From NCBI GenBank assembly GCA_035084275.1, contig CM068754.1:8308001-8372000 (forward strand): a DNA stretch of 64,000 bases, read 5' to 3'. The notes beneath the pieces were generated by a model. That model was not told where the DNA came from and did no database searches. It saw only the letters and a program-made list of their open reading frames with translations. Each line of letters begins with the position of its first letter. Within the stretch, counting starts at the first letter, position 1. The position numbers and the translations under genes were made by a program. The stretch is from Hydrolagus colliei (taxonomy: Eukaryota). Below are positions 1 through 64,000 of this stretch, piece after piece.

Positions 1-91
1 TGTCCTACAGGATTCTTCTTACTGATTCTTGCAGAATCTAATAAAAATTCTATACAGCAAATTGTAAATCCTACAGGATTTCTGGTAAGGG
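1..91. mobile_element. Possible right end of a DNA-transposon derivative (CCC/GGG terminus, palindromic subterminal repeats)
   Basis: Repeated tcctacaggatt (aatcctacaggatt is a spaced palindrome), ending ctggtaaggg. Truncated by the window edge. Confidence 0.3.
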
Positions 92-3000
92 ATTAATCTG
101 TTAGTAGTTTGGCAGAGAGGATTACCCTTTTTGGAATGTCTTACTTCTCCTCCACTATTATATTCACATACTAATGCAATTTATTTTGTGAATACAAGAC
201 TTAGAAATGATCACTTTTACAACTAAAACTATGCATACACATACTAATGAACTATAACTTATTGTATGGAGTTGCAAAATACTTCTGCCAAGAGCATGAT
301 CAATAGATGTGCACTTGTGTTCATCACAATGTTTATAATCTCTGCTCACTGACTTGACCCTTTGCTCAAGGAATCAGGTAAGCTCTGCCGTGATAAGCCA
401 CCGGAAAGTCCAATTTCAATGAAGGGGAATGAAAATTGCTTACACAGTATGGATATTGGTAGGAGAGAGTTGCACAAGTAAACCATTCCAGCTCCAGATA
501 ATATAATAAATTATTAAAATCAACTCCTCAGCTATGTCACTGCCTTGTAAATAAACTTCATTGTACTGATTACTCCACATTTATAAACTCGCAAAATAGG
601 AAGCAACTCGACATATTTATGCTGTACCTACTCTTCAGTTTCTTACAAAGGAAATCTTGGTACAGTAAATGACAGAAGACCAGCAACGACATTCAAATCA
701 TTCCCAGTGGTCAACTGTGGATGAGTAACGGTCATTACTGAAATTTGATTCCAATATTCCTGTGGTAGATAGATGAGTCAGGCTTCCCTGCACCTGGAAG
801 AACTCAGCTAAGTTAACACAAGGCATAGACTCCAAACCTAGCTACTTGGGAGTTTAAAAGTAACAATTGCTACCATTAAATTCAATTAAATCCTTGAGGT
901 TTGATTTTTCATCTTGTTCCAGACCCACTTCAAGCTGTGCAAATGAAAACATGAATGAACATCTTTCCTGCAGCCTAATCTCTTTGTAATTACAGTTTCA
1001 AACATTGTTACAAGAACCTTAAATTTGGAACAAGAAGATAATTTGACCCATGAAGACAGCTCTTTTCGACTGGCCACATGTACAATATTAAATTACCGAG
1101 GGAGGCAAATGCACGGGAAACATTTTCAAGAACAATAAATTCAATCAAATTTATCTCCCGACACACGAATGGAATCAAGCAAATATTGTAGTAGATCAGG
1201 CCAACATTAAAACCCCAATTATTAATCATGTTTATTATAAAATGTAATTTCCATTGTCCCAGCATGTCCCCAGAAAGAATTAGCCATCTATCTATATGTT
1301 TCTATCTCCCCATTTCAATCATATAATTCTACTGAAATATTTGTGATTGAGTTCTGACATAGTCTGCATTGCTTCATCAATTTGTATCTCAATCAAGCGC
1401 TTCCATTCACACTATCCACATTAGTTATTGCCAATGCTTTTCTGACAAGACTACCGAGTTTATGTACAGTTGTGTTGTATTCTCACACCCATTAAAAATG
1501 GATTGATACAAACACTAAATCATTTTGCTTAGGATCTCACAGTTATAATACAGAGGACAATTCCTCTTCATGAATCTTGCTTCAAACTCGAATCTCCAAG
1601 GAAGAAAGAGCAATGCCCTAACATGAATAAGTAATGCCTTTATGGACAATCTTGACACTTTGAAAAGCAGGTAATATACCATTCCATTCTGCTTGGTCAA
1701 CAACGCAGTTGCGCAATATGCAAGGTTTTCATTTTTAATGAGATAAAAACAGAAGAGTGAGGGAGTTGTTTTACAGCAAACATAAACAGTATATTATTCA
1801 GTATATTTGCTGATTTTGATCCTATAGATTGTGCCACATAGAGTGACGTAAAAATGACACAATTGTTTGTGATCTGGCTGAAATAAATCAATTAACTTAT
1901 TTTAAGTACTGTATTCTTTCCTTACTCCTAGTATTTTTGCTTCTTTTACTCAATGCATTGATTCATGATGGAGCAGAGTCTGAGCACACTGGCAACTATC
2001 AATGACACCTTATTAAAGTGGCTATTTCTCTTGGGTGCTGATTGCTGAAAGACTATTCAACCGTTTAAGGCATCGAGTCTGAGCCAAGTCCATTGTTCAT
2101 CCAACATATCCACCCACCTACACACACTTCATCATCACAGGCTGTTTTATGTCAATCAGGAGTAGAAACCTTGGCTGATTTTATTTCCTCTCCAGTGACC
2201 AGGAACATGGAGAAAAGTTGCACTCCACTGATGTTAATGTTAACTTGCATCAAGGATTAAACTTGCAGTTTTCATGAAGCATCATCATCCCATGCAGTGT
2301 ATCAAACAATTAAGCCCTACAGTTATAAATTACAAACTGGAAATTATTCTGCCTCAAGTGATAATACTTAGTGAATATTAATTGATGAGCAATGCTCTAT
2401 ATAATCGAAGATACATATGAAAAAATATTTAGTCAAATACTGTAGTGTTTCAAATCTATTTTTGTATCAAAGACCCAAGTTAAACTCTAATCTATCAATA
2501 AGGAAACTTTGCAACATACTGTAATAATACATTAATTAAGTCAGACATCTCACCAGCAGATGTTTGGAGCTGCCCAAGCATTAATTTTTAGTTCTGCTTA
2601 ATTAAAACAGATCAAATGCATATGCAGATGTTCAAGAGTCTAGAAGATTTTTTTTAAAAATACACATAAAGGTGTGGAAGGTTAGTAGAAATGTGTGTAG
2701 AAAAATGTCAGAAAAAAAATTAACAAGCTTTTGCGAGAATCGTGTTACATGCTTCTTGGTTTATGTGGAGAACAGGAAATGTTGCAATGCCCATTTCCCA
2801 GCAATTCAAATCCCCAAACACTGAATTTCAAATTTCAAATGCAAATAATAGCTTTGTGGGCCAAGCGCAACTAAAGCCTTCGGGAGAGAACGGAGGAATT
2901 TGTTGAGGGCAATGGGCAATTGAACCACTTCAGTGAGATCATTTTGTTTGTGTACAACCTCACCATCAAGAGCAGCAACACATATTTCTAACACGCATCC

Positions 3001-3404
3001 ATTTAACACCACACAATGATAAGAGTATTTTATTATCATTCAAGGCTCAGTTTACAGCAAAATAAACTGTAGAGATCAAAGGAAAAATAAAATATTCTGT
3101 TTGTAACGAAGCCATCGTGAACCTTTTCGCAAATAAATGGGTGATTTTCATAAAAACAATAGTGAAGTGGCACTCAATTCACCAGAGATATTTTCAGCTA
3201 AATTGATGGCACTCAGAAAAATTACTGTCTCCGTTTCTTTTTACGACTACTGTAATTGGCATAGTCACAAAATAAACTTCAGAGAAGTATTTCAAGAAGG
3301 ACTTTCAGTGAGTGTTAAGAATTCCAGATATGAGACATCAAATTCCAAAATAGTATATTTTTAAAAGCAATCTGAGATGGCTACTTCAAGCTGTCATCCC
3401 AGTT

Positions 3405-3770
3405 TATTTAGTAACACTCTTGTTTCGACTCCAAAGCTGGTATTCAAGGTTGACAGTCCAGTGCAGTACTGGGGAAGCACTGCACTTTCAGAGGTGCTGT
3501 ACTTCAGATGAAATGTTAAACCAATGTCCCAATTTCCTGCTCAGGTGGCGTTATAAAGATCTCAAAAAAAGGGCATTCTTAATTAACCATTGGCCAAAAC
3601 ATTCCCAGATACAAGATCGATCATTCACTTCATGGCTATATTCGTTCATCAGTGCTAAGCACAGATTGACTGGGCTTTCATCTAGCAATACAGTACAGTG
3701 AAATTCTGTGAGGAATTTTAATGGTTTCAATGACAGAAGATACTATATCAAAGCAAGAATTATTTCATTG
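3405..3770 (+). mobile_element. Deu-domain SINE, degenerate
   Basis: cagtgcagtactgggga...gaggtgctgtacttcagatgaaatgttaaacc...ctcaggtggcg. Confidence 0.65.
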
Positions 3771-3845
3771 TTATCCAAAGACTTGTTCTCAATTCCATCA
3801 AGACTATCCTTTGGGTTTGTGTCACGATTATATGGTCCAGTAATA

Positions 3846-4117
3846 CAGTAAAAGCTTGGTTATCCGGCAACCAACCTACTGGCACGCTCAACCAACCGAT
3901 ATCTCCCAATACAAGTAAAATTTGAGTATTTCCCCACCCATATGCTCACGTTGTGCATGCATGCGCACTTAATAAACTTACCAAATGTGATTCTACTGAG
4001 TTAAACAAGTTAATTTTTTGTGTAGGATTTTTGGCAACTTGCCGCTCGAATATCTGGCATATTTGATTAACTGGCACCAGTCAGGTCCCGATGGTGCCAG
4101 ATAACAAAGCTTTATCC
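3846..4117. mobile_element. Second, internally shorter copy of the same Tigger-type MITE
   Basis: TA|CAGTAAAAGCTTGGTTATCCGGCA. Shares gcaacttgccgctcgaata and caggtcccga with 8100-8456. Right TIR is degenerate. Confidence 0.75.
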
Positions 4118-6706
4118 TATTTGATATGACATTCACAATGGCAAAATGCTTCAAAGTGGTCCACAGTTAACGAGTGTCAAGTGGTATAGGCAAATGCTCA
4201 GAGCAAGGCATAACAGACATTATGAAGCAGGATCAAATATGACATGAAGAACAACAGGTTAATTGCGCCCCCAAAGGCTATCCAGTTTAGTCATTGAGTC
4301 AGTCTGGTTGAAATATTGGATGAGTATGTAAGATCTGAATTCTTGTGCCTAAAAAATATTATTAAATCTTAATTCCAATTGGGAGCAGAGACTGGTTTCA
4401 CCTTTTGAATCTGTCAGCAATAATAGCAGTTGAGTTCATTGTGTTCGGTCAGTTCTGGTCAAACAAGAGCAAAAATCTCATTTGAAGGTTGGTTTGCTCA
4501 TTACTAAGCAACCACTGCTAATGTGGCTGAAGTCATTGAAAGAAAGGGTAGAAAAGCTATAAAAATAATTATTACAGCTCATTTGAACAGTAAATTTGGT
4601 TTTCATCTCCGGCACTGTCATTTATTCAAGCTGCCAATCCTCAGTTAGAATCTTCTGTACTCCTGCTTGTTTGTTATTAAGAGTGTTTAAGATACCCATG
4701 GGGAATAGCGGTGGTTATGAATACATGTTATGTTGGTAATTTTGTTGTCAATGTCACCACACGTTTGTACTTTCTTTGTAGAGATAACGCTCCATTGCAT
4801 GTAAAACTGTCTGCATACCTCAGTAAGGATTGCCTATAGAGAATTTAATAATTCCCACACAGACATTTTCAGGGATTATGTGCTGTAGTAGGTAAAACCA
4901 TGACTGGGACCTGGGTTAAAATTCAGTCTATAAGAACGCTATAAATAAGAACTTTATCTCATTGCTATTGTAGCTGTACATTAATTAAGTTTGGGGATCT
5001 TCATTGTTGTAAATGTTCTGCTCACTGACACAAACTACTATTGCAGTAATAAAGCTACTCGAATATCAAGCTTTCCCTAGCTATTATAATCTTAACTCTA
5101 AATTGCTAAATGAATATTAGCTCATCCTGAATAAAATATACTGTACTTAACATGTTGCTATACCTTCCTTTCCTAATCCCTCCTTTTGTAATTTATCTTA
5201 TTATTATTTTAACGTTGCATTATTTCTAATTCAATCCCTCTTTTTGTTTAAGTAAGACTGTTTGGACTCCATCTGCAGTCCATGACACTAATCGGACGAC
5301 TGTGCTAATATGGTGGTCCACATGGATGGCTAGTATAGCAAATGATTACGCCATCCTCTTGCGGACGAGGCATTTTTCTTGGGTTGAGTTTAAGATGGAT
5401 AGTTGGGGAAGCGTAGTGCCATTCTACACATGTTGAGCTGATATTAGCGGAAGGAAAGATATGCTGTTCAGTGTTGTCATCCAACCCAACACAACATTCT
5501 CCAAACATGTATTGAAGATTTTAAACTCTTGTGACTGCTTTGATGAAACCTCCATCTGGACTAATGAAACAGACAGTTATAATCATATAGATTGTGCTTG
5601 CACACCACAGCCTTTCAGCAGACACTGTAAGAGCAGCATAGAAAACAGCATCTCTGATCTATTCCTTTTTCAGCAAGTCTTGGCTATCTACTCTGTAGAA
5701 GTTAACATCTCAGCATATTCAAACAGTACCCCGGCAAACTGCAGGCAGCCAAAGGATTCAGAAATTGTCCCGGGATGAATATAATTTAAACTTTCCAAAT
5801 CTTCTGTATATCACGTTTAGACCTTCTATCCACAAATGTGTTGATTTCCCAAATGAGTTCATTTATAAAATCACTGCTCATCTACTACAGACTGTAGCTT
5901 GGGCATTTTATTCACAGTCGGGTGGTAATTTTCAAGGGACAGAGGGAGGGAATGATATTTTCTTCAGCAATTCCTTTCCCTCAATGATTATCCATCAAAA
6001 GCTTTTAATCCTCTACAGTACAGTAGGGAGCAAAGAAGTGAAATAAACAGCATTCATTATAATCAGCTGTTCTTTTCACATTTTCTCACTCGAGTCCATT
6101 TGCCAACATCTTGCCATCTGCTCCGTAAGACGCAAACTTAGAAAGTGCACTCAAAGCCGATGCGCGGACCAGATTACAGACGATTTTCAGATGACCCGCT
6201 GTACTTAGCCACCACAATCTCTTTAAAAAATTAATTAAGAACTTTGTCAATGGTCCTTGAGTTTGTTAAGTCCTCAGAGTGCCTAGCATTCATAAGACCA
6301 AACAAAGCCTCTTAGCGCATCCACATCTGCAAACCTTGCATACATAACATATTCTGACCCTTTGAAGGAATGCTCCACACTGACTCCACTGTAAAGAGAA
6401 ATAAAACTGCTTTTTGAGGCAAAGAAGATTCCCACATGTCACCCATATTCAGTATCTTGATTTTAATGTAAAATATGGCCTTTTAAAGTATGTCATGGTC
6501 AGAGTGTGTCAATGATATCATGTACTATGTATAACCCAAATTACCTTTTTCCAATGACTATCAGCTAATTGCCAGCATCTTTAAATCATCTTCCATCCTC
6601 CTATGCTTCTGCTACATTTACTTAACTGTGCTTCTGTAATGCAAATGACGGGGTTGAAAAGCACTCGTAGGAAAAGCAGCAGCTCAAATGACACCTGGGA
6701 TACAAA

Positions 6707-7143
6707 GCTGTCAGCCTGACTCGGGAGCACTCTTGCTTTTGAATCAGAAGAATGTGGGTTCGAGCCCCACTTGAGGACTTTGAAACCACATCATCTGGGC
6801 TGACACCCCAATCCAATGCTGATCCTTTGGATGACGCGTTCAACTGAAGTCCCATCTCATTTGCTCAGGAGACGTAAACAATCCCGGAGCGCTATTTGGA
6901 AAAAGAAGGGAGTTTCTCCCAGTGTCTAGGGCGACAACACCCAAAATAAATTTGGTCATTGCCCTCACAGCTGTTTGTGAGACATTGCTGGAAAGAAATT
7001 AGCTGCTGCATTTGCCTACAAACAAGTGGTCACACCTCGTGCTTTACAGTGTACACTATACTGCACTTTAGTTCCTGCGAAGCCCTTTAGATGTTTCAAC
7101 AATGTGGTAAAGCACTGTATCACATGCAAAGATTATTGTTATT
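6707..7143 (+). mobile_element. Older Deu-domain SINE (SacSINE1/AmnSINE1-like)
   Basis: tRNA-like head (gggttcgagcccc), Deu-like ggatgacgcgttcaactgaagtccc...ctcaggagacgtaaacaatccc, L2-type tail. Confidence 0.7.
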
Positions 7144-8099
7144 CTAAATCCATGTATGGAACGCTTGCTCCAAAGCGATCTTGGATCAGAGCAGATTTGC
7201 TAATTAACCATCTTGGGCAGGGGATGAATTTGGTGCTTAAAAATGTGCTTTTCTATTGTTCCAGGCCATAATACGGAAGCTATTCTTAGAGTGCAAAGCT
7301 AGATTGGATGTATAATTTAATACAAGCACTTATGTAACATTAATGTAAATGATGCTTTCAAAAGCTATACAGCTTTTCTTACAGTAAAGAATTCTGACAG
7401 AGGGCTCAGCGGTTTGCAGGAACTCCCTGTTGTGTGCGCTAACGGCCCACGCTACGGGGCAACTCAGAGGAGAGTAAAGTATCTCCCAGCGGTGCTCAGT
7501 GATGCCCAGCAGTGTGTGTGGACTCTCAGTGATGCTGAGTCGACTACAGTACAAACAGTTGCAAATTTTAGCCTTTGTTCATGTGAACAGCTTGATCTGA
7601 AAGACCTCTTTCAAATAGCTGAAGCTGCATACCAACCAACCAGAAAATAAGACAGGTTACCTTATTTGCACAGAAACATATCCAGAGGTAAAATATACTG
7701 CAGAGCTTATTTAATTTGCAAGTGCAATGAAGCCTCACCACATTTGATATCCACACCCAAGCCCTGTTGGTGTATACTCTCATCATACTGATCCATAAAG
7801 ACTGAACTGGTTCTGAAATCAGTCACCATTTCAACAGTCTTTATTTATAGAGTGCTTTTCATGGTAGGACTGCGTCTCAAAACACTTTGCTCCATCTGAC
7901 TGGTTGGAAGGAGGAATGCAAGCTGAGAATACTCTGATGAGTAAAGGAAAGGAAGGCTAGTTCTAAGTGGAACATCTGAGAGAGGGTCCAGTATATGAAC
8001 TCAATTATAACAAACTAGTATATTCCACACTGCGACGTGATTACCACAATACTCATTTGTCAAAGGACATCTATAATAGTAATGACAATAATCCTAGTA

Positions 8100-8456
8100 C
8101 AGTAAAACCTTGTTTTATCCAGTACCCAACCAACCGGCATACTCAACCAACCAGCATCTAGCAATTGCATTGGGAGATCTGGGACACTCGTGGTATGCTC
8201 ACTTTGCGCATGCGCACTTATTAAACTTACTGAACGCTAGACTGCTTTTTTACTGATCATTTTATTGAGTGTGCTGGAATGCTTTATTGGTAACTATCCA
8301 TACAATATTCTGTTACTATTTAGTCTATTATTAATATGGTGTGTTTTAAAATAAGTAAAGTTTTCGGGTAGGATTTTCAGCAACTTGCCGCTCGAATAGC
8401 CGGCATATTAGATTATGGGCAGGTCCCGAAGTTGCCGGATAACGAAGGTTTTACTG
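8100..8456. mobile_element. Tc1/mariner Tigger/pogo-type MITE
   Basis: TA|CAGTAAAACCTTGTTTTATCC...GGATAACGAAGGTTTTACTG|TA: terminal inverted repeats with TA TSD. Confidence 0.85.
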
Positions 8457-8694
8457 TATTTGTTTTAGCCTCTCACACCAAGAGGACATTTCATTTAATG
8501 GATTGTAGCCAAGACACCAAGCAAAATTCCCTTCTGTTTCAAATAGTAAACTCAGTTTGACGCATTGAAAGGCACCAACGCAATGCAGCACACATACTCC
8601 AGGCATTATATTGGACTGTCAGACTAGGCTATGCAAGTTTAAAGCCAATGTTTCATAAACAGCCATGGAATGAATGACCAATTTTATTTGGGGA

Positions 8695-8949
8695 GCGATA
8701 ACTGGGCAGGACACCGGGAGGAAACACCCTTTGCTTTTCGAATAGTGCCATGCGACCTCTAACATCTAACTGAACAGGCAGACAGAACCTCGGTCTCATC
8801 CGAAGTACGGCACTCCAACGATGCAACACATCCTCAGCGCTGCACTGGAATGTCAGATTAGACAATGTGATTACAAGTCCCGAAGTGGTGCTTGAACCCA
8901 CACCTTCTGACTCACAGGCAAGAGAGCTATCACGGAGTCAGGCTGACAC
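8695..8949 (-). mobile_element. Deu-domain SINE
   Basis: Reverse complement of the 6707 type (cttgaacccacaccttctgactc...caggctgaca). Confidence 0.7.
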
Positions 8950-9758
8950 AGTGAAACTGCTACATTGCTTAAGGATTCCACAGACGTGAATATTTCTGTT
9001 AATTATGAGAATGATTTCTGCTTGCACCCACCAATATCATGAGAAATTGTGCTTTATGTTTGTGGATCAATATTGTACATGATCCTTTGAGGTATGTAGC
9101 AGCATTTTCACTCCAGAATAAAACAATATAACAAGATTACTGGGGTTAATCTGCTGTGTGTGGCTGACATACCGAATGCAGTGTGCTATTCTTCTCTATT
9201 TGGTACATTTTGCAAAATTGCCCACTGTACTTATAAATGGCTATAAATCCAATTTCAACTTATAAATAACACCACATTAAAAACTAAAATTAAATTATAC
9301 ACATAAAATTCTATAATAGCAATCTATGAACCCACAAGTGCAAATGTAATGCCTTCTACTGCAGGATGGCCTGTCGATGTTCACTGTCTGGTTTCTGATA
9401 TAAAAGGAGAGTGGCGGACAAACAACCCAGCACAAAGAAGCAGCTTTAAGCTAAGGAACAAGGAAACAGAGATTGGTAAAAATATAAATTAGAACAATAA
9501 GCCTTATTGAGTTCCCCAAACCTGCCTGCGCAGTCTCCTACATTATGTTAGGTTCGGCTGCAGCAATAAACATGACTGCCTGCCCATCACTCCACCACTT
9601 TATCATGCACTGCCCCGGAAATAAATGTAGAATCATACTGCATGTATGCTTGCCACCCCAAGTGCTAAACAAACAGTTCCTTTTACTTTCAGCCACATTA
9701 ACATATATCGAGATATGTAACTGTTACATCCATAAATAAATATTATATTTATGCTTGT

Positions 9759-9970
9759 GGCATCCTGTAACTTAGTGGTTAGAGCACTCGCCTCGCTAGC
9801 GAGAGATCTGGGTTCGATTCTAGGCAGAGCAAAACCTTGGGCAAATTTCCTTACTCCACACACCTGATAATAACAGTCAATTCACTTTTCAGTATATTCT
9901 GTGAAGCACTTTGAGACATCTCGAAGACGTAAAAAAGCGCTATATAAAATGCAAGGATTATTATATTATT
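9759..9970 (+). mobile_element. Same tRNA-SINE family, core deleted
   Basis: Head with gggttcgattc joined at cctgataata directly to the tail. Confidence 0.85.
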
Positions 9971-12900
9971 TACATGCATTATGCATTTTCTTAAGAATGT
10001 TAAATGTTTTATGAGCAGTTGCTGTGGATTCTCTTTCTGCATCCCAATCTGTACTTCAGAGCTGTAACAGCTCAAACATAAATAAACAATGAGAAATTTA
10101 AAATCTTCATTAAAAAGTGTATATTATATATTGTAAATAAATCTGCTGCAAAGATTTTGGGTAGTAAGGTAGCTGTACAAATGGAAGAGCATTTAAATAA
10201 AACATGTTCTGTCAACATCTAGTGGCTACTTAGTATAAAATACCTTAAATACTTCATTTAAAAAAATCCTGGAACAAAATGTGATCCAGTGCCCTGCGAT
10301 TTTACTGAAAATGGGGGCTAAATCCATCCCTCAAAACTGTCAAAGCAAAAGATTTCAAGTAGACAACTGAAAATGTTGGAAGATCATTCAGTTAGTTAGC
10401 ATTTCGAATGTTACACGCAAAAATTCAAATGGAAGGTTGTTTGAATTTCTGTGAGTTGAGACTTAACCTATTGGGTTTGGGTGCTGTTCCATCTACTAGG
10501 CACTTCTTGCATTTTGGGCAAATTTTACCCCAGGCCCCTTTCTCAACTGGAACCTTAACCATAAATGAAGTACTGCATAAAAGTACGTCCTTTAAGGATG
10601 CATATCATTTGGGTTCTAACATAAAACCCATAAGAATATTATCTCTTTTTTAAAGTGGCATTGCTTTGCTCCATGTTCCATCACTCCACTGAGGTTTATT
10701 TTATTTATTTTAATATGTCTTCCCATTCTCTTACTTCGGAGTGATCGTCATATCCCCGTCATCGCAAAGTTTGTGGTGAAAGTGGGAAATCCGTTTGTTG
10801 AGGATGGGAGAGGGGGGCAGGGGTGGGCAGGAGAAAGACAGCGAGAGAGAAAAAAAACTGCCTCACTGCTCTTTGAGTAAAACTTTTGAATGCTCCAACA
10901 TTCAACACCATTGAAATCACCCAGCGTCTACTTCAGAAAAACTCTATTTAGCATTCACAATTTATGGAAGAAGTATTTTAGAATTGCATTCAGATAAACA
11001 CGCACACATAGATTTTAAAGAAGTAGCTATACCCCCGCGTAGCATATGCAGCCTAGTATTTTTGAACACATTATTCATATATTTAAAATCTTTTTTTAAA
11101 TAATGTATTTGTTGTTAACAAAAAAAAGAGGTGAGCTATAATCACTGGGTTGATTTTCCTGTTTTTTTTAAGCTGTATTGGTTTTTATTTTCCTTTTAGA
11201 AGTTCATTGCTACAATTGTGGAAACATACCTAAGGCTTTTATATACTGTATTTAGATAAATAACTGCATCCCCAAAGGATGAGATTGCATTGAACCAATA
11301 CATAATAAAAAGCACTTCCCTGGTTATCTAGTTAACAAACCAGTGGAATAACTAATCTGATCGCTCAGTCGATTACCATGGTACAAACTGATATCTTGGC
11401 AATCTAGCACAGACCCACAAATTTCAACATATGATTATAGATTTTGTTGTTGTAGATTCCATTATTGCATCAAATCTTCAGGTTTCAGAGATTTACTGCA
11501 ATAATGCATTTCCTGTAAATTACTCAAGCATAATAAATAAGTCAGTCTACTATTTATTGACAGTTTTAAAAATCCACCAGTGTCTGTAGTGTACTCAACA
11601 CTCAACATCCAATTCATTTATTTAGTCCTTAAATGCTATTAAGTAAGTGAGTGTGGATATTCTCCCAATCACTATCCAGATATCCCTGCTTGAAAGAGTG
11701 TGAATGTGTGCGTTTATGGACATCAGACAAGAATAGGATTGAAGTTGGATTCCTCACAGTTGAATAGTATGTCAACAACAACAACAACAATTTACATTTA
11801 TAGAGCGCCTTTCACGTCGGGAGGACGTCCCAAGTCAATACTTGCTAGTGGGAGGGGAGGCAGAAAAGAAGCTAACTGATTCAAGAATTTAACTTCTCTA
11901 TGCTACCTCCACAAAACAAATCCTGAAATGCAATGGATTAATTTGAATACTTTGCTTACAAACATGCAGTCACTACAGTTTACTTTAAATCACTTTGAGA
12001 TGTTCTCTCGACGGAAAATAAGAGGATTGTTATTATTATCAAAAATCAAGATTCTTATTGCCATAAAAAGAATGCAGGTTTAATGTATTAGCAATTCTTG
12101 TACGTTTCATCTGAACAGTAACCTATTGGTGGGTTTTCAAATGATTTTGTTGAGGAGGGACATAGTTACAGCATGGTGCCATATTAGTGCTGAGCTGCAA
12201 ATACAGTGCAACGCCATTGATTTAATACATCAATGCACACAACTCACACCGACTGCACTGCAACTCATAGGAAGAAATGAAAGCAGCCCACTCGCAATAA
12301 CCCCCGCCTCCCTCTCCCAGGTGTGTTTCCTGCCAAGCTCTATTAAATCTTCTGTAGTTTAATGTACCCATGAGAATTCTAGGAAAATCTGTGCCTCGCT
12401 GGCCCGCTGAAACAAGAGATAAACCGAAACAGGTCCCATTATAATGCAGAAAATTGTGTAATTTTTTTTAATGGAAGTATTTCCCTTAAGCTAAATCTTT
12501 CGAGTGCAGTGACTGATACTTTCAACATTGGAGCTACTAATTACATTTTTTTATATCTGTGTAACTATAGTGGCTGAAGTCAAACTCTCTAAAGCTTTTC
12601 GAAGTACAGTGTCTCGGAAATGGGAGAATAAAAATGCATCAAAAATGCTTTCAGCTCCTGGGGTTATTTGGATTCAGGGCCAGAAGTCTTCAAATGGTCC
12701 CATATATCAAGAGGGTTCAACTGGTCTGACTGGCACCCAATTTTGAGGCTAAGGATGCCACACTGGTAGCCCAGCACCTCCATCCAAATGCTCCTCTCCA
12801 GCCACCACAGTGTCTCCATTTGAATTCCATTCACAGAAGCTTGCATCAAGGATCCCAGTGCTGGAACAACATGTCAAACCACTGGCCTCCCCTAACTGCT

Positions 12901-14684
12901 GGGAAGCATGTGACCAAAAGCAGACTTGTGGGAGACCAAGGTTAAGGATGTAATGGGATCATACTTGAAAATGGTCGCTAAAGGTTTTATTTAATACCAG
13001 GGTTTACCCTGTGTGGACTTAAATCTACCAAATATTATTGAAAACAAGGTTTACATTTTAGTCCAATATAGAACTACAGCATTTAACAAGTGCAATGATA
13101 TTTCTCTATACTTCAAGACATAATAATATGATCCAGTAGGCAACACAGCCATTACGTCTGAAAAGCCCAACATTAGAAGCTGTACAGAAAGCGACAGAAT
13201 GATTGTGATGCATGTTTTACCCACCTCTGTTTAAAAGGTGTGAATACACATACCGATATTATATCTGAGCCTGTGGTCTTTACCTCTTAACACTTTCTCT
13301 AGGCATTAAAATATGTGAAATCAATAGATTATCCGTGAAGACAAAGTACATCCAGTACAAATTCCCATTGCTGTATTAATAATAAATAATGAAACTATTA
13401 AATCTCATACCATGAAATTGAATCTTATTTATTCTCATTTCAAACATAAAATGTATTTGTTTGTGTGCGCCAGTGGGTTGCCTTTGCTCTGCACTTCTGT
13501 TTAGTGGGATTGAACTCTTCACCTGTAATGAAGTGAGTGATGCTGTAATTCTGCCAGAAAACCAGGCCATTGATTTGTGCCGTAGAATATACCAGATGTT
13601 TTCTACAAGGGTCTCTTTGGGAGCCCACAAAAACAATGTTTTTTTTTCAACAAAAAACAGGGTCTGTGTTATAAAGAGTCTTTCATATGGGTTTTCTGTT
13701 TGGGAGAGGATGTAAAACTGTACTATGGAATTTTTGCTTGATTTGTGGTGGTTTAGCTTCCACAGAGTCAGCCACAACATTTCCTTTTTCCTTAAATCAT
13801 TTGTAACCAGAAGGGATTAATTTGTCAAAAGCTACCAGTTCCTCTGCCTTCCTTGCAATGTGAGAAATGACACACTTTTGTTGGTTGCTATTATGGAATC
13901 ACTTTCAATAATGTTATTTCACTGTTTCTATGCACCATGCACTGTCCCAATTTAGCAAAAAGGATAAGTAAAAGCCTATTGCCAAAAGTTAATTTGATGA
14001 ATAGGGTTATCCATTCGGTAAACCAGATTAACATCAAAATGCTTATTAATAACAAGATAGTTTGAGGTCTGGTGCAGAACTACCTACAAAATAACCAATG
14101 TGATCACAGTGAAGCAAATACGCAAAAGTGGCATGTGAGCAAACAGATTTTTGACTAATAAGCCTATCGCCAGGCTTCCAAGATGCTGCAAAGTGAATTT
14201 GGTTAAACTAAACTATGATAAGAAATAGCACACAATAAAAGGTAGGTAATTACAGTGAAACCTTGCATTTCTTTTTCGCACTTCATTTCAAATACAATTG
14301 TTCTCCTGGGTTTTGGCATTTACTTGTGGAAAAATATCCAAAGTGTACAAGCCAGCTCCATTGCTACTTTCAGTGCAGGCTGGACTCAGAAATACAAAAT
14401 ACCGCTGTGAATGCAACCAAGAATGGTTATCAAAAATAATAATCCCTGTATTCAATATATTTTTATCATAGATTGTTCTTTTGCTGTGTTTTTGTCAAGC
14501 GCAGCTCTACATGATGCAACCGATATTGTTTTGTACCTGACATTTCTCAAAAGACTATTAGAAGAATTAGATTGGGTAGACTATGTAGAGATAAAACAGT
14601 AATATTATCATTGTATAACGCTTCATCATGTCCTTGAGACGTCCCAAAGCACTTCACAGAATATACTAGTTCGTTCGGAATTAA

Positions 14685-14830
14685 CTTCGTCAGAATATAC
14701 TAGTTCTGACAAAGGGTCGTGGACCCGAAAAGTTGACTCACTTTCCTTTATCAATAAATGCTACCTGACCTGCTGCGAGTTCCCAGTACATTTGTTTCAG
14801 ATTTCCAGCTTCTGCAGTAGTTAGCAATTT
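14685..14830 (+). mobile_element. Partial copy C of the same element (centre plus right arm), inserted into a minus-strand SINE tail
   Basis: Shares ttctgacaaagggtcgtggacccgaaa...gatttccagcttctgcagt with copies A/B. Host SINE sequence at 14602-14668 resumes at ~14845 (tgactgtatattatgtgggcaaaa). Confidence 0.7.
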
Positions 14831-14879
14831 GTTTCTTGTTTGTCTGACTGTATATTATGTGGGCAAAAGTGACTTTATG

Positions 14880-15033
14880 ACCCGATTTCCCTACGGCAAA
14901 TGGAACTGCCATTTCATCTTCCTATGCACATGCACAGTGACTGCAGAACAACTGACTGGCAATCATTCTCTGTTATAGCACTGCTCAGAATTGTGAGGAT
15001 CCCATCTATTGCATTACAATAGGGACTCCACTG
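14880..15033. mobile_element. Possible right-end fragment of another Tigger-type MITE
   Basis: Ends ...atagggactccactg|ta (CAGTGGAGTCCC-type TIR plus TA). No left end seen. Confidence 0.35.
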
Positions 15034-15339
15034 TAGCTAACGCACCTTTGACAATGCCACGAATGGAATTAACTCCGATAATGAAACTATACAAATCACC
15101 AGAAATGAAGCCCAAATTGCCATCACAATCAACAGTGGCCATGGTGCTGACACAGGCTAGATCAACTCAGTAAAAGGATCCAACTGTTTCACCTGGAACA
15201 GGCTGCACAAGAGAAAATACCACCGTGATTTGTATCCTGAGGTGAGGAAGTAGCTGTTGCCGAGGAAGTAGCTGTTGCCACTAAAATAGCCAGCTCAAGG
15301 ATAAAGTTACAATTTGACCCTCCTGGAGCTGAGCTTCCT

Positions 15340-17205
15340 CAGGAATTAGAATAAACATAAGAATCTGCATAGAACCTAGAGGTTTCTCTTCAAAGGAGAA
15401 ATCACTATCCCATGGCTATGAACGATTACCAGAGCTAAGCTGTGCAAAAGTATTCAGTGGCTTGCATGCAAAAAATATTTGAATCGAAAAGTGTTCCTGT
15501 CTTACCAGGATTAATATTCCATTTGCCCGATGCGGTTGGCTGCCTATAGCCTTTAGTTTATACCAGAGGGATTTTAATGCAGGGAGGATCAAACAATAGA
15601 AAAAATGCCAAGTGTGAAGACTATTGCTGGCAACATATTGGTGATGTTGACATAGTAGAAAAACTCACGAGAGACTGTGATCAGCTCGGAGCACTCATAG
15701 GCAGATGGCACAAGAAGCATCTGAAATATAATTAAGCTGAAAGAATTTCAATTTCTTTGGAGCATTTTATACCAAAACCTAGCAATGGGAACCATAGTAG
15801 GTCACATTTGTCAGTCTAACCTATCGTGGTAAATGTACTCCAGCCCCAAAACATCGACTATATTTATTATTAAATAAGATTAATTGAATTTGCAACTTGA
15901 CTCGGTTCTTTTTGCCTCAACGTTGTGCTGTGTGTGAGCAACTATAAAAACAGATGCTTAAGGGCGCAGGATAGGGTTAGTTACACTTTTGTGTCCGAAG
16001 AATAGGGCAGAATGCAACTTACAGTGAAGATTCGCAAATAGTGGAAAAACTAACCTCAAAAAAAGGTCTGTGAGCATCACTACCAGCTGCCAACAAGGGC
16101 AAAGCCTGGAGCTTGCCATACCAAGTCGGGAAAAAAAAACCTCCTAGTAAAATTTAGTGTAGATGAGTTGATCAATGGAATATATATATATATATATATA
16201 TATATATGACAGACCAGAAACTGTACAGTTTGCAAGCTCTTAGAAACTGCAGAGCAGAAACCTGCTCATCATATTCCAAACAGCTGCAAAGGATTTAACA
16301 GGACTCCAGATGTAATGACAGGTCTATCAGTCAGGAAAACAGATGCAGCTTGCTGATGCTTTCAGCATAGCATATTTACCCCATAGCTTCAAGGAAAAGC
16401 TACAAGAAGAGTCTGAGACAGTTAATATGATAGGTCTGTCTATTGCTGAGCTGCGACAGAGATATTGAGTCCAATCCTGGCAAGAGATAAAGCTCCTCAG
16501 ATTCTGAAAATAACCTTCTGATGGGTTGGTCACAATGTGAGGAAGTGATCTGAGCTCCTGACACTCCAATTGCTCACTTAAACATGAACTCAGTTTCACA
16601 AAATTCATGAGATTAAACCCTTGCCAAGAAAAGAGCACCTCCCCATCAGTAAACAACACTCATGTAATGTTTTCAAACAGGCAAAGTACTCAATGCACAT
16701 TATAGGGTAGTGTAGCTGCTATACCTTGTAATTTTAAGTTGCATTCACTGATATTAGTCCTGAACTGAAGAAAGCATGTGAATCTTGTACAACTTTTGTT
16801 TAAATACATTTGGGCGAGGGTGGAAACAAAATTCACCATTGATTGAAACACCAAGTGTTTCACTTCATCACCAGAGTGTCAATAGAGCAAAGAAATGGCA
16901 GAGCAAAGGGTCCCAGGCCAGGATTCAAAGATCTCTTGAGCAATGAGAAACTAGCAAAGTAAGATACAGTACCAAGATAGCATTGCTGGATTATAGCAAC
17001 ACACGGGAAAGAAGGAGGTTGATGAATGGTCAACAAAAGACACCCTGTGCCTCAACATTCTGACACAGCAAGTTCAAAGTGAAGCATCAATACAGAGAGA
17101 ACAGCATATCTGTTCAAGAAGGTGTGATGAATCAAGCTTATAAAGAACTGTGACAAGAGCAGGAAGTATGTTTAACAGACCAGCTTACCTGGAAGATTTT
17201 GCTAT
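15340..17205 (+). pseudogene. Decayed Ty3/Gypsy LTR-retrotransposon pol (RT-RNaseH-integrase)
   Basis: Frameshifted motifs in order: IRICIEPR (15357), RRNHYPM, LPELSCAKVFSGLHAKN (15426), NIPFARCGWLPIAFSL, PSVKTIAGNILV (15608, decayed xADD), GKQMQLADAFSIAYLP (16334), TSSPECQ*SKEMAE (16862), ALLDYSNT (16980), RPAYLEDF (~17180). Confidence 0.8.
16179..16207. repeat. (TA)n microsatellite
   Basis: Direct inspection. Confidence 0.95.
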
Positions 17206-17877
17206 TTTGTGATTTATTGCTTATTGACCCCTTTTCACTTGGTAATGCTGAGCTTTTCAAGGACATTGGGGAAAAAAATTGGAGAGGAAGCAAGGAAACA
17301 AACCAGACATGACATAGAATGGTGAAGCAGCCGATGATGAGCGGGGATGTAGAGCCTGAAACAGCACCATCTGATGCTTTCCTGAAGGCAAGTAATTTGG
17401 TGCTATGTAAACTGAGCAGCTAAGTCCTTTGTGTGTGTTTATCAGTCCAATCTTCTTGGAAGCTGGAGAAGGAAACGGCAAGTCTGCCATTTTGTTGTAA
17501 ATAAATGTGCCCTGACTCTTTGGCCTTACAAAGAACCAGAAACACAGGGTGAGTCCACTTTAACCAGATAAATTTGTTGTTTGCCATTTTAATCTTGTTC
17601 TTGTGATAGTTGGGCACAGGTCTACTACTGAGGAGAATTGCCCTCAATTACACACCTGTCAACAATATCTCAGAGAAACCTCTACCAGGTTAAATCTGAA
17701 GCTTTCTACAGTATATGGTTCAATTTGATAAAGATATTGTCTGGACGTGAAACTAAGGTTTGCTGGTCAATATGTCCCAGGTTCAACGTGTGTGGAATTT
17801 GTTGACCTCAACCAGAACATTACTGCAGCACCAAATTTTGCGTCTCCAGGAAAGCAATAGAATGGTTTAGAATAGTT

Positions 17878-18153
17878 TCAAAACGAAGTAGAGGGGAGCT
17901 GAGGAGAAATGTTTTCACTCAGCGGGTTGTTCGAATCTGGAATACATTGCCTGAAAAGGTGGTGGAGGCAGATTCCACAACAGCTTTTAAAAGGGAACTA
18001 GATCTTTATTTAGGGAGAACAGGTCTTTTAGGTTATGGGGAGAGAGTGGGGCAGTGGGATTGAGTTGTTCTGTTCAAAGAGCCAGCACAGACTAGATGGG
18101 CCGAATGGCCTCCTTTAGTGCCGTATAATTCTATGAATCTATGATTCTATGAA
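17878..18153 (+). mobile_element. CR1 LINE 3' end (ORF2 C-terminus, 3'UTR, tail)
   Basis: Translates KRSRGELRRNVFTQRVVRIWNTLPEKVVEADSTTAFKRELD. Has gatgggccgaatggcctcc and an (ATTCTATG)n tail. Confidence 0.9.
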
Positions 18154-20769
18154 TATTGCATGAATGAGCAAAGAGAAGGGGGAAAAGTTACATTGTATGG
18201 CCTAATAGAGAATGGCTTGTGGACATTGCTATCCTGCATGTACTACTCCAATCTATTGTACAAAGCAACTCTGATATTTATTAATCAGATAAAAGATTAC
18301 ATTTAATTCTTTTAAATGAGATATCTAATCTGCTTCATTCCTCGCTGCTGCTAACTTAATTAAGGATACTGAACAAATGAATAGAGAATACCAAACAAAT
18401 TTTCTCACACAAAATAAAAAATCTCAAGACACAATCCATATGACAAACTTCAGCTGGGTGAGTACTGATTATTGCGTTAACTGATCAAATCCAAAGCATT
18501 GAACATAGCCACTACCATTAGGAGCAGCATCCTTGAGCCAAGAAGAAAAATCAAGCATGGTTTCTGCTCACTATTACAATAATAATCCTTGCATTTGATA
18601 TAGCGCCAGTGATTCCTGATGGAAGTATGCATTGTGCTTTGATGTGATATCCCAACAGCAATAGTGGCCAACCTTGATTGAATATTTCTTAATTTATGCC
18701 ATAAATTCGATCAAGGAGAAAATGCAAACATGCTATCGATCAAACACAGACTTACCTAGTGTGTGAATGTTCGAAGGGGCTGTTTCTTGCTGGCCCCGTG
18801 GGCCACAGGTCAGAAACCACTGCCCTATAGTTTAATAACGTCTGAGGGAAGGAATTGTCCTGTATTGGGCTCGCCTTTATTTGCTGGCTTACATTGTTTG
18901 GACGCGGTGAACAACGGATCAATCAAGGTGTGTGGATGTCAACCGACAGCTTATCTATGATGACTCCATTGTAGAAGCCTGGTTATCACTCACAGTTCAG
19001 GCCATCTTCGTGATTGCCACCTCAAGTATGGCAGCAGAGGGTTGCTGATGTTGTGGCAATGCCATTCATTTCCTTCACAAGAGTAGCAAAAAAACAATTG
19101 GAAAAGGAAAATGATTCACCACAATTATCCCTTGACATCTGCTTTACGTGTTAAATTGCAGAATCATGCTTTAAACAGTGCCAACTGAATAATAACTCCA
19201 TCCAACACAGAATGTCCTGAGAATAATATTTCACAATTTAAGACTTCTACCTAGCAATTATTCAACACTATTTCCTTGGCTACACAGATATAGAGGAAGC
19301 TTAGTGCAGTCCCTCCATGCTTTCCACATCCTCTTGCTTTAATAACTAGGGACAAAAATGTAATATTGAAGGTACAAGAGAGCTTCAAATAAAGAATGTC
19401 GTTGGTGTGTCATCCATTAGTGCAGTCCAGGATTACATTACAGTGATGGGCACCTTTGTAAAATTACACTATTGTGTCTCATCAACTGAGCTGTCTGAGG
19501 CTACATGATCAAAGCATTAGGGAGCATGATGAGAAATATTGTAATCTGAAAAGTGCATTAAAACAAATCTACATAACATGCTACAACAATCCCATGAGTG
19601 ACATGTCTGAATGCTTCATTCTCAACTCTACTCCCTAACAAACCCCAAGGTTCCTGATTTAAGAAGCTAAAACTGAGCTTGCTACCTCAGTGTAAAGCCT
19701 ATGGTTCATAGATATCCAATTTGCCTGATACTGCGTTAATGAGCAACTTAATCCGAATGCCTGTACATCCACAACAGGCCACAATATGTAAAGATTGATA
19801 TTCACGCAGAGTGAAATTATGCTTAAAATGCCTTCGCTTAATCTTTTAAACCTCGATAATTAAATAACAGATTTTTGGAAAGCGCTGCAACATTTGGATA
19901 AAAATGTTGCAATAATATTGTATTCACCTTCATGATTCCCACATGGTTTTTGGAGAAATTCTTAAGATCAATATTTTACATTCAGTTGAAGAATTATAAG
20001 GCTCTGCCATATAATATCATAGAGGAGTTTCTGTGTTAACAGAACTCCTGGGATTTTAAGAGTGTTTTAATTTGTGTTAAATGTCATTTATATGTATACC
20101 GAGTTCAAAGTTTTCCATTTTTTTAAAAAAGATGACAATATTATAATTACTGTGTTTAGACGAGTGATGGACCAGAGTTTTGCATCCTCACTTCACTGCA
20201 AATGTGGTATTTATTACAGATTGCACCTTTTATGTTCCAAATGTACAATAGGGAGCTTTACATCAAATGTGAATGAGTCCGACTGTAGGCAATATTTATA
20301 CGTAATGACATTGGACCCTCAATTGGAGAGAAAGAAAATTGGCTGCCAATTAACTCAGGTGGAGATGATCACAACGTCCTTCCAAAACCACACTGGCATG
20401 AAACTACCTCAAGAGTGGCACATTTTCACACTGCTTTGAGATTGGCACCTTTAATTTGCAGGTTTTAGACCGCCAAGTACGTACTGCAATGCAGTCAGCT
20501 ACCAAATTCATCTAAAGGGAATACTAAACCCAGTTTTACACATTTCTGCAGCAAAAAAACACATATGAATCTTGATATCAGTTTCTGGCACCAGCTCGAT
20601 CCTCCATTTGTAAAAACAAGTGAGTCTTGAAGCCACAATGTTCAGCAGGAACAATGCAGCAGGGTCCCAATCCCAACTGGGATTGGAAAAATTAGAGGAT
20701 TTTTTAATGGGAACTTCTCCCTTCACACAAGGCATTCTTTGCTGGGGGTCACTGTTCGTGCAGTGATGG

Positions 20770-21060
20770 ACCTTTCCAGAATAGTTGGCACTGAATTTGC
20801 TGGTCTGAACCAGGGAGGCTACATTGACGCCTGTGTTCCCCAGAACAGGGAAAGGAAAATCAGCCGGGGTCCCTGCTCCTGATCTTTGTATAGCTCAACG
20901 TCATGGTCGCGTGCTTGTGTGGCAACTAATCCGGGAGCTGTCAGACTCAGTTGTGGCACTTTCTAGTCGAGTGGCTTATCGACACTCACTGCCAAGGCTC
21001 ACATGGGCAGATTACCGAAGGGTAGCCAGCGCCTGAGGAAATGTACCCAAACATGAGGAG
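20770..21060 (+). mobile_element. Ancient SINE resembling AmnSINE2
   Basis: ggaaaatcagccggggtccctgctcctgatc...tcgacactcactgccaaggctcacatg. Related pieces at ~11660-11780, ~22720-22960 and ~23230-23400 (+). Family name is from memory. Confidence 0.55.
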
Positions 21061-21629
21061 GCGAGACTTTGTGGCTGGCAGCAGCACATTCCTTACCGGT
21101 GGGAAAACTCCTGAAAGCCAACAATTGGAACAAGGTGTAACTGGCCTGTATGAGACAGGTGTGAACGCATCAACTGTTCAACACTGTGGCAGCCAAAAAG
21201 CATGCCTGACCCTGCCAGAGAACCCATTTGTTCAGACAACTCGGGGGTGGCAAATGCAACGTAGGATTTAGTCCAAAAAGACATTTGCGTTTTTACTTAG
21301 AAGTCTCAAACCAGCATAGTTGCAATTGTGTGAACCTGGCATTACGATACTGTGTTCATCTTACAGAATTAATATCCAGATTGGCGATGACTTGGAATCT
21401 ATCCTTTCAATATCGAAGCACAAAACCCAGCAACCTCAGAACAATTCTGCAGGCGTAAGCTCACATGAGAAGAGTTGTTTTAACGTTACATTGCGTTGTC
21501 AGGTCAGACATCACAGAGCTCCATAGTTGGTAATTGCAGGTGGACTAGTCATGTGAGGCCACCAGGTGCCTGCACAAGCTTCCAAAAGTTGTTTACATTT
21601 GAGGGTTTCAATGTTCCTGCCACTAAGAT

Positions 21630-21940
21630 GACGTCGGCTTGGCTCAATTTTTTAGAAGGTTGTGGCTTCAAGCCCATTATTGAGACCCAGGCTCACTATC
21701 CATGCTGGCACTCCAATGCGGAACTGGGAAGGTCCCATCCTCCAAACGAGTCTTCAAAACCAAGCTCTCACTTGCTTTTTCGGGTGGATGTTAAAGATCC
21801 TGAAATTCATAATGGAAAGGGAGGTTCTCCCAAGGTTTTGGCCAACAGTCCTCCAATAAAATTACCATTCACCTACTTCACAGCTTTTTCAGATACATTT
21901 CTGTCCCTACAGGCACTATATTTGATAGCATTTGTCCTGT
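21630..21940 (+). mobile_element. Deu-domain SINE, degenerate
   Basis: gtcggcttggctcaa...gggtggatgttaaagatcc...gggaggttctccc. Confidence 0.55.
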
Positions 21941-22981
21941 AAATGATGTCATGATGAGGGACGGTAGGGTGGGTGTTTTGAAGAGATGAAATGGGATGGG
22001 CTGAAAGGCCTTCTTCATCCAGACCAATCTTGTGTCCTTGTCAATTAGCTACCAAATGCTTCGAGAGGGTTGAATAACATAAGCAATAGCTCATGTGCAG
22101 GGAATATAATGATTATTATTAGCTTCTCATTTCACCAAAATCCTGCTCATCATGGGATTGTTCTAGATTGGACTCGTTGTCATAGAACCCATGAAATCAC
22201 TAAACCTCTCTCCAATTCACTGCTTTAACAAAAAACATCTCCTGTTTTAGGTCCATTGTGAGGATCAAAGGAAAGTCTTTATTTCATATTCCAACAAGTC
22301 AGAATGTTTAAGTCGGTCTACGTGATAACCAGTCTCAATACCATGAATCACTTACATGTGAACATCCTGGCTATTGAGTTCACCCTGTCATTCCCAATTT
22401 GTAATTCTTCTCCTCCTCTCAATTTTTTATACTACTTCTCTTGGTTCCCATCTCCTTTAATTTACACTTCATAGGATTTTATTTTTTTGATTTCCAGTTT
22501 GATCCCTGTGCCTAAAGTTTTTATATAAACTCAATTATTGCTTTAACCAATTTTGTGGCTTATAATAAATGAAAATTTGTGTTTGACAAGAAGCAGCTGT
22601 TGTAAATGCTTCACTTTTGATGCTCAGAGTACAATTTCCTTCCATAATCATTCTTGTACATTGCGACTTCTTAATATAAACTATCCCCACTCACACTAGC
22701 CCTTCCCTCCCTATGCGCCCCCGTTTGTGCTGAGCTCTGTTTACGCAGCTGGAGTGCTGCTCCCCGGGTAAAGAAAGATAAATCAACCAGGGTGTGTTTC
22801 GGTAATCTGGCTCCCAATGCCTATCCAACATCCCCTGCTGGAAAGCGTGTATATGAGGAACAATGGACAAGGATAGGGGTTGGGCTCTACTATGGTGCGC
22901 TCAATACTCAAACAGCCCACCAGCGCTCACTATATTGGCTCCGAGTTAATTAATCTACCTTAAGGAAGGTAGATGCTTTAC

Positions 22982-23215
22982 ACAAAAACAAATATCGCTG
23001 GGAATATTCAGTGAGTCAGGCAGCATCTATGGAGAAAGGAAAAGTGAGTCAATGTTTCGGGTCCACGACCCTTCGCCAGTTCTGACAAAGGGTCGTGGAC
23101 CCAAAACGTTGACATGCTTTTTGTTTCTCCTTAGATGCTGCCTGACCTGCTGAGTGTTCCCAGTGATTTCTGTTTTTGTTTTAGATTTCCAGCATCTGCA
23201 GTGGTTTGCGTTGTT
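22982..23215 (+). mobile_element. Palindromic non-autonomous element with hammerhead-like motifs (Penelope-related), copy A
   Basis: Arms ~22982-23079 and 23082-23180 are inverted. TSD gtagatgctt(t/a)aca at 22969 and 23216. Contains ttctgacaaagggtcgtggaccc. Confidence 0.75.
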
Positions 23216-26200
23216 GTAGATGCTTAACAGTCGATCTGAGTGCCCTTGGGCTTGGAGGGGGGGGATCCTATTTCAGATTTCTATCCAGTGATCGCTGCTG
23301 GAACGTGTTCACATGTCCTTGTTAGATGAGTATAAGGCTTCTTGCAGGTGCAGAGCCCTAAAGCTATATTCCCTACGAACTCACTATCCAGCCTCAAGGT
23401 GAAGAACAGATAATACAATGTAATAGCAGAAGGTAACTGGTGTTTGAGGAACTTTTACCCAGGGTGAGTCAGTTCCTTGCCGAGTGCAATTTGGAATGGG
23501 GAAATAAACAAGGCTCTCCCGGGTACGTTCAGGGCCATTCATGCAACCAAATTGTCTGACTATGTAAATTTCAGTGAATTTCTGGCTCCTTCTGCAAAGA
23601 TACAACCCTCCTGTTACATAACATCGATTCAAACACCAAAAAAGTCTGCTCGAACATTAGTGTGATGCAAAGAATTTTAATGAAGAAATGATTTTTGCAC
23701 AACGCATAGAACATTAAATATATGCAAAATACAAATGAGGTACACAGCAATACCAAAAATACAGTAAACATATATATATATCAAAACGGATTTTAATTCA
23801 AATGAAAGAAATGGTACAAGCCTACTACTGCAGTTGAAATGCAGCTGGTTTATGCTGCATTGCAGTTCTTAGTTGAATTTACTATTGTTGCCTTTAATCG
23901 GTTCAATTGCAATCTGCTAACTTGAAATTACAGCCATGAGCATCCACATACACAAAAACAAGAGACGTACATTCCATACATCTTTGGAAATGTACAATGA
24001 GACTTTGCTATTACATACTCAAAAGGACCAAATATGCGGTTCTTTGAAGCTATATTATGCCTATACTGATAGAAATGGAACTTTCACCAGAATCAAGAAA
24101 ATCACTGTTCAATATGATAATCTTGTAATAGGTGAACTCATAATCATGACATTCTCATGTAAATTGGTTCAACATTGTGATACAGCATTAAAAAAAACAG
24201 CTCTTACAGAATGTTATAGAATGTCCCCGTACAAAATAAAAAAGCAACATTTGACTGATCTAAATATTTCCTCCCGCTGGCTAATGTGAAGACCATTAAA
24301 CGGAACACTGGGATTCAGTGATCCTGTTCCACTACCAGCAGCCTAAGTAATGCTACTCAAAATATTGTGTGAACGCTTTATAAGAGATGATATATGAAAA
24401 AAAATCTGAGTACCTTATTGTTTCAGGTCTGCAAAACGCTCCTGAAAGAATTTGTACGGTTATTCCTCACTGTCCAACCTATTGCGTGCAATCTGCTTTG
24501 TTTGATTTATTGCTGCAGAAAATAAAACATCTGTAATACTATAGATCTGTGGAAACACAGAAATAAGTAATTAATGCAGCCTGTAAAGACGCTCAGGATT
24601 TGTATTATTGAGAAAGAATCATAAAGCAAGCCCTTACGGCAACTTCCACTTATCTTCTATCATTTGCCTAGATTCATCAAAAATAGCAGTTTGGTCAAGA
24701 CATGAAGTCACTATTAACTGTGTAAGTCCAAGTACTGAAATAAGTTTCTAATGAAATGGAAAGAATATTAAATCTTGAAACTGGACCACATCAATATTGT
24801 GAGCTTTGCAAAGCAGCTTCGGGACCAGTGGAAGCAAAGTAACTGAGGGAACATCTTTAAATTGCTTTAAAACTAGTGCCTTGGCTCAATCAATTTTCAA
24901 TCATGCTTTCATTCCTAGATTGTGGCCCATTCCCTTCGCCCTCTCTGTACTAGTGGGAAGCTTACATTACTAAATGGGGAAATAATGCCGTCAGAGCCAT
25001 TTGAGGGGAAATCATTTTTCGGGACATAATAAACAAAACTCCAGATATATTCTCTCTATGTTAAAGTGAATGCAAATTTATAGCTTCCAATACAAACACC
25101 AAGAGAGACCAGTGCAGAATGTTTGGGGAGGAACCCTCCCACAATAAAATAAACCCACAATCTTTCGGTCATAAATGTGGGAAGCTTCATTTTTTTTTGC
25201 AAAAAAGCATACAAAAAGCATAATGCAAAAAATTATTTTGGCATCTATTACATTCAGTCATTCTTTGGGTATGTAAATGCACTCAAAGGACCGTATCAGT
25301 TGTGTCAGTAAATACAACTTGCCAACAGTTGCGTGTGGTGTGTAGCTGTTTGTGCAGTTTATTGACACGTTCCCCATGAAATCAGAATTATTTTTAATTT
25401 GCAGCTCAGTCAAACACCAGGAAGGCCACCAAGCACGTAATAGTACACTGAATTATATTCACGCCCCCCCCCCCCCCACCACCCCTGCACGTACACTAGT
25501 CATTCCAACCCCCTCTGCCCCAGTCACCCCGCCCCCCCCCACCCCCTCACCACACACACAAGCACATAAAGACAGGTAGCATAACGACTGAATCTCCGTG
25601 TGCTAACACATGGAAGGTCTGCAATTTTACTAAGTTTGCATTCACTCATCTTTGGGAAAGGGAAGATGCCGCAATTTAATATTTAACAGAGCAAATATTT
25701 CACCAAATGAAATTTCTATCAGCTCAGAGACAAACTGAATTAACTGCAGCTCAATAAAGTATAACAACAGGAGATCGATCATCCAGTCCTATGTATCTAA
25801 GCAGAAGTTCACTTCTCTTCCTCTCGAAACGAACAAGAACTAAAGGGAAAATGTGACTGAAAACTCAAATATGCCAAGCCACTCAAATTTGGATTGAAAA
25901 GAATGTACTGAAAGGAGAAGTACTTAGGAGACAAACAGTACAATGTGATTGACTTCAAGGAGATTGAATAATTAATTTGGTAGCAAAGCTTGGCTCCAAC
26001 ACCACTTTATTCGCCCACCAGAGTTAAACCGGTTTGAATGGAACAAAAAGCATTGTAATGTGGATTCAGAGAAATTTAGAAAGCCACATTTAAATAACAA
26101 ACATTTCAATGTTTGTTGTATACCGGCGGTGCCAGTTTCATTTGAGGTATTTGCATAATACTTTTGTCACCATTGAAATTTGAGACGACATTGCTGTAAC

Positions 26201-27196
26201 ATCTGTCAATCAGCACGTTTTCTGAAAGCATCCCTGTCAAACTTCATACTTTCAAGCAAGCGATCCTTAACCCTTTTTTTCGCCCCTCTGTTTCAGACTA
26301 TTTCTCATCAAAAGAAAACTCTTTTCCTGCTCTTGTTGCCATTGCTCCCCAATCCCAGCCAATCGTAGACACCCAGTCGCGAAAAAGAACCCGAGGTTTC
26401 CTCCCTTTCAAGGCTCCTATTATTTGCAAATATTTGTTTGATTTAAAAGGGTGGTGTCAAAAATAAAACATGAATACCTGCAAACATCCGTCTTGATGAT
26501 TCAGAAACCTGAGTCTCTAAACTAATGTCACATTTTAGGTGTGGATGATGCACATGTCTACTTGCCTGTGTAACACCACATACATATTCAACATCCATTT
26601 GCTTGTTCTTTTTAACAGGGTTGAGAAAAACCCCTGGCCCCTTCTCCCGAGAAATTCTGAACGAAAATTTACAGAACACTCCTTTCAAAATTTCATTTGT
26701 CTCATATAAGGGCAGTTGCCAAGACACAAGCAGTTTTATCGCAAACTGTTGTGTTTATTTCTGGTTTTGTTCTTCGACAATAAAGGAGTAGTGTTTCGCT
26801 GTGTAATGTGTGGTCTGTTCCTCCCTTCCTCACTGCCAGTGCCAAAAGTCTCTGAACAGGAACCAAAAGATCCATTTTGTACAGCCATACATTGCACCTG
26901 CACTACATCTCAAGATTCCTGTGCTCGCTACGACAAAGCATACTCGCGAGTGGCCCATCTCTACTCACAACTGCGGCAGCTTACGTACTTTGCAGCCAGG
27001 AAGTACTACAGTGCCACCTAGAGTCCTTTTTGCTGAAACAACCCACTCAGCAATAACCACCAGCTAAATGCCACTTCATTCTAATTTCTCTCAAACATTG
27101 ATGAATCACAAGCTGTTTACATTTATGTCAATGCCTCAGCCATGCATGACCATTCGGGCTTTAATCTTCCAAGACAAGATCTCTTGTGAGGGCCAG

Positions 27197-27214
27197 CTAG
27201 AATCTCTGCATTAC
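27197..27214 (-). CDS. pcdh11: Read-through C-terminus (VMQRF*) of a putative short pcdh11 isoform when the donor is skipped
   Basis: In-frame TAG 18 nt past the donor. Minus-strand AATAAA at 26754-26759, 26006-26011 and 25358-25363. Short intron-read-through isoforms are known for delta-1 protocadherins. Confidence 0.5.
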
Positions 27215-30200
27215 CTGTCTGGTGTGGATTGGCCCTGCAGTCTTGAAGCCTCCCTGACAACTGCACTCTGAAACGCTGTAGGGGTCTGAGCTGCTCGAAG
27301 AACACTTGGAGAGGGAATCACATCCCACAACAAATGTGTTATCCAGCGGTAACTCTTGGATGACGTGATGCTTCTTCACCGGGACTGGAGTCTCTGGCTT
27401 GATCTGAAAGGTGGGCTGCGGAGAGGCTGACTTATAGTGTTTCGCTAGATCCGGGCTATCGGGCTTAAAAGTAGTGGGCGTCGTACCCCAATTATACTTC
27501 CCCACAGTTTGATCCTCGAGCTCCACGGGGAGATCCAAGGTACCGTTGATGTGCTCGTGCGAAGGGTCGTCTGGCTTTGACTCCTCAATGGTAACGAAAT
27601 TCAGAAGAAGGTTCTTTGGAGACCGCTTCTTCTTTCTTTTCTTTTTCTTGATCTGCCTGTTTTCCTGGTTAGGGGACACCCATTCACCACTCTGCTTGCC
27701 CTTCTGCACAGCTTTATGCCTCGGAGTGTGACGGCAGCGAACCAAAGCGGTTACAAAGATGACAAGAATGACCGTCATAGTGCCGGCTATGATGGCAATT
27801 ACGATCTTAATGTAATCATTGGTCTGCGGGGTCAACTCGTTGTCGCCCACATTCTTATCCAAGGGAGTCTCCATACTTTTCCGCACCAGGTCCTGGAGGT
27901 ATGTGAAATTGTTAATGCTCTCGTTCACAAATAAATGGACCATGGCCATGGCTTGCAAGGATTCAGGTTGGCCCAAATCGATGACTTTCACCACTAGTCT
28001 GTACAAACCATAGTCAGAGGAGGTCACCTTTTCTTGCAGAGTAATATTGCCATTCATTGGATCAATGGCAAACAGCCCTCTGGAATTTCCACTCACTATA
28101 CTGTAGCGAAGTTCCGCATTCATCCCAGTGTCATTGTCAATTGCAAAGACCTTTCCCACCACCGAACCAGGGTTGGCAGAAATGGACACCAGTTCATAAG
28201 AATAGTTGGATGGGGGGTAGACAAACACTGGGCTGTTGTCATTTACATCAACAACATTGATAGTCACCCTGGCTACTGAGAAACGTTGAGGCCTACCTCC
28301 ATCCACAGCCTTGACTTGAAACGTGTACGAACTTTGCTGTTCCCTGTCAAATGTAATATTGGGCTTGATGACCCCTGTGGATGGGTCAATTATAAAGTAG
28401 CCTTTATCGTTCACAATGGAAAGGCTGACAGCCGCGTTAGCTCCCGCGTCTGAATCCGTAACTGTGATTAGCCCCACCGTCCCATACATGGGCAGGTTTT
28501 CAGGCACGTAGAAATTGTACTCGCTGTGCGTGAACGAAGGGCTGTTGTCATTTTGATCCAACACAGTCAGCACCACGGTAGCATTGCTCTGAAGCAGAGG
28601 CTTGCCCCCATCCCTGGCCAGCACCGTAAAGGCATAGCGGCCCTGCTTCTCCCGGTCTAACCTCCTCACGGCCGACAGAATTCCTGTCCTGCGGTCCAGG
28701 TTAAAGATGGATGGGGTATCGGGACCCAGGAGATAGGTGATCTCTGCATTTTTCCCACTGTCTGCGTCAGTAGCAGTTATTTTTGTCAACTGAGTACCGG
28801 GCGCATTATTTTCAGGGATTGACAGCCCAATTACGGGCTGATTAAAAACGGGAGCGTTATCATTCTCGTCTTTCAGTTTAATCACCACGGTGGCCGATTG
28901 ATTCAAAGGTGGCTTCCCCGCATCCGAAGCCACAATCTTAATCACGTATTCTCTGGTGTTCTCGTAGTCCAGCGAGGCGGCCGTTTCCAGCAAGAACTGG
29001 TTGTCGAAGACGGGCTTCAGGCGAAACGGGACGTCGTGGTCGGTGAAGCAGGAGACTTTGCCGTTGAGATCGGCGTCCTGGTCGGTGACGGTGATGAGGG
29101 CGATCTTGGTGTTGAGCGGGGCGTTCTCCGACAGCAGGACCGTCCCGTTCACGGGGTTGACGATGTACCTGGTGTCGATGGAAGGCACGTTGTCGTTCAC
29201 GTCGGTGATGTTGACCGTCACCACGGCCCTGGACGGGGTGGAGCTGCCGTCGCTGGCCAGCACCGTCAGCTTGTGGACCGGGAACTCCTCGCGGTCCAGC
29301 GTCTGCCTGACGGTGACCAGCCCCGTGGCGTTGTCGATGGAGAAGAGCCTCCTGGCCAGGCCGGAGACCTGGTTACTGAAGGAGAAACGCACCACGGCGT
29401 TGGCGCCCAGATCGGCGTCGGTGGCGTGCAGCTGGGTGACGGACGTGCCGACCGGCACGTCCTCAGGGATGTGGACGTCGATCTCGTTCTCCTTGAACAC
29501 GGGCCGGTTGTCGTTGACGTCGGTGACAGTGATCTGGAGGATGGCGGTGCTGGACCGGGGTGGCAGCCCGCCGTCCTCCACCTTGATCTTCATCACGTAC
29601 GTGTCCTTCTGCTCGCGGTCCAGCTTCTGCTGGACAATCAGCTGAGGCCACTTGTCCCCCTCCGGCGTCTCGATGATGTCCAAGCCGAAGACGCTCTGCC
29701 CTTTCAGCAGCTCGTAGTGTTGGATCCCGTTGACTCCCACGTCGGGGTCCACGGCCGATGGGATGGAGTAACGCGAATTGACGGCCGTGTTCTCCGGGAT
29801 GGAGATGTTGATGACGGTGGACGGGAAGAGAGGGGCGTTGTCGTTGATGTCCTCGATCAGAAACCTCATCTTGACCAGCTGGAAGACCTCGTTGGGCAAC
29901 ACGGCCACCTCGACCTCGTAGAAGCAGCGGGTCTCGCTGTAGATTCCGGCGCAGAGTTTCTCGCGGTCGATCCTGTTGCCGGTGGTGAACAGCTCCCCCG
30001 TGTTGTCCTCCACCCGGATCAGAGGCTTGTCCCCCGTCTTGTAGACCAGCTTGAAGACCAGGGGCAGGTCCTGGACCTCGGTCAGGTTCAGATCCCGCAC
30101 CAAGTTGGCAATCAGGACATTTTCCGGCAATTCCTCTCTGACCGTGTAGTTCTTCTCCTGCCCGAAGCCCTGGGCTAAGATGCAGGCGATCACAGCCAGT

Positions 30201-30229
30201 GTCTGGCACATTGTAGCTGGTAACTCCAT
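27215..30229 (-). CDS. pcdh11: Protocadherin-11 (delta-1 protocadherin) large coding exon: signal peptide, 7 cadherin repeats, TM helix, proximal cytoplasmic tail
   Basis: Part of ORF 27197..30475(-). [23 protein letters not shown] is a signal peptide. It is followed by [30 protein letters not shown], repeated DRE/DxNDN Ca-binding motifs, [26 protein letters not shown], then [44 protein letters not shown] and [20 protein letters not shown]. These match recalled PCDH11X better than PCDH9. Ends HTRQ at donor CAG|GTAATG (GT 27214-27213). An alternative in-frame ATG is at 30256. Confidence 0.9.
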
Positions 30230-31017
30230 CCCCACAGCCTTCAGAAATGATCGCATCGCTCTCTCTTTCTCTCTCTGTCTGTCTGTCTCTGCCTCTCTCT
30301 CTCTGTCTCTCTCTCCTCTTCCCCCTCTTGTTTTTTTGTCCCCCTTTTTGTAAAGAAGAAAAAAAAACGGGCTGCTGATTAAACCAACTTCTTGAAAACA
30401 CTCAGATTCAATTTGTTTTTTTTCTCTCTCCCCTCCCCCCCCCCCCCCACATACACACACCTTATTTTCTCCCACTAAACAAACACAACAACCAAAAAAA
30501 AAGATATGGGTGGGTGGGGGTTAGGGGAGGGAGGGAGGGAGGGCAAAGAGAAGGAAAAAAACACACACAAAATCAAAATAAACTTAATGACAAAAGCTAT
30601 GTGTGTGTGTGTGTGGGGGGGGGGGAGGGGGGGGGAATATTGCTGTAAATTCGTGGCAAAATAAAATAACCCTGCAGTTTCACACACATACACACAACAC
30701 ACACACACACATACAAATCACTGCTGGCGGATCTTTTCGGCGAATTCACAAATGATTTCCATTCAGACTTTATTACGGAGCCATTTACCAAATTGTCCGG
30801 CACTTTGGAAAGAATCCACCGGAAAGCAACACCTATTTCTGTTTTTCTCGCTCTTTGAANNNNNNNNNNNNNNNNNNNNNNNNNNNNNNNNNNNNNNNNN
30901 NNNNNNNNNNNNNNNNNNNNNNNNNNNNNNNNNNNNNNNNNNNNNNNNNNNNNNNNNNNNNNNNNNNNNNNNNNNNNNNNNNNNNNNNNNNNNNNNNNNN
31001 NNNNNNNNNNNCATCAC

Positions 31018-31096
31018 CTGCCAAGCCAGCAAGATTTAGACATCAGCCGACTGAACTATGCAGAAATCCTGGGATCCGCCAGCAGTTTGAACACAT
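31018..31096 (-). other. Candidate 79-nt 5'UTR exon of pcdh11
   Basis: Minus strand CCTTCCCTAG|ATGTG...TTGGCAG|GTGATG, a non-repetitive island between microsatellites. Polypyrimidine tract is weak. Confidence 0.25.
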
Positions 31097-31509
31097 CTAG
31101 GGAAGGATCTGTGCGTCTGTCTGATGATGGCAGTGAGAGTGAGTGTGTGTGAGTGTGTGTGTCGAGGCTCAACGTTCAATGTTTTTTTTTGGGGGGGGGG
31201 GGGACAAATCAGTGCGTGTGTTAATGCAGACACATACACTGCACACATACACACGTACAGACAGACATACAGACAGACAGACAGACGCACTGACAGAGAC
31301 AGACAGAGAGAGAGAAAAACACAACGTCCATCCCATCCCATTCCCACTTCTGTCTTCAGTGACTCCCCCACACCCCCCCCACACACACACACACTCCCCA
31401 CACTCCCCACACTCCTCACACTCCCCACCCTTCACTCCCTTCGCAGAAAATAAACTACATCTTTCAATTTCAATTTTTTTTTCTTGCTCACCTTTCGACT
31501 TCTTCTCGC

Positions 31510-31700
31510 GGGGGGGGGGGGGGGGGGGGAGAGAGAGAGAGAGGGAGAGAGGGGAGAGGGGAGAGGAGGGGAGAGAAGAAGAAGAAGAAGAAAAACAGTG
31601 AGTAGAGAGAGAGAGAGAGAGACAGAGGGAGGGAGGGGAGGGAGTGGGTGAGGGAGGGAAGGAGTGGGTGAGGGAGGGAGGGAGGGGAGAGGAGGGTAAG
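31510..31700. repeat. Poly-G/(GA)n/(GAA)n/(GGGA)n purine tract
   Basis: Direct inspection. About 190 bp of almost pure purine on the plus strand. Confidence 0.9.
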
Positions 31701-32965
31701 AAAGAAACACACAAAAAAAGAAACGAATGAAACAAGAAATTCTCTAACCCCCCCACCCCCAAAAAAATATATATCCTCGATTGAGCGATTTCAAAGGCAG
31801 TCAGTCCCCAGCCAGCTAGTCAGTCAGTCAGTCAGGCGATGTGTGTTAAGAGAGTAGTGATGAAACATGCTCTGGTTAGAAGTCGGCNNNNNNNNNNNNN
31901 NNNNNNNNNNNNNNNNNNNNNNNNNNNNNNNNNNNNNNNNNNNNNNNNNNNNNNNNNNNNNNNNNNNNNNNNNNNNNNNNNNNNNNNNNNNNNNNNNNNN
32001 NNNNNNNNNNNNNNNNNNNNNNNNNNNNNNNNNNNNNNNNNNNNNNNNNNNNNNNNNNNNNGAGACGCTGCTGCCTCCCCCCCCCCCCCCCCCCCAAATC
32101 CTTGTCCCCCCCCCCCCCCCCCCCTCTCTCTCTCTGAACGCGAAGCTGATAGCGCAGCGGGCTGCTGATGGACGAGCCGGTCCAGCCTATCAACAGCCAC
32201 TCTCACCAGCCTCCACAGGGACAAACACCGCCCCAAAAAGTTTGGCTTTGGCTGTTCATGTTCCTGACGCTCAANNNNNNNNNNNNNNNNNNNNNNNNNN
32301 NNNNNNNNNNNNNNNNNNNNNNNNNNNNNNNNNNNNNNNNNNNNNNNNNNNNNNNNNNNNNNNNNNNNNNNNNNNNNNNNNNNNNNNNNNNNNNNNNNNN
32401 NNNNNNNNNNCCTTTCCTTTTACACTCACCGACTCGCTCGCCCACCCAAAAAGCCCTGGTCTTCGGCAGATCCAGGAGTAGACACCGAGCGAGCAGTTGG
32501 AGGTGTCACTGCGGCTTTGCCCACAGCTCAGTTTATCCCAGCGCATCACACAGCGAAACCTCAGACCCGGGCGGCTCTTTTCTGCGTGTTTTCTCTCTCT
32601 CTCTCTCTGTGTGTCTGTGTGTGTCTCAATATTAATAAGTCGCCCTCTGTGTGTGCAGATCTCCGAATAATATTTTCTTCACCCCCCCCCCAAAATCAAA
32701 CTTGCCGGTCATAAAATGCATTTTCCAATAGCGATTTTTTTAAAAAAAAACAAAATGATCGCAGCTGCCTCCCCCCCCACTGTGTCAAACGCGAGGATTA
32801 TTGTTGTTATAAAGTTTACAGTTTCTCAAGCTTTTTTAAAAAAAAATCCTCAATTCGTGTTTTATTTTTAAAAAATCTGCTTCGCAGAGGTGCAGACACC
32901 CGACAGATAAATGCAGACGTTCAGTGCATTAAACGTCTCAAAACGTGTTTATATATTTTTTATAG

Positions 32966-32997
<32 letters not shown>

Positions 32998-33669
32998 TTT
33001 CCTTGCACTGGAAAGGTTGAGCTGAGAAAACTGATCGTTCCGGATTGGAGTGAGACAAAGACAAGAAACCAGGTTTGAGGAAGGGCTGAGAGTGTGAGAC
33101 CCTCTCTCCCTCCCTCCCTGCCTCTCAACCGCAGTTAATGGCTCGTTCAAGCGAGTGAACGTGCCGGAAAGAGGAGGCAGTTGTACAAAGGTGATCAGTC
33201 CAAAGAGGGAGATAGATACCCAGGCATTAGGAAGCAGAGGTCGTTAAAAAGAGAGAGAGAGAGAGAGATAGGGATGAAAGGATTACAGAGGTACACACTC
33301 AAGAAAGAGCTCAGAAAACACACTGTAACACGAGCAGTTTTCTTTCGGTCAGCCTGGTGTCTTAACACATGATAGTGATTTAACCCATCACTGCCCTTTA
33401 AAGAGCATTTCATCACACCACCAAATGCATACTTATTATCTGCCATGATCTACCCATAAGGTGAAGTTAACAATAGCCGCTGTCTCCCTGTGTGGCAGAT
33501 GCGAGAGGCTCCACATCCGATTTTACTCGCGCAATCACCTGCGTATTTCAAATTATTTTGAACGATTAAGTTTTGCGCGTCTAGAGCAGAACATCACACC
33601 GGGCGGAGTCTCGGGGCGTTTGACCCCCATCCCGGGGGGGGGGGGGGGGGGGGGGGCGTAGGGAGGAGG

Positions 33670-33848
33670 GCAAAGACCGTAAACATTAAAGACCGTAAAA
33701 CCGTAAGCAGGCAACGAGGAAAGTTTTCAGTTCATGATCGAAAAGAGCGAGGGGGAGAGCGCGGGTAGTTTGGCCCCCGTCTGGGAATCGAACCTGGATC
33801 CTCTCCCTTTGCAAGGCGAGCGGTCGACACAACACGCCACCAAACGCC
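33670..33848 (-). mobile_element. Short tRNA-derived element of a different family (tRNA-like head plus tandem tail)
   Basis: Minus 33848-33771 GGCGTTTGGTGGCG...CGCCTTGCAAAGG...CCAGGTTCGATTCCC...GGGCCA has a B box and a TGC anticodon-like loop, but broken stems. Tail repeats ttacggt(c)ttt. Confidence 0.5.
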
Positions 33849-36729
33849 GCACAGAGAATCTGCAGCATTTCCTCGATTTTCAGAGGGTATATTAAATGCA
33901 GTATTTAGTGGGGGAGTGGATCATGTGATTCCCGAATCTATAGTGAACAGTTGCCCTCCGTAAAATGTTTCTGCAATCTCATTGTGTGATCTCGGTGAGA
34001 CTGACGTATCGCCCTGAACGCCTTACTCCGAGATGAGCAGTGAACACCGGGCTGAACCTCACCAACCAGGCCCTTCAATAAAGAGAAACATTGACGGGTT
34101 GTACGGATCCCATTGCGGACACTGTGGTTATGACTGAGAAGGGTCAGTGGAGCAAACACTATTCAACCTACCCAGACTGTGTAGTCAGATCAAGTGGTGC
34201 TTGTGCTTGATAAATAAAATGACAGGCTTTATGCCCAAATTACATCAACCATAAATTAGATATATGAATCGTAGTAAAGTATCTCGGCCCCAAAGGACAT
34301 CAGCTCAGAAAGTAGGCGATGTCAAGTTGAATCGCAGGAGCTCATTAGTCAGCTCATATTTAAAATCAGTGGCCAGGAAATAAGATCTCGCCATAGGAAT
34401 ATTAAAGCAGTTGAGATTCCTGAATGTGAAGGAAAACATGATCTAAAAATGGTATCTCTTCGAATCAAACTGCAATTTCTAAGAACATCCTTATGTGGCT
34501 GTTTTTTTTTAGTTTTGACAATCGATACAGCTAATTCATTCTGGAGACATGGAATCCTGCAGTCAGATTTACAACCAAATCATTAATTATCATAAAAAGA
34601 AAAAAACCACTGTGGAATCTATCTTAATATCAAGGGCGGGTTTTATTCGAGAGCGTGTATTATCTGGTGTGAGCGGGATGGGGAATAACGGGAAGATTGT
34701 TAAACACACGGTAAAGTTTTTACATGGGAAATGTCTAACCTAGGAACGAAAGTTGGATCTCTGCCAAACATTTCAGTTCGGGCCCATCACAAGGGACTTA
34801 TCCACCAGCTTCCCCAGTTCTTTCAGACTGAAGCGGGCTGTGACCATGCAAAAATCGGGCGGTTAAGTTAAACTCAAAGCACAGTGATCATTATGTTGCC
34901 CAGACATGAAGACAAATAATTTTGGACATGTCTCATTGCAGAGGAGAGAATTGCAGCCGAATGGAAAAGAATGAGGTTCTTTCAGGGAATCGGTGCAGAG
35001 TTTACAAAGTCATGAGATGACGAGGAGAAAGCAGGGGGGCGGGGGGGGGGGGGGGGGAAAGGGAGAAGCAATCCCATGATACATGTTTACAGTATACAAT
35101 CTACAGAGGCTCATTGTGAAGAAGGATAGCTCACCATTACACACTGCACATGAGTGTTCTTTCACAAGCATATGGTTATTTTTTTTTGGGGGGGTGGGCA
35201 GGGAAGGTCACCCATGTGAGTTATTGTCGAACTATAGCTAACACAAACGACCGTAGAACTATTCCCATTTTTCTCGTGCAAAGTCACTGCGTTTCACAAT
35301 AACTATTATGAGGGTGCTGTAAAATGCATGTTTTCTTTCATTCATTTAGCAATTATGTCAACTGTCCTTATTGCTTGGTATACAACAGTCAATGGAGTAA
35401 GACTCGACGGTTTTAACCACGTAATTGTTCGATCAATTATTTCAGTGCTTATTTTCAAACATTCGAGGCAGCCTCCTCTCAAGTATCCGCAACAACAAAA
35501 TGACACTTGCATAGCGTCTTTCACGTCAGGAGGGTGTCCCATGGCGCTGAATCAGTTTGCAACAACAGCAAATGACATTTGTCTAGAGCCTTCCACGTCA
35601 GGAGGATTTCCCAAAGCACCGGACAGTCAGGGATCCGCAGAAGTGCGTGGCGTTTCAGTAATATTTTTTTAAAAAACAGTTGATGGAACTCAAGTGATAC
35701 AGTCCAGGAGTTACAGGTTTCAGGGTAACAACATTCCACCCACTCACCCAGGGAGACGGAACGCAATGCCCTCAGTGCTCTCCCAGGTAAGGAAACTTTC
35801 AAATAATGAGTGATTAACATAACTGAATTATATATGAACGGTAAATGAACAAGTGCTGCTTCAATTATGCAGAGGAGTTTCTTGCCATCGTAATGAGTGA
35901 TCCGATGTGATCGCAGCCAGCCACCAAGCCACTGTGAAAGCCACATGAATCAAAGCACTTCTCTGCAAAATCTAGTTTTCGCTCTCCTCTTTGGCCTCTT
36001 CTCGTAGAGTTCCTTCATTTATTGTGCTTTAATGGTAGTTTAATGGTTTGCCTTCTGTCACATTAGATTATGTATCCAACGCATGATGTCTTCGTTTGTA
36101 TATTTTTTGTCCTTGTGGAGAATATTTATTGATCCCACCCCTGGTTTTAGTCCAATTCAGATGGCCGGACACGGTGAGAGGTGCAAGAGAAACGCCACCT
36201 CCTTTTGAAGTATCGAAAAGTTTCATAATGCGATCACAATTTAAACTCGGTGGGAAAAAGAGAAGCGTTGCTCGAGCTAAACAAAACAGATTATTTGATT
36301 CGGAATTTTTTTTTAAAAGGATAATCCATCAAGAAATCAAAATACTTTTATGGTTGAATGTAGCCTTTTTTAGAGGTGATAAAAAAAAATGACTTTCACA
36401 ATTTATGCCTGAGATCACATTTCATCCCTGACTTGGTTTGGCTTGGGTCCACTTTACTGCACAATTTACTGATGCCCTGTTAGCACAGTAGTGTCACTAT
36501 CAATGGTTGTGTTCAGTTATAAATAGTTTGTGGTTTCCTGATTGATTGTCTTGTTAAATGACTTCCCCATCAAAATATCCAGTTTATTCCAGCTGTATAA
36601 TGCCAGATAATGTTGCCGATTCAGATTAAATGTTCAATGTTTAGTTTTTTTTAATACTTAATTGTAGAATAATATGTTAACCTTCATAGCACTTTCTGTC
36701 ATTTTCAATCAGCAGTCCTAATGGAATAT

Positions 36730-36890
36730 AAATAATAATCATTGCATTTGATATGGTGCTTTTCATGTCTTCCAGACGTCTCAAAGCGCTTCACAGAATA
36801 TACTGTAAAGCACTGTACTGTACGTATGTGGGTGAAACGTGGCAGCCAATCGCGCACAGCAGTGTCACACAAACAGTTGTGGATTGAAAA
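36730..36890 (-). mobile_element. Same tRNA-SINE family, 3' fragment
   Basis: gacgtctcaaagcgcttcacagaatatactgtaaag...cacaaacagttgtggattgaa. Confidence 0.8.
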
Positions 36891-37943
36891 TATTCAGTAT
36901 CTCACTTGATTCAAACATTTTCTTAAGGGACTCTTTGTGATTTTCATATTTCACATCTATATTGAAGTCAGAATTAAGGAAATAAAGTAAGTTTCACTAT
37001 AAAGTGTAGAAGTACCAGCAGTGCCATCAAAAGGTTCACTCACACGATTGAAACGTGAAATGTGCCAATTTAGGGCAGAGGGTTTACAATTTAGGGCAGA
37101 AGGTTTACAGCATCTGCATTCATGATGAGAGCATCTCTTGATTCAATTCACAGTGTGAAAATCAAGTACATTCTCTAGCTATATTGTACCAGATATGGAA
37201 GATAGAAATTCACAGGGAAACATAAGCACAAAATAATGACAGAAAAATATCGCTGATTATTTGCAGGAAGATTTTCAATTAAGAAGGTGTTCTGTTGCCA
37301 TCTCAAGAGCTCACTCAATAACAGAATCCCAGTGTACAGTATGTGCATTTTTAGTTTATTTTATTTATAGTTTTATGGGAAGGTACAAGATGTGTGAGTT
37401 GATGAATGGAACAAACATCTGTCTGGGCACTCAATGTCAGCACCAAGCACCTTCAGCTGAAATATACCAGCAATCAGACGCAGAGTGAAGATCCTTTTAT
37501 TTCTGCAACAACAAACAGTTTGGCTTCTAAAGTCTTGTCTTCCTCTCAAAATCCGAAGCCTTTAAAACCTGAACTTGGCTCCGTCTAACTACCACTTCTT
37601 ATTTTGTCTTGTCCTCTGTCCTATTCTTTTCGACCTTGGTGTCATCCTGAACTTGGCCTTGGCCCGTTCACCTGGATCTCTCAGCTGAAAAACAATGTGC
37701 CTGAACCCTACTCTCAGAGGAGGCCCCCTGCTGCACCATGGTGAACTTCTCCATTTCCCTGACCAGTCATCCATATGGCCTAAATAATTCAAATGCACTA
37801 CGTCAATTGCAGTGAATGTTAAGCAGTCTGTGCTGTGGACAACTTGGTTGAGGTTTCGCAAACTTTGTATCGCACAGCACGGTTACAACTAATACAACAT
37901 TTAAGGGGACAGTTCTGTTCGATTTACTCAAATCACTCATTCT

Positions 37944-38257
37944 GGAGTCCTGTAGCTCAGCGGTTAGAGCACTCGCCTTACAAGAGAGAGACCTAGGTTC
38001 GATTCCAGGCAGTTGTGAAACCTTGGGCAAGTTTCCTTACTCCACAACCCTGATAATAATCCCTCAAAAAAACAACTATAATAAAATTGGACATTTCAAT
38101 CCACGACTGTTTGTAGGACACTTCTGTGTGTAATTGGTTGCCACGTTTTGCCCACAAATATAGTCAATTCACTTTACAGTATATTCTGTGAAGTGCTTTG
38201 AGACATCTAGAAGATGTGAAAAGCACTACAGTACATTGAATGCAAGGATTATTATTG
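37944..38257 (+). mobile_element. tRNA-derived SINE, full length (tRNA head, Deu-like core, L2-type tail)
   Basis: A box gtagctcagcggtt, B box ggttcgattcc, tail gtgaagtgctttgagac...gcaaggattattatt. Many homologous copies in the window. Confidence 0.9.
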
Positions 38258-38802
38258 TGTTATATAGAAATACATCTGTGACCACACTACAGCCTGTTAT
38301 CAAGTGACAGAGGACACACTTGATCACTGTCCATCGTTCAGCCCTGACCGGCCTTTACATTTCAAACTCCCTGAATGTCCAGGATTTTTGCATCACATAG
38401 CATGTATTTGTGTGTAAACACCATATGTTCTATGTAACATATACACTCCTTGTGTTTTGGGATCACTTTCTTGATTACAGTCAAGCTCATTCCTGTTTGC
38501 ATCTTACATCCGCACAAGTGCACCTTTTAATAAGAGTAGGAAGACTGGTTAAAAATTCCCTTCACTAGCCCATGAATAATAATCTTGCTGTAGAGCCAAT
38601 GATTGCTAACTCATCACAATTCTGATCACTGTGGTTTCATTCAACACTCACTGTGCCTTTATCTATTATCTAACAACATCAACAACAACCATTTGTATTT
38701 ATATAGCGCCCTTCACGCTGGACAGCATCTCCGGAGTGCGAACAAGCCATCGGAGGAACTGTGTTGACACATTAAAATCATGAAATGAGCCATAGATTTT
38801 GT

Positions 38803-39068
38803 GAGTCCTGTAGCTCAGTAGTTAGAGCATTTGCCTCGCAAGTGAGAGACCTGGGTTTTCTACTCTACATGCCTGATAATAATTCCTGAAGGAAAATATA
38901 CAAAAATTTGTCACTTCAATTGACGAGTGTTTATGAGACATTGCTGTGCCCAAATAGCTGCCATGTTTCGCCCACAAATATATAATCAATTTACTTTACA
39001 GTATATTCTGTGAAGTAGAGATGTTTCAAGACATGGAAAGGGCTATGTTAAATTCAAGGATTATTATT
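38803..39068 (+). mobile_element. Same tRNA-SINE family, deletion in head
   Basis: gagtcctgtagctcagtagttagagc ... caaggattattatt. Confidence 0.85.
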
Positions 39069-39359
39069 AATATTAAACCCGCAGGGGAAAGAGCAGAAGA
39101 AAAGCCACATTCATTTACCATTTAAACTGTACTTATAGAACGAAGCAGTGACTCTACCAATGGGAGCTTCACATTTAGAGAAATTTCGAAATTTGTAGAG
39201 TTCATTGTGACAAGCAGATGCCAAATCACTCATTTCTAGTAACCTGGTTCTGGTTTACTGCAATAAACACGATATGAGTGAAGCAGCAGCTTATGTTTCA
39301 GTGATTCACAACTGATGCTATGGAATTCGGAGATGGCTGAAGCCTGTACAGAAGTTGCC

Positions 39360-41400
39360 TTAGAACTCGAACGGAAGATACAGAAGGACTGATTTTATTC
39401 TCATTGAAATCAAAATGTAAAGCATTTAGGAACTGACACCAGAATGCTATGGCACACAGAGAAGAGAGATCATAGAACGACAAAGGATCTTGTGAAACCA
39501 GAGAGATACCAATAGGGATTAATATAGTGCGTAATGTAAAACGGAAGGAAGGGGGTGAGATACTGAACAAATGCCGCAAGACTCAGAAAAAAGGACAATG
39601 AAACTCAGAAAAAAAACGCTTCGGGAATTGTTCGGAATTGTTGTGAGGTTGACAAAGGGAGAAACATGAATTCTTAAGATAGTTGAAGGAAGGAAAATCT
39701 GCCACCTGAATTCTATTGAACAGTCATCCAAATTGAATATATCCCCTTTTTCTTGACATTAACTGACAAAACGTCCACTCGCTGAGCTCTTAAGCAATTC
39801 AATTAGGTGATCTTATATCGTTTCCGCTTATTAAAATGAAGGAATAGTTCGATAAGAAGTTGTCAAACTAAATTAACATTGGCTTTCAGATATCTGTCCA
39901 TCTCTCAGTTGTGATGTAATTTTTTGATATTGGAGCGTAACCATGACTGACATTTGCATTGGCATTTCGAAGCGAGCTTTCGAAGATTTGTTCCTGCGTG
40001 GTGGCCCGCTTTCACTTGAAGATGTTTTCTCCTATAAAGGCATTGGATTGTGTGAGATCAATACATTATTTGATGAAGATAAAAATAAGCCCGTCTAATA
40101 CAGATTCCAATGAAAGGGGTAATTTGCCTTCACTTTTTTTTAGCAACCACAAAAAGCAAATTAAATTAATATAGATTTGAAAGGAAAAGATGTTAGCTTG
40201 ACTCAACTGATAACATTCTCATCTTTGAGTTAGAGGTTGTGGAATAACAAGCCCAAATTGAACCTTATTGTCAAGATTATCAATCCAGAGCAGTTCCAAG
40301 GGAGTAATGCATTGTTGGTGATGTGGTCTTTCAAATGTTGGCTTATACCAAGGTCTCATTCACCTGTTTGGGTGGATGTTAAATATACAGTACTGTATCT
40401 CGATTTAAGTCACTGAACTGGAATGTCAGTTATACCTTAAGTCCCAATTCAGAGGCAAGAGCATAACCAAGTGATTGAAGATGATACCCAACGTACTTAA
40501 TGAAATCATAATTTCTGATGAAAAATTAAAGAGAGTGAGAGACCAGTCTTATATTTGTCAGAAGTGTAGTTTGGTTTTTTTGTAACTTGCGTTAATCTTC
40601 CATTTGTATAGTTCTGTGCTGTAATCTTTAATCACCAGGACATTAGCATGTTAGCCTTTGTCCACATCATCCGTTGGTCAGTTGTTCAGTGTACAACTTC
40701 ATGACACATGAAGGTTTAGTGGAAGACTAAGAAAATGTAATGAAAGAAACGTAACTGCATGTCAAAATGGATGTTTGTCATCAAATGGTTAAACCACAAG
40801 ATTATAGGTGAAACAGGAACGTAGAAGACGACCGACAACTTGCTGAAGAAGGAGTGCGGAATCAGCAACTGCTGAGGAAGGCTGACTGAATAGTCTCTAT
40901 ACTTGCTAATCTGCCACTCGATTAAAAACGCCATGGACCTTTATACTAAAGTCCAAGACATCGAATAATGCTAAAGCCTATGATTGCTCCTTGTAAAGAC
41001 TAACTTTGCCGAGCATGTACTCTAATCTTAAACACAAAATTTTCTATTCTTTTATACTAAGCTGAATCAAACACTTGCTGTGCTATTACATTTCTGAATC
41101 TGATTTATGGTATTATAATTCTGAAACTGACTTATATGATGTTAAGTCAGGTTGTAGCTGTGACGATTCTTTTGAATTGGTTTATAGGGAATTCACAGTG
41201 AGCTAAATTGGGTATTACAACATCCTCCCAAATAATGGTGGACCCCGATCTAATTTCTCCTACATAGAGAGGCTTATCCAGGAACCTGAGAATATGGAGC
41301 GACCATGAGTAAAGGATGAAACATGGCAGAACTCCTCACTGGCCTGCCTGTAACTGAGCCATATTCAGAAGATCCATAGAATTGCAGCATATAACTGTTA
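39360..41400 (+). pseudogene. Second, more decayed Gypsy-like pol fossil (RNaseH/integrase pieces), interrupted by other repeats
   Basis: LTPECYGTQRREII (~39434, resembles LTxxExRYSQTEREAL), THEGLV/KTKK (~40705, resembles HEGHQGLVKTK), MKHGRTPHWPACN (~41316, resembles IKHRRITPLWPQAN). Confidence 0.45.
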
Positions 41401-41610
41401 GTGACAATCGTATATCAGGTAATTCCATCACTTTCCTAACAACTAAAAAAACCTCTTTACCTTCCCAGATTAAATTCACTCTCGAGTCCAATAAAATTAC
41501 AGGATTCAAATGATGTTGCACAATGATGAAATGGGTAGACATTATGGAGAGCATCCGCTTGGGACATCCTCCTGACGTAAAAGGCGCTTATACAAGTGTA
41601 GTTTTGTTGT

Positions 41611-41833
41611 AACAAAAACAAAAGTTGCTGGGGAAACTCAGCAGGTCAAACAGCATCCATGGAGAAAGGAAAAGGAGTCAACGTTTCGGGTCCGCGACCC
41701 TTCGGCAGAACAGTAGACCCGAAACGTTGGCTCCTTTTCCTTTCTCCAGGGATGCTGTTTGACCTGCTGAGTTTCCCCAGCAACTTCTGTTTTTGTTTCA
41801 GATTCCCAGCATCTGTAGTATTTTGTGTTTTGT
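41611..41833 (+). mobile_element. Palindromic non-autonomous element with hammerhead-like motif, copy B, inserted in an L2-type tail
   Basis: Arms 41611-41692 and 41716-41797 are near-perfect inverted repeats. Perfect 14 bp TSD tgtagttttgttgt at 41597-41610 and 41834-41847. Confidence 0.8.
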
Positions 41834-42524
41834 TGTAGTTTTGTTGTTATTGTTGTAGTATGAGCTCAGGTGTTGCAGATTCCTCTTTACAGGTAGACAG
41901 AATCACAATCAATATTAGCAACTTCCTGCTTAAAACCATTGATGTCACACCCCGCGCTCATTATCAGGTAGTCAGGCACGGGTAGAGCCTTGCTCACTAC
42001 CTGAAGATTTCAGAACAATTCACAAATAGATTGCATCTAAGCACTGTCAGAAACCGCAACACCAATGAGAACTGACAAGGTGTCCCGCTGGCCATAGAGT
42101 TTTGTATAATGCAATGTAAATTTATGAAACATATGCATAAACAGATGCCAGTTACCAGCAAAGCACATCTAATTATGTCTGAGGTCGCATCCTGGATTGG
42201 ACAGCACAATAGATTTGGGATTTCACCACCCCAGATTAAGAAAAACTTGTACGCTTGAGTTTGGAAACTTAGGACAGGCTTCAAGACAGATGTGCAATGT
42301 GTCGTTACATTTCCCATTCCCCAGTACTTCCATTTCAAAAGGATTACAGAAATAGTGGTAAAAAATGCTTCAGCCTTTCCTTAAAGCAAATAGATTTTTC
42401 CTGTGCCTGTGACTTTGCAGTGTGTTCATTTTCTATACTTCAAAGTGCCTTTAATTCAAGTAATTCCTTGTCCCCCGGCGTGAAAAGCGCTCAATAAACG
42501 TAATTTTGTTATTGTTGTTGTCAT

Positions 42525-42790
42525 CCAATTTTCCGTTCTGCCTTCCACGAAACTATATGTTATAAATGTCCTTACTTCCAAAGGAATTTCTACACAATTG
42601 ATTCTGCATCAATACACTTCTGCAGCGTTGGATTCCACATTCTCACAACCCCTTAGGTGAAGAAGTCGTTAATTTTTGACTGGTCCAAATCTTAGTTTTG
42701 AGGAGTACATCCTCTTGCCCTGGATTCCCTTGCCAGTGGGAAGAAATATTCTCACTACCTCATCAGCTCCATTTATTATTTTAAACGAAA
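42525..42790 (-). mobile_element. CR1 ORF2 3' fragment, degenerate
   Basis: gattccacattctcacaaccccttaggtgaagaa encodes FFT*GVVRMWN on the minus strand. Confidence 0.6.
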
Positions 42791-43436
42791 TGCAATAGAC
42801 TTGAGGTCCCATTCCAAAACAGAATGGTATGCATGCCAGAGTCTGAGAAGTTACTATGCAAAACTTAAAGCAATAGCATCTAGACAGTTTGGTGCCACTC
42901 AGATAAATTCATGTGCTTTACATGAAGGTTTTGCATAGAAACTCAAAAAGGGCCCAAACCTATCTGCCTATTCTCTCTAAAAGTTGTATCTGCTTACTTA
43001 TGCTTTTTATAATATTTCAGTTCTTCCTCCCACTTTTTTCTCGCACAGTATCCTGAGCTTCCCTAGCTAGTTAATTCTACTTTAAATATTAATTCAACTC
43101 TGCAATTATCAATGCTTCAGTTTTTCTCCAATCTCTCTGGTTATTCTAATCTCTTTAAGAACACCCTGAACCTTTATAAATAGTGTATCAGACTCTTCAC
43201 CAAATCCATTCCCAAACTTCAATGACCATATTTCGTAGATTAGAATCACAAAGCCGCAAAATTAAACAATTTGAAAAGTAGCCAGCACTATTTAAAAATA
43301 CTGATTTTATCATTTGACCTAACTTCAAATGCTAAGCACTAATTTAAAGCTTTAGTTCTTTAATGTCCAGCTAATTTATTAATAAAGGGGGATTACCTTT
43401 CCCCTTCCCTAACAAAGATCGGGGCCTCGGTTGTAT

Positions 43437-43605
43437 ATAATAATCCTTGACGTCTCAAAGTGCTTCAGAGAGTATACTGTAAAGCGAATTGACTATGTTC
43501 AATTTGAAACGCGGCAGCCGATTGCGCACAGCAGTGTCCCACAAACAGTTGTGGATTGAAATGACCAATTTATTATTTGTTTTTTCGGTGGGGTTATTAT
43601 TAAGA
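43437..43605 (-). mobile_element. Same tRNA-SINE family, 3' fragment
   Basis: cgtctcaaagtgcttc...gcagtgtcccacaaacagttgtggattgaaatgacc. Confidence 0.8.
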
Positions 43606-43780
43606 GCGTGCATGTCTCTTCATGTCTGCTTGTTGCACTTCAGAATGCCGTGTTGTGCTTCAAAATGGGTTGTCTCTTGATCCCGTGTTCTGGAGCAATG
43701 TGAGAAGTGCAAATGGTGCTTTTTATCAAGCGTGATTGAGATTTGAAACATCCTCGGTCATGCTTTCTCCCCGGCAATGA

Positions 43781-43926
43781 CAGCAAAATTACATTTGTAT
43801 AGCAACTTTCACATCGGAAGCACGTCCCAAAACTCTGGGAAAGTGCATGACGCTGTCCTGAGCCTTGGGACGTCCTCCTGACGTGAAAGGCGTTGTACAA
43901 ATGTAATTTGGTTGTTGTTGTTGTTG
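43781..43926. repeat. Inverted pair of ~55 bp L2-type 3' tails
   Basis: 43781-43830 (-) and 43865-43926 (+). Solo tails of the same type occur at ~11775, 35495, 35565, 38675, 41557, 52190, 52633 and 62285. Confidence 0.75.
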
Positions 43927-44387
43927 AAGCACTGATCAGTGAATGCAGCCTAACAGCCAATTTGCCTTTAGCACAATCCCTACAAAGCTACAAAGTGCAT
44001 CACCAGTTTTCCTGGAGAATTGCTGGCAAGGAAAATTAGCAAATTTTCTTTCTTTCTTTTTTGAATAGAGATGGATATTCCATCACATTCACCTCAACGG
44101 GCAGGCAGAATCTCGATTTAATATCTTATCTGAACGACAATGCAGTACTCCTGCAGCATTCATCCTGGATTATGCGCTCGATAATGCACCGTTAAACTCT
44201 TTCTTTTAACTTACTCTGAATGATTCACAACCTGAAATCTTTTATTTGGGAAAACAAACAATGGTGCGACTTCTGACAATGGCTTGTGAAGTGCAAAAAC
44301 CAATGGCTTTTGATGAACAATCGTCAAATGAGCATTTGTAAAGGTGTGAATCAGGAGCAAAGATGTAAAGTGTAGTGCTTTAAATGA

Positions 44388-44500
44388 TGTGCCAGCTCTT
44401 TAAAAAGAGCAATTTAATCCCATTCCCCAGCTCTCTCCCCATAACCTCGCAAACCCGTCCTCCCCAAATAAATGTCTACCTCTCTTTTAAAAGTTGCGGG
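44388..44500 (-). mobile_element. CR1 3' fragment
   Basis: Reverse complement of 17985-18090 (ctctctccccataacc, ctcttttaaaag). Confidence 0.7.
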
Positions 44501-45329
44501 ATAGAATTCCAAAGGTTGGGGCCAGGGTGACTGAAGTCTCACACGCCGATGGTAACAGAATTATCATTCAGCACAGTTTGTTCAGATGCCATTGTTTTAC
44601 ATGTTGCAATAATAGATTCATGAATGGTGCATGTAATTAGGTGGAAGGGCAATGCTTTATTTTACAGGGAAACAAACAATTATTTAACAACAATGTAATT
44701 ACACTGCAGTAAACTAATTATTAATACAGTGTTAGCTCAATATAACAAATGAAAGTGTGTAATTTTTAGCAACATTGGCATACTACAGTATAGCTACAGA
44801 TCCTTCTCACAAAATGCTCTCCAAAGCAGTTTGTGTGCTTTTGCTTGTATTATAGGTGTGTGTGTGTGTGGTCAGGCCATTGCTGAGATCCGGGAGTGTA
44901 ATTTTATCTGGTCAGCCAGGTATCTGACACACAAACACGTAGATATCTGCCTGGCTCAGGAGCAGGATGATTGAGAACGGCCCCTGAGTTAACTCGATTC
45001 CGCATTCCCATTGCCAAGCATGTTACCTTGAAGCCAGTTCAACTCCAAGAAGATTTTGGTTATTTTCTCTCGACCAACCCATCACAAGACAATGGTCACT
45101 AATTGGTCATTTGACACCCGACAAGTGAGGGCAGGTTTGAGCACTCACTGTGGGGTAAGTATCTCCATGCCAAATGCTTACTCTTTGATCACACTTGTTA
45201 TCAAACAATGTTAGATCATTTTTTTAAGCGCTTCAGCAGGATAGATTGGAGAACAGGGTGGATATGAAGAACAGGTAGTTGAGATTCCAATACACTTGAA
45301 TCTATTCCCCGACAGAATATTACAATAAT

Positions 45330-45790
45330 CCTTACATTTGACAGAGTGCCTCATCGTGTCTCAATAGACCTTGCAGGATTCGCTGTAAAGTGTAGTGATT
45401 GTGCAGTTTGTAGACAAAGGTGGCAGCCAATTTGCGCACAGCAACATCCTACAAACAGTAATTGAAATGAATGTTCAATTTTATTTGGGAGATTTTTGCC
45501 AGGCTACAAGGAATAACATTTCCGAATTGAATTTTTAACGTCCACTGGACCAGGTAGATGGGACCTCTGTTTATCATTTCCTCTGAAGGATGCAACCTCC
45601 GATAATGCATGTGTTTTCCATCACTGGACTTGATTGTTATCTTGGACTATGAAAGTCAAATTCCCAAAATGCGGCTTAAGCAACAACCACGAAATTACAT
45701 TTGTACAGAACCTGTCACATTAGGAGGACATCCCAAGGCACTGGAACCCACAGCATTCTGATTCACTGGTGAGTGCTACCAACTCTAAAG
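45330..45790 (-). mobile_element. Deu-domain SINE, degenerate, with nested L2-type tail
   Basis: ggcagccaatttgcgcacagcaacatcc...ttaacgtccactggaccagg...ctgaaggatgcaacctccga. Confidence 0.55.
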
Positions 45791-45925
45791 TAAGGGAAGA
45801 ATATTTAAAGATGGTATTATTTGAATTTTCTCTTCCAGTACAAAAAATTGTGAAACCATGCTCACTTTTGTAAATTGAATACTTTTGTATTCAATATATG
45901 ATTATGTAAGAAAATGACTTGTGAC

Positions 45926-46514
45926 TGTTAGGGAAATGCAAATATCTTAAGAACCCGCAGCCCAATTTTCAAAAGAGTTCAGATCCCATTGAGCTATTTG
46001 CCAAACATACATTGTGCGAGAGGGACAGCGGCAGGAGGGGGGAAGAGAGGGACGGCGGCAGGGGGGGGGGAGAGAGGGGCAGGGTGGAGGGGGAGGAGAG
46101 AGGGATGGCGGCGGGGGGGAGAGAGGGATGGCGGCGGGGGGGTGGGGGGAGAGAGGGATGGTGGGGGGTTGGGGGGAGAGACGGGGTGGATGTGATAATG
46201 TACAGATAGATAGAGATGGGGGGGATGTGGGAGAGGAGAGAGACACAGAGACACAGACAGAAAAACACAGAGATGGAGCGAGTGAGTGTGAGAGACACAG
46301 AGAGAGAAAGATATTTACCTCCTGAGGAGATAGGCCCCGAATGTGCGCACACCCCAAATGCGTGCGTACCCCGAATGCGCAGGCACTCTGAATGCGCGCG
46401 CGCCTCGCACGCATGCGCAGTACGAAAACCCCGAAAATATCGATATTTCAGTATATCTCGATATGAGCCCATCGATATATCTAAATCTGAAAATTTCCAT
46501 ATCGACGGACCCTA
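45926..46514. mobile_element. hAT-like non-autonomous element with internal G-rich minisatellite
   Basis: 8 bp direct repeat cttgtgac at 45918-45925 and 46515-46522. TAGGG...ATAT termini are imperfect. Subterminal atcgatat repeats and intact CpGs. Confidence 0.55.
46015..46190 (+). repeat. G-rich minisatellite (~22-25 bp unit gagagggaYggcggc(a)gggggg)
   Basis: About six degenerate tandem units are visible. Confidence 0.8.
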
Positions 46515-46545
46515 CTTGTGACCTGTTTCCAAGCCATTGCTTAAA

Positions 46546-46735
46546 TAGGAACATAGGAACAGGAGTAGGCCATTGAGCCCATCAAGCCTGTTCCACCATT
46601 TAATTGGATCATAGCTGATCTATTTCTCCACTAATCCTTTCAATTCCAACTTTTTGCTTTCTCCCTATATCCCTTAATACCCCGACCTTTCAAAAATTTA
46701 TCAACTTCACTCTTGAAAGCGTTGATGGATCCAGC
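46546..46735 (-). mobile_element. CR1 LINE 3' end
   Basis: taggaacataggaacaggagtaggccattgagcccatcaagcctg, the reverse complement of a CR1 tail. Confidence 0.8.
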
Positions 46736-48669
46736 AAATTGTTAAATTATTAAATTGTTCAATGCTTTGAATGCTCCTAGTCTACTTGTTGCCAGATATG
46801 CAATTATTGACTAATTCTATCCACAGAGCAGTTCAATAAGATCAGAAGTGTTTTGGAATAAGGTAAGCCAGAATTTCCACTGAACACAGAGCATACAAGT
46901 GTGACTTGTTCTCAGATGGGATTTCCTTTCAATAACAGTCCCAGGTGGTTTCCTGAAACATTCTTGCTATGTATTTGATCAGTTTCCCAGGGAAGACATG
47001 GTCCATTAAGTCACAGCTAGCAAGATCACATTGGACTAAGCTAACATGGCTAAAGTGATTTTTCTTTGAAATGTAAAATAACAATCTTTGCATTCCAGAT
47101 GGCACATATAATGTCAAAACTATTCAAAGTGTCCCAACGGGAAATGCTGTTAAGTGTAGTAACTATTTAACTGTAAGCATTTGCAGCACCAAATTGCACA
47201 CATACCCTTAAACAAATTCATTTGGAGGATTAATAGCCAAAACACCAGCCTCTTTTGAACTGGGTCACAAGATCACATGTAAATAGATGGGTGAGATGTT
47301 CATTGAATGTGTCATGTGAAAGACAACATCTTTTAAAACCTGGCAGCTTCCATCACAAAATGCTCCCCCACCACTGAACTAAAGTGTCAATCTTTACATT
47401 GAGCTCAAAACTCAGAATCATCACATAACAGTGAAATACTTATTGGGGATTAAAATATGGGGATACTACCGGGGATTAAAATATTAACTGTTAGTCAATA
47501 CAAAATACGCGAGCTAGACAGGAGAAATAAAAAATGTTGATAAGTGAGGCAGTTTATGTTGGAAATTGGTTGCATTCAGTAATTCCAAATGCAATTGATC
47601 TCAAAAGCCAAATCCTGTGGATCCTTCCTGTGGACTCCAAAAAGCTCAATGCAGTCTGATAAAGTATGGATTGATTGTAATTGTGGTGCTATTTAGCTAA
47701 CTAAACAGTAAACGGTTTGTTTCAAAGCTAATTTCTATTGATACTGAAGTTATATAGAAAACACAGCACATTTTCAGATCACGTGCAATTCTCAAACTGG
47801 AACACATAAAGGGAATGGTCATCTGGACACCTCCTGCTTTTGAGGAATGTTTGGAGAGCTGGGAGAGCTGGTAACAAATAAATAGTCACGTTTATCTCCG
47901 AATACATTTGTAGGAAAAGGTATAATAATATAATAACGATCCGTGTAAGGCTAAAGACCTTCCTTTTCAACCGCCCTTTTGGTCACCTTTATCCCTGTCC
48001 CGCTGGCTCGGCCCTGGGATCCATTATTGTGAAGCGCTCTGAGATGCCATCCGTCATATGGGGGGTGGGTGGGGGGTGTGCTGTATAAATCCAAGTTGTT
48101 GTTATTTGATATTGCATGATTACATCCCAAAGCCCACGTTTTTGCAGTGAAGTGTTGTAACTGGGTATTTGGAGGTGAACAAGAGAGAACTTTGTTCTTT
48201 CTCAAGCTTCTTGGCATGCCTTGCCATATCTTAAAGTGCTTCACACATAATTATAGTTCAGTGTAGTGACTGATCTGGTAAGAAAATATGCCAGTTATTT
48301 ACACCAGGGGAATGAGGCAATCAGCCATGTGGAAAATGACCAATCAACTTTGCAGAGTATTAGAAGAAAGTCCCCTCTGTTTTAATAGGGTTGTGAGATT
48401 GATAAAGTCCATGTGAAGGTAAAGAACTTGCTTTAACATCTTATTCTAAGGACAACATCATTGACAATTAAGCCCTTGCAGTGAGAGAGTCCTACCAATT
48501 GATCCAAAATAGCACAGCTCAAGCTGTGTTTGTGATGCATTTCTTCAGATGTCAGGTTGGCTCAGTTTGCAGTACTCTCGGCTCTGGATTCAGGCCCCGC
48601 ATGTTAGATTAACTCATAGCCCACATTGGCACACATGTACAGTGTTGAGGGAAGTGCTGCATTGTTCTA

Positions 48670-49020
48670 AATAATGATAATATTTGTTATAATGCCTTTC
48701 ACATCCCAAAGTGCTTCACAGGATTTATTATGAAGTGGAGTGACTGTATACTTTGTAGGTGAAAGCTGCAGCCCAATCACATGTAGCAATGTCCCAGAAA
48801 CAGCCATGAAATTGAACAATTTTATGAAGGGGATTGTACACTAATTTTATGAAGTCTCTGGACACTAGGTGAAACTCCTCTTTTCAAATAGTATCACGTG
48901 ATTTTTAACATCCACTTAACTAAGGAGACGGGACCTCGGTTTAAAATCTTATTGAAAGGACTGCTTCTCTGACAATGCAAACCACTCCCAACTGGTGCGC
49001 CAGCTTAGCCTATAACGTGC
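48670..49020 (-). mobile_element. Deu-domain SINE, degenerate
   Basis: cccaaagtgcttcacagg...ttaacatccacttaac...gggacctcggtttaa...ctgacaatgca. Confidence 0.55.
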
Positions 49021-50939
49021 ATCCAAAACTGAAGAGTATTTCTGCCTGAAATCCTCCTGATAAATTGATCATTCACTTCATGGGTGTTTGTGTGACCTTG
49101 CTCTGTGAACAATTAACTAAAGTGCTCTTAGACATGTTGAAGTTGCAGGTACTTTATGAAATACAAGAAATATTATTCTATTGTTGGCAATGGACAATCA
49201 ACCTCACATCTGTAAATAGAAACGATGTTCTGCAGTAGAACGGGAGATCGAAGGTTACCAATTTCACTATAGGTGTTTTTTTTATATAAAATATCTTCTA
49301 GTTGTCACATTATAGGTCCAGGTGCTGTCATTTGCATTTGCAAAGCACAAGTTTGCATTCATAAAACTTCAGGCTGCTCAGAGCCAATTGAAAGAAAGCA
49401 CTGGGAAAGGAGTTAACAGGGACCGGTCAGGTTTCCAAAGCATGTTAACGTTTGCTCCTGCACAAACGGATCTGAAGAAAGATACCCATAGAAACAGCAT
49501 TAAACTATAACTAAATTTACTGTCCTTTACTCATTTATTGTGCAATCAATATCATTCATTTCCCACCTGCTTGCCATTCTGTGACACAAAAAGAAGCACT
49601 GAAACAGATCCAGCCGAAAAGAAACATTCAAGAAAACACCTTTGAGTAAAAAGTCATGAGCTTTGCACTCGCCGGATCTCAGCTTTCCATTGTAGGGAAC
49701 AACACAACATAATTCTTCTTCTCTTAACCTGCCGAAATATCATCAGTTATACTCTCCTTTATTTGAATTATTTCCCCATATTCCTCTGAAGATGCTGTCT
49801 CAGGCCGGAATGCGGCAGCACAGCTGCTAGCAGCCCACGGCTAATTCAGCAAAGATCAGGGATCAAATCGAGGCCCTTCAAGTGCTGTATTGCTCAGATT
49901 GTCTTAAAATAAAACCTCCAAATTCTCTCCTGAAGGCATTAACTCATACTGGAGTAATTTCTAGCCCATCACCTAAGTACAACACAGTGCCAGATGTGAT
50001 GTATAACATATGCCACATTCACAGTGGCACTAATACAGTACCACACTATAGCATAGAACAAGTCAAGTAACAGGGGACCTAACAATATGCCTGAAGGCGT
50101 GGCAACCCCATAGATTTCAATTCCACCTCGTTCTTGTTTGCACTGACTTATCATGTTTTTTCCGGGTAAAGTGGAATGAAAAAATTGCACAGGAATGGTT
50201 TGGCAAAGTACACGTTTTTTAACTAAACATCTAAATGGAATTACAGGAACAATTGTCAGAAGAGTTGCTGGTTTTAAGCAGGAAAGCGCTTGACATTGAA
50301 TCAGATTCTGAGGTTTACTCTCAGGCTGTCTGTCATTGGGAATCACTTAAGGTGCCAGCCCACGGTCTCCGTTTATCCCATTTCAGAGAAAATGGAAGAA
50401 ACAAAACTTGCCCTCTTCTGCTCCCCTTCTCGTACTTTAATTGTAACTTTGCGGTCATGCCACTTCCCCAAATTGAAAAAGGATTGGTAGCCTAGGAAGG
50501 TAGGGCTTTCTGAAAGATAATTCTTAATGCTGTTTAAAAGTGCATTCCCGGTATAGAATTTTTTCGCACACAAAGTGATGTTTTTAAGACCGTCAATGCA
50601 GGATTTGCAATATTAGTCTATGGGTCTATGCTTTTATGTGAAATAAGATATCTGTAGGGATGTGCATTGAATGGATTAAAAAAAACGCTTTTCAACAGTT
50701 CAGTATTTAGGTTTATTATGATGCAAATAAATGTCAGTTCAACAAATGTGGGTCTTCTCTGAATATCTCTTGTTAACACTGGTGATGTCTGCTTAGACAA
50801 CACTGCCCTCTAGAGGGTGTACGTTTGCTATCACAGTGCTGCACAGATCTATTTAACCCTTGAGTACTGAGAGAGGATTTGAGTACAGGAGGAACATTTT
50901 TGTAACAGGGCAGATGAAGTTGGTGCACTTGGGATAACA

Positions 50940-51220
50940 TTTGCTGTGTCAAGAGATGGTCGCAAAGGAGGGTCTTGAGTCGAGACATGAAGGAGGCAAG
51001 GGAGGGAAGGAGGCCAAGGGATTGTGGGATGCAGTTCTAAAGGATGGGGCAGAGAGGCTGAAAGTCCAGCAGCCGTTGGTAGGGCGGGATGAGGGGAGAC
51101 ATGGAGCAGGCTGCTGAATGGAGGGAGCGGACAGGTTGATAAGGGGTCAAGGTCAGGAGAATAGGAAGGGACAAGGACGTGCAGGGCCTTGAAAGCAAGG
51201 AAGAAACTTTTGAATTCTAA
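50940..51220 (-). mobile_element. L2 LINE ORF2 3' fragment
   Basis: Purine-rich plus strand with gcagttctaaaggatggggcagag...ggccttgaaagcaagg...ttttgaattc, typical of antisense L2. A similar piece lies at ~58085-58290. Confidence 0.6.
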
Positions 51221-54200
51221 ACTCGCTGTATAAACTCACTTTAGATAAAAACAGAATCCTTGCTTGTGATGAAGCAGTATTATCAAGTCATCAAAATGTC
51301 TCAAAGCGCTTCATAGGATTTACTGTCAAGTGCGGTGACAAATTTTTTTTGGTAGGCATCCTATTTGTACACACAGAATTATAAATTTTATTCAAGGGAT
51401 TGTTGGCCAGGACACCAGGACAAATGCCATTCTCTTTCGGAACAATTCTACACGATCTTAAGACTCTGAACAGACTGGCGAGGACTCAGTTTAGTGTCTA
51501 AAGGACGGCACCCCACATCACCGCACTGGAATATCAAACCAGACTCTTGAAGGGCTACTGGGTACTGATCAGGGGCAAAATCCCTGGCTGTTGCTTCTCC
51601 TCTGTAGTCTATGGGGTGTTGAGGCCATTTGTAGCACCCCACAATTGCTGCCGCAGATGAGATATGATTTCCTGTAATATAGGGAAAGTTTATTTCCAAA
51701 TTAACCTGATTGGCATGGTAAACAAGGGGTGAGTTAACATAGCTCATTAGTATGTTATTCCTAACAACATAATGATTAAAACACTCTATATTTCATTAAG
51801 TTGCTTGTTCCACTTTAGGTAGAACAGAAAAGTCTATGTTCTAATTAACCTAATGAGTATTTGCATATTAGGCCTCTTACCACATTAATTAACACATTAC
51901 TCCCAAAGCACAACAATTATGCTTTGTCAGTGTTGTGGGATAAAAGTGGCATGTTTTAGAATGATTGTGTAAGGAAGCATTTGAATCAGAATGATCTGCA
52001 CAAACAGCCTGTCTTATAGTTACATTTATAGTTACTTTGTAAAGATGTATTTTGAGCCATTAATGAAAATGTCATGGTTACATCGAATGCGCTACTATGT
52101 CAACTATCCAACACTGAACCTTGGTACAAAGTAATATGTGCAGACATCAAAAGAAACAAGCACAGAAGAAGGGACGATAATCACATACAACAACAACAAC
52201 AATTTTGATTTATATAGCGCCCTCCACGCCAGACGGCATCTCAGTGCGCTTCAAATTCAAAGAGTACAAAGAGAAAAAAGATTAGCACTTTAAAAGGGGC
52301 AGCAGTAGCTATTTGAAGACAAGAGTGAGTGAGAAAAATGATGCTAACTCAGTTAAAAAGACTGCAACACTGACATGCAGCAGAAACAGATGCTAACACA
52401 GCAAATGGGGCTGCAATGTCATGTACAGAGAGTATGGGTGAGAAAAACCAGTACAATATAGCAAAAAAGGAAACAACAGCCAGAGAGAGAGAGAGAAAGA
52501 GAGTTAATTGGGCTAATTTAAAATTAACTTTAATAAAATCTCAATTCAGCAAGAAAGGAGATGTGAAGTTGTTTTGGGCAGCACACACTGTTGTAGTTGT
52601 GAATACAAAGGAATGTATGCACTGCTAACTGCAACAACAACAACAACAACAAAATTACATTTGTATAGCGACTTTCACGTTGGGAGGACGCTCCAAGCTG
52701 CCTTGAGCATGGTTTTGTTCCTCAGTGACAGATGACTGAGTTGCTACTGTACAACCGAGCAAGGGAACCAGTACAGAAAGCAGTACAGCAAGCCGGCATC
52801 TACTTCCTGGAATGAACATGACTGAACGAACATACGCTTGGTAATCTTTTATTTGGGTAGTGCAGTGACATGCCTCTTGTTGATTTCAGACTGACTGTCA
52901 ACAGAAATGTATCGTAGGTATCTCACTTGACAATTTGCAGACCATCTCTAACACACTGATGGAAACCACCCACTGAGCCTCTGTCACCTGGAAGATAATC
53001 ACAAATTTGCCGCAATGATTTTCAACTCGAAGAACTGTTGCTATGCTACTTCTATTGTCTGATATTTTTTTCCCTTCTCCCCGAAACAAAATGTTACCTG
53101 TTAATTATCGTTTGACATACATTTCTGATTTCTGCCAACAGGATGACACTGTGACATAATTTCAATAATACAAGAACAAAGGATGTTAGATCGGAATCTA
53201 CTTCTATATCTGTAGCAGTTTCTGTCAGAAGAAAGGAGAACAGCAGAATTAAGATCTCAGAGGTGATGTTGGTGTTTTCCTATTTCTTTACTGCACTAAT
53301 CTGTCAAAAGTGAAACAAGTCTGGAACTCCTCACCACTGCATGTCCAATAACTTCAGTCTATCCAGATTGGAAGGGAGGGAAAGTGACACTATTTCTTAT
53401 AGGCATCGCAAAGCTAGGAAAATAGCTAAAGGAAAATAAATGCTTCAGCAAACTGGGCATCTCAATTCCAGTGATTATGCTGAGTGTTGACTTAAAATTA
53501 TGAACAACATCTCTGGGAACTATTCTATAGAATAGATAGATCGACAGATAGATGAAGAAAGCTAGAGCTGGAGACAAGCGAGCATGCAGAGCGTGTTTTG
53601 CGAAAGTAGTCTTCATTTAAAAGAAATCATAATCCTTTCACTTGACATGGCATGTTGGGAGGCCGTCTCAAAGCATTTCACAAGATTTACTATAAACTAT
53701 AATATTATTATAGTGAACTGTCGTGATTGTATTTTGTATGCAAACACAGCACAGCAATGTGCCACAAACAGCCAGGAAGTGAATGATCAATTTTAACTTG
53801 ATTGTGGCCCTGGAGACCTGGATTTGCTTCAATGTCACATCCAAAGGATTGGCTCCTCCAGCAATCCAAAGCTCCCCCGGCAATGCATTGAAATGCCAGC
53901 TGTGATGGGTGGGTGGTGGCTGGGGGCCTGCGGCATTGTGCCTATTCTTACTTCATAATAACAATACATTATTACATGTAGTAAACCAGATATCTCCATC
54001 ATTGTGATAATTCACGAGAATCTGCTCACCCTTCAATAAATGGGGTCCAAATCAGAAAGTCTAATAAGCATTTTAAAACGTTCCAGTTCTTCAGCTTTCA
54101 AAGTGTCACGTATATTCACTGCACTTACATAATTTCAACTTGTTTTTGTACAACTTGAATAAAATGTTTTGCCATGCAACTTAAAAGGCTTAAAATTATG

Positions 54201-57200
54201 ACAATTTGCTTTTGACAGTTGTTCAATCCAGTTTATTTAAATAGAGAGTCAAAAACACTATCTGCCACTTTAAGCTACACAAGCCTGCATGAAGTAGCTA
54301 GGCAGCACAGTGACAGGGCATTAAAACACCGTGTGAACTGTTGTCCATTGGTCTTGTGTTTCCTAGCAGCTTCATGGGAATTAATGCTTGTTCTTTTGGA
54401 CAGCCATTGACAATTGCAATAGAATAAGAACCGGAAATAGAATAAGTATTGGGTTAAATTTGGAGTAAAAGCCTGTTCAACAGTGTTGTTAAAATGATAG
54501 GTAATGATATTCATTTTGTATCCTATCATTAAAAAGACTAACTGTATTGCACTCTCTGTTGATTGCATTGCCTGGATGGACTCCAGTTTGGTTACTGTAC
54601 TCTTATGAAGAGAAATATAGTTATCAGAAGAAAAAGCTAAAGTAACTAAACATGATTCATTTAATCATATGTCAGTCTGCTTAGTTTGATGCTAGATTAA
54701 CATACAATTGCATATATTTCTATCCTTCAAGTTATTGGAACTTGCCACTAGAGTCCATCATATATTGATTTCTAAAATAGCATCTCTCTGTTGCATCTTT
54801 ACAATTGGATTTTGCAGATTTAATGGAATGAACTTTTAGCAAGCAGCATATAATAGACGCAGGTGAGTCTGCTTTTTTGTTTGTCTGGGTGAGTTTCAGG
54901 AAGTATTCCAATGGCTTCATTTAACTGTACAGTATATAAAGTGAACAACCTTGGGTCAAACCAAACCAAGGGCAGAGACTGAGTTTTGGTTCATTCATGA
55001 AAGAGTTGTGAATTGGACCTGGATTACAGCCTGTTCTCTGCTGGAATTTTAGTGTGCATTTCTGAAATCATTCTGATGTGAACACTTCACAGTAGGATGC
55101 CGTAACATGACAGGTGGAGATAAGGAGATGAGGTTACTTTTAACCAAACATCGGGATTATTGGGTCCCTCATTAATCCCAATCCCACTGGGGCAGGCATG
55201 ATTCTGCAATTGCCTCTGACACTTTCAGTTAATTACTCGGTGAAACACGGGGAAGGAAAGATATGGGGATTGGAAATGGTTTTGTGGCATAGCAGGAAGC
55301 TTTCATCTCACACTTCAGCTAAGGTGCTTTATCTGAGGCATTCTATGGGAGTGAGCAACACAGAACAATGGACAGCTAATTTGAAGTACGCTGTCACGGG
55401 CATAGGCTATAAAATGTCATAGTCTCCGCAGGACTTCAATCTTTCATCTCGATGGGCGCAAAAAACAAATAAAACTACAAAACACACCATTCTCTTTCTT
55501 TCAACATATTATAACATCATAAATATTCTTCTTCTCATTTGTAACAAGAAATTTATAACAAGATTGGCTGCATTTCAAACTGGTCCCTATGGCTCTGTTT
55601 GACACTTACTAAATAACATTACTTATACTGCTAATGTCTGCCAAAGAACATGAGTAATTGTCAGCGAACGATTAGTTTTGATAAGGTCTGCAAAGCTGAG
55701 GAGGTTTGCTCTCAAGAGATTAGGATGAGATGAGAAAACGGGGAATAATTTGGTAGTTTTGGCCACCAATCCACTTCACAGTAATTGTATGAAACCATAT
55801 GTGATATGCCAATTGATAAAGTCCAATAAGCATTAAAACAAGGTTACAAATTTATAAGAAAAGTATTGAAGCAGCAAATTTAGTTCTGACATCATTAATT
55901 TAACAACTGTGTTAGGCGTTGTCATAATTTCATTCACTTCTGTTTCACCTGCCTAAATAATAGTTTGTGCTTTTGTATCTTGAGGGAAAATAATAAATAT
56001 AACATTTTAATCTTTTGAGATACAGTACTTCAAAAAATAATATTACAGTAATACACTTTCTCAGGCCTGCATATATTTTGACTGAATAATTACAAAGTAC
56101 AGTTCCTGCATTGTGAATCTTGCAGAGTTTTCCATATTGGGGTTGTACTGGCACAAGGCGAGTTATCTACTGATGGCTATTTCTATTGAGAAGAGGATCA
56201 GAGGTTCATTGGATGATTTGGGTGAATGGGTTTTCATCATTGGTGCCCTAACCAAGTTTTGGATTCTGGGGTCTATTTCTTTATAACTATGAGAAATTGG
56301 GGGAGGAAGGCTTTTGATGACGTGCATGGGTTGACCTGGTCAAGGCTGAGTTAAAAGCATCACCTGTTCAGATTGACAGACGCCCCCACAGAGACCTGGT
56401 TGACGTGTTAGTTGTTGGTGAGGGGCATTAGTTGGGGAGGAGCTGTTGAGCTGCACTCAGCTGTAGGATGCAGCTTCTCTAGTGCTATGACCAAGAACTG
56501 CGTGAGTGTGCAAGTGGTAAGTGTTCCTTGCACAGATGACAGTAGGTCAAGCGCTGAAAATGTGGCCATGAAGAGAATGGACACAGCATCACTGCTTTTC
56601 TGGTCTAATTTTGAGGAATCCTAGTTTTTTTTTACTGGATTATTACCCCCAAAAGCGATTAGCCAATAGACTAACTGGGTTCCTACTTGTTGCTAGCAAT
56701 CAGAGGCATGTGGAGCAAGGAATCTTGCGTAAATATTTAGAAACGGCGATGTTTAGTGTGGAAACTATTGCATTACAATTTAAACAGCTGTAAGTTCAAG
56801 GCCTTTCAGCAATACATAGATCTCCAAACAATTTGTGTGTGTGTGTGTTTTCAGCTTTTTGCTGATTTTCTGTTTGATTGAGTTTGGAGTGGATTCCAAA
56901 ACAAGCTAAAGTAAAGTATGAAATGAAGGTTGCATCTTGCAGAGCACAAAGAGCATGATATGTAAAGACAAGTAAACAAACAAAACCTGCTCCAAATGCT
57001 ACTAATAAGGGAGGCAAGCTAAGTTCCTTCGTGGTAGGGATAGATCTATGATTGCTTAATTGGCTAGCCAGCACTCCTTCATCTTCGGTTAACATATGCA
57101 GATTTGCGGATTAAAAAAAAAATTATTTAAGGAATCAAGTTAAAAGCACAAAACAACAATCTAAGCATAGCTTCTAAATGCCTAACGATTCATTGAGAGA

Positions 57201-60200
57201 GTGAAAAAAATAAGGAGCAGTCCGAATGCAAACTGAACTGTCGATGCATTTAAAAAAAACGAAAACAAAATATTTACCTAAAATAAATGGTTGTTCCTAT
57301 GGGTCTTGTTGACTATATATAGGATAACACACAAGCTGCAATGTCTCCCTAGGCAGCAACACATCGAGGCGCTGAGACGACATTGCAAACCTCAAGAGTG
57401 AAACTTGAACATTAGATCAATCCCATCTCAAACATGAGAAGTGTTATTGCCTCGGAACACACTCCACAGCGTGTTATCCTTTCCAATGTATACAGTCTCG
57501 CATTGCTACCGTTTTCTGTTCACCGTTTTTCATTTGCTGATCTGCGCTGGTGGTGGAGATATTACTGTGGATTACTATGGATGACAGTGTCCCATAAACA
57601 TACCATATAATTTTGTGAGCAACAATATCTCGACCACATGATTTGACAAGTCTTGATATTGGAGTCTATCTCGTTGAATGATGTAGGGGAATAATATTAG
57701 GTTGTACAAGTTGACGTGCTTGACCCAGGCTTGTTGCTGCAACTAGAGACCTTGGAGCAAATTAACAGTACTCTGCCACTTCTGTATTTATGTTTCGATT
57801 AATTCTCTCCTCGCTTGCATTTCAAAACCTGCTGAATCATTTGCTTGCACAATCATAAGTGACTCACCTCCACAGGACAAGACAATTTCACTTTTATTTT
57901 TTGCTTTATTATGAATAAGAACATGATTGCAGACAGCTTTGCGACTGAGAACACACTAAATTTAAAGGTGCTTTTACAGGATGAATTAGGTCAATTGCAA
58001 TTGGGTTCTATTTAAAATTTGTCTGTTCTAACTTTGCCTCTAATTTTCTGCTCTCACTCCTCCTTTCATGAGTGTATCTCACTGCAGAGAAGGAGGGAGC
58101 CAGGTGGAGGGATTAAGGGAGAAAGTTCCAAAACTTCAGGGCGTAGTAGATGAAAGCAGGTCAGCCAATGGTTGAGTCTTGACTCAATGGACCAGCAGGA
58201 GGTCAGAGCCAGCTGAGTGATGACAGTGGGTAATGGAATGGAGAGAGAGGTCAGAAGGGTAGGGAGGTGTCAGGGCGTGAAGGGATTTCTAGACCCTATC
58301 CACTCACATGCACGTTCATGTGTAATCATGTCATAACATTCAGGTTAGTGATGAAACAGTGGAAACCCACTGAAGATTTCTCCTTCTGAGCTCAGAGATG
58401 CTGCTGGCAATTGTAGCAATCTCTCCCTCTCTCCTCACCAACCTTTGTGTGTCACCGCCATAACCTTGATTTATGTTTTGAACACAGACCAGAGATCAAT
58501 GTGGGGATCAGAGTAGGACCCAATAGCGGATTTGGTGGTGTATGTTTCCCTTTTGGTTCAATTTATTTTCTCTTTTTCTTTATCCTTGCTAGTCAACTAA
58601 AGTGTGAAGGTTCTACTTCAGACTCTACTAATCCTACTCTTGTGTCAGCCACCGCCCAATCCATTCTCTTCCTCCTTACTTTTAATGCCTGTCTCAAGGC
58701 TTACCTTTTTTACTGCAGCTTCTGCCACCTTTCTTCCCCTTCCCCCATCCTCTTGAGCTACCCACCGCAACCCTGATTTGAGAACCCAGTATTTTAAGAT
58801 GTCCTCCCAGCAAGAAAGGTGCTGAACCAATGCAAACTGTATTGTATTGGCAACTGAGTGGAGTGGCAAACCCTGTGAATGGACACTCCATAGCACTGTG
58901 CAAATCACTTCAGTGCTTTCTTGCATTGAATTAGCCTAGGTAAACAAGTTGCTGAATTAATATAGCAATATTAATTGCAATATTAACTCCGCACTTTGTT
59001 TCCTGAAAGTGATAGACGATCACTGTCTTTAAACAGAACAATCAGGTTCCTACTTGCTAAGTAAACCGTGGCATGTGGAGTAAGGAAACTTGCCAACGTT
59101 TCTTTTCTTTCTCAGAAGAAACGTAAAACTGTTGCCACTGGAAAATAAATACCATTGTATGACCAAAATGCCACAGTGGGAAACAAACAACATTTTGTCT
59201 GCAGTGAGGAGAATAGGACTTATCCATCCAGTAACTATGACAATCAGTGCTGGCCGGTGCTAGTCACTTGAGATACAAACTAGTCTGAGAACCAACAGTT
59301 TCAGCTTATAAAAGTGAATGAACATATTTTCCAATGACAATTTTATGTCTTAATTTTTTTTCCATCCATTCTGGCCATCTAACACAATACACCGTTCCCC
59401 TTTGGTAAGGTTCAGTCAACAGTCAACAACCTACCAAACATTGTCTATTATCGCCCAGAGCCAGTTTTGTTTCTCTCCTCTCTGTGGTGAGCCACCCTGG
59501 CTTCGCTCAGTGTACCACCTGGTAGCACAGCCAATAGCAGGGACTTGCCTCCACGTAGAGTACAATCTCTCAATCCTCTCCGACCCACTGTACAGCTGGT
59601 CAGCCGGAATGCTTTTCAGGGCGAGACGGAGGTGGAAACTATTTCAAAACAAGAATGAAATTCAAGAATTTTCCATTCGTAAAGTTATGTTGAATATAAT
59701 CATCATATTTGATATAGTGTCTTTCACATCAAAGAACTTCACAGGATTTATTGTAAAGTGTAGCGACTGTGTATTTTGTTGGCATATTTTTCCAACCAAT
59801 TTTGCGCAGATGAGACTTATGTTGTACGACATAAGCAACCACAGTAAAATCACAAGACAAAAAGCAGTTACATGGCTGAAAGTTGATCTGTGATTTACAT
59901 TGCTGGATGTATCAATATTTTGATCAGTCATTTTGATCAAGGACCCTAAGATGTATGAAGCTGCCCTGCAGTGATAAATTCAATTTTGGCCAAGATTTGG
60001 TTCATTTTTCCCCTTCTTATTGTGGAGGCAATGATGCATGCTTGCGAATGGTACACTGTAAGTGGCCGTTCTTCATGTAGGAACATAGCCACTGTATGGT
60101 GTTCTGGCAACACTATTTTGCTATGGAGGTACATACATCATAAACAAACCTGTATGCATAGAATTAAATAAACAATGCAACAAAGAAACAGACCATTCGG

Positions 60201-61529
60201 CCCAAGTAGTTCATCCTAGTTTTTATACTCCTCACAAGCCCTCTAATCCCCTCTCCCTCGATTCCATTCTCCAGGTTAAACTGAATATCCGGTTTTAAAT
60301 ATATATCTTTACATTGTATCTGTTCAACTAACCTCAGGAATGCCGCTGGAGGAAGTGAATTGACTCTGATAGCACGTGCTCAGAGGACTGTGGCAGTCAG
60401 TCAACATGACAATCTAATGTGTAGGATGTAATATGTCAATTAATGTGACATGTGATGTACAGTGTAATACGTCAGTCAATGTACTGTTTTCTAATATAAT
60501 TCATTTATGATTTCAACATGGGGAGATTATGGAATTTAATTCTTATTTAATATCTAGCTCCACCTTCCCTGACAAAATCTGAGTAGTACAGTCAGAAGGA
60601 TAGAATTGAGAGTGCACCTCTTTTCAGCAAGAATCCTTCAGCAGAATATGTTTATTTTCATATGCTGTACCTAATTTACCATCATTTGACCATCACAGAA
60701 TGAGACCAAAATGAGAGCAACCGCGAGTAAAGAAATGACATTTACCAATTTCTCTGCTTCCCAGTAACAAAAAAAATTAGCAGCTTCATTTAATCTGGTC
60801 AAAAGGCCACAATCATCAACATGCATCAAATGCTAATAATGCAAGAGTGAATCACTGTCACTTTTGGAATTCCACATAGTCTGAGGAACAGCTTTTAGTC
60901 TTGACAAATAATTTAGTGGGCACTGTGGTGTGGAAACATCTTGTTGCTGATTTAGTAGGAGTGAACAGTGGCAAATGACACAAAATTATAGAGCGGTTAG
61001 TATATCAGATTTTATCTTCTTCACTGTTCGCTTCAATTATTTCTTGACTCTCTTAAATCTCCAAGTGTTACTGTAGTGCAGTGTAATAACAATGACCTCT
61101 GTTTGTTGGGACCCTGATTCTCGTTTTTCTGCCATTTGATGGTTTGTATGATTTGAATAAATGCTTTGGCCTGCGGCTTATGACTTTGGTGTTTGATCAG
61201 TGACAGGAACCATTTATTATTGCAGACACCCATTACAAATGGAGGTTATCGCTCTGTTGTCACTTCTATCACGATTAGCGTTCGGCTTCTCATGATATCA
61301 AATCTCCATTGCTGGGATTGGCGATGGATGTATATTGCTGCTTTGCTATTTGACTACTATGTTCCTTGGCCAGAGGTCTTTTTTATTTTTCCCATTAATT
61401 TTTCAACTTCAAATTCCTTCCTTTCTGTCCTGAAGGTGTTCGACTCTTTCCCCCTCTCCATCACCCCAACCAGATTCAGGTTCCCGTGTGTCATTTGCCC
61501 TCCAGTGATTTATCTAAAGAGCCATTATT

Positions 61530-61770
61530 CACTTGTGAGCTTTTACCAGTGAGTGTTGGCAGGCTAATGATCCACTGGGGCATCACAACTGTGCCTGATT
61601 TTGACATGCAGTCCACAACACATACTCCTTGCAGCTGGAGGTCATTGGGTTGCAATCAGGAGTGCGATTCCTGGTTCAATTTTCATTCCCTTTCCTAAGC
61701 ATGTTAACACGTATTGGAGCACCCCAAATGCTACTCAGACTGAAATCAGCTAAATCAACACCAACCTGAT
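61530..61770 (-). mobile_element. AmnSINE2-like ancient SINE
   Basis: gtgagtgttggcaggcta...ggggcatcacaac...caatcaggagtgcgattcctggtt...gaaatcagctaa, the reverse complement of the 20770 type. Confidence 0.55.
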
Positions 61771-62905
61771 ACGCATTCGTGTCTAGCGTGAAAAAGCGCT
61801 ATATCAAATGCAAGGATTATTATGTCACACAAGATCATTAGGTCGTCAGTGGAGCTAGGCCAAAGATCTTAATAAACTTAATACTGTATTGTGGGAGAAA
61901 AATTCAGGCCTCTTGTTTTTTTTACTCTGAACCATTCAATCAGAGAGACCGATTGCTTCTCACACTGCTTGCTACAGATTATGGCTCAAACTCAAGTGAG
62001 TACTGAAATACATAGTGAACTGCACTGTATCTATAGTATTTTCATTCATTTGCGCTGTCATTGAAAAACAGTGAGTCAGACTGAAAATGATTGAAAGAAT
62101 TAACCTGTGTGAAATGATGGAAGTTCAAATATACCCACTGCATTTAAAACATTGCCATTTGCTACACATATATCAATGCAACAGTTGCTGATCTGATGGA
62201 ATAAAATTTCATTGGGGAAACTCCACATAGAGCGTCTACATCAAGCTTTCGTACAATCAGAATCATTGCAGAAATCCTGTAAATAACAACAAAATTACAT
62301 TTGTATAATGCCTTTCACATTGTAAAGTTCAGATATGCTGAAATAAAAGTACACCCAGCAGGGCAAAATGTCTAAAAATGGCAAAAATAATAATATAACC
62401 ACTTAATAACAACAAAACCTGTATAGGATGACTCTAGTACAGAAATACAATAGGTTGTCGCTTTGAATTCATTGCAGGACTACATTAGGAACAGATGCTG
62501 AAATCACCAACACGCAGCTCCAATTCTAATTTTGAGACATATATTGTGCAAGGGTACATTACATCAAAGATTTCTAAGCAAATAACTGTGATTGCCAGTC
62601 AGCCTTAATTTAAGGAAACGTTCTTTCTCTAACTAAATGCAAACTAGGGTCTCTTCAAGAATTTGGCAAACTGAGTGCTGTTCCTGAGAGCTTCCATCAC
62701 ACACATCACTGCATCACTCTCCAGCAAAACTAAAAGTGGAATAAGAATTACTTATGAATATACATTGTGTTTAATACCCTATGTAATAAGTAATTAAAAT
62801 GTACTGTGACTGGACACTTAAGGAACATCCAAGGAAAATTTACAGTTATTAAAATGTAAAGAGCAGTGAAAGAAGTTGCATTTCAGTAACCGGGACTGGA
62901 TGAAG

Positions 62906-63236
62906 GATAATAATAATAATAATACTTGCAATTGATACAGCGCTTTTTACATCTTATCAACATCTCAAAGCGCTTCACAGAATATACTGTAAAGTGAATT
63001 GACTGTATATTTGTGGGCGAAACGCGGCAGCCAATTGTGCACGGCAATGTCCCACAAACAGCTGTGGATTGAAATGACCAATTTTTATTATTGTGTTTAT
63101 TTTTGGATGGATTATTATTAGGCATGTGTGTGGAGAAATGAAACTTGCCCAAGGTTTCACCCTGATCTGCCTGGATTCGAACACAGGTCTCACGCTTGTA
63201 AGGCGAGTGCTCTAACCATTGAGCTACAGGAGCTCC
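62906..63236 (-). mobile_element. Same tRNA-SINE family, full length
   Basis: Reverse complement of the 37944 element, including the head (gagctacagg, ggattcgaac) and (TAA)n tail. Confidence 0.9.
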
Positions 63237-63813
63237 AACAGGATATCTCTTTAAAAATATGGACCTAAAGAAAGATTTTGAAATGATAATAGTAACAATA
63301 CACTGACTTGATATTGCACCTTTTCCACTGTGAGGAAGTTTTAAACCGCTTGACGAGATTTACTGCAATTAAAATGACTATTTTATAGGCAAATGAAAAT
63401 TTTGCTAATTACTGAGCAATCACTGGAAGTATGCAATCAATGTGGAGTTCTTCATGATAAGGCCAATCATGCACCAGGAATGGCTTTAAGAGACATTTGG
63501 CCATTAAATCAAAAGAATAATACTATATTGCAATCTGATATAACTCACTGAAGGTTGTGATTGGGGTATTTTTCCACAGCCGCAGCTATTTGTTAAAACA
63601 AGGGAGGGTTTAGCGAGGAATATCAACTGGTGCCTGCAGGAGCTAAGCATGTCTTGAGAAACCACCACAGGCAGCAAGCTAAGCAACATTCTCAGCCACT
63701 GCAACGGTGATAGATTAACTGAAAAAAGCAGCCAGGAGCTCCAGTATTTAATCTTTTACTGAATTTCATCAGGAATTATTCAGTGAAATAAATAGCTGAA
63801 CTATTTGTTCAAT

Positions 63814-64000
63814 TTAATAATAATCCTTGCATTTTGATATAGCGCTCTTCACATCTTCTAGACGTCTCAAAGTGCTTCACAGAATATACAGTAAAGTGAA
63901 TTGACTATATTTGTGGGTGAAACGCAGTAGCCAATTGCGCACAGCAATGTCCCACAAACAGTCGTGGATTGAAATGACCAATTTTTATTATTGCGTTTTT
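63814..64000 (-). mobile_element. Same tRNA-SINE family, 3' part (runs off window)
   Basis: Near-identical to 62906-63090. Confidence 0.85.

Follow-up and report, generated by a model that had tools for sequence, protein, structure and literature searches.

Lopsided inverted repeats with minimal hammerhead motifs in Hydrolagus colliei, probable stubs of a Penelope-like pseudo-LTR end

The locus and its repeats

The window analyzed here is a stretch of 64 kb from Hydrolagus colliei. On its minus strand it carries a large coding exon (27200-30208) that belongs to an orthologue of protocadherin-11X; the last 204 residues of this exon are 98% identical to those of Callorhinchus milii, 96-97% identical to those of sharks and rays and at most 94% identical to those of bony vertebrates. 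Two of the three repeat copies described below, c14 and c23, lie downstream of this exon and are likely intronic, and the third, c41, is found about 11 kb upstream.

Two further repeat families occupy the window. A tRNA-headed SINE family of about 320 bp is present at 37943-38256, 62915-63237, 9755-9970, 36725-36889, 38803-39075, 63816-64000 and other sites, with Rfam tRNA matches at 37950, 63167, 9765 and 38804, and one of its copies is the insertion target of c14. A second repeat, consisting of a 55-65-bp 3' end followed by a TTG-repeat tail, occurs in at least seven places (43780-43915, 35490-35626, 52642-52697, 11772-11834, 45681-45745, 62282-62322 and 41558-41610). At the first of these, two copies face apart and form a 136-bp imperfect inverted repeat. 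By eye, the end of this second repeat resembles that of the tRNA-headed SINE.

Self-comparison of the window bears out the original prediction of three copies of a short element at about 14.7, 23.0 and 41.6 kb, here called c14, c23 and c41 (Table 1). The repeat unit is about 140 nt long and runs from the 5' strand of stem I of a hammerhead motif to a tail. In c23, a 14-bp duplication is followed by an inverted short arm, a long arm, a 36-nt tail and the second duplication; c41 has the same order, with a duplication of 16 bp and a tail of 38 nt. Both are lopsided head-to-head pairs in which only the long arm carries the tail, and c14 is a single long arm whose left counterpart is reduced to an 11-nt inverted remnant. 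The claim that all copies are palindromic therefore fails for c14, and neither the 36-38 extra nucleotides on the right nor the target duplications had been remarked upon. None of the three copies has an ORF between its arms.

The target duplications have one mismatch each. A 14-bp duplication was reached by one of 1500 random position pairs and a 16-bp duplication by none of 1500; that of c41 is of low complexity. No long target duplication was found for c14. At either end of an element, 1-3 nt are common to it and the duplication. Duplications of 14-16 bp agree with the predicted nature of the copies as non-coding retrotransposed DNA.

The centres differ in all three copies. That of c23 is a 3-nt overlap forming a short stem round a 2-nt loop. 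In c41, the long arm is about 20 nt short, so that the tail-less arm carries about 20 nt absent from the tail-bearing arm, and in c14 there is a complex join that contains target-derived DNA. The arms differ from each other at 3/81 positions in c41 and 15/76 in c23, as compared with 12-19 differences between copies; by this measure of divergence, c41 is a young copy and c23 an old one. The 5' edge shared by the arms (window 23076-23082) fits the initiator consensus, YYANWYY, with its A as the first base of stem I.

Table 1. Coordinates of the three copies and their parts within the window
Feature	Position	Strand	Remarks
c23 left target-site duplication	22969..22982	.	14 bp, 1 mismatch; final 3 nt match the arm end as well
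c23 short arm, inverted, without tail, starting at hammerhead core	22983..23079	-	self-comparison, arm alignment
c23 minus-strand hammerhead motif	23047..23079	-	2 deviations, stem I 5' strand absent; descriptor
c23 long arm (one unit)	23077..23215	+	3 nt (23077-23079) common with short arm at centre
c23 plus-strand hammerhead motif	23078..23114	+	2 core deviations; cleavage would come after 23110; descriptor
c23 branch-point-like A (23112), pyrimidine tract, AG (23133-23134), ATG (23135)	23109..23137	+	acceptor use inferred from other sharks' gene models
c23 30-codon frame from ATG 23135, running through tail		+	translation
c23 tail, 36 nt, long arm only	23180..23215	+	contig ends pile at 23177-23181
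c23 right target-site duplication	23216..23229	.	14 bp
c41 left target-site duplication, in TTG-rich end of another repeat	41597..41612	.	16 bp, 1 mismatch
c41 short arm, inverted, complete to 5' edge	41613..41713	-	arm alignment
c41 hammerhead motif in short arm	41676-41712	-	1 deviation; descriptor
c41 long arm, about 20 nt missing at 5' end	41714..41833	+	half motif 41716-41732; tail 41796-41833 (38 nt)
c41 right target-site duplication	41834..41849	.	16 bp
c14 inverted-arm remnant, intact 5' half of core only	14685..14695	-	11 nt
c14 junction, 16-nt repeat of 14657-14672	14691..14706	+	first 11 nt are target SINE
c14 long arm with tail, 7-nt deletion, nested in tRNA-headed SINE	14702..14835	+	without long duplication
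c14 hammerhead motif	14702-14738	+	2 deviations; descriptor

Hammerhead motifs

Four minimal type I hammerheads, all close to complete, and two half-motifs occur in the three copies. The minimal hammerheads of PMC4209133 combine CUGANGAH, a G-C pair closing a 5-bp helix II, GAAA, a palindromic C-G at 15.2/16.2, NUH and a 4-bp helix I, and several of the motifs linked to Penelope-like elements (PLEs) in its Fig. S3 end in C, G, U, U. In the majority of local arms, the same features are present (CUGANGAH, G10.1-C11.1, GAAA, palindromic 15.2/16.2, NUH and a short helix I), and the window consensus shares the C, G, U, U ending. The arms yield the consensus that had been drawn from five CUGANGA-like cores, and its assignment to the Penelope kind of minimal type I hammerhead fits the consensus of Fig. 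S3. The palindromic stem III, originally given as AACGUU, stands in a shortened form: under the published numbering, helix III of the dimer comprises ACGU, and the flanking A and U count as positions 14 and 17 of the core.

A descriptor built on the published consensus, a check proposed with the original prediction, finds no exact match, one with at most one deviation and four with at most two, all of them in the three copies, as against none in each of 40 dinucleotide shuffles. Given this difference, the motif is, at the level of sequence, real and beyond chance. The deviations are G8>A and G12>A in the plus-strand motif of c23, A6>G and G16.2>A in its minus-strand motif, A6>C in the minus-strand motif of c41 and G8>A and C15.2>A in c14, which confirms the predicted one or two deviations per complete motif; a change of CG to CA accounts for four of the seven. 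An intact CUGACGAAG does survive on the minus strand at 14685-14693, and no individual copy of the window has an intact core. The placement of the motif at the centre on both strands holds for c23, where the 5' strand of stem I is gone from the minus-strand copy and none of its pairs can form, but not for c41, whose plus-strand copy starts inside loop II, or for c14, with its half core.

Another proposed check, an Rfam scan, returned no hammerhead among 21 matches up to E 5; a mir-2131 match on c41 (E 0.0015) is far under the cut-off of that model. In single-motif folds, either stem II alone or stems I and II form, at energies no better than those of shuffles, as would be expected for a motif that lacks a stem III of its own. 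The hammerhead pattern has no match in public metagenome contigs. A 22-nt arm pattern has none in viral and prokaryotic contigs; its single match to a metagenome contig spans 26 nt only and was taken as chance. No RNA collection is listed as containing the stretch.

Folding suggests little activity for the copies as they stand. The predicted folding energy of the c23 hairpin is -145.6 kcal/mol (z -18), and a read-through RNA is predicted to form a hairpin of about 100 bp in which the ribozyme is buried. In the three folds tried, the probability of the outer stem II pair is 0 to six places, and imposing stem II together with an unpaired core would require 23, 35 and 18 kcal/mol. Because this hairpin would bury stem II and the core, and because no intact motif is left, the window copies are probably unable to cut RNA; the idea that the transcript of either strand is cleaved is not upheld. 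Co-transcriptional folding could briefly expose the first arm, but the first arm carries the reverse complement of the motif. The host pre-mRNA corresponds to the minus strand, on which the motif of c23 has no stem I and two deviations and c14 has only half a core. The three window copies show no sign of function.

The family in related organisms

Evidence on the family as a whole comes from contigs of public runs from four related organisms, aligned to c23 (22229, 20322, 2711 and 6956 contigs, respectively). Over the arms, depth adds up to 10^4 to 10^5 times that of the flank, a sign of abundance and not a copy number, and by this sign the family is very abundant in all four. At 23076, a T, which gives CUGACGA on the minus strand, makes up 89, 87, 93 and 94% of the depth in the four runs, and the deviation of c23 at this site is a minority letter among the rows listed. 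The consensus of loose contig ends before 23124 reads GAAAC in two of the four runs and a decayed AAAAC in the other two. Since the majority letter at 23076 and, in two runs, the loose-end consensus restore the core at these places, the sequences indicate that the family has a hammerhead motif which the window copies have lost. A second subfamily, seen in three of the four runs among loose ends before 23126, has U-A in place of U-G in stem I, a change that preserves pairing, and, at the final position of stem II, U in place of C.

A miniature inverted-repeat DNA transposon, with hammerhead-like letters by chance, would also be short, non-coding, folded back and very abundant, yet such an origin is most improbable. 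Its ends would not be expected to be as asymmetric as those seen here, with a tail of 36-38 nt on one side and one copy single-armed; the duplications are long and of two lengths (14 and 16 bp), not short and fixed; and the match of the motif to a retroelement ribozyme greatly exceeds chance expectation.

The contigs also define the ends of the unit. In all four runs, contig ends cluster at 23177-23181, where the short arm stops. Beyond 23079, the loose letters are consistent over about 5 nt, which complete stem I, and then scatter (agreement 0.43; 244 contigs in X5 and 43 in X12). From this scatter, the 5' edge of the unit appears sharp, with few copies having a common sequence 5' of the hammerhead. 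The joints between arms, drawn from short contigs at 80% likeness and flagged as unreliable, carry moderate weight: among 12 listed of 208, nine have one arm running to 23073-23079 and the other resuming at 23138-23187, at nine different places, two of them inside the tail.

Individual insertions can be followed as well. An organism B contig (window 22560-23016, 17 differing letters in about 455) runs from the flank into 34 nt of the left arm of c23, and the c23 insertion is on this evidence common to two organisms. In organism E, the c23 site is spanned by a contig of 3363 nt with no aligned piece listed on the element, but this contig is only 122 nt shorter, not the expected 247 or so, and does not establish an empty site.

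These observations bear on the original view of a palindromic non-autonomous element of about 220 bp, SINE- or retrozyme-like, copied as a unit by Penelope proteins with ribozymes working on both strands. Non-autonomous PLE derivatives do exist (10.64898/2026.07.22.740005), the two whole copies agree in both ends and are flanked by long duplications, and the arms of c41 share subfamily letters (3/81 differences as against the 12-19 between copies), a likeness also expected under the pseudo-LTR reading set out below. Against this view, there are three different centres, and thus no single fixed consensus, and many join points in other copies; the junction of c14 holds DNA of its own target; and, within the window, the hairpin buries the motifs and none is intact. 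Rfam finds no tRNA-, 5S- or 7SL-derived head on any copy, and self-comparison of the window reveals inverted pairs and dispersed copies only, with no head-to-tail tandem of the retrozyme kind. Copying as one palindromic unit has consequently become an improbable account.

A putative splice acceptor beside the ribozyme

In four of the five arms, an A that resembles the branch-point consensus lies 2 nt past the cleavage position, within stem I, followed by a stretch with 14-17 pyrimidines in 19 and then an ATG. The AG before the ATG is kept only in the two arms of c23, and in c23 and c41 the frame that the ATG opens continues without a stop to the end of the tail. A protein search with the encoded peptide returned shark host-gene isoforms and no retroelement protein. 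These include GLE1 of Chiloscyllium, a CRAT-like gene of Stegostoma and an uncharacterized gene of Heterodontus, with blocks of 20, 25 and 29 residues, respectively, that are absent from sister isoforms or orthologues. All three blocks start exactly at the methionine of the unit, after AG. One RNF14 isoform enters at a second AG, adjoining the end of the short arm, and two further isoforms begin upstream, inside the unit. The isoforms are RefSeq predicted models read as proteins only, and the search detects blocks in this frame only.

Because the three internal blocks all start at the ATG behind an AG, these gene models suggest that the acceptor works in host genes and adds exons to some shark genes. 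The acceptor may belong to a leader intron of the element itself, as known from D. virilis Penelope, whose intron ends at helix I (PMC4209133), or it may be a chance by-product. A leader intron would fit less easily here, since a putative start 58 nt upstream would give it little space.

Origin of the copies

Head-to-head inverted pseudo-LTRs (pLTRs) with a 31-bp tail on one of them, duplications of 8-10 bp, palindromes at the junctions and solo pLTRs have been described for PLEs in PMC3846280, where Pen2a_Av has an inverted pLTR in head-to-head orientation, a 31-bp tail and a 9-bp duplication. Fig. 2 of PMC8557442 presents the same layout, with a tail of 30-40 bp, and its mechanism is there called undefined. 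The window copies share with such insertions an inverted head-to-head 5' copy (in c23 and c41, with a remnant in c14), a tail of 30-40 bp on one end (36 and 38 nt) and a target duplication in two of three copies. Like Pen2a_Av and Pen2_Av, they combine an inverted copy, a tail on one arm, a duplication and a junction palindrome with first codons inside the repeat (12 in Pen2a, or 22 with the tail, and 15-16 here, or 26-28 with the tail). Unlike those elements, they consist of two repeat pieces only, with no ORF between; their duplications are 14-16 bp instead of 8-10 bp, and their abundance is far higher. The layout of inverted pseudo-LTR, tail and duplication is hence already known, and it is found here without an ORF.

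The most probable reading, in which we place considerable confidence, is that the copies are stubs of the pseudo-LTR end of a PLE, each holding one or two pieces of a hammerhead unit of about 140 nt, with the mirror image likely made by two-ended priming during insertion. The likeness to pLTR stubs is well supported by sequence; assignment to a named clade, such as Poseidon or Neptune, does not follow from the data. No source of the required proteins was seen nearby: a Pfam scan of the 150 longest of 291 stop-free frames of at least 55 aa, lying outside 27.0-33.2 kb and 45.9-46.6 kb, gave no match to RT or GIY-YIG and one weak unrelated match. The peptide of the unit, as a short query a weak test, found no retroelement protein in protein searches and no Atlas match. 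What these searches returned were three host-gene isoforms among 127 candidates in one case, two among three in another (one being the query itself) and one unrelated repeat protein.

In this mechanism, an endonuclease would nick the two strands 14-16 nt apart and leave two 3' ends. On uncleaved RNA, one of these would serve as primer at the tail end and its partner at a point 36-38 nt upstream. All five arms that reach the cleavage position cross it, and the templates, as far as the sequences tell, were accordingly uncut at the hammerhead. Both cDNAs would stop at or before the same 5' edge, whose sharpness is best read as the probable start of the RNA, and priming in the first pLTR of the transcript would mean that only these 140 nt are copied. 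The two cDNA ends would then be joined via homology of 1-3 nt, and repair would fix the palindrome. Arm copies that overlap would need two RNAs or strand displacement. The stubs would thereafter be dead ends in which the hammerheads decay, largely at CpG. Two-ended priming resembles the twin priming of L1, except that here the two copies can overlap.

It may instead be that the origin is the same and that the mirror arm arose by fold-back, with a cDNA or antisense template priming itself at the small palindrome of the 5' edge. The c23 centre, a short stem with a 2-nt loop, is exactly as expected for fold-back and fits it as well as two-ended priming, and PMC3846280 interprets the junction palindromes of rotifer elements as self-priming. 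On the other hand, the extra nucleotides of the tail-less arm of c41 would call for a later deletion, and in two of the 12 listed joints a tail-bearing arm shortened to within the tail adjoins a complete second arm. Later deletion at the centres of DNA palindromes can also make centres differ, a point that counts against two-ended priming. Overall, fold-back seems a possible but rather unlikely source of the second arm.

Comparison with other Penelope-like elements and retrozymes

Several features of the proposed two-ended priming are paralleled in PAc, the Poseidon element of Anolis carolinensis (PMC11167929). There, each of the two strands is cut as well as extended, and reverse transcription begins at two internal sites that lie one tail length from each other. 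In vitro, the template is mainly uncleaved RNA, and the hammerhead cleaves only in the presence of the protein. PAc is a predicted dimer, and the main text of that study offers no explanation of inverted copies. The window copies resemble it in having two 3' ends one tail apart, a hammerhead about 100-140 nt upstream and templates uncut at the hammerhead. In PAc, however, the ORF starts at stem II and priming occurs in an AC-rich loop, whereas here the ATG is 25 nt past the cleavage position and the ends are U/G-rich. Transcription of D. virilis Penelope starts in its pLTR (PMC8557442).

Paired motifs have precedents in PMC4209133, which describes motif pairs in Schistosoma, spaced by 100-700 bp and on opposite strands, as well as a bracovirus PLE with a second motif on its other strand. 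In contrast to those pairs, the paired motifs of the window abut or overlap, and every local copy is mutated. Animal non-LTR retrozymes (PMC7229834; 10.64898/2026.07.22.740005), reported in the one chondrichthyan sampled, are similar in being short non-coding units with type I hammerheads related to pLTRs. They are arranged as head-to-tail arrays that yield circular RNA, whereas the present family occurs as dispersed head-to-head pairs or single arms.

No cartilaginous fish appears in the Fig. S3 list or Table S1 of PMC4209133, among the parts examined, and in the supplement of PMC8557442 neither a 14-nt arm motif nor any mention of shark, skate or Callorhinchus was found. No description of the family was found in the literature searched, a scope that lies outside Repbase, Dfam and most subscription journals.

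Significance

A broader and more tentative proposal, less likely true than not in its entirety, is that the stubs represent the first 140 nt or so of a Penelope mRNA, twin-primed at two internal start sites, and that tens of thousands of them record the inverted-pLTR step. Stem I would overlap the branch point of a working acceptor, so that ribozyme folding and splicing compete, and the family would be a source of cassette exons in cartilaginous fishes in the manner of Alu.

For annotation, such stubs are of relevance in two ways: they resemble MITEs or microRNA precursors, and the splice acceptor of the unit appears in shark gene models. The building of inverted pLTRs is stated as open in PMC8557442, and a short and abundant family of this kind would allow the models for it to be separated by counts of junctions.
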